A DNA stretch of 63,896 bases, counting the filler. It is 11 parts of 11 records of this genome, joined end to end, with 100 filler letters (N's around TTAATTAATTAA, not from the genome) between each part and the next. Parts side by side here need not be neighbours in the genome. Positions count along the whole stretch, not along the records: positions 26,167 to 32,431 come from SRR7504441_1974; 10 more parts are not named here. One strand, written 5' to 3'. The notes beneath the pieces are model-generated. The model worked only from the letters and a program-made list of their open reading frames with translations, was not told the DNA's origin and ran no database searches. Both the position numbers and the translations under genes were made by a program. Below are positions 1 through 63,896 of this stretch, piece by piece. Numbering within the stretch: the stretch's first letter is position 1; the number at the start of each line of letters is the position of its first letter.

Positions 1-1399
1 CTTGTCTACCAGCCCCTGACAGACAAGGCAAGACGTTTTCACTGAAAGCGCTCTCTGAATCTCGCGGCAGCCAACCAGAACTGTCCCGTTCAGCCGCGCA
101 AACGCCGCGTGGTCCTCGTCGTACTTTGCACAAGGCGTAGTCAAATGCTGACACAGACTGCAGTTCCACAGCGCGCCGCCGTCTGCTGAGGTGTGTGACG
201 CAAACTGAAGACACCACGAGCACCAACCCTGCAGAGTGGAGCCATGCACTAATTTGACACCCCATCGGGTGGTGCTCCCAGTGCAACCAGCGCACAGCTC
301 GTCGTCCCATCCAGTGTACCCACGCGCCATCCCAAAGGCATCATTTTGTGCCAGTGGCACACACGTGCGGCAAGGGACCGACCGGCCGCCACAGCCGGAG
401 CAAGAGTAGATGCTCCGAGAGAGAAATCCAGGCTCCTTGAGTTTGTGGATCCGGCGCTCAAAGCACCAGCTGCAGTAGGCGAAGACCGACTCAGTGTGCT
501 GCACTGCTTGTCGGTTCAGTTGCTCTTCCCAGGGCGCGAGCATTCGCTCGACTTCCAGTGCCCAGTCGACAGAGATGATCAGCTGTATGAACCCGTTGCT
601 GGTCAGGTTGTGATGCCACAATGCATGCTCCCCGTGCCACATGGACACCCCGCACAGCGAGAGCACCGGGATCACAGTAGCCCCGAAGAACGCGTCCCCA
701 CTCACCCCTGAAGTCGTCCCATACACGTGCAGCTTGAGCTGCTCGCTCACGTGCACGTTCTCGATGACAATCGTCTCCCCAAATTGGTTGGCTCCGCCGA
801 GTTCGCTCTGCCATGGCGGCGAAGCTGTCGAGTTGAGCGAGGTCGAGCCGGACCGCACGACACAGTAGATTTGGAGAGGCGGCTCGGCGGCTGAAATCTC
901 GTGAACGCTCAAGATCTGGACCTGGACGGTACATCGGGTAGGCATCGGGGTTTGTTCGCTCCCGAGAGCAATCCAATGCCGCCAACGCATCATCCGCCAC
1001 TGGGTGGTGGCCTCCGTAAGCCACTGCTCGCACTCGGGCGAGGGATCGAACTGGATGCATAGCTCATGTAGCGGCGACGGAGGGCAGTCGCACATGAGGA
1101 CTGTGGCGTGGCAAGTCTGGTCGTGAAGCACCTCTACGCATTGCTCACACAGCCGCTGGGGCGCTCTGGCAAATCCAAACTGTGCTGGGAGCTGCTCTGA
1201 ATGGCTTGTACACTCATGACAAAACAGCTGGCCACACAGACGGCAGTGGTGCCGTCTGATGAACATAGTGAACTCGGCGCCGCAGCCAAAGCAGTGCAAA
1301 CTTGACGAGTCTAGTACCCATTCCGGCGGGGACAGCTCCCGCCGGCCCTCCTTGGCCGTGACCTCCTGGTGCACGGCGATGGTATTCAGGTGCTTGAGG
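1..1399 (-). CDS. FYVE + C2-like + Cys-rich repeat protein (3'-partial; 5' exons probably extend towards ~2250 but are unresolved)
   Basis: Manual minus-strand translation is open from ~1399 to the contig edge, so it is absent from the ORF track. It reads PPEWVLDSSSLHCFGCGAEFTMFIRRHHCRLCGQLFCHECT...RLCEQC (FYVE WxxD and RRHHCR motifs, ~1320-1125), then a C2-like beta segment, then two CSWC...CxxC repeats. Confidence 0.8.
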
Positions 1400-2325
1400 T
1401 CAATCCTGCCCCTCCAGTGATCCAAAGCAGACCCACCGGCCGTGCCTAGCTCCGTCCAGCGCACTGCTTCCCTCACAGGAGAACTCTAAAACCCCCCCAG
1501 CCAGCCCCATCCCCACAGGCAGCTGCTTCCCGCTCCGCGCCGTCACCAGCTGCGCACCCCCCAGCCGCACACACGCCTCACTGCCGCATGGATCGCGCCG
1601 GCACCCACCCGCCCGCGCACCGTGCCCACGGCCCCTCGTCCCGCACACGCCGGCACTCCAGAATGTGCCGCTCCTTGACTGCCCCCGGCTGAGCCGCGGC
1701 GGGCCCGGCCGGCACATTCGCTGAACTGGTCCTGGTCCAGCCCAAAGCCGCGCATGAACTGTTCAAACCCGACCGGCCCGTCCAAGCTAACCTGCGCGCT
1801 CTCCGTCGCCCGGCCCCGGCCCGGGCACACCGCCCCCATGGACACGGCCGCGGCCGGATCCAGCCGGCCCGACAGCAGCTGCATCAGGTTGCCTGTGCCC
1901 AGCGCTGGGCCGGCCGGCCGGCAGCGGAGCACCCCGTGTGGTGATGACCGTGCACCCGTACACCGCGCCCGCGATCGGCTCCGGGAGAACCTCGGGCACC
2001 CGCCCCGGCTCGACCTGCCGGCGGTGCGCGCGCGGCGGGCCGGGGGCACCCGGATCCAACGGACCATCCGCCCGCCACTGGACGTCCGGACCACCAGCCG
2101 CAGCCCGGTCGGGCCGGCGTGCCGCGAGGGCCCGGCCGCCAGGAAGGCGAGCCCCGCCGACACCTGCGCCCGACTGGCGCCGCGCCCGGCCGGGGACGGG
2201 TGCCTCGTCCCGCTGCCGCGCCTCCGCCCACGAGACCCCGCACACCGCGCCCATCGGACTTGCGCAGTGCAATGCTCGCCTGGACCCGAAGGGCTGGGCC
2301 AGCTGCGCCACGAAATCAGGCTGAG

Positions 2326-3393
2326 ATGCCGGTCAGAGCTGGTTTGGTCCTCGCGCTGGCCTGCGGGCTGGCCTGCGCAGCCTCTTCCGGGCCAGTCAAA
2401 CTGATCATCGACACGGACATCGGCGGGGGCGGCTGCAACGACGTGGACGACGTGGTCGCCATCAGCGTGGGCCACGCGCTCACGGACAACGGCGAGGCCG
2501 AGCTGCTGGCAGTAGTGGTCAACACTGCGCCAGTCCGTTGCCCCGGCGCGGTGAGCGTGCTCAACCAGTACTACGGCCGGGGGGCGCTCCCGGTGGGCGC
2601 CTACGACATTTTAACAAATAACGCCACGCTGGTCACCCAGCCGCCACTCGAATACGTCAACCTCCTCACCGACAGCTACCCTTCTCCGATCAAGAACCGC
2701 TCACAGGCCGAGGAGGCGGTCGGGCTGTACCGGCGCGTGCTGTCGGGGCAGCCCGACAGGTCTGTGGTCATCTCGTCGATCGGAATCCACACAAACCTGG
2801 CGGCGTTGCTCAAGTCCCAGCCCGACGCAAACAGCCCGCTCAACGGACAGCAATTAGTGGCCGCCAAGGTGCGTCTGCTGGCAGTCATGGGCGGCGGCTA
2901 CCCGCGCGGCCGGGAGTGCAACTTGATGGGCGGCGGGGACCAAGGGTTTGGGCTGCATAACCACTACGTGGCCGCGGCCGCATCGTCCTACGTGGCCTCG
3001 CACTGGCCGACTAACTCGCGGATCATATGGAGCGGTATGGAGGTGGGCCTGAGGGTCCAGAGCGGCGGCGCCAACTACCAGAAGTGCCGTGCGGCCAACG
3101 GTTCGCCGATCCGGGCCGCAATGGTGAGCTATGAGGGAGCGCCTAACAAGAGCCGATTCTCCTGGGATCCTCTCACGACCCTGATTGCCGTGCGCGGGGC
3201 CGCAGCAGGCAGCTGCTCCGAGACGGGCGGCCCGGCCGGAGCGAACGTGGTGGATCCTAGCTCTGGGGCCAACCATTGGATGGCGAGTGGAAGTCCTCGG
3301 GCAGGCAACCAGACGTACTTGGTGTTGCATGATGCTCGGGCGGCCGGCGATGCGCTCGACCAGCTGCTGTGCCAGGGGCCAAAGAAGCGCTGA
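2326..3393 (+). CDS. Secreted inosine/uridine-preferring nucleoside hydrolase family protein
   Basis: Signal peptide MPVRAGLVLALACGLACAA, then KLIIDTDIGGGGCNDVDDVVA (Asp-rich Ca2+-binding motif), SIGIHTNLAALL, VMGG and SWDPLT. Intronless; ATG at 2326 lies inside ORF 2119-3393. Confidence 0.85.
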   Translation: MPVRAGLVLALACGLACAASSGPVKLIIDTDIGGGGCNDVDDVVAISVGHALTDNGEAELLAVVVNTAPVRCPGAVSVLNQYYGRGALPVGAYDILTNNATLVTQPPLEYVNLLTDSYPSPIKNRSQAEEAVGLYRRVLSGQPDRSVVISSIGIHTNLAALLKSQPDANSPLNGQQLVAAKVRLLAVMGGGYPRGRECNLMGGGDQGFGLHNHYVAAAASSYVASHWPTNSRIIWSGMEVGLRVQSGGANYQKCRAANGSPIRAAMVSYEGAPNKSRFSWDPLTTLIAVRGAAAGSCSETGGPAGANVVDPSSGANHWMASGSPRAGNQTYLVLHDARAAGDALDQLLCQGPKKR

Positions 3394-3578
3394 CGGCTGA
3401 GCACAAATGTGATGCGATAGCAGTGCTGCCGTCGTGTTGGGACTCTATGATGAGAGCTCCGACACCATCCCACTAGAGCTAAATATTGTATACCCACTCT
3501 ATAGGGTACTAAGTACTACATGTAGGTGTAGGGAAGCACTAGAGGTCTATAGCTGTGCAATAATTAAACTGATCGCGA

Positions 3579-3678
3579 NNNNNNNNNNNNNNNNNNNNNN
3601 NNNNNNNNNNNNNNNNNNNNNNTTAATTAATTAANNNNNNNNNNNNNNNNNNNNNNNNNNNNNNNNNNNNNNNNNNNN
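3579..3678. other. Artificial contig spacer (first of 10)
   Basis: 44 N + TTAATTAATTAA (stops in all frames) + 44 N. Identical spacers occur at 10311-10410, 14003-14102, 26067-26166, 32432-32531, 41200-41299, 47285-47384, 50780-50879, 54174-54273 and 60772-60871. Confidence 0.99.
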
Positions 3679-3882
3679 CTATGGCTGGGGCTCCGCGAGT
3701 ACTAAGATAGAATTATCCATAAGATTGGGTAAGTACCAATAGAATGCTGCATATCGGATATCGTACTTAAGATCATCGGGCTGGCCACCAAAACGCCAAT
3801 TGTCGACTTTCTAATCTTTTATTAATCAACTAAATGATCCAGTCGCATCCACGCTCTCTTGATATTACGTTTCTATTCAATA

Positions 3883-6800
3883 TTAACCCGCGTCAGCGAC
3901 GCACCGAAAGCCGATAGTACCACACCGCTCGAAAGAGTCGTCCATCAGAAAGTACTTACCGTGCTCCAATAGACTGCTAGGACGAGGATAGTAAAAGGTC
4001 GAGTAACTCGACCTGTCGTAGTTGCATGCTCCTTGGGTGATGACCGAGGAGGTGTGCTCATCGCTAAACCGACTCGTGAAATGGTAGACTGACCCGTATA
4101 CATCCGAAACATTGAAGCGCGAAGATCCATTTGGGAAGAGACCGACATCGACAGGACCAGGTATGGTGTCACCTAACCATCTGCTTTGTGTCCCGTTTGC
4201 GAAGTAGAGATAGTTCGGGCGAGGGTAGCGGGATGGGTCGTCTAATGCTCCCCAGGGGAACGCGAGCCCTCCTGGATGGCCCCCTTGCCCCCCAAGCGCA
4301 GCATACTGGTATTCATAAGCCTCAGGCAGGCGCTTGCCATAGTGCTGACAGAACGCTCTCGCCTCGTCAAAACTGATGTACGTGACAGGCTTATTGTCAT
4401 ATTCGTGGGGAAACTCCGGGATAGAACCAGCGCTCTGGGGCGCAGTCAAAACATGCTGCCGGGGGTTCGACCGAGCCGCACTATGATTCCAGTTCTTCAG
4501 CCAGTTGAAAGGATCGTGGGGAACGTACCCGGAGTCTTGGAGGTACTCCTGATACTGCGAGCACGTCACTGGGAAGATGTCGATTAGCAATCCATGCCCA
4601 AAGTGACCCGCAATAGTCATGTTGTGCGCATGCTCTCGACTCGGGGCAGGCTCCCACGGGAACTGCACGTCCACGCCATGTTGGTCGTCACCCTCCTTCT
4701 CCACTCCGCGAGTGACAAACTGGAACAAGCCTGGAGGAGCGTACGCCATGCCCTCAGGAGGCGGGTTGAAGCCAGTCGGGGCTGTGGCGTTGTGATGGAT
4801 TATTTGCTGCGGCTGGACCTTCCACTCGGACGAGAAGGAAGACAGCGGCTGAGCAGTAAGGGTGGCCATCTGACGCAGGAAAGTCCCCAGGGCAGTTTGG
4901 TTGATAGCTGGTTTCTGTATGGAGAGCCGCAGCAGGCACCCGAACCCGCTGGCCTCCATTTCAAAGCTCAAGGTGTGCTTCCCATTCGCACTGGGCTGAG
5001 GTTTGAGGGTCGTGCCGTGGTAGCAATCGTGGTACCTGAATTGTGATACTTCATCAGCGACTTCAAGCTGCGGCCCCTGGAGCGTAGCCTGCCGATCTCG
5101 ATTGATGAAAGTCCAAGCCGCGTTTCCATTGCTCAGCGGGAACATGCTAGCAAATGCCACTCCGCTCTGCACTACTGGCACGTAAGGGATCCAGCCCACG
5201 TTGGCGAAAAATCCATACTGCCCTCCTAGAAATCGCAACATTGTGGACAGGCGCCTGATAGCCTCGCCGTCTCGAGGCACAATCTGGTTGTACACAGACC
5301 ACACCTGCCATAGGTGTTAGTAGCCGCCTCTGCCAGAACTCACGTTTTCCCATGACTCAAAGCCGTCGCCGTTGATCCAGGCGGCTTGCAGATCATCCGT
5401 GTGGTTCTTTGCCCAGCGATTGCACACGTGAGTCATCCGCCTGCCGTCGAGCCATTTCCATTTGTCCACCATCAGGTTGCGCGGGTAGCTGCTGCCGGGC
5501 CCATTGCTGCCTCCAGCCTGGTTGCCATTGTAGGCTACGCCTCCAGTCAGCTCAAACCAATAGCCCCAGCCGATGGTCATCCAATTGAAGTTGGAACTGA
5601 CATGAAATGCTTCGGGTTCCATCGCAATCGTCTGATTGTGGCGCACCAGCGAAGCATTCAGGTAGTCTACCGGAATGCCTCCCATTGTATCACCAAAAAA
5701 GCCATCAAAGTCTGTGCCAGCTATGGTGTCAGCAAGCTCGTCAGCAGTCCACAGCCGCCACTCGAGAGCGCGAGAATGATGCGTACCGCCGTCCCACGGA
5801 TTGAATGGCCACATTGCCTTGACGCCCCGCGCATGCAGCTGGTCGCCAATAGTCTTGAGCTGGCTGATACCTCCAGGCAGCGAGGCGATCATGTCAAACT
5901 GATTCCGATCGTCCACTCCAAGCTGCGGGTAGGTCGGCCACACTAATACCGAGTCGATGCCTCCGTACCTCTCGTTGAGGTCGTCGAGGTACCGGTCCAC
6001 AGTGTAGCTGTGCGTCTTTTGGTTGTAGAAATAAAGATCAAACGGGTGCATCTGCGGCTGAACATAGCTGGTCTGAGTCCACTTGAGGCTCTCCACCTCA
6101 TAAATCGCGCCCGTGTAGTTGATGGCTCTCCGGCACTCGTCTCTCCACTGCTGCAGCTCGGCCAGCCAGGCGGCGTGCGTCTCTGGGCTGCCGTTGGCAG
6201 GTGGTAAAATCAACTCTTGGTAGTGGGCGTTTTTCACATTAAACGACAACGACTCGGGCAGCTCGCACGGATCTGCGGGTGGCGGCGGTGGGGTGGCCCG
6301 CTCCAATCGCTTATATTGCCACCGCATGACCTGCCCTGGGCGGATGGTGGCGTTGAGCAGCCCATGAGTGGGCAGCGACGCGCCTATATGCACCACCCAC
6401 CCAGACAGGCTCGTATCAAACACCCCATCGATCGCCTGCACGAACGGGATCGTGTGGTTGGCCACCCAGGTGTACTGCACAGACACGTTCACCGGCCGGG
6501 CCCGCATGGCCGCCAGCACCACCGACCAACTGTCCATGCACGGGCGGTGCGGGCAGCTCAGGCTCGGGTCGGGCACAAACGGCACTGGGATCCGCTTCGG
6601 ATGCACCCCGCCCCCGCTGGTGGTCAGCCACACCTGCTGCTGGCCCGGGCTGGCTCCGTTGTTGATGGCTCGGAAGGCGTCGGTGCCCGGGCTGCTGCAG
6701 GGCGCCAGCGTCACCTCATGCTCGGTGCCCTCCGGGTCGGCACACAGGCCCGCGCACGAAGGGAAGGCGATGCGCGGGGCGCTAAAGACGGCGCACTCGG

Positions 6801-7053
6801 TCGGTTGTGCGAACTCCCGGAGGCGCAGCGAGGCGCCGGGCTGGCAGCGCTCGGGCGCAATGCAGCGCGTCCCGTTGACGATCAGCCCGGCGCGCTGAAT
6901 CTGCCAGGAGCCTGGGAGCGGCTCGCTGTCGCCCATCTGCACCAGGCAGCCGGCCGCGGTGCACGAGGCGAGCAACGACCTGTCGCCGGTCGAGAGCACC
7001 GCCCCGTCAGCCGCTGCCCAGAGTGCCGGGAGCAGCCACAACAACAGCGCCAT
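3883..7053 (-). CDS. Secreted protein with a glycoside-hydrolase-like central domain and a C-terminal FGE-sulfatase (SUMF1-like) domain
   Basis: Two exons joined by a 39-nt GT-AG intron (5343-5305). Signal peptide MALLLWLLPALWAAA; YTVDRYLDDLNERYGGIDSVLVWPTYPQLGVDDRNQFD; FGE-fold motifs PVTYISFDEARAFC..GKRLPEAYEYQYAA and GTIGFRC. Confidence 0.75.
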
Positions 7054-7080
7054 AGCTCAAACTGAAAGTCCGTTGTCCAG

Positions 7081-7212
7081 GGCTTCGGCGGCAGGGAGGG
7101 ACCCCCACGGTGGGCTGAGCTGGCTGGTGCTGGCGGTCAGCATGGGGCTCGGCGGCGCCTCGCAGGGAGGGGTCCCCACGGTGGGCTGGCTGAGCTGGCT
7201 GGTGCTGGCGGT
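7081..7212 (+). repeat. Imperfect ~60-bp tandem duplication around the LRR gene start
   Basis: gcagggaggg..ccccacggtgggctg(gctg)agctggctggtgctggcggt occurs at ~7091-7137 and ~7162-7212. Confidence 0.8.
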
Positions 7213-10150
7213 GGTGCGCGGCTGCAGCGACTCACCCCTGTACAACTGCACCGAGCTGACGACGCGGTGCGCCTGCGACGACTTCTGCCTGGGCGACTAC
7301 CGACACAGCGTGCGGAGTGCCTGCCCGGGCACCTGCGGGCTGTGCGCGCTGCCCACCGGCGGACCGAGCGACGAGGCCGAGCGAGCGGCGCTGGTGGCGC
7401 TCTACCGGGCGACTGGCGGGGAGCAGTGGACGCACAAGGACGGCTGGCTCAATCGGAGCACCCGGCACTGTCTTTGGTTTGGAGTGAACTGTGACGCGGT
7501 CGGCGCAGTGGCCAACTTGGAGCTCTGGGGGAACGATCTGCGCGGCTCGGTGAGCTCGGAGCTGAGTCCACTTACCCGGCTGGCTCGGCTCTGGCTGCGC
7601 AGCAATTTGCTGAGTGGGACGGTGTCTAGTGAGCTCGCCAGCTTGACCAGCCTTCAAGTGATTGGGCTGATGATTAACAGCCTGAGCGGCACGGTGGGCG
7701 GACCGTTGGCCAGCCTTACGGGGCTGACTGAGATTGGATTGTACGCCAATAGCCTGAGTGGGACAGTGGCCCGGGAGCTGACCAGCCTCACGAACCTCAC
7801 TGTGCTCGGGCTGAGTAGCAACCGGCTAAGTGGCACAGTGGCTGAAGAGCTGGCCAGCCTCACTAGACTGACTAGACTCTGGCTGGACCACAACCAGCTG
7901 AGTGGGACGGTGACCGTGGAGCTCGCCGGTCTTACGCGGCTTGTCCAGCTGGCGCTCGATGCGAACAGCCTGAGTGGGACTGTTGCCCTAGAGCTGACCA
8001 GCCTCACAAGCCTCGCTGGACTCGGACTGAGCGCCAATCGGCTGAGCGGGACGGTAGGCGTAGAGCTATTCAGCCTCACCCAACTCACTCAACTTGCCAT
8101 GGATAAGAATGACCTGAGCGGGACTTTGCCACCAAAGCTGACTCAGCTCACTAGCCTGTTCGAGCTCGACATTGACAACAACTACTTGTCGGGCGAGCTG
8201 CCCGCGCTGCCTGGTACACTCCGCCAGCTCCTGCTGCACAAGAACAGGTTGTCGGGCTCTTTGCCACCTTTAACCAAGCTGACAAGACTAGCAGCATTTA
8301 CCTTGTTCAGCAATAGCTTCCGAGGCCGCCTTCGCCTGCCGGACGACGCCCCGGAACTCCAGGTGCTAGTTGCTCATCGTAATCGGCTCTCTTGCCCTGT
8401 TGAGTACAACGCGAGCTCATACAAACTCGGTGACCATGGGCAGCTCTACCAGCATGGGGCGCTGATTGCACCAGGAAACCGCCTCAGCAACACTCGCAAA
8501 CCTGATTGGGCCACAATGAGCCGAGTGCACTTTGAATGGGTCCCTCGCAGTTTTTGGAGCGAGTGGCGTATCGAAATCTGCGTTTCCACAGCTGCAGTGC
8601 TGGTTTCAGCATGGATCATCGGTACAGTCCTTAGGGGAGAGTGGTGCAGCTTCTTTGTCTTCCGACCTCAGGGCGTGTACGAGCAGTACAGCTGGCTCTG
8701 CTTGCGGCTGCTGCTGGCACTTTGTCCCTTTGGCATCTGTCTGGCGCTGGCTTATGCCACAGGCGCGGGCGAGTTTGAGTGCGGCCAAGCCTGGCTCTCA
8801 GCAACCTTGGCTTATCTGAGTGGCCATCCGAGTTCAGAGCTAGCCGCAGCCGTGCTGGTTTGCTGTGGGGTGGCAGCACAAAGCTTTGCTATCTTTGTCA
8901 TCCGTGGCTGGGGGCACGAGGACAACACCGAGGAAGCCCCGGATCTTGTGGTAGGAGTGCCACGACGAAGGTGGCTGGCTATTGGTTTGATTTGGCCAGT
9001 CGCTGTGCTGCTGCTTTCAGTACCCAGTTTTCTTGCAATAATGGCAAAATCAGTGCCAGGAGGGCAAAACACCCTCGGGCTATCGCAATCAGCCCTGAAT
9101 ACGGTCGGATTTCTCACGAGCCCTGTGCTATCCTTCATAGACCAGGTTTTGGTTCCTTACAGTGCCCGAGCACTTGCAGACCGACACGCCCGCCACATGG
9201 TCGTGTTTATGATGCTTGCAGCACGGTGTGTGATTTTGCTTGCGGTGCCTTTTTGGACCGCGCTGGCCCTGGGGTCGGATTGCTACAGCCTGTGGGTGGA
9301 GTACTGGGAGCCGTGCCGCGATCCCGCAAATTTCAACATGCAGTACACCGTTGGTGGCTACAGTGAGGAGATCAGTGGTGTTCACTACACGTACAAAGCA
9401 GTGACCACAACTGTGCTACAGCACCCCGAGGTGTGCACAGTCCAGGCTCCTACGACTGGTCGATGTGCCAGATTCGCGCTCGAGAGCCTGGCAGAGCTGA
9501 TCGTGGGCAAGCTAAGCTTCAACATATTTGTGAGCCCAGCGGTCACTTTATTCCTTAGCCTGTCGTGGGTGGTGTCGGCACGGAGGTGGGTAATGCGGAC
9601 AGTGTTCCGCCAAGGTGGGTATGAGCGCACCATAGACTTGGATATTGAAGTCGTGCTGGTCTCAATGCTTCTGCACGAGGTGCTGGTGCTCGGCATTGCG
9701 GTGCCTGTGGTTATTCCAATGGGTTGCCTAGTCATTGCTGGTAGGCTCGCCGTGGTGCATCTCGTGAAGAGCAAGATGGGTGCAGAGTTTGCACACCACC
9801 ACAAAATTAATGCGCTGCCAAGTTCGGGGTACTTGTGTGTGTCACTCCTGCTTGGATGTGCGTTACTGCTGTGGTTCTTTGTGAGCAACGTAGAGCTCGT
9901 GCGAGGTTCAATCATAGTCTACGCTGGAATGCCGATCGGGCTGCTCTTGGGAGGCGTGTGCGGCTGGGCTTGGCAGCGGCGGTACAATGCTCAGTCGGGA
10001 GGGACTGAGGTCTCTGTGCTGCTCGCGGAGCTTGAGGACGCGTCGACTAGGCGAGCTACATACGCCACGAGTGACGACGGGAATCTGCATGAATACACAT
10101 TGTGGGAGGCTGGAGATGGCGACTTGGACTTGAAGAGACGGACATTCTAG
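7142..10150 (+). CDS. ShKT-like + LRR ectodomain multi-pass membrane receptor-like protein
   Basis: Hydrophobic N-terminus, then CSDSPLYNC...CPGTCGLC (ShK-like), an LRRNT cap ERAALVALYRATGGEQW..GWL..HCLWFGVNC, 13 plant-type LRRs of mostly 24 aa (LxLxxNxLSG), then many hydrophobic segments. Intronless. Confidence 0.85.
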   Translation: MGLGGASQGGVPTVGWLSWLVLAVVRGCSDSPLYNCTELTTRCACDDFCLGDYRHSVRSACPGTCGLCALPTGGPSDEAERAALVALYRATGGEQWTHKDGWLNRSTRHCLWFGVNCDAVGAVANLELWGNDLRGSVSSELSPLTRLARLWLRSNLLSGTVSSELASLTSLQVIGLMINSLSGTVGGPLASLTGLTEIGLYANSLSGTVARELTSLTNLTVLGLSSNRLSGTVAEELASLTRLTRLWLDHNQLSGTVTVELAGLTRLVQLALDANSLSGTVALELTSLTSLAGLGLSANRLSGTVGVELFSLTQLTQLAMDKNDLSGTLPPKLTQLTSLFELDIDNNYLSGELPALPGTLRQLLLHKNRLSGSLPPLTKLTRLAAFTLFSNSFRGRLRLPDDAPELQVLVAHRNRLSCPVEYNASSYKLGDHGQLYQHGALIAPGNRLSNTRKPDWATMSRVHFEWVPRSFWSEWRIEICVSTAAVLVSAWIIGTVLRGEWCSFFVFRPQGVYEQYSWLCLRLLLALCPFGICLALAYATGAGEFECGQAWLSATLAYLSGHPSSELAAAVLVCCGVAAQSFAIFVIRGWGHEDNTEEAPDLVVGVPRRRWLAIGLIWPVAVLLLSVPSFLAIMAKSVPGGQNTLGLSQSALNTVGFLTSPVLSFIDQVLVPYSARALADRHARHMVVFMMLAARCVILLAVPFWTALALGSDCYSLWVEYWEPCRDPANFNMQYTVGGYSEEISGVHYTYKAVTTTVLQHPEVCTVQAPTTGRCARFALESLAELIVGKLSFNIFVSPAVTLFLSLSWVVSARRWVMRTVFRQGGYERTIDLDIEVVLVSMLLHEVLVLGIAVPVVIPMGCLVIAGRLAVVHLVKSKMGAEFAHHHKINALPSSGYLCVSLLLGCALLLWFFVSNVELVRGSIIVYAGMPIGLLLGGVCGWAWQRRYNAQSGGTEVSVLLAELEDASTRRATYATSDDGNLHEYTLWEAGDGDLDLKRRTF

Positions 10151-10495
10151 ATCATGCGCTTGCAAGCCGGTGCCGGGCGGGATCCCAACTTAATCGCAAT
10201 CGGACGGGATCCAAATGTTCACGAATGATTAATACAAGTAATTACTTGATATGATACAATGTGTAATATCAAATTTCTATCGTACATAATACACACTTTG
10301 CCACATAGCCNNNNNNNNNNNNNNNNNNNNNNNNNNNNNNNNNNNNNNNNNNNNTTAATTAATTAANNNNNNNNNNNNNNNNNNNNNNNNNNNNNNNNNN
10401 NNNNNNNNNNTGCGTGCTATGCTACACGCCTGTCCTATTACTATACATGAGCCGAGCTATAACTAATAACTTTACTCGGCACGGCTGCGCTGTCC

Positions 10496-10957
10496 CTATC
10501 TCTGTGATGACATCATCATATCCACGAGCTCCTCGTAATCGATAAACCCGTTTCCAGCATCGTCCGCCTGTGCTAGCACCCTTATCGCCTCGTTCACCGC
10601 GTGCGGGTCCGGGTGGCTGGCCAGAAGATTATCCTCCAGCGCTTTGAGCGACGCGCAGCCCGCCGGCACGTCTGCCCCCCCGAACGTTTTGATCGCGGCC
10701 TTGACCTCGTCGGGCGAGAACTTGGGCTGGCACGAGCTCGACATCACCTGCACAAATTCGTCGAACCCGATCTCGCCCGAGCCGTCGGCGTCGATCTCGG
10801 CCACCATGGCATCCAGCTGGCTGTCGCTGATGTTCAGTCCGAGCAGCCGCATCAGCCGGCGTATCTCGTCCTTGCCGATCTCACCCGAGCCGTCCTCGTC
10901 CACCAGGTTGAACATCTCCCGGAACTCGGCCTCCTGCTCCGGCCCGATCTCCGGCAT
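10496..10957 (-). CDS. Calmodulin-like EF-hand protein
   Basis: EFREMFNLVDEDGSGEIGKDE, DADGSGEIGFDE and ADDAGNGFIDYEE; EF3 is degenerate. Confidence 0.9.
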   Translation of the reverse strand: MPEIGPEQEAEFREMFNLVDEDGSGEIGKDEIRRLMRLLGLNISDSQLDAMVAEIDADGSGEIGFDEFVQVMSSSCQPKFSPDEVKAAIKTFGGADVPAGCASLKALEDNLLASHPDPHAVNEAIRVLAQADDAGNGFIDYEELVDMMMSSQR

Positions 10958-11033
10958 CTTCCGCTACCCCTGCTGCTGGTCCATGCTCAGAACTACCGGC
11001 TTCGCCTAATAATAAAATAGATATTCTTTTTGT

Positions 11034-11456
11034 GTGCGCATTTCGTGGCGGCCTGGGCTGCTGCGTGGCGCCGGAGACAAGCTGAATCGGTCAGGTGTGC
11101 CGCCGATCGCAGCGCAGGCCCGGGCCGCGCGGAGCAGCCAGCCGCCCAAGCTGGGATCCACAGCGCTGCCGGCAGTGGGCGGGCGGAAGCAAGGCGGTGG
11201 CTGCTTCCTGACCGGTGTGGATCTGGCCGATCCAAGCCCCAACCCGCGGCGGAAGCGGCAGCCTCGGCGGAAGCCGGAGGCGGAGGAGACAAGCTGGCTG
11301 GACGAGCTGCAGAAGATGCATGCGTCCGTTAGCGAGATCACCCTGGGGGAGGACCGAGCCGAGCAGGATAAGGAGTTCTTCGTAGCCGCCCGAAAGTGGC
11401 AGAGCGAAGTCTCAAAGGTGGCCGACGAGAATGCGCAGGCGGGCGAGGGCGAGTAA
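11034..11456 (+). CDS. Hypothetical protein (start uncertain)
   Basis: The C-terminal half looks protein-like (charged helical WLDELQKMH...ARKWQSEV); no recognisable domain. Confidence 0.3.
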   Translation: MRISWRPGLLRGAGDKLNRSGVPPIAAQARAARSSQPPKLGSTALPAVGGRKQGGGCFLTGVDLADPSPNPRRKRQPRRKPEAEETSWLDELQKMHASVSEITLGEDRAEQDKEFFVAARKWQSEVSKVADENAQAGEGE

Positions 11457-11500
11457 CGGCAAAAGCATGCAAACTCTAGTACTAAAACTTCATCGTTGAT

Positions 11501-12612
11501 TTATTCGTGGAGGTACAGCACCTTTGTGAGTACCACAAGGTTGGCTCCAGGCAGATTGGCCATCGCATGAAACATGTGCCCGTCCGCACAGAACGTCCCG
11601 CACTCAAAATTCTTGTCTGTTTGCTCCGGCGCCGATAGAAACCGAAGATCCGGATTCGCACGCAGCGTCGCTGCTCGCATCACTACCGCCCCCAAGTCCA
11701 CCCCTAATCCCCATTGGCCGGGGCCCCAGCCTCTGGCGGCCCCGCCGTATTCCAAACCGCCGTGGTGTTGCACAAACCAAGTGCCTATCATATCGCGCTG
11801 CTTTGCCATCTCCGGCTCAAGGTACATCATGATATGTCGCGAGTACAGATTATCTGCCTGCCCGCGCCGTCAGCCCGGCCAATAGCGGGGACCACGCACT
11901 TGGGTGACCATCAGGTAGCTGCAGAGCGCCGACCCGTCGCTGCCAGTCTCTGCCAGAAGCTCATCCACCACCAGATCCGTCACGCCATAGCCAACGTCGT
12001 CGTGGCACTCACGGTCCATCGCCGCCCAGCCGCGCCCGCGGCACTCCGGATCGTCACGGCAACACGGCCGGTCCGCGTACCCCTTGCGCTCGAAACTGGA
12101 TCGCCGGTGGGCCGAGGTCTGGCGGTCATCAAACCGCCGTTGGGATACACTGACCCGCGGCCGGGCGAGGTCGAGGCCGCTGTACAGCGCAGAGACGTTC
12201 TGGATGGCCCCGAGCACCATGCGCGCGCCCTGCTGCTGCTCGTCCGGGCTGACGTCTGTGATGGCCATCCTGCGCCCCGGTGAGCTCGTGAAGCAGCAGC
12301 CCGACCGCACCTGATTTCGATGTGCCGGCCCTCCGCTTCGCGAGCTATGGCGTGCCAGTTGGTCAGGAAGGAGACGAACGGGATCAGTTGGCTCCGGTCT
12401 GCGCGCACCACGACGCACATGGCGTCGCGCTCTCTGGACGGACGGCAGCGTTGATCGTACCCGTCGGGCGGGCAGTCCAGCCGTTCATCGCACGCGGTGC
12501 ACGAGCCCGTGTCGGCACCGCCCAGGCGCGTGGCGAGGATGGCCAGGCCGCACAGCCATAGGGCTGGGGCGACGCTCCGGGCAGGTCGCAGATCTCGGCG
12601 CACAGCTCGCAT
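11501..12612 (-). CDS. Secreted/type II GT-A-fold glycosyltransferase-like protein (2 introns)
   Basis: Spliced from pieces of ORFs 11980-13110, 11870-12418 and 11501-11830. N-terminal hydrophobic segment, GYGVTD, YLMVTQADNLYS, VDLGAVV, ADG and a terminal LYLHE. Confidence 0.5.
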
Positions 12613-14209
12613 GTCACCCGCGACTATGTATAATAAATAACGGATTTTGCCATCGCAGCACTTGGGTGGGGCAGCCCAGTGCAGCGCGATGGGCGAGCCA
12701 CGCAGCAAGGCGCAGCGCAAGGTCCAGCCTATGGTGGCAGCACCGCGATCGCTGGCAGGTGGACAAGGAGATGGCCAAATACAGAGAGGCCATGAAGCAG
12801 AAGACAGCCCCCACCCCGGCGAGCCCAGCTCCGGCCGAGAGCAAGCGGCAACGAAAGCAGCAGCACGCACTGCAGTCCGATGCCAACAGTCTGGAGCAGT
12901 CGCTGAAAGACGCGTGGTGCCGCACCACAGTGGGCTCGCATGATCATGTGAGTGCAGGTCGGCTATCCCCTCGATCTGGGCCGAGCCCAAAGGGAAACGG
13001 AAAGGCGGGCGCAGCAGCAGCAGGGGCGCAGTGCCCAGGTTGGTGTGGATCGGCGCGGTAGTGCTTGTCCTTTGGCTACTAGTGGCGAGCATGCTGCCTA
13101 CAGCCAGCAACTCGCCTGCCAGCTCTCGGCGGAGCCGGTGGTCGTCGCTGGAGGCAAAGCCTCACATCTTGGCAAAGCTGCAGGGCAAGACGCTCCAGTG
13201 GACCGCGCACGGCCTGTGCCGAAAGGAGTGCCGCAAAATAAGTGAGGCTGAGGTGCCCGTGCAGTCGAGGCCTTGGGTAAAACCGGTCTGCTGCAGGTGA
13301 AAACTTTGCTGAGTTCAGGGCTGATCAACAACCGGAAATCGGACCCCGTTGCACTGCCGTGCCCGGTTTATGCGCTAGAAACCGCACCTGATGCAAGTCG
13401 CCGGATCCGAGCAGTCGTGTCAAGTTGCTCTTACTCATTCAGTGTTGAGGTAATCACTGTGATCGATTTGATGAAGGATCACAAGTGTTACTGTCCTTGA
13501 CACCCGACTAAGCGACATAAGTCATTCTACGTCAGTGCAATCACTGCAATGTCACGCTGTGGTTATCTATAGATTTAAGATTAAATTCAAATCGGTCGTT
13601 CTGAATTAGGGATTTTCGAGTACGAGATGCATTCATTCATTTCTAGATTTGGTGAGCAAATGACATGCTGCTGGTGGAGTCACTATACTCTAGCTCTCGA
13701 GGAGTGAACAGCTCTAGCACAGTGTCCGTGTCCTGGTCATCGGACACGGGCGCCGTATCATGATTCCACATCGAGTCGGGCATCAGTTGTGCTGACATGA
13801 GCAGCTCATCCGGATGCAAGTTGCTAGGCGCCGGCTGCAGTTGGGCTGCTGTGCTAACCCGTCGAATTCCGCGTATCGATGAGCTGAACTTCTTTGCCGC
13901 AGCGACAATTTCTTCAGAGTCCAGCTGGCTGAGTAAAAACTGAGCCTTTGCCTTGCTAGATCCGTTATTCACAAGCTGTCTCAGCCAGAGCTCCCATTCC
14001 CANNNNNNNNNNNNNNNNNNNNNNNNNNNNNNNNNNNNNNNNNNNNTTAATTAATTAANNNNNNNNNNNNNNNNNNNNNNNNNNNNNNNNNNNNNNNNNN
14101 NNCCCCCCCATTGATTTACAAATAACGGAAGCTGATGAGGTGTGAATTTGAGACGCCATCGCCGGTGTGCGCGCTGGCTGAGGGCCGGCTGAGCGGTGAG
14201 GCAGGGGAG

Positions 14210-14667
14210 ATGCTGCTCTCGGAGGGCGCGACGTAAGCGCGCCTGAACTTGACCTTAGCTGCTGCCCCCCCCCCCCCCGGCGGGACAGCCAGCATGACGC
14301 GGGGGCCCAGGGCGGCGATCGCGTTCGCCTACCCTGCTATGCAGACGATCAAAGTAGTCAAAGAACGGCCGGCCGACGCGGACGAGTCGATCCAGTGGGT
14401 GATGTATTGGCTGATGCTGACGGCGGTCTACGTGGTCGAGTGCGTTTTCTCGGTGATTGGAATCTACGAGTACCTACTGCTATGGAATGAGGTGTGCCGC
14501 AACCGCCATCGCTGGGCGCATCTCGGGGTCAGCTCAAAGTGGTTGCGCTGCTGTGGCTGATGCTTCCCTCGTTCCAGGTCGGGCCCCACTGGCCCAGCGA
14601 CTGATCTTTGTGACAGGGGGCGTTGTGGACTTATCTGAAATTCGTAAAGCAAATGATCTCCAAGTGA
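14210..14667 (+). CDS. TB2/DP1/HVA22 (REEP) family ER membrane protein
   Basis: Spliced product: AAIAFAYPAMQTIKVV...IQWVMYWLMLTAVYVVE...LKVVALLWLMLPSFQGALWTYLKFVK; 3 short introns. Confidence 0.85.
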
Positions 14668-15214
14668 GAGGGCAATCACAGACACAATAGCCGCCCTCCG
14701 AGATGTGCTGTCGCCACACCGAGGGCCTTGGCCGAGTAGGGCTCAAAATACTAGACTTCAAGCGGATTTCCGGTCATGTCAAATCCAATGGGACGAATCT
14801 TAATCATTCGTGCCTCATATTAGAGTACGAGCTCGGGTACTTGTAACGACTTGTACAAAGCTATAAACTCATTGACTATGGCCTTCTCGGCATCGTCAAC
14901 GAATATACAGAGCGTTACAATGTGTTATGAATTTTATAAATTATAAATAAAAGATAATAATCGAGACGATTCGCTCCGATGCAAATACGAGTACATAGTC
15001 GAGCTTGTACAAATTTCGAGATCTCAGACTTAATTTATGCCTACTTATCACTACTTAGTGCTAAGATACGCTAGCTATGCTTTCTTCTCTGGAGAAGATC
15101 GCGGCGATTTGATTGTTTGGTTAGCTCAGAAGACGACTGGCTTTCTCATTTGAGGAGCCGCAATCGTCCGCGGTGCGAGCCCATCACTTCTGCGCTGACC
15201 CCAATTTTGCACAG

Positions 15215-15707
15215 ATCCTGCTTGTGGTTCTGTTTGTGTGGCTTGACGTCTTTGGCACCAACGACGCCAACGTACCATGTGCACCGGGAACGCCGGTGGC
15301 GACCCCACAGGCTTCTGGTCAAGCCATGGCTCTGGCCTTTACTGTTGGCTGCAATGGCGGTAGTACCATTTCCAGCTACACGGTGCTGGCTGACTGTCTC
15401 CTGCTGTTGATTTTGGCTGGCAGGCAACGGCGAACCCCACAGCAAGGCGTTCTTCCGTGACGACAACGAGTCAAATATGCACACTGGTAGCTGAAGGAGG
15501 TTCATGTACAATGACAGCAACAGGCCTGACTCCCAGCACCTCATATTCTTTCACAGTGAGACTATTGTGTGCTTTCTAGCTGACCTGCCTGCGCAGCTCA
15601 TTGCAACAAATGGTCAAGGCTCTTCGAGTTCCTCGGCTGCGGTCACGGGTAACGGGCATTCCGATTTCCCGTGCGACACACAAACCGCCTGCTCGAATGG
15701 CTCATAA
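15215..15707 (+). CDS. Small fibronectin type III domain protein (start unresolved)
   Basis: Removing introns 15383-15423 and 15557-15596 gives PCAPGTPVATPQASGQAMALAFTVGCNGGSTISSYTATANP...TGLTPSTSYSFTLIATNGQGSS, an FN3 pattern preceded by a hydrophobic segment. Confidence 0.6.
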
Positions 15708-16458
15708 GAGAGACGGCTCATTGAACCATGCTCGATACTTGGTGTACAAGTGATGTGTGAGTCCTTCCAATTCACGCAATCATGTATTGAGAATACGAAC
15801 CTGAGGGCCGGCTACATGGTAGTCGTGCTTGGACGAGTCCGTGACGTTGTAGGAGTCTGAGCTCGTCGCAGATATTCATCCTTAAATATATTTATCTTTA
15901 ATTAATTAAAAGAATGCTTTCCGTCCCTCAATCCTTAAAATTACCTTAAAATACTCGTACGTAGCTCGTACGAACTACGAAGCATGGTACGATGGTACGA
16001 AGCTATACGTACGACTACTACATGTATCGATACGACTTCAGGCAACGTACTGTACGTCAGGTACGGCTAGGCTATACCGTGACCAGTACGTACGGTATAC
16101 GTACGCTTCAGGTTGATCACTAGCTAAGTCCAGCTTAGCGTTCAGCTCGGCGAGAGCCATCCGCAGGCCTAGGTCCGCCAGAAGTACACAAGACCCGTCC
16201 AGCCAGGCCTCGAATATCTCGCCGATAAGCCTGGCCGCTCAGCTTGAAGCCCAGCCGGCCGCCCCCATTGTCCAGTTGTCCGGTAATTGTCTGGCCTTGC
16301 ATGATCTCGTCAGCGTACTGTACCTTTAGAGTCTACTGACCTACTTGATAATACTGAGCTGTCAGCTGGCTGTAGCCCGATCCGTTTCCCAAGGAAACGG
16401 GGTACGACTGGTGGTACAGCTACAGTCGCCGGGCAGCATTTGTGCGTGCAGGTCGACC

Positions 16459-25931
<9,473 letters not shown>

Positions 25932-27764
25932 GTGCTCAGATCATTCTCGGTCAGACTTGGATTTCTTACATCGTGCTCTCCATTTCTTCCTCCATTTCTT
26001 GCAGATCACTACGAGTACGCACGTTACGTAACTCGTCTTGTATTAAATTCAATGCGTCTTGTGTTGNNNNNNNNNNNNNNNNNNNNNNNNNNNNNNNNNN
26101 NNNNNNNNNNTTAATTAATTAANNNNNNNNNNNNNNNNNNNNNNNNNNNNNNNNNNNNNNNNNNNNGCCCGCCGAAAATACCAATGCCGACCCTGGCTCC
26201 CCGGTCCGCGCACGAGATTGAACCCCGGTCCTTGGCCAAAGATGCAAAAGGCCAAAGAGGTAGGTAAGCTGGTCTACTTGGCTCGGTTACGAGCTATGTG
26301 TGACCCGATTATCGCATTTTTATTTTCTTACCCTATAGCTACCCTGAGCTCTCAAGATTGCTCTCGTCTCAAGGATTGATATGATTACAAATTAATATCA
26401 AGAATTGAATATTTCTGGACTTGAGTTTTGGAAAGGACGTATAATCGAGGGGGTTGGGGTCCTCTTATAGTCCTCTTATTAGAAAGTTCCACTAAATCAC
26501 AACTGACAGTGCTTTAGTACTTGCCACTCGGCAGAGTGATTGCCAAGTTGCCGTTGCACTATTGGGCTGCCTTCTGCTGTAGCACTACTCCACATCACCC
26601 TGTCCATCACAGCAAGCTGCTCGCTGAACCAACAGTCCTCGAACCTGGCAAACGCGAATGGCCGCCCTCCATGATCTGGATCAGCAAGCACTGCAGCTTG
26701 GCTGCATGCATCCGGGCGCAGCGGCCTCAGCCCCGGCACCCTCAGGCTTGTGATCAGACAGCGGGCGATATCCGGCCCGCTGACCGACGCTCGCTATGGG
26801 CTGTCTGTCAACTCGACGCGCTCCCCGGTCCCCGCGTTCGCACAGCCCTGCGCGCCGCTCGGCCCGCCCCCACGGCCGGCACTGTGCACCCCGCTGGCAG
26901 CCGCGTCCTCTTGCTCCTCGATGGCCTTCAGAGCATGCCTTCGCCAGTCCTCCGGCGGCCGGCTGCGGAACGGCTCAGCCCCGTCGGCAGGCGGGCTCTC
27001 ACGTGAACCCGCTGAGGCAATCCTGCTCCTGGTGCGGCCCACCCGCAATCCAGCCCTCCCGCTCGCGCTCCCAGTAATCATCCGCCTCGACGGCGGCCCC
27101 AGCCAACTCCTCGACCCGCCGCAAATCCTCCTCCATCGGCTCGGGAATTGTCGGGTCCTCTTCCACCTTCGAGCTTGCCGCCTTCGGCACTGCTCCGCCC
27201 ATGTTGCCGTTATTCGCGATCTCACTTCAACGGTCCAGACGCTCCTGGCAAGCCAGAGGGCAACCTCAGATGGGCAACTTCCCGGATTGCAACTGCTGCC
27301 CCGAACAGCACTTCGCCCCGGACGACCCGCCGCACCAGTCGGCGCTCTATACCGGCCGCATCGTGGGCCGCACCGCACAGCTGCAGCGGGAGGAGGCCGA
27401 GCGCTCAGCAGGGCTCGGCCCGAGTGGCCCAGGCCCAGCCGGGCGGCCGGGCCCGCCGGGGTTTACAGTGATACGCCAGGAGGTGCGCGCCGGCCAGGCC
27501 GCCCGCGGGGCCTGACCGACTGTGTGGGCAGCCGGCCAGCAGGTTGGGCCAACGGACCCAAAGACGGAGCGTCGGGTTCGCCGGAGAGGAAAGGCACGAG
27601 ATCGACAACCGCCTACCGGCCAACGTGCATTTGTCTGATAGGTATCGTCCGCCTAGTGAGACCAAGCGTTGTTGGGTCTGAAGAGCCAAACGCTTTAAAT
27701 AACCCAATACTTAATAGTAGAATGATTTAGTATACAATATTAGAACATGCCGTAGCACTTTTGC

Positions 27765-29147
27765 TCATATGAGAAGTGGGGCTTTGCCGGCTGCGCCCGG
27801 GATGCGCTCCCCAAACTTGATCATGTGCAACGTGTTGTAAACCCGCACCACGCACTCGCCGCAGCCATCCACATAGCAATTCAGGTTGTCAGCAGCCTCG
27901 CACTCGTAACACCAAAAGGACAAATCAGACAGCCCGCAGACCACAGGGTGCTTGGTCTCGTCGTAATGCATCTTGGCGTGCCGGTGGGCCGCCCGCCCGC
28001 AGTGCAGCGCTCCGCATTGCAAACAGATCATGTTCTGCTCCCGGTGGTTGCACCCAGCGTGCTGGCACTTGCCAAAGAAAACATTATCAAAGTCGAGCGC
28101 CTCCAGCTGCACGCCAGTGGCCAGATGCGCACACCCGGCCTTCACGTCCACCACCACCCCGAACATGCTGTCGTCCGCCGGCTCCGAAATGTTGGACTCC
28201 ACTCTGCACAGCTGTCCTGCGGCCGGCGACTCGACACCGGCCAATATCGGGGCGCCTTCACTCGGCCGGGCCCAGAGCACCGCGCTCACCTGCATGTAGC
28301 CTTTGCCGTGGGTGAGCTCGGGATGTGGTGAGACCAGCACCACTTTGCCCGCGCCAAACATCGACCTTGTGGCGGCCCAAGTGCCCGGCAGCAGCCCCAC
28401 CGGCGGCTTGCTCTCCTCGGGCACTCGGAAGTACTCCGCTCTGTGCGATGCGCTCCGGAACAGCGGCTTGGCGGCACCGCAGGCCACACAGCAGTCGGCG
28501 CTGTCCAGGTTCTGTTGCTCGCAGGAGAGGCAGGCCCAGTGGGCGTTCTGGCTCGAGTATCGCTCCTGGAGCATCTCCACGTCCCTCCGGTAGTCGGCCA
28601 GGATATCGTTAGCAAACAGCGCGAGCGGCTGGACCTCGCCGCAACGGCTGTCAAACGGCTGGTCGAGCGCAGCGGGGCCCATCATCGGCCCGCCCTGCAG
28701 GCTGACGAAGTCGTCATCCGGGCGCCAGTCGCGGCCGTAGTTGAGCGTCTCACTGAAGCCGTCCAGCGGGGTGAGGTAGGCGTCGGCCACGTAGTGGGCC
28801 AGCAGCTTGTTGTCATAATTCGTGCCGGTGACGTGCACCCTAGCAAGACCCATCGCATGCCCAAAGTAGGCGCCGCCGCATATGCCCACGAACCCACCGC
28901 CGCGCTCCACAAAGGTCCGGACCCGCTCGCGCCCCACCGGGCCGAGGTCGTGGTACACGCCCTTGTGGTCGCCGCCCGGGCAGACGAACACATCGTACCC
29001 GTCCAGCGGGGCGCGCTTGACCTCCTCGGGCGTGACGCGGGTGCAGCACACCGCCGGGTCAGCAGCCATGTCCTGGGCAGTCAGCTCGACGCAGATCGAG
29101 GCCACCCCCCGCCCGTCGAACAGGGCCACCCGCACCGGCCCTTCCAT
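27765..29147 (-). CDS. BPL_N/class I GATase-like domain fused to RanBP2-type and ZnF-UBP zinc fingers
   Basis: VFVCPGG, FVERGGGFVGICGGAY and SPHPE; WACLSCEQQNLDSADCCVACGAAKP; CAHL...ICLQCGALHCGRAAHRHAKMHYDETKHPVVCGLSDLSFWCYEC. Intronless. Confidence 0.8.
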   Translation of the reverse strand: MEGPVRVALFDGRGVASICVELTAQDMAADPAVCCTRVTPEEVKRAPLDGYDVFVCPGGDHKGVYHDLGPVGRERVRTFVERGGGFVGICGGAYFGHAMGLARVHVTGTNYDNKLLAHYVADAYLTPLDGFSETLNYGRDWRPDDDFVSLQGGPMMGPAALDQPFDSRCGEVQPLALFANDILADYRRDVEMLQERYSSQNAHWACLSCEQQNLDSADCCVACGAAKPLFRSASHRAEYFRVPEESKPPVGLLPGTWAATRSMFGAGKVVLVSPHPELTHGKGYMQVSAVLWARPSEGAPILAGVESPAAGQLCRVESNISEPADDSMFGVVVDVKAGCAHLATGVQLEALDFDNVFFGKCQHAGCNHREQNMICLQCGALHCGRAAHRHAKMHYDETKHPVVCGLSDLSFWCYECEAADNLNCYVDGCGECVVRVYNTLHMIKFGERIPGAAGKAPLLI

Positions 29148-29213
29148 CCCGAAAGGCCGCCGCACCAACTGAAACGGCCAGCTCAGCACACCCCCGGCAG
29201 TCGGTCACGGGTG

Positions 29214-30389
29214 ATGATGAGAACGGTGCTGCTGCTGCTGGCATGGCTGGGCATGGCGGGCGCCTCGGTCAACTTCAGCACCGGTGCACTCCAGGTGGGC
29301 CTGAACGCCCGCACCCAGACCCTCGCCACGCTCTCCCCGCTCGCTGGCCCGCCCAGCCCAGGCTTCTCGTTCGCCTGCTGCGCTGGCTCGAACCTCAACC
29401 GGACCGGCCCGCCCTTTCACCACCTAGGCGACGTCACCTTCCGGGTCCGCCCCCCTGGCGCCGCCAACGATACCCAATTCTCCACCGCCGGTCCAAATGC
29501 CACCGGGGCTGCCGTGCCGGTGAGCCGGGCCGGGGAGCTGGCGGGGGCGGACCTCACTCAGCTGCTGGCGCCGGGCTCACCACTCAGCCTGTCCCGGCAC
29601 TTTGCGGCCGATCCGTCCAACCAGGACCTGCTGATCAGCTACGAACTCGCCCATCGGGACCCTGCCGGAGAGCCTGTGGAGCTCAGTGCATTCGGGGTGT
29701 CGCTGGTGACCGATCAGCTCTTCTCCGGCCGGAGCCTGGCGGCGGTGGCCGAGGCGTGCTCGTTCAGCGATCCGTACATCGGAGGGGCGGCTGGGTATGT
29801 GCAGGTGGTGAGCACTACGGGGCTCGGCCCGGTGCTGCTGGTGCTGCCTGAGGGCGAGGCCGGGGTGGAGGGCTGGCGGATGATAGAGGAGGACCCCACC
29901 CCGCGGGGGGTCACGTTCGAGGGATTCTACGAGCTGGTAGTCCACTCCAAGAGCTACGTCGAGCACGAGTGGCCGCAGGCCTGGAATCCAGGCAGCTCGC
30001 ACGTCATCAACCCTGGCGAGACCTACACGATCACGCTGCGCCTCTAATCGAGCAGTTCATGTGTGCCGCGCGATACTTTCCACACCAGGGCCTACCTTGC
30101 TCCACTGGGGCTTGATGTGCTCGTAGAAGCGGGCAGCTTCTCGAGTGCTGTCTTAAATCTGGAGGCCAAAGAATTGACAATGCACTTCGATACTGATCCT
30201 ACAGTACAATTCTCCCCGGCCCAGATTCGGGTCCGACTCGATACTCCGGCACTGAAAGCCGGCCACAGAAGTGCCACCGGGTTTGAGGCTCACTCAAGCA
30301 AAGGCCCGCTCAAGATGTCGAGAGGTGCTTTCGAGTTGCCTCTCGATGCTGCGAGCACAAAGATGATTATCACGTGGGCAACAGCCTAA
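29214..30389 (+). pseudogene. DUF5695-like secreted glycoside-hydrolase-like protein, apparently internally deleted
   Basis: Signal peptide and N-terminal motifs (HHLGDVTFRVR, FSDPYIGGAAGYVQV, DPTPRGVTFEGFYE..HSK) end at TAA 30045-30047. A same-frame C-terminal-like fragment (PRDTFHTRAYLAPLGL) follows directly. Confidence 0.55.
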
Positions 30390-30616
30390 TCTAATCATAA
30401 TCTAATCACTTGGCCGTGCTGATGTAGTGCTGATGACTTGTGATAGAACAAACATGGCAGTTAGAATACAGCTAGAAATCATTAGATGACCACTAACTGA
30501 TATTTGATATTTGGTTAATGAGCTCCTGACTTTTAGTTAATTCAGAGTTAATTGTCTTAAATAAAAATTCCATCAAAAATTGAGAGTGGACTTGACATAA
30601 ACATTGTGAGATTGAA

Positions 30617-32292
30617 TTAATCGCGGTGGCCCTCATGATCTTGGGGCAAGAACCGCGCAGAGGGCCCTTCGTCCAGACCCTCTCTTGCTTCTCCTCCCCC
30701 CACCACAAGGTCCTGTGGCTCATCTTTAGGCTCTTGCTGCGCTTGCATGAGCTCAATAGGAATCTTAGTGGGTACTCTGGCCATGAAGCCCATCGCGACT
30801 AGTGTGGACAGCACTCCGAGCACGTATGGCAAGTTGTACACGTACCAAGCGTCCGACAACGAGCTGCACAGTCGAAGCAAGAAGCAGAACACCGGTGGCC
30901 TGGCAGCGCACAAGGCTCAGCATGCTGTGGCGGCCAGCCCGCACCCCGCAATCTCAGTAAGTGAGACCATGCCAGTCATCAACCCCTGAACTTCGCCCTT
31001 CCGGCTCTGGCCCACGAGCGCCGCACTCCGACTGGTGATGGCAGTCAGCGTGATCATCGAGACAGCGCCTATCGCCATCCCCGGGAAAAGCATCCAGCTC
31101 TCCACGCAAAAATAGAAAATAAACATACCAGCCAGCCCGCAGCCCAGCCCGAGCCAGGCGACCACTATCTCGTTGAGTTGTGGCCGCCGCTCTAGCAGCG
31201 CCACCAGCGCAAAGCAGCAGCACTGCGAGATCCCCCAGGTGGTTAACAACCAGCTCGTCCTGTGCGCCGTCCAGCCGAACCGTTGCTCGGCGTATAAAAC
31301 CACGACGGAAAGCACCTGTGGCCGAGGCTCTGGCACGCAAATCAGCACAGTCGCACCGTCATTTTAGCAAAATACAGGAAGAATATCACACCAGCCATCC
31401 AGCTGCACCGCCCAGACGTTTGTTACTGCCACAATAACCAGGGCTACCGTAAGAGGGATGCAGCTGGCTCTCCGGTCCTGAGCAGCCGGAACGATTTAAA
31501 CGGATTGGCCGACACCTCCAGTTTGCAATGGGCCACAGCCCGGCTCTCCGGCAGCAAAACCAGGGCGTACGCCAGGTTGACCAAGCAGACGGCCGCGTTG
31601 ATCCGCCAAGCGACCAGCCGACCCAGCGAGCGGAAGAGCGCACTGACAACCTGCGGCGTTGTCAGCCGGTGTCAGCGGGAGTGCACACCTGGGGCGCTGC
31701 AATGAACGCCGGGCAGAAGCTGCAGGCGAGCAGGAGCGCAGTGAGCCCCTGGAGCTGCTCCCGGCTCTGTGACAAGTCGCATACATACGCGAATGGGATC
31801 GCAAACATGTTGCCGCCCAGTCCAGACAAGACCATCAGCCCCGTGGCCAGGTCAGTGGTCCAGCCGTGGTCGAAGCAGAGCGGCAGCCACTGGAGCCCGT
31901 AGCAAAGCAGCTGGAAAACGTACACTCCACGCCGCCCGCGTTGGTCCGAGATCGCCCCGAGCATGGGCGAGACCAGGAACGAGATCAGCCCGCGGCCTCC
32001 CAGCGCGAAACCCCTGCCCCCCAAGTTCGACCGCGGGCGCCCGGCCCGGCACCAGATCAGGTCAGCGTTGTCGCCGTGCCGCGCCTTGATCTCGTGCTGG
32101 AAGAAGGCCTGCGGTCCGAGCACGGTGTACCAAAAGAGCCTGCGGCCCGGCTGGCGGGCCCCGGCAGCTGAGCCACCATTGGGTGACCATCAGCCATAGG
32201 ACTGCCGGCCGGCGAGGCTCAGGCACGGGGCTGGCGGTGTCCTTGAGCTCCCGCCATCGAGGTGACGAGATGGGTTGCTCGGTGAAGCTCAT
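30617..32292 (-). CDS. MFS transporter (TetA/MFSD14-like), multi-intron
   Basis: MFS motif A-like LGAISDQRGRRG, FAYVCD, LYAEQRFGW and GEVQGLMTG; multiple hydrophobic helices across ORFs 31662-32123, 30917-31348 and 30617-30913. Confidence 0.8.
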
Positions 32293-33149
32293 GCCCGCAC
32301 GAACCTCACTGTGTGGCTGTGGCGCGAATTGGATGCGGCGCCGAGCTTTGCCGTTACTGTGTTGCCACAGTATTAATTTCAATTTTTTCAAGTACCTCAG
32401 GTAGAGAGAATCGAATAGTGAGACTATGACTNNNNNNNNNNNNNNNNNNNNNNNNNNNNNNNNNNNNNNNNNNNNTTAATTAATTAANNNNNNNNNNNNN
32501 NNNNNNNNNNNNNNNNNNNNNNNNNNNNNNNGGGCCTGGCCGTCATTTCCATCACCCCGTCAATTCGCGCGCAGCCCTGGTTCGCGCGGCAATTCGAGCA
32601 GTTGAACTAGCTCCCGATTTATCGATACCGTACCAGGTACATGTAACCCTCTAAGGTGGCACACCAGCTGGAAGTCCCCTACGCGGACATGGGCCGCTGC
32701 GACACGCACTCGCCAGACGGGCAGGAGCAGACAGTCACGGCGACTTGCCGCTGCTACGCGCTCGACCTCCCGCTGCGCTCGAGACTCAAGTACATAAAGG
32801 CGACAAAGGCGGTCTGGAGCAGCGTGACTTTTGCTGCTCACAAGGGGCTGGAGGAGCGCATCACTGAGCTGCTGGACCGTGAGTGGGCCAAGCAGCTGCA
32901 AGTCAACAGCCCTCCAGCCAGCATTTCGGCGAGCACCCAGAGACCGACCGATCTTCGCTGGAGGCCAGGCACACGGGTGGCTGGCTGGGCGGCTGCTCAC
33001 CCCGTCGCTTCCTCGCTGTCTTGGCCCTTTCTTGCTGCAGCTGCTTCTGGGTGAGCTCCAGCTTCTCCTGCAGCTGCCTCTGCGCGGATTTCTGCTGCTG
33101 CTTTCTTGACTCCTCTTTGGGCCTATCGGTATAGTGATGTGGCTGCAAT

Positions 33150-36100
33150 TATGCTCATATCCTTGTTGTACTCGCCTGCATCGCATCATCCGTAAGTCAG
33201 ACCATGAGCAGCCAGAGGCAGAAAGGATACCAGGGCATGCGTTCTTGTATGGGCACTTGTTGATCATGGTGTTTGGCCCCCAGTCTGTCACTGGAAGTGG
33301 TCGACAGTTTGTCCCATCACAGATCCCAGTCCAGGCATTCTTCTTGGCCAACGGATATCGGTTTGGTCCTGTGCTTGTCCATGGCTTTGCCAGATTGCAG
33401 TTGGCGCCCTGCATAGCAGAGGGGTCAGAGGCAGCCGGATTGGTAGAGGCCGTGTCACATTAAAACCGCTGCCAACAATTGGCCCCTTCTTGCACGTCTT
33501 CTTCATGTCAGTGCACGCCATGCCGTCCTCCCCGTATTCCCCTGTGTTGCTTGGATCCACACCAGTGTATTGCCACTCCCGGATGAACTTGCCGTCGGGA
33601 CAAAAGCAGCCACCAATCCCAACGCTGCCTTTGAGGCTGGATGATCCCGCTGGGCACCTGCAGCACACACCAGGCTCAGTACACACCTCACGCCATCAGG
33701 AGGAGCAGAGTCACTCACTGCTGACACTTGGCGTTGATTGCAGGGCTGAAGAAGCCAGCGGGGCACGGGGAGCAAGCCTTCACAAACATCTTCTGCGAGT
33801 ACAGGGCCTGAGTGAGAGCTGCCTCCGGCTGCCATCCCTTGGGGCAGTCTCGCGCCAAGATCTGGCCGTAGGCGACCACTGGGTTTGCAGAGATGTCTCC
33901 AAACTTGCGCATCTCCCATGGAATGGACTGATAGTCCATCCGGTGCGCACACTGCACTCGCAGATTGAGCGCAGCATCGAAGTAGGATCTGAATTCAATG
34001 GCTTTGAATTTGTTGGATCCCTGTGCAGTGGTCGAATCCAAGACACCAGCCAGGGTCGGTGCGCGGATGCAGTCGGGGTTGTTGAGAGCTGAGTCTTGTG
34101 CCAGCGCACAGGGAGCCTTGTGGCCGTAGAGTTCTGTGGAAGATGGGGACACATCCGCCTTGAGCAGACAGAACGTGCTGTTGGCAATGTAAACCGGCTG
34201 CTGAAGAGCGTCGAATGTCGAGAACTTGAGCGCATTCATGTCCTCGCCGTGGTTCCCATACACGTTGTCGTAGGCCACACCAGGGATGAAACCTTGCGCC
34301 TTGTTGCTGACCCCAGGCGTGCTCAAGCTCATGGCTGCTGGCACTGCAAGCAAAGCACAGATCAAACAGACAGGCATCAGGGTGGCTTACAGGTTGCGTA
34401 GGTGCTGTTTGATGTGCCATCCGCATTGGAATCCCCATACACCTCGTACAGAGACGCCCCTGGCTCACCAGAGTGGTAGTAGGCCATGTTGTCTTGGGTG
34501 AGGGGCAGGTCCGCCGAGCCGTTGTTGAGCTTGTCTCCGATGAAGATCCGATTTTGGACTGCTGCTGCAGCTGCGCTGGACGCTGAGCGTCTCGAGGATG
34601 CCTGGATGTCAAGCGCCTCGAGCAGGTCGGCCGTGGTGTTGTAGAGCAGGGCGGCGACACTGCCAGAGCCCGCGTAATTGCGCTGGACGGTGGTCTCGTT
34701 GATCATGGCCGTCAACGGCACCCGGTCAAACGCAAAGGCGCCGCCCCAGAGGTCTGCCGCATTCTCGTACAAGGCCATCTTTTGCAGCTTGAGGGCCCCA
34801 CCGGGACACTTTGTGCCGTCTGATGGCGTGTGCGCCGGGCACGCACGGGAGGCATTCCCCAGGCTGTCCTGCGGGTCGCGGTCCCATGAGTAGAAGTTGT
34901 TCATTGGGTCGTCGCAGCTCTTGTCGCCGATTGGTGGCAAGTTGAGATCGCCGTCCTTATTCCTGATGGCATCGCAGTAGTTGACACTCGTAAAGTTGCA
35001 GCTGGCCAGTGAGCTGTTTGTGCAGTAGATGTTGGATTTGAGCCGTGTGTGGTTGCAGATGGAAGCCGAGGTCCCAAGTATTGGGGAGACGGCCAGTGAA
35101 GCTGGGTAGCCACCGGCACATACTGGAGCCGCTTCCGATGTGCAGTCACACTTTCTGAGCGGGCCTCGTGGGTACCTGGTCGCGTTTCGCATCCGGGCCG
35201 GATCGCCCTCCTGGATGCCGCGTGAGTAGAAGGCTCCACCAGCCTGCTTGCCAATGTTGTTGCTGAGCACCGTCCCTCCGGTCTGGCCGCGCATCCAAAT
35301 GCTGCCGTTGGCGTGCAGGATGGCAGCAAAGCCTCCAGCAACATCTGCATAGTTCCTGGTGCCAGAGCAGTTGTCCATGTACGTGAACGCGTTTTGCGTG
35401 GCAAAGGCACCACCATTCAGACCCGCCACATTTCCAACAAAGCTGGTGTCGCTGATGGTCACATTTGACAGGGGGAAGATCGGCTCGTTCTTCAGCAGGT
35501 CCTTGGGCTCGCTGCCCAGCCAGTACGAGCCCAGGTCGTGCTCCACAAACATTGCGCCACCGTCCTCGCCAGCACTGTTCTCCTCAAACGTCGAGCTCGC
35601 AATCTGGAGCCGGGGCCCGCCGCGGACCTGGATTGCACCGCCGTCGTGGTAGGCTCGGTTCCCTTTGAACTTGCAGTTGGTGACCTCAGCTTGTGAATTG
35701 TCCATCAGCAGCATGACTCCGCCGCCACGCCCGTCGTAGCCGAGAGCTCGGTTATTTGTGAACGTGACATCAGTCAGGTAGACCTTTGAGGTGTACTGCG
35801 CAAATATGGTGCCTGCGTACCACGAGGCGTAGTTGTTCTTGACCGTCATGTTTTGGAGGGTCGCAGAGGACTCGCCCTTGAGCCACATGCCGGCCGTGTG
35901 CCGAGCTGAGAAATTCTCCTCGATGGTGCCATCGTAGAGCTCGATGCTGCTCGTCTGCCACTGATAGAACAGAGTGCCACCGTCACCGCCCATCAGCTTG
36001 TTGCCCTTGAAGCCACAGCCATAGCACTTGAAACTGCTACCCAGCCAGAGTTCCACAACGCAGCCGTAGGTGGTGCATCCGTTCTCGTTGAAATTTGAAC

Positions 36101-39100
36101 CGGCTGCGACAAGCTGGCTCTCTCCAAAAGAAGTAGTGACTGCAAAGCCACCACCCCCGTCCTGAGCGAATCCCCGGTTGAACTCGGAGTTTCGGGCAAT
36201 GACACTTGCTGACCAGAGCTTGAAGTGCCCACCAAGGACACTGTTACTTGGATCTTGCGGCAGGGCAAGCGAGTCGTCGAGAATGGAATCATCGAGAGTG
36301 AAAGCCAACGTCACTTTCATAGTGTGCACTGCTCCGCCCACAGTAGTGGTGCCCAAGCATCGATAGTTTGTCGCAACGCTCGGACAGCCTGGGATTGACG
36401 ACGCCCCTTGGCCGCCGACCGGGTAGCTGCCGCTGCAGTTGTTGCTGGTGGTTGTGCAGGCTTTCTGAATAGCGGTTGTTGCACCCTGGCAGAAAAAGCC
36501 GCCGTTACAGGCAGACTGCTGCTGGATTGTACTGCCTTTGATGTTCACGATGACCTGGACCACCTTGTCTCCGGCAGCATAGAGCAAGCCCCCTTGGGTG
36601 CAGGTCTGACTCCCCAAGTAGCGCTGGCCACCGTCACCCGTCATGGCCTGGGTCAGCATGTAGTACTCGTCCGTGGTCGTAAACATTCCAATGTTACCAT
36701 TTATACAGGTGCCCGAGCTGCAGTCGTATGCAAGAGGGCAAGTCCAGGTCGCCCCGCTGGCCCAGGCCATGCCAAGGTTTGCGCCGTTGGTTGACTTCCA
36801 GTAGCCATCGGGGCAGCAGAAGACGCGGCCATTCGGGTAGGTCCTTGCTTTGTGCTTTGAGACACCGGGCGCAAAGGCTACAGCTTGTCCTTGTTGATTA
36901 TAAAGGTACGACCCTGGCAGTGTCGCTTCGACCGGCTGACCGCACCAGTGCGTCGTGTTGGTGTAGATGGTGGACACGGTCTTGGTGATGGTGCTGCCCT
37001 CGATGAGCAGCCGGAGAGAAGCCTGTACGTTGATGGCGGCATAGAACCCTTGGGTGAGGCCGGTCACGTTGGAGTCCTTGATGTGCAGCTGCCCGATCCA
37101 CACGTCCTGGCCCGTCCTGATCGCGTCTCTGGATTGGTACGTCCCAAAGGGATCAGGCTGGTACTGGTAGTCTATCAGGGAGCCGGCCAGGAAGGCGGTG
37201 TTGTTGGCCATGGTGCAGCTGTCAAAGGTGATGTTGGGCGCGTCGCGCAAGACAGTGCGCGCCCAGATCACCCCGCCCGCGTCGCGGGCCACGTTGGAGT
37301 CGATGGCGCAGCGGGTGAACCTGATAACTGGGGTGTCCTCCATGAATCTGTACAGGAAGGCGACGTCCTTGTACGCAGCAAGGGAGTTGTCCAAAGTCGT
37401 GCTGGCCGGGATGATGTAGTCCTGGTAGGCGCAGGCATCAAACGGAGCCTGCGTGGGTCGACCGTTTGAGCTTGCCAGACAGCCCTTTGCACCGGACTCG
37501 ACGTCAGGACCACACTCCTGGCAGTAGGTGTTCTTCTTCCTTACGTCTGGCCAGATGGAGACCACGCCGCCCTTCCCGCTCATCTGCTTTGTGTCGGACT
37601 GAGCGGTGGCAGAGTCAGGAAAGGATTGGTAGCGGACCCCGTTGTTTGCAATATAGGTGTCCGACACTCTCAGGTCCCAGGTGCAGTTGTAGATCGGGCG
37701 CTCACTGCCTGCATAGAACTCGAGGGCAAAGACGCCACCGCGCTTTCCCGCAACATTCCATGCAGCGACCGACTTGGAAGCACTGCTGAGTTGTGAGGCA
37801 CTGCTCACTGGGGCCGAGGAGGACATCTCCACGTTGACCTTGGAGCCGTAAGGGATTGTCAAAACACCGTACGTGCCCATTGTGACTGGTGAACATGCAG
37901 CAGGCTCCTCAGTAGGACATATCGGTGGCGGCACCTGGGCAGTGGTGTTCTTCCACGTCGGGACCACTGAACTGTGCCAGTTAACAAGGAAAGCTGCAAC
38001 TGCTGCACCCTTCCATCGGGCAATGTTGGCAACAAACTCGCAGTCAATAAGCTCCAGCTTGGTGGTTTGGGGAGCGTCAATGTACTGGTCAGGCTGAGCT
38101 GTGGGTGTGGAGAGGCCAGCAAACTTGATGGCACCGCCAGCACGGGCTCGGTTACGGATGAACTTATTTCTTTCGAAACGGAAGGTCCCCGTGAGCATTT
38201 GATTCCGGTCCGTCAGGTAGAACGCCCCGCCGTCTCCTGCAACGGCATTCATGGTGAAGATGCTGTCTTTGATGACGTAAGTCCAGTTGTTGGCGCCAAA
38301 TCCGTACCAAAAGCCGCCATGCCAGTTGACAATGCCGTCGATGTTGGACTCAAAGCGCGGCTCCATTGGGGTGTACTTGCCCATTGAGCGGCAGTTGGCA
38401 AAGTACTCGTTGCCCTGCGTGACACTCTTGGAGAAGAGCACGTACTTTGAACCCGGAGTGTACAGCTCGTCGTCGCATCCGGAGGTGTAGCAGGCAGGGT
38501 TGACGCAGGTCCCGGCGCCTGCCCCGCCTGCTGCGACCACGGAATCCCACGTCGGGAAAGTGCCGCAGCACGTGCCACACGCGGCATTGCAGCCGCAGCC
38601 AGGCACTGCATAGCCGTAGTTGTCATAGTTCTTGCACGCATACGTTTCGTAAGGCGTGAGCACCGCGTCTGTATCCGCGATGGGGCCCCCATCCAGCATG
38701 CCCATGAGCGGCCACCGGAGGCTGGGGTCCGGGTGCGTCTCAAACGCGCCCTGGTTGCCCGAGGCGCATGCCAGCTGGGTTAGCGTCTGCTCGCCACATT
38801 TGCACTGCGCACCGACGCAAAAGTACGGCCCAGAGGCATTGAGTTTGTAGCCCAGAGGCATGGTGGTGCTGCTGCTGGCATCCCCTTGGACCAATTGACC
38901 TTGTAAGGAGAAGCAGGTCGCGGGCATGGAGGTGTTGACGGCAGGCTTGCAAACGTTATTTGGGAGAGTGCGTTCAAACTTGGTGGCGCCGTATTGCTGG
39001 TCCGACTTTGGGGCTCCCTTCATCGCCTTGCCGTCAGACCAGCCCTGCCTGGCCGCGTAGACCTGGTTCATATAGACTGTGGCCGGGTACTGCCGCCAGT

Positions 39101-40850
39101 ACTCCTTCAAGCTGGTGTTCTGGCCCAGCGCTTTGGTGGTAGCTCCCTTGAACCCAAACAGGATGCCACGGTTCGGAGCCTGATAGAAGCCTGAACCTTC
39201 ATATGCCTTGTTTTCATAGAAGGCGACCTTGGTGAAGTTGAACACCGGCAGCTCGTTGGTCACGGGCATTTGGGCTGCCGACACCTTGTAGATCCATGAT
39301 GCCCAATCTGCTCCGAGATAACCCGTCCAAAGGCCGCCGATCGCGCCACCCTTCCCATAGCTGTTGGATACCGGATTGAAAGCTGTGTTCCGATAGAAAG
39401 TGCAGCCCTCAATGTTCATCTTTGGGTTCCTGCCAACGCCGAGCTCGAAGACCGGCATGTGGTAGATGGCGCCTCCGGCACCCTTGTCCACCGCATTGCC
39501 CCACGCATTGTTCATGTAGAAGTTGCAGTACGAGCCCATGAACGGCTCGTCTGCCTGGTGGCCTGTGCTCTGGATCCACTTGTTTGAGCCGATTGGGAAG
39601 GCAATCGGTCCTTGGGCGTGAGAGCCAAACGGCACCGGATCGCCCTTCAGGTTGAGCGTCCCGCCAGCCCAGCCAATGGCACCGCCCATCAGCGCCTGGC
39701 TCTTGCCAAAGTCGCAGTTGATGATGTCGTAGACCACGTCGCCAGTGTACCCGCCCCAGAGCTGCAGCACTCCACCAAACCCCACCTGCGCACACATAAG
39801 CGCGTGGTCAGGTGACGGGCGCGAGTGCAGCCGGCCCTGACCTTTGTCGGTGTTCCTGCAGCCTTGCACTTGAGTGTGACGCTGTCAAACTGGGCCGGGT
39901 CGGACACGTTGCACGGGCAGGTGAACCAGTCCGGAACCTGGGACGCAAGCTGAGGGTGCCCGTTGAGGCACACGGTCGGGATCAGTGTGCCGCCGTTAGC
40001 GTAGCTGGCTGTGTTGGCCCAGTTTCGTGCAGCGTTGCCTGGGCAGTATGTGGTTCCACCGTTAGAACCAGAGCAGCTGATGTCCTCGTTCTTGGCGTGC
40101 CCACGCATAAAGGCGATGTTTTTCAGTGTCAGTTGTCCACTGTCGCCTTCCCAGCCGCAGCGGCTCGGGGTCCCCGACCAGCAGTGAGAGACAGAAAAGC
40201 TGGGGTCGACCCAGCCCGAAAACGTGAGGAACCGGTCCATGAACTCCAGGTCGACCATCGGCCGGTTGGTCGTCGAGTTGCCCTCGATCCGCTGCGGGCC
40301 TATGAGGGTGCACAGAGCCGAATAGGCGCTGTCCTTGGCCCCGCTCATTGCAGTGACCCCGCCGGTGGACGCGCCGGCCTGGGCGCGCAGGTCCCTGACA
40401 GCAGGAGTCCGGTAAGCGTCGCACCCGCTAGCCAAGGCGGGGTTGCGGGCTCACCGGTTACGCTCCCCGGCAAAGTACCCGCCGCTGGCCAGCAGGACCT
40501 TGGCATCGGCCGCGCCCCACTTGATCCGGTTGGCAAACGCCCACTTGATCGACTTGCACGGGGCGCTCCAGCTGGCTCCGCAGCTGGTGTCGTCGGTGCC
40601 GTTGACGCCGCCGTCGTAGACGAGGTCATTGACGTGGTCGTACCGCTTGCCCGAGTCGACATACACTGGAGCCCAGACAATCAGTCCCAATCCAGGCAGT
40701 GCGAGCCGCACCGACGTCGATGGCACCAGACTGCTGGCAGCACGCGTCGACCAGGTTGTCGTCCGGCTTGGCCGCATTGTTGCACGCGCTCACAGTCAGG
40801 ATGGGCCATGCTGCCGCCAGCATGGCCACCCACGCCACGCGCGCCACCAT
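33150..40850 (-). CDS. Giant secreted right-handed beta-helix protein with Pmp-like GGA(I/V)/FxxN repeats and Cys-rich tail (3' end uncertain)
   Basis: Signal peptide MVARVAWVAMLAAAWPILTVSA; many FxxN...GGAI/GGAF/GGAM motifs in ORF 34377-39869. It continues through a 47-nt intron (34390-34344) into ORF 33715-34377 and CSPCPAG/CPAGS Cys-rich modules. Confidence 0.75.
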
Positions 40851-41365
40851 GCCAGGAATGCGAATCTGGAGGAAACCTCATGAGATCTCTTGCAGCCTGT
40901 ACAGTACGGCGCAGGGTACTGAGATCTATAGTGCCTACTGCCTAGTGGCCATTTTTCATGGCGGCCAATTATAAATCCGCGAGGTCACCCCGCGTTTTCT
41001 TGTACTGGTACGTACAATGCATATGCTTAGAGTGGAACGTAGAGTATAACAAGTTGCTTAATTAATAACACATCAAAGATTAACTGTAAGCATGTAAAAC
41101 ATGATTCAGACCAAAAAGGAGAAGATGAGCAGCGGCCGACACTGGTGTCCGGTGGGCGGACCGCAGGGTCAACCAGGCCAGCCCGGGCCCGGCCGGCGCN
41201 NNNNNNNNNNNNNNNNNNNNNNNNNNNNNNNNNNNNNNNNNNNTTAATTAATTAANNNNNNNNNNNNNNNNNNNNNNNNNNNNNNNNNNNNNNNNNNNNA
41301 GCAGCACCACAAAGAGGTGACCAACCGACTAATTTGTGGCTTGAGAGCGCCCGCGCCAATAATCT

Positions 41366-42442
41366 GTGGCTGAGAGCGCTCGGTGGCAGGCGTGGCCGGG
41401 CGACCGGTGGCACCCGTCGGAGGATGTCGAGCTCGACGAGGAGCCGGATCAGATCGGCAAAGGCCAGCAGGCGGTCGCTCGTGAGATTGGACACGTCGAA
41501 GAGGATATCCGTGAGTCGGAGAATGTGCTTGCCCAGATGGCAGAAGGACCAGAGAAACAGGCCGAGCAAGTGCGACTAGAGGGGCTCAAGAGCCAGCTGC
41601 TCCAGCTCCGGACAGAGCATGTTGACCAGGGTCTGCGCGACAGCATGCGGATGTCGATGCGCAACTCGGTATCACTGGGCGATACAGCTGGCGCCGTCAA
41701 GGCATTCCATCAGATGAAGGCCGAGCGGGATGAGGCGGTCGCTAGGACGGACGAGCTGACCAGTCAGGTGAAGGCGGATGCGGCCAAGATCAAAGAGCTT
41801 GAGGACGCCACGGCGATGCTCCGGGCCAAGACTGACATGATCAACCACACAGCATCTGCACAGATTAATGCACTGCATGAGCAGCTGGAAGAGAGCCAGA
41901 GGCAACTGGAGGCTGCCAGCCCGGCAAAGCAGCCCGGGCAGCCTCAGCTTGTCCTGGGCCGGCGGACTAGTTCGCAACCGGCAGAGAGCGACAATCGGGC
42001 AGATAAAGCCCAATTGAAGGACCTGGATCGGGAGGTGCGGCAGCTACGGCGGCTGAACAGCATCATGGACTACCAGCTGCGGTCGGTGTCTCATGGGATC
42101 ATGGTCACTCCGTCGAGCTACAACCCAACAGAAGAAATGGCCGGGTGGCTGCAGCGCGAGGCGACTCTCAGGTGGTGCAGCAAGTATTACCGGACCAACT
42201 ATGACCCGAAGACAAACCATGGCGCTCTGAAGCAACACGAGGATGACAACCGGAGCAGGGTAGAACAACAGTGGACGTTCATAGAGATCATCAATATCAC
42301 TTTCGACCCGAAGAAGAGGTACATGTCTCTGTTTATTCAGGGCCAACGGGAGCCGATGAGACTATATGCATCTGACGAACAATCCTTCGCCAGATGGGCC
42401 AACTTCCTTTACTTTCGAGTGTTTCCCCCTCCGAAATGGTGA
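41366..42442 (+). CDS. Coiled-coil protein with C-terminal PH domain (probably 5'-partial)
   Basis: Heptad-rich region, then MAGWLQRE...W..YY...MRLYASDEQSFARWANFL (PH C-terminal helix with conserved Trp). Confidence 0.7.
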   Translation: MAESARWQAWPGDRWHPSEDVELDEEPDQIGKGQQAVAREIGHVEEDIRESENVLAQMAEGPEKQAEQVRLEGLKSQLLQLRTEHVDQGLRDSMRMSMRNSVSLGDTAGAVKAFHQMKAERDEAVARTDELTSQVKADAAKIKELEDATAMLRAKTDMINHTASAQINALHEQLEESQRQLEAASPAKQPGQPQLVLGRRTSSQPAESDNRADKAQLKDLDREVRQLRRLNSIMDYQLRSVSHGIMVTPSSYNPTEEMAGWLQREATLRWCSKYYRTNYDPKTNHGALKQHEDDNRSRVEQQWTFIEIINITFDPKKRYMSLFIQGQREPMRLYASDEQSFARWANFLYFRVFPPPKW

Positions 42443-42675
42443 ACAAACAACAGCCCATGCATATTACAAGTACGAGTTAGCTCATGATTGCATGATGCAG
42501 GTATAATTATACTAGTAGTCATTTTCATTGGCCTCATTGTTATGAATAAGCAATAAATGCCTGTTGACACTATGTTTGCACGTTCTCACAGGATTTTCTA
42601 CATGTACTTAGGATTCTCTATAATCAAATATCAACCAAATCAAATGCCGCAGGCCTTGACTGACTGATGACTCAC

Positions 42676-44229
42676 TCAATCGTCATCAGTCGTGTAGTAG
42701 GAATTTCCTTCGACCGTGATATTTTTGGCGGACTTGGAAATGTGAACGACGGACGGGCCCTCGCCAATGAATGTATTGTTTTCCACTCGAATGTTTTGCA
42801 TCTGGATCGGACCTTCAAACCACACCTGCAAACCGGTTATCTCAAGGTTGCGCCCGACTGCTTTCGAGAAAGTCGTATTTGTCACGCGCGTATCACTAGT
42901 TTTGATCCGGCCCAGGTTGCAATTCGTGACTGAGAAATCACAGGAGTCAATCACGGCGCCACTACCCGACATGGAGTCCACGTTCACGAGGTCGGTTCCT
43001 TTGAGCTTAGAAAATGTGCCGGCGGGAGCGCCCGCAAAACTCACATTCCACACATCGCTGCCGGAGCCGAAGTGCATCAAGCCATTGCTAGCGTTGGTGT
43101 ATGTCCTCACGCTCCACTCTTCTACGGCCTTCAACACTGCTGGGTCCTTCACCTCGGCCGTTTGTGTCACTTGCAGCTGGGCAAGAATTGTAAAAGTTGC
43201 GTTGATGCACTCCCCAGCGTTGCGGCAGGAGAGCGGATAGAATGAGAACATGTCCCCAGATCGTACATTCGATAGCACGCGTTGACTGCCGTATACCGTG
43301 TTCAGAGGAACAGCGTCGATGTGCGGGTTGATGACCAGGCAGCTGCGGCTGAGGGCGTCACATTTGTAGACCAGCTGCAGTGTGTTGTGAAAGTTGAAGA
43401 AGTCATCCGCCGTACCGTGGATCCGGCTATCAAGGAATTGCAGCCCGTGGCGCACGTCGCTCTCATGCAGGCCGTCTTTGCCCGCAACCATGGCATTGAA
43501 GTCCTCCGGATCTGGCTGAAAATTAACGCGGCGGAAAATGTGACCGCCGTCACCCAGGAAGCTCGTGATGGCCATGAAAGGTGCGTGCCGGATAGTGAAG
43601 TCCTCGATCACACAATGGGAGCTGTTGAACAGGTTCAGCGTGAACTTCCTCCCCGAGTTAAACTGCTGGGTCGGCCCGCCCGGCGGCGGAGGCGGTGGCA
43701 CCGGCGCGAGCGGGCTGGCGCAGGCATGGTCAAAGTCCACGTCAGGGAGAGAGCGAGGTGCGTAGTCGACTGCAACGCCGCGGATCACAACATTAGCCGA
43801 GCTGCTAACATTGATCCCCGAGCTCCACATCACAGAGCATGCACAGCTCGCGTTGGTCGAGGACTTGCAGCTCGGCGGCTTAGCCGGGTTGCCGAAATCA
43901 ATTGCAGCGCAGCCGAAGTCTGTGGGCTGCTGACCACACTTCCAGATGGAGAAGTTCAGCAGCGGTACGCAGGCTGGGGCCACGCAGGTCGGCGCCGGCT
44001 GCAGCGTCAGCGGGTACTGGCTGCCGACGATGAGCAGGCTGCTGCGGTTGAAGTTATACACGCCGGTCAGCTCGATGGTGGCAGCTGCGCGCTTTGAAAT
44101 GGCCGCGTCAATCTGCCGCTGCAGCTGCAGGGCGCGCTGCTCCGGAGTCAAAGCGCTCACGGCTGGCGAGAGCTGGCAGCAAAGCAGCAGCAGCAGCAGA
44201 AGGGACGACGTGGCGCTGAACAGCCGCAT
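42676..44229 (-). CDS. Secreted beta-helix glycosidase, GH110-like
   Basis: Signal peptide; DGLHESDVRHGLQFLDSRIHGTADDFFNFHN resembles the GH110 D..H...G.DD..N.H motif; parallel beta-helix repeats. Confidence 0.6.
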   Translation of the reverse strand: MRLFSATSSLLLLLLLCCQLSPAVSALTPEQRALQLQRQIDAAISKRAAATIELTGVYNFNRSSLLIVGSQYPLTLQPAPTCVAPACVPLLNFSIWKCGQQPTDFGCAAIDFGNPAKPPSCKSSTNASCACSVMWSSGINVSSSANVVIRGVAVDYAPRSLPDVDFDHACASPLAPVPPPPPPGGPTQQFNSGRKFTLNLFNSSHCVIEDFTIRHAPFMAITSFLGDGGHIFRRVNFQPDPEDFNAMVAGKDGLHESDVRHGLQFLDSRIHGTADDFFNFHNTLQLVYKCDALSRSCLVINPHIDAVPLNTVYGSQRVLSNVRSGDMFSFYPLSCRNAGECINATFTILAQLQVTQTAEVKDPAVLKAVEEWSVRTYTNASNGLMHFGSGSDVWNVSFAGAPAGTFSKLKGTDLVNVDSMSGSGAVIDSCDFSVTNCNLGRIKTSDTRVTNTTFSKAVGRNLEITGLQVWFEGPIQMQNIRVENNTFIGEGPSVVHISKSAKNITVEGNSYYTTDDD

Positions 44230-44667
44230 CAGCTCGCTTTCCCGCCACGAGTCAACGGACTTTTGCTACCCGTGACACGCTCTCCAGAGGGGTCGGGTCG
44301 AATCTGGGTCTCGACCCGTGCTGCCTGACGGTCTGACACCGTGCTGCAGGTACGGTACCGAGACTTACGATCGAGCGCCGATACGAGTGGTAGCTGCTTG
44401 GCTCACGGTAGCTGCTCGTGCTGGGCTGGCTGGGCTGGCTGGGCATTAGGGTTAGGCTGGCTGGCCCTATCCGTAACCCTCAGGCTGGCCGTATCCGTCA
44501 GGCCGGCCCTATCCCTATCCCTCAGGCTGGCTGCCCCTCGACAGTATATGTGATGTCGATTGTGCCCTTACTCGCCTAACAATCCCCGTTAGTGATCAGT
44601 CTCCCCAATGTCGTTTCGTCCTGATGCCATAACCTGAGCTTGTTTCGTGTGTTTCTCACAGTGAGGG

Positions 44668-47094
44668 ATGAGAGACGAACTGCTTGAAGACCTCGCAGGT
44701 GAGTGGGACGTGCAATATGGTGGGGCCAGCACAGGGATGATGCTGGCGATATCATGCGATGGTGATCAATGGAGAGATGCCAACTTTGGCATGGAGGGCT
44801 GCTTCACAGAAAGTGAAGTGACGCTGTACGATTACTCTGGTCCTGCCGGGAATTTTCCACGGGCAGTGATGCCGCTGATCAACGATGGCGGCACTATTGA
44901 CTGCCAAAACGGTGCGGTATGGCAAAGGGTTGGATTTCCTGAGCTAGTTCTCGAGGACCTGGGAGTACCCATACACGATATCGCCGGCACTTGGGACATA
45001 TATGACCCTTTGGAGCCCGACGCTCTGAAAACACCGGGCTGCAACATTGTATTCACCGATCGCAATCGCTGGACGTGCACCCTCACAGGCATCAGCGGCA
45101 CGAGCACCTCTGAGGGCGTCTTCACATCATGGGATAAGAAGAAAGCAATGCCGCTCATTCTGGACGACCAGGTTCTGGACTGTAACAACAACTACTATTG
45201 GGTTCGACCCGGCTTCGACTTCTCAATAAAAGCTGTGGCAGCCTTCAAAGAGGAACAGCTTGCAGCTAAAGCTGCTGACCTGGAGCCACTCTTTGAGAAG
45301 TTGCGGACGTGGGACAATGTAAGCGTTGGAAACAATATCGTTGGAATCACCTTCAAGAAGGTTCCGCTCACTCCAGAGGAGGAGGTGCATACAATGAGCT
45401 TTACTGAAGATGATGACGGGACCTTCTCGTGGACATCCACCCTCTATCCACATGAAGCGGCTGGGTTCTACAGAACCGGAGATGAGAGCAAAGGTGTGGT
45501 CTACAAGATTGCTGACAACCCAATGAGTGACTTCATAGTGACTCGATGGAACGGGAATGATGCGGCACAGATTGCAGGCTTGGCGGGCATTTGGTGCGAC
45601 GAGAGGGACTGGATTTCTGAATCCGAGCATTCCGTACAGAGAAGCTCCGGACCCCTGCAGATGATTCATACTCCTAGTCAGCGGGTCAAACTTGAATGGA
45701 GGTACATGCTGGACGAGAAGGCGAGCCTCACGGACCCAGACAAGGAAAAGCTACTGCTCTTCTTCAAGAGCACTGCGGCACACGGCGGTGGGTACAACTT
45801 TACGAATTTCCAAGGGTACGACGGGGATGGCAATGAGTTAAAAATGACGGACACTCCTCATTACGTGGCGTTCTCCCTCCCTGCAGGAGCCTGTCCAACT
45901 GAGGTACACGTCTCAGGACAGTATGATGCTTATCAGCAGTCTTCCGAAGAGGTTGCGGATATCAGGATGATTGGTGGTGAGCTCAACCCGCAGCTTGACG
46001 CTGAGGATCGTGAGTATTACACTCTTCTTAAAGAGGAGCACGCCAGCCTTGCTAAGCCACTGGATGAACATCTGAAGGCAGCAGCCCTTGAAGCTCGCCA
46101 GAAGATGGAAGCACTCCTCGTAGAACATGGCATTGAGCGTGTTGAAGGCGAGAACGACGTTGATTGGGTGAAGCGAGTCATGAAATTCTGCTCTGAAAAC
46201 ACGAAATACAACTCAACTGGCATGTTGTCTGGTAATACAACTCATTTGCATGATCGAATCAAGGAAGCGGAGGAGCGAGGTGACGATGCAGCTGTTGAGG
46301 ATTACAAAAAAGGGTACCATGAGTGGCAACTCTTAGATCTGTACGATGGCGAAGGCGCATGCAAAGTGCTAGAGGATTTCTTTGCTGCTGTGCTTATTAC
46401 GGGAGGGGTACCGGCCACTGGGATCGCCAACCTCAACATGTACGAGGTTGGTGGTCATCATGACCTTGAGATCAACCCGATGACAACCCCCATGGCTGGT
46501 GGCCCGAAGCGAATGGGGTTCACCTCTGCATGCGCTGTGCGCTACTGGATTGACGGCACTGGGTGGATTACATTTTATGCCGAAGGGCTCCCGAAGTCAT
46601 ACGAGATGGGCCCAGGGGGGAGCACAGCAACAGAAGCAGACACAACGATTTTTGGGCCGTGCCCTACTTGCGTCCTTGCATTTGAAACGGTTATCCCCAC
46701 AAATCATATGGAATTGGAGCTCATGGCTATGGAGCTCGCAGGCATATTTGGCTGCTCGTTCGAGGAGCTCGCCGCCAAGCCATTCATCAAAACTTACGAC
46801 ATCACCAACGCCTTCAAAACACCTCTTGGGCGTCGAGCTGCCATGGACAAGGTGGTCCAAAGCATCCAAGGACATTGTGGCAACACCGGGCTTTCATTGT
46901 TTGATAAGCAATCCGCAACGCCCCAGCTTGGGACCAATTTTGCCAACTTCGAACACCTTTGTGATCGCAGCCATGAGTTTCTGGAGAAGTATGGGGAAAA
47001 GGGATTTGCAGGCATGGTTATGTCCTGTCCTGATGCGCTACCTCACACATATCGGGCTGACATACTCCCGATTGTGATCGATCGGGAATATTAG
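44668..47094 (+). CDS. Hypothetical 808-aa protein with two N-terminal repeats and a transglutaminase-like core
   Basis: Intronless ORF. Repeats LAGEWDV..MPLINDGGTIDCQNGAVWQRVGF and IAGTWDI..MPLILDDQVLDCNNNYYWVRPGF; GEGACKVLEDFFAAVLITGGVPA...YWIDGTGWITF. Confidence 0.6.
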   Translation: MRDELLEDLAGEWDVQYGGASTGMMLAISCDGDQWRDANFGMEGCFTESEVTLYDYSGPAGNFPRAVMPLINDGGTIDCQNGAVWQRVGFPELVLEDLGVPIHDIAGTWDIYDPLEPDALKTPGCNIVFTDRNRWTCTLTGISGTSTSEGVFTSWDKKKAMPLILDDQVLDCNNNYYWVRPGFDFSIKAVAAFKEEQLAAKAADLEPLFEKLRTWDNVSVGNNIVGITFKKVPLTPEEEVHTMSFTEDDDGTFSWTSTLYPHEAAGFYRTGDESKGVVYKIADNPMSDFIVTRWNGNDAAQIAGLAGIWCDERDWISESEHSVQRSSGPLQMIHTPSQRVKLEWRYMLDEKASLTDPDKEKLLLFFKSTAAHGGGYNFTNFQGYDGDGNELKMTDTPHYVAFSLPAGACPTEVHVSGQYDAYQQSSEEVADIRMIGGELNPQLDAEDREYYTLLKEEHASLAKPLDEHLKAAALEARQKMEALLVEHGIERVEGENDVDWVKRVMKFCSENTKYNSTGMLSGNTTHLHDRIKEAEERGDDAAVEDYKKGYHEWQLLDLYDGEGACKVLEDFFAAVLITGGVPATGIANLNMYEVGGHHDLEINPMTTPMAGGPKRMGFTSACAVRYWIDGTGWITFYAEGLPKSYEMGPGGSTATEADTTIFGPCPTCVLAFETVIPTNHMELELMAMELAGIFGCSFEELAAKPFIKTYDITNAFKTPLGRRAAMDKVVQSIQGHCGNTGLSLFDKQSATPQLGTNFANFEHLCDRSHEFLEKYGEKGFAGMVMSCPDALPHTYRADILPIVIDREY

Positions 47095-47734
47095 CACTAG
47101 GGCTAGCCCTAGTAACTAGTTTAGCACGGGCGTGCCAGCATGGAAAAGTGCCAGTAGATTCGAAGCAGTTTATTGTTTGATCGGAATCATCAAAACCGTG
47201 GGACGTAATTGGAGCTTGGTGTGCATTGTGTCGTCATGAATCTTGCCTTAAAGAACTCACTGTACGAAGGATAATCCTTCTTTTNNNNNNNNNNNNNNNN
47301 NNNNNNNNNNNNNNNNNNNNNNNNNNNNTTAATTAATTAANNNNNNNNNNNNNNNNNNNNNNNNNNNNNNNNNNNNNNNNNNNNTCCTGCACTGACAGGT
47401 GATTCCCCCAGCTCCAATTTTCCTCTTCTGACGTCCATTCCCTCCAAGTGCTCCCACAACATTGGTCAGAATAGTGTGAAACAGACTGAGTGGCGTTGCA
47501 GGATATCGGCTCCTCGATCGCAATAAGCCACAGCCTCGCACACCAGCTGCTTGACCAACCCGACGTCAGCCAGCCCGATTGTGTCGAAGGGCTCACATCG
47601 CAAGCCCCATGCTCGACGAGCCATCCCACGGTCTCTGCATGAAGCTGCACGAGCTCGAGTGACGACCGGAAAAAAATAAAGGAGTCCTTGAACCTGACCG
47701 AGCGCGCCCGCACAGGCACCGGGGAAGGCCAAAT

Positions 47735-49765
47735 ATGAACCCGAACGCGCTATCCTTCAACCCCAATGCGCCAGCATTTACCCCGTCGTGGGCACCCCCT
47801 TCCGAACCGGCCGCCGAGCCGGAGCCGGCCCAGCCGAGCGAATCCGAGGTAGCGGACAGCTGGGAGGACGACGCCGAGGGGCAGCCGGCCGCCGAGCCAG
47901 CCGAGCCGGAGCCAGCTGCCGAGACGGCGCCCCCTGAGACGGAGGTCGAGGACGTCAGCGCGGACGTGGTCGGTCTGTCGCTTGGCGGCGAGTCGGCTCC
48001 AGCCGACGCGAGTGCGGAAGCTGTCGTAGATCAGCCGACGGAGGAACCAGCAGCCCCAGCGGGCGGCAAGACGATGGAGCAGCTGCGGCAGGTGGCGGGC
48101 GGCTGCCTTGGCCTGGGCGCTGAACCTGCGTGCAGGAGGAGGAGGCCGAGCTCGCCGCGATAGAAGCTGCTGAGAAGGCAGAGGCCGCGAAAGCAGCAGC
48201 AGCAGCAGCAGAGAAAGCTAAGAACTCGACAGAAGCGGCACCGGCCGAGTCGCAGCTGAACAAAAAGAAGCTTGTCAACCTCATCTTCATCGGTACGGGC
48301 CTCGACCGAGGGGCTCGACTCACCGTGCGCAGGGCATGTCGATGCTGGGAAGTCGACTCTCAGTGGACACCTGATGTACCTGACGGGAATGCTGGATGAC
48401 AGGACGCTGCAGAAATACGAGCAGGAGGCTAAGGCTAAGAATCGTGAGAGCTGGAAGTTTGCCTGGGCCCTTGATGTGACAGACAACGAGAGGGCAAAGG
48501 GCAAAACCGAGGAGTGCGGTCGGGCCTTCTTTGAGACTGAGCAGAAGCGGTTTGTGATCATCGACGCGCCAGGTGCCTGCCACCGTGCGTGCTGCGCTCA
48601 TCTGGACGGGCAGGCCACAAAAGCTTTGTGCCGCACATGATTGGGGGAGCGGCGCAGGCCGATGTGGCAGTACTAGTGATCTCAGCTCGCCGTGGGGAGT
48701 TTGAGACAGGTTTCGAGAAGGGCGGACAGACCCGGGAGCACGCGATGCTGGCCAAGACTGCCGGCGTCAAACGGCTGTGTGTGGTTATCAACAAGATGGA
48801 CGACCCGACAGTGGAGTGGAACAAGGCGCGTTACGATGAGTGTGTGACTAAACTGACGCCCTACCTGAAGAGCGTGGGATTCAACTTGAAAGAGGTGCCG
48901 CTGGGCCGGGCCTGTGGGGCTCAACCGGCGGACAGGTACAGTGGATGCCCGTGTCCGGGCTAGGAGGAGCCAACTTGAAAGAGCCTATTGAGGAAGGGCT
49001 GGCTCCCTGGTATGAGGGGCCGACTCTGCTCACCTACCTAGATGGCGTGCGGGCCCCCAAGCGGCTGCTCGACGCACCGACCCGGATGCCGATCACCGGC
49101 GCCTACAGGGAGATGGGTGTTGTTGTAGTTGGCAAAGTCGAGTCCGGCACAATAGTTACAGGGTCTAAATACACAATGTACCCGAACAAGCAGACAGTGG
49201 AGATCGTGAGCGTGGCGATCGAGACTGACGAGAACTTGCCTATGGCCGAGACTGGGGACAACTGTAGGCTGAAGGTGGGCTGAGTCCACTGCGCGGCTGC
49301 TCACTGCTGCCTGTAGATCAAAGGCGTAGACGACACCGAGCTCAACTCTGGGTTTGTGCTATGCGCGCCTGAGAAGCCGGTCAAGATAACAAAGCAGTTC
49401 ATGGCCAAGGTAGTGATCATGGAGACCAAGAGCATCATCTGCGCCGGGTACAGCTGTATCATGCACATCCATGCTCTCCAAGTCGAAGTCACCTTTGGTG
49501 ATCTGCTCGCGATTGAGGAGCAAAAGTCAAAGAAAATTGTCCAGAAGCGGCCGCCGTTTGTTCGAGCCAGCGAGAAGCACATGGTGCTGATCAGGATGAC
49601 CACAGAGCAGCCCATCTGCATAGAGACCTACGCGGACTTTGCCCAGCTAGGTCGGTTCATGTTGCGCGATGAGGGTGAGACTTTAGGCGGCCGCCAGCGA
49701 TTTATCATGTTGTTCTAGGTAAGACAATAGGCATTGGCCTTGTCACCAAGATCAAGGAGGAGTAG
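47735..49765 (+). CDS. SUP35: Eukaryotic peptide chain release factor 3 (GTPase)
   Basis: PAM2-like LSFNPNAPAFTP; VNLIFIGHVDAGKST, NRESW, DAPGHKSFVPHMIGGAAQAD, GEFETGFEKGGQTREHAMLAKT, INKMDD and LGRFMLRDEGKTIGIG. About 6 introns (e.g. 48092-48135, 48293-48332, 48573-48613). Confidence 0.95.
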
Positions 49766-49945
49766 ATTGGCTCTTAAGATGGTTCGTCAATCTTTCATAA
49801 TCAAGCCAACATTCAAGCTCAATGTGCGTGAAAACAACCGAGCACACCTTACATGACGAGTACACTCCGAGAGATCTATTCTATTTATAATTCAAATGAC
49901 AACTTTAATACAATGTTTTGCGATACCAAACCACTCTACAGTGTT

Positions 49946-50752
49946 CTACTGTGCATTTCGGCAGTTCTGCGATCCACCCAATTGCGAGATCAAAGCAGCC
50001 ATTTGTTGCTCCAACTGAGCCTTCTTCTCCGCATCAACGTCAGCCATGTCGGCTTCCACTGGCTCGTCCATCATCAGCTCCTGCATCGCGTCCGCCAGCT
50101 GGGCCTCCAGCTGCGCCCCGGAGCGCTGCTGCTTGGGCGCCTTCATCTGGGACTGGCGGGCCGCCAGCCGCGCCTGCTTTGCCTCCAGACTCCGCGGCGG
50201 GCTGCTAGATTGGTTTGGCGGCGAGCGCTGCACCGGCGCAGGCTTCTGGACGGCAGGCCGGTCCGGGAGCTCAGGAGTGGGCATGCCCAGCCTCCGCCGC
50301 CGCTCGAGCTCGATGTCGATCTGTTCCTGTTCGATCAAGGCCATCTCGCCCTGCATTTGCTCCTGCTGCGCAACAAACCGCTTCCGGGCCTGCTCCTTCT
50401 GCTTCTCCACCCAGCTGCTGCTCTGCATACGCTCCTGTTGAGCCGCCAGCCGCCGCTGGGCCGCAGCCTTTTGCTCCTCCCGACGTGCCCGGGCGGCCCC
50501 AGCCTCGGCCCAGGCGGCCTCGGCCTCGGCTCGCCGGACACCCTTTTGCTCGGCGCCCTCGACCTCCTTCTTCCAGTCCTGGTCCCTGGCCTCGATCTCC
50601 TTCTTGAGGCTCGTCGTCCGGGCCCGGGCATTGTCCTTTTGCTTCTCCACCCACCCGGCCGCGGGCGCGCGCAGCCCCCCCGTCATCCTGGCGAGCCGAC
50701 CCTGCGGCGCCATGTTGTTGATTCTTGCGGCCAGCCCGGACGGCAACGACAT
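49946..50752 (-). CDS. Coiled-coil hypothetical protein
   Basis: Q/E/K/A-rich helical ORF with a repeated WVEKQK; may be 5'-partial. Confidence 0.55.
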   Translation of the reverse strand: MSLPSGLAARINNMAPQGRLARMTGGLRAPAAGWVEKQKDNARARTTSLKKEIEARDQDWKKEVEGAEQKGVRRAEAEAAWAEAGAARARREEQKAAAQRRLAAQQERMQSSSWVEKQKEQARKRFVAQQEQMQGEMALIEQEQIDIELERRRRLGMPTPELPDRPAVQKPAPVQRSPPNQSSSPPRSLEAKQARLAARQSQMKAPKQQRSGAQLEAQLADAMQELMMDEPVEADMADVDAEKKAQLEQQMAALISQLGGSQNCRNAQ

Positions 50753-51558
50753 GCCCCCGAGCGTACAGGTGGACGTGAGNNNNNNNNNNNNNNNNNNNNN
50801 NNNNNNNNNNNNNNNNNNNNNNNTTAATTAATTAANNNNNNNNNNNNNNNNNNNNNNNNNNNNNNNNNNNNNNNNNNNNGGATGGCAGCCCGACGGGCCC
50901 GCTCCCGAGCAGGGGACGACTGAGCAGAGATCGGCCGAGGAGGCTGCCAAGTTAGAGGCGGCCGAGCGGTTGGCGATACGGAACGAGACCGCAAAGTATC
51001 TGGCTATGGAGAGGGCGGAACGATGCGCGGAAGAGGCACAACGGGACCGGGTCAAGCAACAATCTTCAAAGAAGGAGTCGGCTGCGCGAGCCGAATTTGC
51101 AAGGCAAGCGGCCGAGCAGGGTCTAACTCCACTGCAAGTGAGGACCGCTCCTGATTGAGGGCTGAGTCCGGGTGCAGGCGAAGCTTGCCCAGAAGGCAGC
51201 AGCGGAGCGCGAGGCCGAGTTGCAATGGCAGCAAGAGAAGCTGGCACAAAAGACGTACGAGCGCGAGCAAGCGGAGAAGCAGATTCAAGATAACGCTGGC
51301 TTAAATGCTGGCAATGACGACGAAGACGCGTTATCGATGTTCATGTAAAGAATAAACTGTAGTTGGCTAGTAGTTGGCCTAGTCCAACTCCAACGCTCCC
51401 AGAATTTAGATTGGTGGCACCGTACCTGGTACTCGAGCTCGTAGACTCTACGTGCCTGTACTTACGGTACTTAATTTTGAGATGCAGAGGGCAGAAGACG
51501 AGTGAGGCCCCTGAAGGTAGCGACATATATCATATATCAGATCGACCGTTGACGGCAG

Positions 51559-53003
51559 ATGGCGCTGAAGGAGCGTTGTGCTGGCGGGCTGGTGTGCCTC
51601 TGGCTGAGCTACTTTGCGCTGCTGGCAATCTGGCGCGGGGCGGCCAGCGCGGTGTGCGATGGACCACCCGTCGACTGCGCCGGGTCGGTGGGGCTGTTCT
51701 TTGGGACGCTGGCGGTCGGGCTCGGGCTCTCCACGGCGGCGGTTTGGCTCAACTCACCCGAGCATAGGTTTTATATTCCGCGCACCAGGTCCAATCCGAC
51801 AGGCATTGGGTGCGTGTCCTCCACCAGCTGGCTCTGACACGCCCGGCAGGGTGGTCAAGGACAGCGAGGGCCGGCCGTTGGTCCACCGGAGGGGGGTGGA
51901 CCTGCCCTGGCACCCGGACCAGATGAAAGCCGGGCTAGCGGTTGGGTCGGTGATATTCCTGTTCTCTGGGGTGCTCTGGGGCGCCACAGACATGGACGCT
52001 GACTGGGCAGTGCCAGTGCTGGCAGTGTGGTGCGTGCTGCTGGCAGGATCGCTGGGCATAACGGTCTGGATGTCCTATTACGATCCGAGCGATGGGCTGG
52101 AGCTGGACCAGCTTACAGGGCTAGGCTACAAGCCCGCGTTCCAACAGTACTGCCTGATCTGTAACAAAGTGTACCTTCAACCGTACCGCTACCACTGCCG
52201 GTGAGATTGCCCGGCCGGGGGTGCACTGACAACCACGGCAGCCGATGCAACAAGTGCACCAGCTGGTTTGACCACCACTGCACCTTCCTCAACCAGTGCG
52301 TCGGCCTAGGCAACTACGCTGCCTTCTTTATTCTGGTCAATCTCTTGATGCTATGGCTACTGCTCAACGCTGGCATCGGGCTGTACTATGCAATCCAGGC
52401 TGGCCAGGACCCCGACTCGCACGTCGGCCGACACGCCGCAGCCAAGTGGGGCCGCAGCTTGTTTGTGGGCCTCGCCTCGGTCCACGCGAGTATTAGCCTG
52501 CTTGGTGGGCTGCTGCTGCTGCTGCTTTGGATTAAGCATGCGAGGCTCATCTTGGCCAACCTGCGGCGGCCGGACGAGTTCGTGGCCACATTCGGTGGGC
52601 TGGACCACATGTATGACTTTGATGACGAGGAGATGTGGAAGACGGCCGCCAAAGCGCTGATCGATTTGAGACCCGGTTGGCGAGCATTCAGGCAACATTC
52701 GCACGGTAGTGTGACACTGACAGTCGGGGCAGGCAATGGAAAGAGAACACCCCGACGTGCCAGCCCTGTGAGGGCGAGCAGATCGGCCGCGAGCGCCGGA
52801 ACACGCTCGGCTGGCTGCTAGGGGACAACGAGGATCCGAGAGGAGCCGAATCGGGAACGCTGAGCACGATGCCCGAGGAGACCAGGCGTGATACGCTGAT
52901 CCAACGGCGGGAGTCCCGGCAGATCGACTTGCAGCTGGAACAGGAGAGCCTAACAATCGAGGCCAATCCCTCAGTGAGCCCTAATCCGACTCCGTTGGTA
53001 TGA
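51559..53003 (+). CDS. DHHC palmitoyltransferase
   Basis: YCLICNKVYLQPYRYHC + RCNKCTSWFDHHCTFLNQCVGLGNYAAFF, flanked by TM helices; several short introns. Confidence 0.9.
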
Positions 53004-53385
53004 TTAATGCATTTAGTGACCATATCCCGGACTGAGCTTACATGTAAGCTAATGTAAGCTTAGACTCCCAATCCTCCTAGACGAATATGATCAGTGTTGA
53101 TTAGTCGTTTAATTAGTTTACGAATAAGTGTGTGTGTGTGTGTGTTTTTTGGACTTGGGGTACATGTAGGGATCCTACTCGTACATGTACTCAAGGTACT
53201 GTAGTCGGGGTCGGCTAGATAACGGACTTCCATAGTCAGCCGGTCACTGCCAGCCCGCCAGCCCGTGCCAGTCACTGCCAGTCACCGCCCGACGGCCGCG
53301 CCCGGCGGGGAGCAGCACGCACCGCGAGGTTGCTCTTTAGCTCAAGTTAACGGGGACTGCAGACCTGGACGCACAGCAGGCGGAG

Positions 53386-54173
53386 ATGACAGCCAAAAAG
53401 CGTCGTCGCGTGGCTGAGCCGGGCCGGGCCAAGAAGAAAGGCCGAAAGGACTGGGACAACGACGGGCCCACGCTGCAGGCCCGGCTGGACGCGCTGGAGC
53501 AGGAGGAGCGGCTTGCAGGATGCCAGTCGGGCAGGCATGCCGGCAAGCGCAGCCGGCTGAAGCACAAGCTATCCAAACATCGGTCAACCCAACCAGGCGC
53601 CTGCCCAACCCGCGGGCAGGCGGCGTCAGCTCCGGCCGAACCCGAGGGATCGCCGGCTGTGGCGCTGGAGGCGGCGATGGTGTCAGCTGGGGTGACGATT
53701 CGGGTGGTGCGCACTCCGGCGGAGGCGGGTCCTGCCTATGCGGCCTTGCGGGAGTCGCTTGGGGGAGCGGTTGGGGTCGACTGCGAGGGGCAGGGCCAGG
53801 CCGACGGGTGGGCGCTCATGGTGCAGGTCGCGTCAGCTTCGCTCGTGGTGGTGGAGCCGGCCTGCCACTGGCGCTTCTCCGAGCCGCTCCGGCGGCTGCT
53901 GGCTGATCCGCAGTTGACCAAGGTCTTCTGCGGGGCGGCCGGCGACTTGCAGTCTCTCCCGGAAGATTGCTCGGTGCAGAACGTGGCTGATATCCAACGG
54001 ATGGCCCAGCCGGCCCAGTCCAGCCAGCAGCCAGGCCTGGCCCAGCTGCTCAGTCGGTCAGACCCGGCAGGCCGCCAATGGACAAAGCAGAAGTTTGGCC
54101 GGAATCAGTGGTTTAGGCTCCGGTCCGGGCAAGCGATGCTCGAGGCGGCTGGGTTTGTGCAGTACGCCGCGGC
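53386..54173 (+). CDS. DEDDy 3'-5' exonuclease (WRN/Mut-7-like), 3'-partial
   Basis: ExoI VGVDCEG, LMVQVAS, LRRLLADPQLTKVF..GD, PGLAQLL and ExoIII QYAA cut by the spacer; basic NLS-like N-terminus. Confidence 0.8.
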
Positions 54174-54273
54174 NNNNNNNNNNNNNNNNNNNNNNNNNNN
54201 NNNNNNNNNNNNNNNNNTTAATTAATTAANNNNNNNNNNNNNNNNNNNNNNNNNNNNNNNNNNNNNNNNNNNN

Positions 54274-57200
54274 TGCTCCTCACAGGTGCGCCCCCCGCCG
54301 GCCCTGACCGGCCGGCTGACCGGGGCGGCCCAGGCGCGGAGCTCGAGCTGCCCGATCTGAGCGCCAAGCAGCTCGCGATGGCCGAGTGCGAGCGCTCGGC
54401 CATCGCGGCGGTTACCGCGGTGGCGCTCGGGCGACGGGCGACCGAAGAGGCGGCGAGACGGACCGCCGAGCAGCGGGGGCATGAGCTCCGGGCTGGGCAT
54501 AGGCACCGGGTGATTTGTCCGTCGGGACTCGGCCGATCGGGGGACAGGCGGCGGCCGAACTGGCCAAGGAGGCCCACGCCCAGGTGGAGGACGCCACCGC
54601 TGAGGTGGAGCGGCTAGGGCGCGAGCACGCCGCTCGCGAGGCCAAACTGGCCAAGCTCTCGGCGGAGATGACGCGCAACACAGCTCGGGCCGAGACGGAG
54701 CTGCAGAGTGCCAAGAGAAACCTAGCCGACGCCCGCCGGGCGGCGGACCTCGCGACCGCGGACCGGCGCAAGCTGCTGAAGAGAGCGCAGGCGGGTGTGC
54801 AGGCCGAACGGGACAAGGAGGCGGCTATGGCGGACAAGCTGGATGCGATGGCAGTTGAGGCGCATCGGGCCGGGATGAAGGCCATGGAGGCCTCCACACA
54901 GATTGCTCAGCAGCAGGCACGCCGCCCCCCGGGGTACAGGCCGGTGACCAGGGTGGGCAGGCGCGGGTGAATAGGATGCCGACGGACGATTCGGCAGACG
55001 TTGCCAAGGCCAAGGCAGGAATGGAAGCACTCAAGGTTAGCAAGGCCGAGTCTGCAGCCGAGGGGAAGCAGCAGCAAGTGGAGAGGGCCGAGCAGGTCGC
55101 CCTCGCCTAGACTACTCATGCCTGAGTACGAGTTGGCCAGGCGGCACAGGCGGCAGCCTCGGAAGAGATAGCTACTGCAGGCCGCGAGGATACGCTTGTG
55201 ACCGAGGCCGAGGCCGCTGAGCAGCTTGCCCGGGAAAAAGCCGAGCAGGAGCAGCTGCGGCAAGGCAAGCTCAAGAAGGCGGTTGAGGCCGGCAAGTCGG
55301 CCGTGTTTCGGCTGGCGGATCAGATCAAGCAGACCAAGATGGATGTGAGGCAGCTACGGGAGCAGAAGGAGCACAAGCAGCAAACCTTCTCCGAGAGCCA
55401 ACTTCGAATGAGCCAGCAGCAGACGCTCGCGGGGGACGCCCGCCCGAGCGGCTCTCTCAAAGCGATGATGATCCGGTCGGATCAAGCTCAGGGGGCTCTC
55501 AAGGAGGCTCGGGAGATGGAGGAGCATTCTACCAAGATCGTGAGTCAGATGCGGGCCGAGCTCGCTCAAGCCCAACAAACCAAGGACGATGCTAGCAAGT
55601 CGGCGGACGAGCAGCTGGCGGCGCAGAAGGCGCTGGTGAGTGTTAGATGCCTATCGCGTGCTGACTCTATCCGGCAGGCTTCAGAGGCGAGCGCGCGGGT
55701 GGTGTCTGCACAGCTTGCAATCAAGTCTGCCCGGGCCAAGGCCGGCCGGACGATGGACAAGCTCAAGGCAGAGCACAAGAGCGCCGAGAGCGAGCTACAG
55801 CAGCTCGAGCAGAAGACCATCGACAAGGCACAGCACCTCCGTGCGGAGCTCAGCGCCTCGGAGCAGCAGGCGCAGGTTCTGGAGGCAGACCTGGCCGTGG
55901 CCCGCCAGAACGTGCGCCAGGCCAAGAAGGACTCAGCTTCTGCGAGGCTCAAACAGGAGCATCGGGCGGATGCTGCCAAGCGGAGGACGGAGCAGAAGTT
56001 AGCTGATAAACAGACCCGGCTGGAGCAACAAGCCCGGGAGCTGGACAGGCGGGCGGGCAAGCTGGAGCGGAAGGCGGCCCGGCAGAGCAAGAGGCTGCGG
56101 GCTCAGCGCGAGGTGGACGAGCAGCAAGCGGCGGCTGCAGCGAGCAAGATCAACCGCCAATTTGAGAGGACTCAGCAATGGGGCAAGAAGCAGGCGGCGC
56201 TGAGGCTGAGCCGGGCCGAGCTGCGTGCCACCCGGGCGAAGCAGCACGCTGATGGCCGGACGGCTGCGATGCTTGCGCAGGCGGCTCCGACAGCCGGCAA
56301 GCCGCCGTGCAACTCAACCGATCTTGACCCAGAGCAGCTGAGCTCTGAGAGCCTGGATCTGGCCCGGCAGGAGTCGTTCGCCAAGATGGCGGTCGAATCG
56401 GCACAGCTGGGCAAGCAGCTGGCGAGCAGGATGAACAAGGAGCTGGCCACTACCAAGCTCGAGATGCACCAGATGCGCTCGGTCGATCGATCAATCGCAA
56501 AGCAACGGAAGCTAGATCAGAAGGAGGAAGCCGCCCGCCGAAACACGCGAGCCAAGCTCAGCCGACGGGCGGCCAAGATGGCGATCACGCAGGTACGGGA
56601 CACGGCGACGAGTATCCGACGAAAAGTGCGGCGGGAGGCGCGACTTGCCAAACAGGACGCCGTCAAGGCTGAGTATTCGCTAGAGAAGCGGCTGAGCGCT
56701 CAGATGGAGGCGGTGGAGCAGGCGGGCAAGAGGGCGGTTGAGGAGCAGCAAGAGCAGCTGCGCCAGAGGCAGATGGAAGCTGATGCCGCACACAGCAGGA
56801 TTTTGACCATTAAGGACAAGGAGAAGCAGGAGCGGAGCAAGGCCCGGCAAGTGGCCAACAAGCTAGCCGAGCTACGCGAGACCAATCTGCAAGCGCAACA
56901 GCGGCTCGAGGAGCTGCAGGCGGGTGCAGGACGGACAGCCGAACGCAATCTTGAAGCCAAGGAGAGGGCGCTGCGTGCCGAGCGGCACAAAACTGCACAA
57001 TTTGGATCGGCTGGCCGGAAGGAAGTCATGGACGCGGCGCAGGCCGGGCTTGACGCGGCCAAGCAACGCTTCAAGTCGGCTGAGGACAACTTGGAGCACG
57101 CCAACAAGCTGTACACAGCGGCAGACAACACGGCGCAGCTGGAAGAGGACAAACTGGGCGACATCAAGGCGGGTGCTGATCTCAAGACTAGCCGGAACAA

Positions 57201-59477
57201 GCAGAAGGTGCAGCAACTTGAGCGGACGCTGGGAGAGAACAAGCAGGCTTACGAGCAGGCAGACACGCAGTATAAACGGGCCCAGAACAAGCTGACCAGC
57301 CTGAAGCAGCTGTTGGTGGATACCAAGAGCTCGCTCGACCGCAACTCTGTCCTGTTCTCCCAGTCAAAGCTGCAGCTCGACCAAGACAAGCAGAAGGCCG
57401 AAAAGCGTGCGACCGAGCTGAGGGTTGTGTACGCCAAGAGAGGCATAAAAACCAGCCGGTCTAAGCTCCGGCAAGCTCAGACCAAGCAGAAGGCTGATGA
57501 TCAGGCCGAGGCGCTTGAGCAAGCTGAGCAACAAGCTACCGCTATCGAGCAGCAGGCAGCAGCTGAGCAGCAGGCTGCACAAGCAGAGGCTGAGCAGAAG
57601 CAGCTGGCTGAGACAAAGGAGACGGAGGCAGCCACCGAGGCTATGGATCGGCTGGAGCGTGAGAAGGCAGCTGATCGACAGAAGGCTGGCACCATCCGGG
57701 CCAAGCGGGCGGCGCTAATGCAGGCAGCTGAGCAGACAAAGCAGGCTGAGATAGACGAGCAGGCAAGCCTGGAACTGGAACAGACGACGCAAACAGAAAC
57801 TGAAGCTCAGGCTAAGCAAGCCAAGCAGGAGTGGCAGCGGAAGACCGAAGTACTTAGGCACAAGGCTCGCCGTCTGAAGTCTCGCTGGCAGACCATGATA
57901 CAGAAACAGGCCGGACTGGTCGAGGCTGCGAAGCAGAAGCTGCGGCAGGCGCAGGAGGCGCTTGTGTCTGCCAAGCGACGGCTCAGCCAAGCAACAGAGG
58001 CACAGGAGATGGCTGCTATGAGCCTTAAGCAAAGAAAGGAGCAGCTGCAGCTTGCAAACAGCAAGTGGCTGCAGCAGCAGGCCGGGCTCCTGAAACTGCA
58101 AGAGACTGCCAACGAGGCGCACAAAAGGTGTGGGCAACTGCAAGCCGAGTACAAGACGGCAAAGCAGCAGCAGGCGCACCAGCGAAAGGAGCAGGGCAAG
58201 ACCAGAGTGAAGCGTGCTGCTGAGCAATCCAGTCTGCTTCGGAAACAGGCTGGAGAGGCTCAGCTTAATGCTGTGGACGCCGGGGAATCCGCTAAGAAGG
58301 CTGTCGTGGATCACGAAGATGACGTCGCCCAGCTCAAGAGTCGCTTGATCCGAGAAGAAGAAGATGCCAAGCAGTCGCTCATGCGCGACGTGCGTGAGGC
58401 TGAGGCCGAGGCCCAGGCTGAGGTGAACCAGGCAAAGGGGAATTCGATGAGTGCATCGATGAAGGCCGAAGAGGCCCAAGAGAATCTAAAGATTGTATCC
58501 AAACGTACCAAACAGGAGCAGCGGCTGGCGAAGGTAGAGGCGGACCAAAGCGTGCAAGGCGCAAAGACGAGGGCTGAACAAGCACAAAGAGTGGCCCAAA
58601 CCAAACGGATGAAGCAACAGGCCGAGGAGGCCGAGGCAAAGCGAGAGGCGGACAAGACTAAACATATGGAAGACCTGCAGCAGAAAGCCGAGCAGCAGCA
58701 AGCCGATGCAATGGACCACCAGCAAGCAAGCAAACAAGACTTGCGACATCAGTCGGAGCAAGCTGTTCAGCAGCTGAGTTTATCACGTCAACGGATGCGC
58801 GCTAGCCGTGAAGAGGATCAAATGGTCAAGCGAAAACTTGATTCGGCTAAGGCTCGTCTTGCTGATGTCAAAAGCGCTGCAGACAAGCAGGCGCGCATCC
58901 TTGAAGAAGAGGAGGACAGAATGCGGCAGGCCGACCGGCAATCAGCACTTGCACTGGCGGAGGCACAGCGCGACGCTGCCTCTCAGACGCACCAGGCTCA
59001 GAGTGACGAGAAGACAGTCCGGAGGGAGGAGGCAGACAAACTCAAGGACGCGGAACTGCAGCTGGACAGCAAGCTAGCCGCCTTGCGTGCCGAGTTGCGA
59101 CAAAAGGTCGGTCTGAAAGCCATGCAGAGCTAACTTGTGGCGCAGGTGCAAAGAGCCAAGCACCAGGCCCGGCTGGAGCTAGACCAAAAGAATCAGGAGT
59201 GGACGACTCAGCTCGCCAAGTATAAGCACCTGCATGACACGGCCTCAGATGACCAGCAAAAGGTCCAGGATGAGATTTTGGATCACAAGGTAGTCATTCA
59301 TGCTCCATTCCATTCACTGAATCTCGGTTGCAGGCGGCGATAAGCGATGCTCAGCAGAAGACGGAGCTGATGAACAAGCGGTCCGAGACTCTGCGAGGAA
59401 ACATGTTCGATTCTATCGACGCTAACAACGACAACATGATCTCCAACAAAGAGTTCGCGTCGCCGACAAGAATATAG
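54274..59477 (+). CDS. Very long coiled-coil protein with C-terminal EF-hand (5'-partial)
   Basis: ORFs 54515-54970, 55198-59133 and 59137-59343 are A/E/K/Q/R-rich heptads joined by short introns; the last exon encodes MFDSIDANNDNMISNKEF. Confidence 0.75.
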
Positions 59478-59896
59478 ATTCGTTAAGAATATATCCTCCT
59501 AGGCCTCGTGTCAACGGTTCTGTCTGTTATCTGTCTGGAGACGCATGGTACTGGTATGGTACACTAGTCTACGCATGATAGTGAACTAGGGAGATTCCTT
59601 ATAAATTCCTCTTTGGCATAGGTCGTTGACATTTGTAGCGACATTGTACATACACTAATTACGCAAGTACACGCGCATTACTGGTACTGTACACGCGCAT
59701 TGTTGGGCTTAACCAACGATGGATCGGACTATAGTACTAATTAATTAAGCCGTTCAGTAGAACTTGACTCTTACTGAGTGTGCTCGAGTTGTCGGCTTGT
59801 TGTAATTCCAGAATGATTTATTTTACAAAGTATTTACAAAGCATGTACATGAACAGAATTAAACAGAATCTGATAATTATACAAGTCATGTACCAA

Positions 59897-59952
59897 GCAA
59901 GCTTGAGCACTATCTACAAAGTTGTGCAAGCTTGAGCACTATCTACAAAGTT
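59897..59952. repeat. Tandem direct repeat, 27 bp x2
   Basis: gcaagcttgagcactatctacaaagtt at 59897-59923 and 59926-59952. Confidence 0.9.
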
Positions 59953-59999
59953 ACATACCACAGAGCTCCAGGCTGAGCGTGGCTGAGCGGTGACATAGA

Positions 60000-60771
60000 T
60001 TAGTCGGTTCCGGGGCCGGATGTAGCGCCGTCAGTAACAATGTCATCTGTACCAAAAACATCTGACGCGATTCCGTCAAAGGGAAAGCTCGTCAAAAGGT
60101 CGTCAGCAGAGCTCACCCTTGGGGTTGGGTCAGCGAGATCCTCAAGATCGTTGGTATCGATTTCATCGAAGGGAGAATCATTGGACTGGCTGTGGCCCTT
60201 AGACCCTTCAAGTTTGGCTTGCTTCAAAGACGTCAGCTCCACCCTTGGCATCGATTCCATGGCAGATTTTGAGATCCTTGGCATCGATTCCATGCTTAAT
60301 CCTGCGGTTTTGAGATCCTTGGCATCGATTCCATGGCAGAGAGAATCAGTGGACTTGCTCTGCCCCTTTGACGCTCCTAGGCTGATTTGCTGCAAAGCCG
60401 CCAGGTCCACCCCAGAGCCAAGTTTTGGGATTCCCTCCGAGAGGTTCCTCTTAGGCGCCTCTCCCCCCAACCACAAAGATTCGAGAGAATCCATCCCGGA
60501 GCTTGGGCTCCCGAGCTCCGGACAATCCGAGGAAAGAATTTTGTTTGAGACCACTCGTGCTTGCAACTGGACGCCCAGACCAGGGGCCACTTGGTTCAAA
60601 TCGTCGGTTGACTTGAATATGCTCAACGTCTGATCCAGTCCTCCATAGATTATCCCAGCTTCCTCCAGCGCTGCCTTAGCTTGGGTGAGGTCTTGCACCT
60701 TGAGTTGCAGTTCCCTCAATGATGCCTGGGTCCTATCTCGCTCATTCTTTGCGGCATCCCAGCCCGTTTGC
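60000..60771 (-). CDS. Hypothetical protein C-terminus (coiled coil plus low-complexity repeats), 5'-partial
   Basis: Open frame from the spacer to TAA at 60000; internal peptide repeats (SKGQSKSTDS/SKGHSQSNDS, MESMPR x2). Confidence 0.6.
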
Positions 60772-60871
60772 NNNNNNNNNNNNNNNNNNNNNNNNNNNNN
60801 NNNNNNNNNNNNNNNTTAATTAATTAANNNNNNNNNNNNNNNNNNNNNNNNNNNNNNNNNNNNNNNNNNNN

Positions 60872-63817
60872 CTCCCCGGCCCGCCATCGCGTGACTATCC
60901 GTCTTATCAGCATCGCTGTCCTCTGCTGTGTCAAGCCCGCCTGCTCTTTCATCCGCTTGGCCGCTCTCTTGTGCTCAGCTAGCCGTTGACTGGCTGTCTT
61001 CTGGTCGTGCATATTTAGCTTCCACGTGCCCAGCGTATTGCCAAGATCGGAGCTGGCCATTCGAGCGACTAGATTTCTGATTTGCTTGGTTGCCTGGTGC
61101 TTGGCTGTAGCCAGCAGCGTATCCTCCAACACTTCGATTTCAATTGTCCTCTCCACCTCGACTTGTTCGATCCAATGCCGAGACGCAGCCAACTGCTGGC
61201 TCCTTGCCTGCCGATGCCAATTCAACACGATATTGGTGATGCCAAGGTGTGTGATCCGCAGTGCGATGCCTCTCATTTGTGACACTGCACATTGTCTCAA
61301 ACGCGCCCGAGTCGTCGACTGATCACCAAGAGCTTTGTGCCACAGGTGCACCGCCCCTCTTACCCTCCTCCTGGTGCTCCTCCTCGCACTCTGCGCTCGC
61401 TTCCTTGCTCTCAACGCCCGTCTCACCCGATGAACCCAACTAAGCACCACCCGCTGAAGCAGCCCCAAGCAAGTTTGGTTGCCTCTCAAGTTCAGCCTCC
61501 ATTCCAGCAGGGCGCGATGCGCTGTGCTGCGCACCATATGTATTGCCACCCATCTCAGCTGCAATACAGAGTTATGTTGATTACGTCGGGCTGCCTCGAG
61601 CTCCAGCTCATCCACAGCGCACCCGACCATTTCCAGTCTACACGCAACGATTTGGTCGATCCTTGCCTGGAGGCGCCAGGCGACCACAGTCGCCAACAGC
61701 TGTTGGCTTCGTAATCGGGCCACCATGCGTTGCATGAGATGGCCAGCCGTCACTCGGTCTCGCTGGTTTCGCTTCCATCTGACCAATGCACCACCGAGAT
61801 CGCAGTGGGCCTCACGAACCAGCATGTTCCTCAGCCGAGTGACCGAGCTGCCCCTGGTCAGACTTAGCATAACCAGCCGCAGCTCCAGTTCGTTCGCCGC
61901 GCGCTCAGCTGCATCAGCTCGAAGCTGCCAATTCCCTTCGCAGCCCGTTGCCTGAAAATGCCACTGAAGTACGGCACTTAACAGCCTGTGGCCGCACCAT
62001 CCAACCAAGAGTTGGCTCATTATACACACAGCCCGGGTCCGGCCCTGATACTTGCAGATCTCTCTCCCCCGGGCCGCCTGCTGCCTCCAAGAGCTAAAAG
62101 CGGCAGCCAGCCACCTCTTGATCAGCCCCAAGAGACCCCTGTGGACCAGCCTCGCCCTGGCTGTCTGCTTCCTCCACACTCTTAGGGCAGGGCCTCGCCG
62201 CCTGTGCACCAGAGCACCCAGCCACCGCCATTCGCGGCTGTTCAGTCTCCAGTTGCTTAGCACTTCTCTGCCAGCCCAACCGCTCCAGAGTGGCCAGAAT
62301 ATCCACTTCATTTGGGTAGCTGCGTGGCTCTTCTCAAGCGCCGCGACGGCCCGATCCATCATTGCACGGGCCGCGTGCGATTGCCAGCTGATCAGACATT
62401 TCGATAGCTCCCTGCGCCGCCAGCGCCCAGAGACCCGGCGCACGACTGCTGCCGCGCCAACTTGCCCGTGCCTCATCCGCTTGCGCAGCTTCCATTCAGC
62501 CACCACAGCGCTGAGCTCGCATCTGGCCATCCGCAGCGCAATGTGCTTCAATCTTAAGCAGGCGTGGTTGACGACGTGGTTCTTGAGCATGGCGGATGTT
62601 AGCTCCAGATGGGTTGCGCTCATCTCGGCGTCCTCCGTCTGGGCCTTCAGTTTGGACGAGCTGGCGCCCCACAGAGTGAGCCCCCTCCCCAGCCAGCGCA
62701 CCTATCCACTCGAACCCGCTTGTGCCAAATCCCAAGAATTTGCCGTATTTGGGCTTGGAGCCACCGAGCCGCCAGTCGCTTCATCGGGCGGTAGGCTCTG
62801 AGCAGGGCCAAGCTCGCCTTGGAAGCCTCGAGCTCGATTCTAAAGTTGTCGAGCCAGCTCCTCACACGCCGCCACACCTTCTCTTGCTGCCAACGCCCCG
62901 CCACCTGACGCATCAGCCTCTGTCCGCGAGCCTGCACAGTCGGTCAGATCTCATGCGCTACAGTCTGCTTACCGCTGCCCGGTGCTGCCGCAGCCTGCTG
63001 GTCCAGCGCTCAACACTGCTGGCCACTGCAACATTCTGCCAACGCATCACCACCCGACGAACCACGTTGGATGCGCCGCCTCGGCAGGACAGAGCCAGGC
63101 GCAACAGACGGGCAGTTGCGGCAGCCAGGCTCTTGTTGTAATCCCAGTTGGCCAGTGACCTGCGACTGCTCACCGGCACACCAGCCAAACCCACCTGCTG
63201 GCCACGGTTGCCATCCAGCGCTGCGCGATGAACACAAACCGCTGTGCCGCCGAGTGCCGGGCGGATAGCCTCACCCGCCGCCAGGTGCAAACCGCCTCTT
63301 GGTGCGCCCTCCAGTTTTGGGTGAGAGATTGCACCGCCGCCCGGACCGAAGATTGCTGCCATAGCCGCATCACGTCTCTGATGGTCTCCAGCGCCGAGCC
63401 CCGTCGCGCCTGTGAAAGCCGCCGGCCTAGCGACTTGGTCTTGGCCCTCGATTGCTGCTCTGCGGCCAGCCGGGCCGCCAGAAGGAAGTTGAGCCGCAGG
63501 CTGGCCACCACCTCGCGGGTGCCGATTTTGTGCGCCCGGCCGGCCAGCTTGAGCAGGAAGGCGGCAGCCACAGGCTTATGCGGCACAGCCCAGGCAGAGC
63601 CCGGCTGCGGCGACTTTCGGCGGACTTGGTCGTTGCTGATCGATCCGCGCCGTCGAGCCGCCATCGCGCGCGGCTGTCTGCCGGCCTGCTGATCGGCGCT
63701 GAGCGAACCGAGGGAGCCTCGACGCTGCCCAGCTGACGGGCGCATCACCGTCGGTGGTGCTGAGCCTGGATGCTGTACGGCTGTAGTGTCATTGACAGCA
63801 AGCACGTTTCCATGCAA
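60872..63817 (-). CDS. Sfi1-like Trp-repeat protein (putative centrin/calmodulin binding), 3'-partial
   Basis: Basic helical repeats with periodic Trp (AAFSSWRQQ, CLISWQSH, VLSNWRLN, LVRWKRN) across ORFs 63170-63817, 62647-62937 and 60824-62701. Confidence 0.6.
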
Positions 63818-63896
63818 GTAGATGTAGATCTACTTGATGAATCCCAACAACATCAGGACTCAACGGTTGTCTTGTACACCCCCAGACCCCAGTCTG

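What the first reader, a model, noticed from the sequence alone, without database searches (positions are those of the whole stretch)
27765..29147. GATase-fold (BPL_N-like) Cys-His-Glu enzyme fused to two ubiquitin-binding-type zinc fingers: candidate new DUB/isopeptidase
Seen: nucleophile-elbow GICGG (Cys codon 28880-28878) and HPE (28325-28317); a W-x-C-x2-C-x3-N-x6-C-x2-C finger inside the domain; a C-terminal HDAC6/USP5-type ZnF-UBP. Known: class I GATase folds use Cys-His-Glu to hydrolyse amide bonds, including gamma-glutamyl bonds. ZnF-UBP binds the free ubiquitin C-terminal diGly. Some RanBP2/NZF fingers bind ubiquitin, although the TF motif is absent here (EQ/QQ). Inference: an amidase acting on ubiquitin adducts or unanchored chains. 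No recognised DUB family has this fold, to my knowledge.
Basis: partly seen in the sequence, partly recalled or inferred. Interest (0 to 1): 0.72.

Follow-up and report, generated by a model that had tools for sequence, protein, structure and literature searches.

The report
Glutaminase-fold amidase with ubiquitin-binding fingers
A marine protist gene joins a glutamine-amidotransferase-type cysteine enzyme to a zinc finger that normally grips the free tail of ubiquitin, a combination my searches did not find described, so it may be a new kind of ubiquitin-directed enzyme, though what it cuts is unknown.

Summary
Window 27765-29147 (-) is one uninterrupted 460-aa gene. It has a class-I glutamine-amidotransferase (GATase) fold domain (Pfam BPL_N 2e-12; VIA Z 20.6 to the Pdx2 glutaminase). 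Its Cys90/His275/Glu277 align with the catalytic Cys/His/Glu of PdxT. A RanBP2-type zinc finger is inserted at residues 204-223. A C-terminal ZnF-UBP (Pfam 2.6e-14; HDAC6 9e-13) keeps 12 Cys/His columns and 4 of 6 HDAC6 pocket residues that contact the ubiquitin tail, including the two whose joint mutation abolishes ubiquitin binding. A 73%-identical ortholog has the same architecture. Third-codon-position divergence shows selection along the whole frame, linker included. The family is tiny: five representative clusters carry the finger insertion, and they form one group (100/99). The sister branch lacks the ZnF-UBP, but its inserted finger keeps a Thr-hydrophobic pair where ubiquitin-binding NZF fingers have Thr-Phe/Tyr (Thr-Phe itself in one of three). 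So two ubiquitin-reading modules point to a ubiquitin-linked role. Deubiquitinase activity is untested, and every characterised triad enzyme of this fold that I recall cleaves glutamine or gamma-glutamyl amides. Best reading: a ubiquitin-directed cysteine amidohydrolase whose scissile bond is unknown. A new DUB fold is possible (about 0.2). Three literature searches found no description of this architecture.

The parts
27765..29147 (-). Whole coding sequence, 460 aa plus stop, single exon
   Evidence: End-to-end 73% ortholog P0002/L001. Codon-position divergence.
28248..29147 (-). Class-I GATase-fold (BPL_N-like) catalytic domain, residues 1-300
   Evidence: Pfam BPL_N 2e-12. AF2 pLDDT mostly >90 over 1-300. 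VIA Z 20.6, rmsd 2.5 A, 193 aligned, to Pdx2 2abw_A. Foldseek matches to PurQ, ThuA and GGP1.
28971..28979 (-). P57-G58-G59, which aligns with the P-G-G strand of PdxT (oxyanion region, recalled role)
   Evidence: G58 and G59 are invariant, 55 of 55 rows. Aligned to PGG of PdxT.
28878..28880 (-). Cys90, nucleophile at the strand-helix elbow (G-I-C-G-G)
   Evidence: 55 of 55 rows in A2. Aligned to the Cys of G-T-C-A-G in PdxT chains. Lies between strand 85-89 and helix 91-98.
28479..28538 (-). RanBP2-type zinc finger inserted in the catalytic domain, residues 204-223. The Thr-Phe position reads Glu-Gln.
   Evidence: W, 4 Cys and Asn are invariant in the 6 relatives. pLDDT 70-82.
28317..28325 (-). 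His275-Pro276-Glu277, the general base and acid of the triad
   Evidence: His in 51 of 55 rows and Glu in 49 of 55 rows in A2. Aligned to S-F-H-P-E-L-T of PdxT. The inactive-glutaminase chain 4wxy_B carries Asn at this His.
28134..28247 (-). Conserved linker, residues 301-338
   Evidence: 76% aa identity to the ortholog, with 0.66 third-position differences per codon. Shared with P0005. An RNA-library contig covering 28081-28230 bridges into the ZnF-UBP.
27798..28133 (-). ZnF-UBP, residues 339-450, HDAC6-type
   Evidence: Pfam zf-UBP 2.6e-14. HDAC6 chains 9e-13 to 2e-9. 12 Cys/His columns are shared with HDAC6.
27993..27995 (-). Arg385 = HDAC6 Arg1155 (ubiquitin C-terminus gatekeeper)
   Evidence: Alignment. 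Role taken from passages of PMC3268394.
27906..27914 (-). Trp412-Cys413-Tyr414 = HDAC6 Trp1182/Cys1183/Tyr1184
   Evidence: Alignment. Roles taken from passages of 10.1101/268557 and PMC3268394.
27873..27875 (-). Tyr425 = HDAC6 Tyr1189, placed after a 6-residue insertion
   Evidence: Alignment. Role taken.

Best explanation
The gene encodes a ubiquitin-directed cysteine amidohydrolase. Shown: the N-terminal 300 residues are a class-I glutamine-amidotransferase fold. Cys90, His275 and Glu277 sit at the sequence positions of the PdxT/Pdx2 catalytic triad, and a conserved Pro-Gly-Gly sits at the oxyanion strand. Inferred: Cys90, activated by His275/Glu277, attacks an amide carbonyl and forms a thioester that water then resolves. 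Shown: the C-terminal domain is an HDAC6-type ZnF-UBP with all 12 Cys/His columns and Arg385, Trp412, Tyr414 and Tyr425 in place. Inferred: it docks on a free ubiquitin C-terminus (unanchored ubiquitin or chains, or ubiquitin attached through something other than Gly76). This brings the amidase to, or switches it on at, ubiquitin-bearing assemblies. The scissile bond is not identified. From the chemistry of all characterised triad enzymes of this fold, and from the fusion partners of the bacterial relatives, I rank a glutamine or gamma-glutamyl-type amide on the ubiquitin-marked species above the Gly76 isopeptide bond.
For: Fold: VIA Z 20.6 (rmsd 2.5 A, 193 residues) to Pdx2, and Z 15-19 to HisH, PurQ, PabA and GuaA glutaminase domains. 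Foldseek agrees. Triad homology: the family profile aligns its Cys with the G-T-C-A-G Cys of PdxT and its S-P-H-P-E with S-F-H-P-E-L-T. The inactive mutant chain has Asn at that His. Conservation in 55 rows: Cys 55, His 51, Glu 49, plus 2 Asp. Of 152 representative hits, 134 carry both an elbow motif and H-P-[ED]. ZnF-UBP. The R1155A/Y1184A double mutant of HDAC6 loses ubiquitin binding (passages of PMC3268394), and both residues are kept here. The pocket residues named in 10.1101/268557 are kept at 4 of 6 positions. Family-level ubiquitin link: the finger-bearing proteins form one group (100/99). The branch without a ZnF-UBP has Thr-Phe/Thr-Leu/Thr-Val plus a hydrophobic residue in the second Cys pair; Thr-Phe plus that residue, in P0008, meets the NZF ubiquitin-binding signature as defined in PMC11372445 (passages), which names Thr-(Phe/Tyr). 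The ZnF-UBP branch has Glu-Gln there. One gene. RNA-library contigs from 3 studies cover pieces of the gene at 95-99+% identity, and one bridges linker to ZnF-UBP. Of the 15 listed differences, 14 fall on third codon positions (my arithmetic). Gamma-glutamyl-type leaning: of 95 relatives scanned, 8 are fused to AstE_AspA_cat, 7 to FGase, 2 to Peptidase_M99, 1 to Peptidase_M14 and 1 to Asparaginase_2.
Against: No biochemical data exist. Two of six HDAC6 pocket positions differ (Tyr1156 to Ala386, Trp1143 to Met373; Gly and Met in the ortholog), so ubiquitin affinity could be low or the ligand could be different. The inserted finger of this protein lacks the Thr-Phe motif. AF2 did not fold the ZnF-UBP with confidence, so pocket geometry was not inspected. 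The bacterial relatives are largely secreted proteins with no ubiquitin context, and their fusions say little about a eukaryotic substrate. The Pfam BPL_N match covers only profile positions 3-96 of 283.
Confidence: 0.45

Rival explanations
1. It is a true deubiquitinase/isopeptidase of a new fold. As in USP5/isopeptidase T (recalled), the ZnF-UBP holds the free C-terminus of the proximal ubiquitin of an unanchored chain. The GATase-fold Cys90 cleaves the Gly76-Lys isopeptide bond of the next ubiquitin.
For: A cysteine hydrolase fused to a ZnF-UBP with a mostly intact pocket. A second ubiquitin-reading module (an NZF-like finger with Thr-hydrophobic, Thr-Phe in one) is fused to the same catalytic domain in the sister branch. 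From recall: USPs with ZnF-UBP and TRABID with NZFs are DUBs, and the narrow glutamine side-chain channel of GATases could in principle admit a Gly-Gly tail (inference).
Against: No characterised Cys-His-Glu enzyme of this fold is known to me to cleave a Gly carbonyl or to bind a protein tail (recall). No match to any DUB family appears in Pfam at E <= 1. HDAC6 (recall; ZnF-UBP role from passages of PMC3268394) and CAPN15 (PMC12805371, search listing and start of abstract only) show that these fingers also guide enzymes that do not cut ubiquitin bonds.
Confidence: 0.2
2. It is a metabolic or housekeeping glutaminase/gamma-glutamyl hydrolase acting on small molecules. The zinc fingers serve regulation, localisation or a non-ubiquitin ligand (another C-terminal Gly-Gly, RNA or Ran for the RanBP2-type finger).
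For: The best sequence-profile and structure matches are free-glutamine glutaminases (PdxT/Pdx2, HisH, PurQ). Bacterial relatives are fused to small-molecule amidohydrolases. The finger here lacks the Thr-Phe motif, and 2 of 6 ZnF-UBP pocket residues differ.
Against: There is no synthase partner domain. Pfam SNO, GATase and Peptidase_C26 are not matched at E <= 1. Two independent ubiquitin-type fingers in one small family are hard to explain without ubiquitin. Arg385 and Tyr414, essential for ubiquitin binding in HDAC6, are conserved in both orthologs.
Confidence: 0.2
3. The GATase-like domain is a non-catalytic scaffold, as is said of the N-terminal domain of yeast biotin-protein ligase (recalled from domain-database text). 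On this reading the protein is only a ubiquitin receptor or adaptor.
For: The Pfam family matched is BPL_N, whose founding members are not known as hydrolases (recall).
Against: Cys, His and Glu are invariant in all 6 finger-bearing relatives and nearly so in 55 rows. They align with a proven catalytic triad.
Confidence: 0.08

Closest known systems
PdxT/Pdx2 (SNO) and other class-I glutamine amidotransferase glutaminase domains (HisH, PurQ, PabA, GuaA)
   Same: Same alpha/beta fold (Z 15-20.6). Nucleophile-elbow Cys, H-P-E and P-G-G motifs at aligned positions.
   Different: No synthase partner or domain. A zinc finger is inserted in the domain and a ZnF-UBP is appended. About 15% identity. 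Pfam SNO and GATase are not matched for this protein at E <= 1.
Bacterial BPL_N-like proteins (Pfam PF09825), many with an N-terminal hydrophobic leader in the examples read (P0003, P0004, P0007, L007, L009, L023), often in tandem copies or fused to AstE/AspA-, FGase- or M14/M99-type amidohydrolases
   Same: Closest sequence relatives of the catalytic domain (1351 representatives at E <= 0.001). Same Cys/His/Glu.
   Different: None of the 95 scanned lists zf-UBP or RanBP among the 25 of 28 families shown. A ZnF-UBP core pattern was found only in P0001 and the P0002 cluster among all stored proteins. Their function is also unknown.
HDAC6
   Same: A hydrolase with a C-terminal ZnF-UBP. This finger is most like HDAC6's (9e-13). 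12 Cys/His columns and Arg1155/Trp1182/Tyr1184/Tyr1189 equivalents are kept.
   Different: Unrelated catalytic domain. Tyr1156 and Trp1143 equivalents are Ala and Met. There are a 6-residue and a 2-residue insertion after the W-C-Y-x-C segment and a 2-residue one in the first Cys pair.
USP5 / isopeptidase T, and other USPs with ZnF-UBP
   Same: The logic of a cysteine hydrolase plus a reader of the free ubiquitin C-terminus (recalled). USP33, USP49, USP20 and USP16 fingers match at 2e-6 to 2e-4.
   Different: Papain-like USP fold against the GATase fold. No USP5 chain reached E <= 1.
TRABID (OTU DUB with NZFs) and CAPN15 (calpain with NZFs)
   Same: A cysteine hydrolase combined with RanBP2/NZF-type fingers. 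The TRABID NZF gives weak matches (E 0.57-0.66). CAPN15 is described as a ubiquitin-directed protease that cleaves E-cadherin (PMC12805371, listing and abstract start).
   Different: Here the finger is inserted inside the catalytic domain and lacks Thr-Phe. The folds are unrelated.
Gamma-glutamyl hydrolase / gamma-glutamyl peptidase GGP1 (MEROPS C26, recalled)
   Same: Same fold and triad, used as a peptidase on gamma-glutamyl bonds (Z 14.2-14.7; Foldseek rank 5).
   Different: No Pfam Peptidase_C26 match at E <= 1. No zinc fingers in those enzymes.

Membership tests
Class-I glutamine amidotransferase-like superfamily | Alpha/beta fold with a nucleophile elbow between a strand and a helix | tested here: met
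   Z 20.6 to 2abw_A, with many GATase domains at Z >= 14. Cys90 lies between strand 85-89 and helix 91-98.
Class-I glutamine amidotransferase-like superfamily | Cys-His-Glu triad at homologous positions | tested here: met
   The profile alignment to PdxT chains puts Cys on Cys and H-P-E on H-P-E. The 4wxy_B inactive mutant has Asn at the His. The 3-D distances were not measured.
Pfam BPL_N (PF09825) | Score above the gathering cut-off | tested here: met
   47 bits against 24.2, but only profile positions 3-96 of 283 are matched.
PdxT/SNO glutaminase | Pfam SNO match and a Pdx1 synthase partner | tested here: not met
   SNO is not among the families at E <= 1 for P0001. The partner could not be tested because no genome is held.
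ZnF-UBP (PF02148) | Score above the gathering cut-off and the Cys/His zinc-ligand pattern | tested here: met
   53.6 bits against 22.7. C339, H341, C361, C366, C375, C378, C383, H390, H394, H400, C413 and C416 align with Cys/His of HDAC6. That these bind three zinc ions is recalled.
Ubiquitin-binding ZnF-UBP subtype (HDAC6/USP5-like) | Pocket residues for the free Gly-Gly carboxylate (HDAC6 W1143, R1155, Y1156, W1182, Y1184, Y1189) | tested here: inconclusive
   4 of 6 are kept (R385, W412, Y414, Y425). M373 and A386 differ. Binding itself is not testable here.
RanBP2-type zinc finger | W-x-C-x2-C-x3-N-x6-C-x2-C scaffold | tested here: met
   Pattern present. Pfam is below its cut-off for P0001 (9.2 against 27) but above it for the homologous insert of P0008 (31 against 27).
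NZF (ubiquitin-binding subgroup of RanBP2 fingers) | Thr-(Phe/Tyr) after the second Cys, plus a hydrophobic residue inside the second C-x-x-C (PMC11372445, passages) | tested here: not met
   Glu210-Gln211 and Val-Ala here. Relatives have Thr-Phe/Val-Met (P0008, meets the definition), Thr-Leu/Arg-Leu (P0006) and Thr-Val/Ser-Val (P0012), which are close to but outside the stated Thr-(Phe/Tyr).
Recognised deubiquitinase families (USP, UCH, OTU, Josephin, MINDY, ZUFSP, JAMM; list recalled) | Sequence or fold membership in one of them | tested here: not met
   Only zf-UBP, BPL_N, DJ-1_PfpI, ThuA and Zn_ribbon_RanBP appear at E <= 1. The catalytic fold is GATase.
Deubiquitinase (functional class) | Cleavage of ubiquitin-Gly76 amide or isopeptide bonds | not testable with these tools
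   Needs enzyme assays.

The most novel reading that the evidence does not exclude
The GATase-fold Cys-His-Glu domain is itself a ubiquitin-deconjugating enzyme, which would be a new structural class of DUB. One version is a USP5-like trimmer of unanchored chains. A bolder version is an eraser of non-canonical, glutamine-linked (transglutaminase-type, gamma-glutamyl-epsilon-lysine) ubiquitin adducts. In such adducts the ubiquitin C-terminus stays free for the ZnF-UBP, and the scissile bond is exactly the gamma-glutamyl amide this fold is built to cut.
Probability: 0.2. Interest if true: 0.9.

Novelty: new variant of a known kind. Interest (0 to 1): 0.6.

Why it matters
Domain fusions of a hydrolase with ubiquitin readers have helped to recognise new deubiquitinase families (recalled). 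Here one catalytic domain of a fold never linked to ubiquitin has acquired two different ubiquitin-reading zinc fingers in two sister branches. If the enzyme cuts ubiquitin bonds, it adds a new DUB fold. If it cuts gamma-glutamyl or glutamine amides on ubiquitin-marked targets, it is a new kind of ubiquitin-directed protein-modifying enzyme, parallel to HDAC6 and CAPN15. Either way it would give the first functional handle on the large, uncharacterised BPL_N-like Cys-His-Glu family (1351 representative clusters). Limits: the finger-bearing family is very rare and known only from uncultured or little-studied protists, and nothing has been tested at the bench.

Tried and rejected
1. Complex prediction of residues 1-300 with the window's own ubiquitin (22320-22547) returned 'no answer' (score 0.01 against a mark of 0.34, and the tool did not use my alignment). 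It counts neither for nor against binding.
2. AF2 did not fold the ZnF-UBP. pLDDT was below 50 over 302-460 in the full model, and the mean pLDDT was 39.9 for residues 301-460 alone with 6 rows. No pocket geometry or fold search of that domain was possible.
3. The search for homologous proteins with region 330-460 and lengths 'shorter' found nothing (6 candidates, none scored), so no deeper ZnF-UBP alignment could be built.
4. The word-indexed searches were shallow: 3 hits and 4 hits (where only 8000 candidates were scored). I never ran the 'longer' option, so longer fused forms are not excluded.
5. NCBIfam gave 0 families.
6. No whole genome is held, so paralogs and partners could not be sought.
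7. The search of earlier findings returned one unrelated Pup-locus note that shares 2 of 104 words, nothing for this genome, and nothing by words.
8. Literature searches. 'ZnF-UBP' + 'amidotransferase' gave 0 papers. 'deubiquitinase' + 'glutamine amidotransferase-like' + 'ubiquitin-binding' gave 0. 'UBP-type zinc finger' + 'amidotransferase' gave 0. 'BPL_N' + 'glutamine amidotransferase' gave 1 and 'PF09825' gave 1; from the listings both looked irrelevant, and I did not read them. These searches cover only the held open-access library.
9. ESM Atlas gave only BPL_N clusters at 0.88-0.89, below its own 0.9 lead level.
10. Sequencing runs: all five RNA runs hold small shares (0.05-0.13). The parts of the gene without contig cover say nothing. 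No contig spans the whole gene.
11. The metagenome scan gave 35 loci. Only L001 is an ortholog. L007, L009 and L023, which I read, are bacterial-looking genes with N-terminal leaders. The other 31 loci were not inspected.
12. P0005 (48% identity) shares the linker, but its last ~110 residues give no zf-UBP match. I could not tell whether this is a real loss or a transcript-assembly artefact.
Full report
**The sequence**

Window 27765-29189 (-) is an open frame of 474 codons. From the first ATG (29147) it encodes 460 residues. TGC for Cys90 lies at 28880-28878 within G-I-C-G-G. CAT-CCC-GAG for His275-Pro276-Glu277 lies at 28325-28317. The stop codon is followed by AT-rich sequence.

The start codon lies 57 bases from the start of a divergent gene with a signal-peptide-like start and a DUF5695 match (29205-30044 +, 5.3e-50). 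The window looks eukaryotic. No prokaryote genome is held for it. A neighbouring alpha-2-macroglobulin-like gene is split over several frames. Near-identical fragments occur in poly(A)- or oligo-dT-selected marine RNA libraries.

The 534-codon + strand frame that overlaps the gene (28443-30047) is a shadow frame in 68% GC DNA up to the DUF5695 start.

**It is one gene**

P0002 (463 aa) aligns end to end at 73% identity, start to stop, with the same Pfam pair zf-UBP + BPL_N. Its DNA, L001, is an uninterrupted frame on an 1834-base contig. Between the two genes, codon positions 1, 2 and 3 differ at 0.21, 0.15 and 0.62 per codon. The same pattern holds in every segment, including the linker 301-338 (0.21/0.18/0.66) and the ZnF-UBP (0.22/0.13/0.55). 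Of 338 codons with an identical amino acid, 203 differ in DNA.

Six short contigs (151-262 bases, 95-99+% identity) from four RNA libraries of three studies lie on the gene. One (28081-28230) bridges the linker/ZnF-UBP boundary. No joints were seen. Of the 15 listed differences, 14 fall on third codon positions of this frame (my arithmetic). The tool warns that presence in an RNA library does not prove transcription, and no contig spans the whole gene.

**The catalytic domain**

- Pfam gives BPL_N (2e-12, residues 7-97). Sub-threshold matches to DJ-1_PfpI and ThuA belong to the same clan (clan membership recalled).
- With a 55-row alignment, AF2 models residues 1-300 at pLDDT mostly above 90.
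- VIA-align gives Z 20.6 (rmsd 2.5 A, 193 residues, model range 2-300) to the Pdx2 glutaminase. It gives Z 14-19 to HisH, PurQ, PabA, GuaA, ThuA-like proteins, gamma-glutamyl peptidase 1 and gamma-glutamyl hydrolase. Foldseek agrees.
- A profile of the family, searched against PDB sequences, finds PdxT chains at 1e-8 to 2e-6. It aligns the family's G-i-C-A-G-A with G-T-C-A-G-A, its P-G-G with P-G-G, and its S-p-H-P-E-l-t with S-F-H-P-E-L-T. In the chain deposited as an inactive glutaminase mutant (4wxy_B) that His is Asn.
- So Cys90, His275 and Glu277 are homologous to a proven catalytic triad.
- In the model Cys90 sits between strand 85-89 and helix 91-98, and H-P-E directly follows strand 267-272.
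- Conservation in the 55 rows: Cys 55, Gly58 and Gly59 55 each, His 51, Glu 49 (plus 2 Asp).
- I could not read model coordinates, so triad distances are not measured.

**The inserted finger**

Residues 204-223 read W-x-C-x2-C-x3-N-x6-C-x2-C, between helix 182-199 and helix 233-239, with pLDDT 70-82. For this protein alone Pfam's RanBP model is not significant (E 0.98), and Nup153 and TRABID fingers match only weakly (0.018-0.66).

Homology is still secure. The same insert in relative P0008 passes Pfam (1.4e-7). The query's region 193-251 also hit a nine-finger RanBP2-like protein in ten stretches (P0040, 1.4e-17).

By the definition quoted in PMC11372445 (passages read), ubiquitin-binding NZF fingers add Thr-(Phe/Tyr) after the second Cys and a hydrophobic residue inside the second Cys pair. 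This protein has Glu-Gln and Val-Ala, so it is a RanBP2-type finger but not an NZF in that sense.

**The ZnF-UBP**

- Pfam zf-UBP scores 2.6e-14.
- HDAC6 finger chains are the best PDB sequence matches (9e-13 to 2e-9). USP33, USP49, USP20 and USP16 follow (2e-6 to 2e-4). No USP5 chain reached E <= 1.
- Twelve Cys/His columns are shared with HDAC6: C339, H341, C361, C366, C375, C378, C383, H390, H394, H400, C413, C416.
- I counted along the human HDAC6 chain printed from Arg1155. Trp1143, Tyr1156, Trp1182, Tyr1184 and Tyr1189 all fall on the residue types named in the papers, so the mapping is self-consistent.
- The equivalents here are Met373, Arg385, Ala386, Trp412, Tyr414 and Tyr425.
- According to passages of 10.1101/268557, the ubiquitin C-terminal carboxylate is held by hydrogen bonds to R1155, Y1156, Y1184 and Y1189. 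It is also held by amide-pi and NH-pi contacts to W1182 and W1143.
- According to passages of PMC3268394, R1155A/Y1184A abolishes ubiquitin binding, and R1155/Y1156 act as gatekeepers.
- So four of six pocket residues are kept, including both members of the tested double mutant. One gatekeeper and one Trp are not kept, and the ortholog has Gly and Met there.
- I rate ubiquitin-tail binding as likely (about 0.7) but not shown.

**The family**

An exhaustive HMMER search of 1.84 billion representatives with residues 1-335 found 1351 proteins at E <= 0.001, 273 at <= 1e-10 and only 4 at <= 1e-30. The closest are:

| Protein | Identity | Notes |
|---|---|---|
| P0002 | 73% | same architecture as this gene |
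| P0005 | 48% | EukProt transcript assembly |
| P0006 | 34% | |
| P0008 | 32% | |
| P0012 | 27% | EukProt record that names Rhizamoeba saxonica |

All six proteins share the triad and the finger's W, four Cys and Asn as invariant columns. Among the 152 representative hits, a finger pattern occurs in P0002, P0006, P0008, P0012 and the unrelated P0040. P0005 has a degenerate, longer version that the pattern misses.

In a maximum-likelihood tree of 55 rows (287 columns kept), the nine finger-bearing rows form one side of a branch with 100/99 support. They split into (P0006,(P0008,P0012)) at 97/86 and (P0005,(P0001, P0002 cluster)) at 100/99. The root is not known.

The first branch has no ZnF-UBP. 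Its finger carries Thr-Phe/Val-Met, Thr-Leu/Arg-Leu or Thr-Val/Ser-Val; only the first meets the quoted Thr-(Phe/Tyr) definition. It also has an N-terminal extension with a shared P-[DE]-x-P-[FL]-V-W-D motif. The second branch has Glu-Gln in the finger and a conserved linker plus the ZnF-UBP. P0005 shares the linker, but its last ~110 residues do not match zf-UBP.

Two different ubiquitin-type readers on one catalytic domain, in complementary distribution, is the strongest argument that the family works on or near ubiquitin. It rests on only five representative clusters.

**What the relatives suggest about chemistry**

The remaining relatives look bacterial. The ones I read begin with hydrophobic leaders (P0003, P0004, P0007, L007, L009, L023). 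Several carry two to five tandem BPL_N domains.

Of 95 further representatives scanned, all match BPL_N. The fusion partners are:

- AstE_AspA_cat: 8
- N-formylglutamate amidohydrolase (FGase): 7
- Peptidase_M99: 2
- Beta-lactamase: 2
- Peptidase_S51: 2
- Peptidase_M14: 1
- Asparaginase_2: 1

Three of the 28 matched families were not shown. The last 39 representatives were not scanned.

These partners hydrolyse N-acyl-Glu/Asp amides or peptide C-termini, going by their family names. Every characterised Cys-His-Glu enzyme of this fold that I can recall attacks a glutamine carboxamide or a gamma-glutamyl amide. Examples are glutaminase domains, gamma-glutamyl hydrolase, GGP1, PuuD and SpuA, and several of these appear. 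Together these points lean toward that type of bond rather than a Gly76 isopeptide.

**Mechanism and odds**

Shown: the fold, a homologous triad, an intact zinc-ligand pattern, a partly conserved ubiquitin-tail pocket, one gene under selection, and a finger-bearing clan.

Inferred: thioester catalysis by Cys90, docking of the ZnF-UBP on a free ubiquitin C-terminus, and hence delivery or activation of the amidase at unanchored ubiquitin or ubiquitin-bearing assemblies.

My ranking:

| Reading | Probability |
|---|---|
| Ubiquitin-directed amidase with a non-Gly76, probably gamma-glutamyl/Gln-type, scissile bond | 0.45 |
| True DUB of a new fold | 0.2 |
| Small-molecule glutaminase/gamma-glutamyl hydrolase with regulatory or non-ubiquitin fingers | 0.2 |
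| Non-catalytic scaffold | 0.08 |

For CAPN15 I saw only the search listing and the start of the abstract of PMC12805371.

A bold version that the data do not exclude concerns ubiquitin attached through a glutamine side chain (transglutaminase-type, recalled from Legionella MavC/MvcA work). Such an adduct keeps a free C-terminus for the ZnF-UBP and presents a gamma-glutamyl-epsilon-lysine bond to a GATase-type active site.

**Novelty**

Three full-text searches that combined ZnF-UBP or DUB terms with amidotransferase terms returned no paper. Two searches on BPL_N/PF09825 returned one paper each, both irrelevant by their listings and unread. These cover only the held open-access library and no supplements.

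I classify the finding as a new variant of a known kind: a GATase-fold hydrolase newly combined with ubiquitin readers. It would become categorically new only if DUB or ubiquitin-adduct activity were shown.

Noticed in passing
window 21876-22547 (+), within the A2M-like gene 17805-25931: A Hint/intein-type domain (Intein_splicing 9.7e-11, PT-HINT 1.1e-10) ends, in the next frame, in a typical intein C-terminal block. It is followed in frame by a complete ubiquitin (PF00240, 1.4e-31; 76 residues ending R-G-G, first residue Lys instead of Met) and then by the A2M domain. This is a Hint-ubiquitin cassette placed just after the bait-region domain of an alpha-2-macroglobulin-like protein. It is reminiscent of the intein-like/ubiquitin-like 'BUBL' genes of ciliates (recalled) and is worth its own look.
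   Followed up: partly
window 29205-30044 (+): A divergent neighbour with a signal-peptide-like start and DUF5695 (5.3e-50, profile positions 2-246 of 857). Its start codon is only 57 bases from that of the target gene, so the two must share a very short bidirectional promoter region.
   Followed up: no
window 27825-27875 (-), residues 424-441: The 6-residue insertion after the W-C-Y-x-C segment and the following residues add C424, C429, C432 and H441. In the ortholog, C432 is His. A Cys/His swap at a conserved position suggests a possible fourth zinc site that HDAC6 lacks.
   Followed up: no
relatives P0006, P0008, P0012 (N-termini): The branch without a ZnF-UBP has an N-terminal extension with a shared P-[DE]-x-P-[FL]-V-W-D motif. 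P0006 and P0008 also carry an extra C-x2-C ... C-x2-C ribbon. No Pfam match was found at E <= 0.001.
   Followed up: no
loci L007 2104-3672, L009 2164-3693; protein P0004: Bacterial-looking proteins with N-terminal leaders fuse an AstE/AspA- or M99-type zinc carboxypeptidase-like domain to a BPL_N-like Cys-His-Glu domain. FGase fusions are also recurrent (7 of 95). This large family has no assigned function.
   Followed up: partly
window 34380-39869 (-): An 1830-aa frame with a right-handed beta-helix region and a Chlamydia PMP-type repeat. Other frames in the window match FGE-sulfatase (3886-5304 -), LRR (6959-10147 +), a nucleoside hydrolase (2119-3390 +) and a 3'-5' exonuclease (53386-54222 +).
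   Followed up: no
window 54001-60000: Strong A-over-T skew (0.25-0.42) together with positive GC skew, over the 1311-aa frame 55198-59130, which has no Pfam match. Only one small tandem repeat lies in 53000-60000, at 59897-59952.
   Followed up: partly
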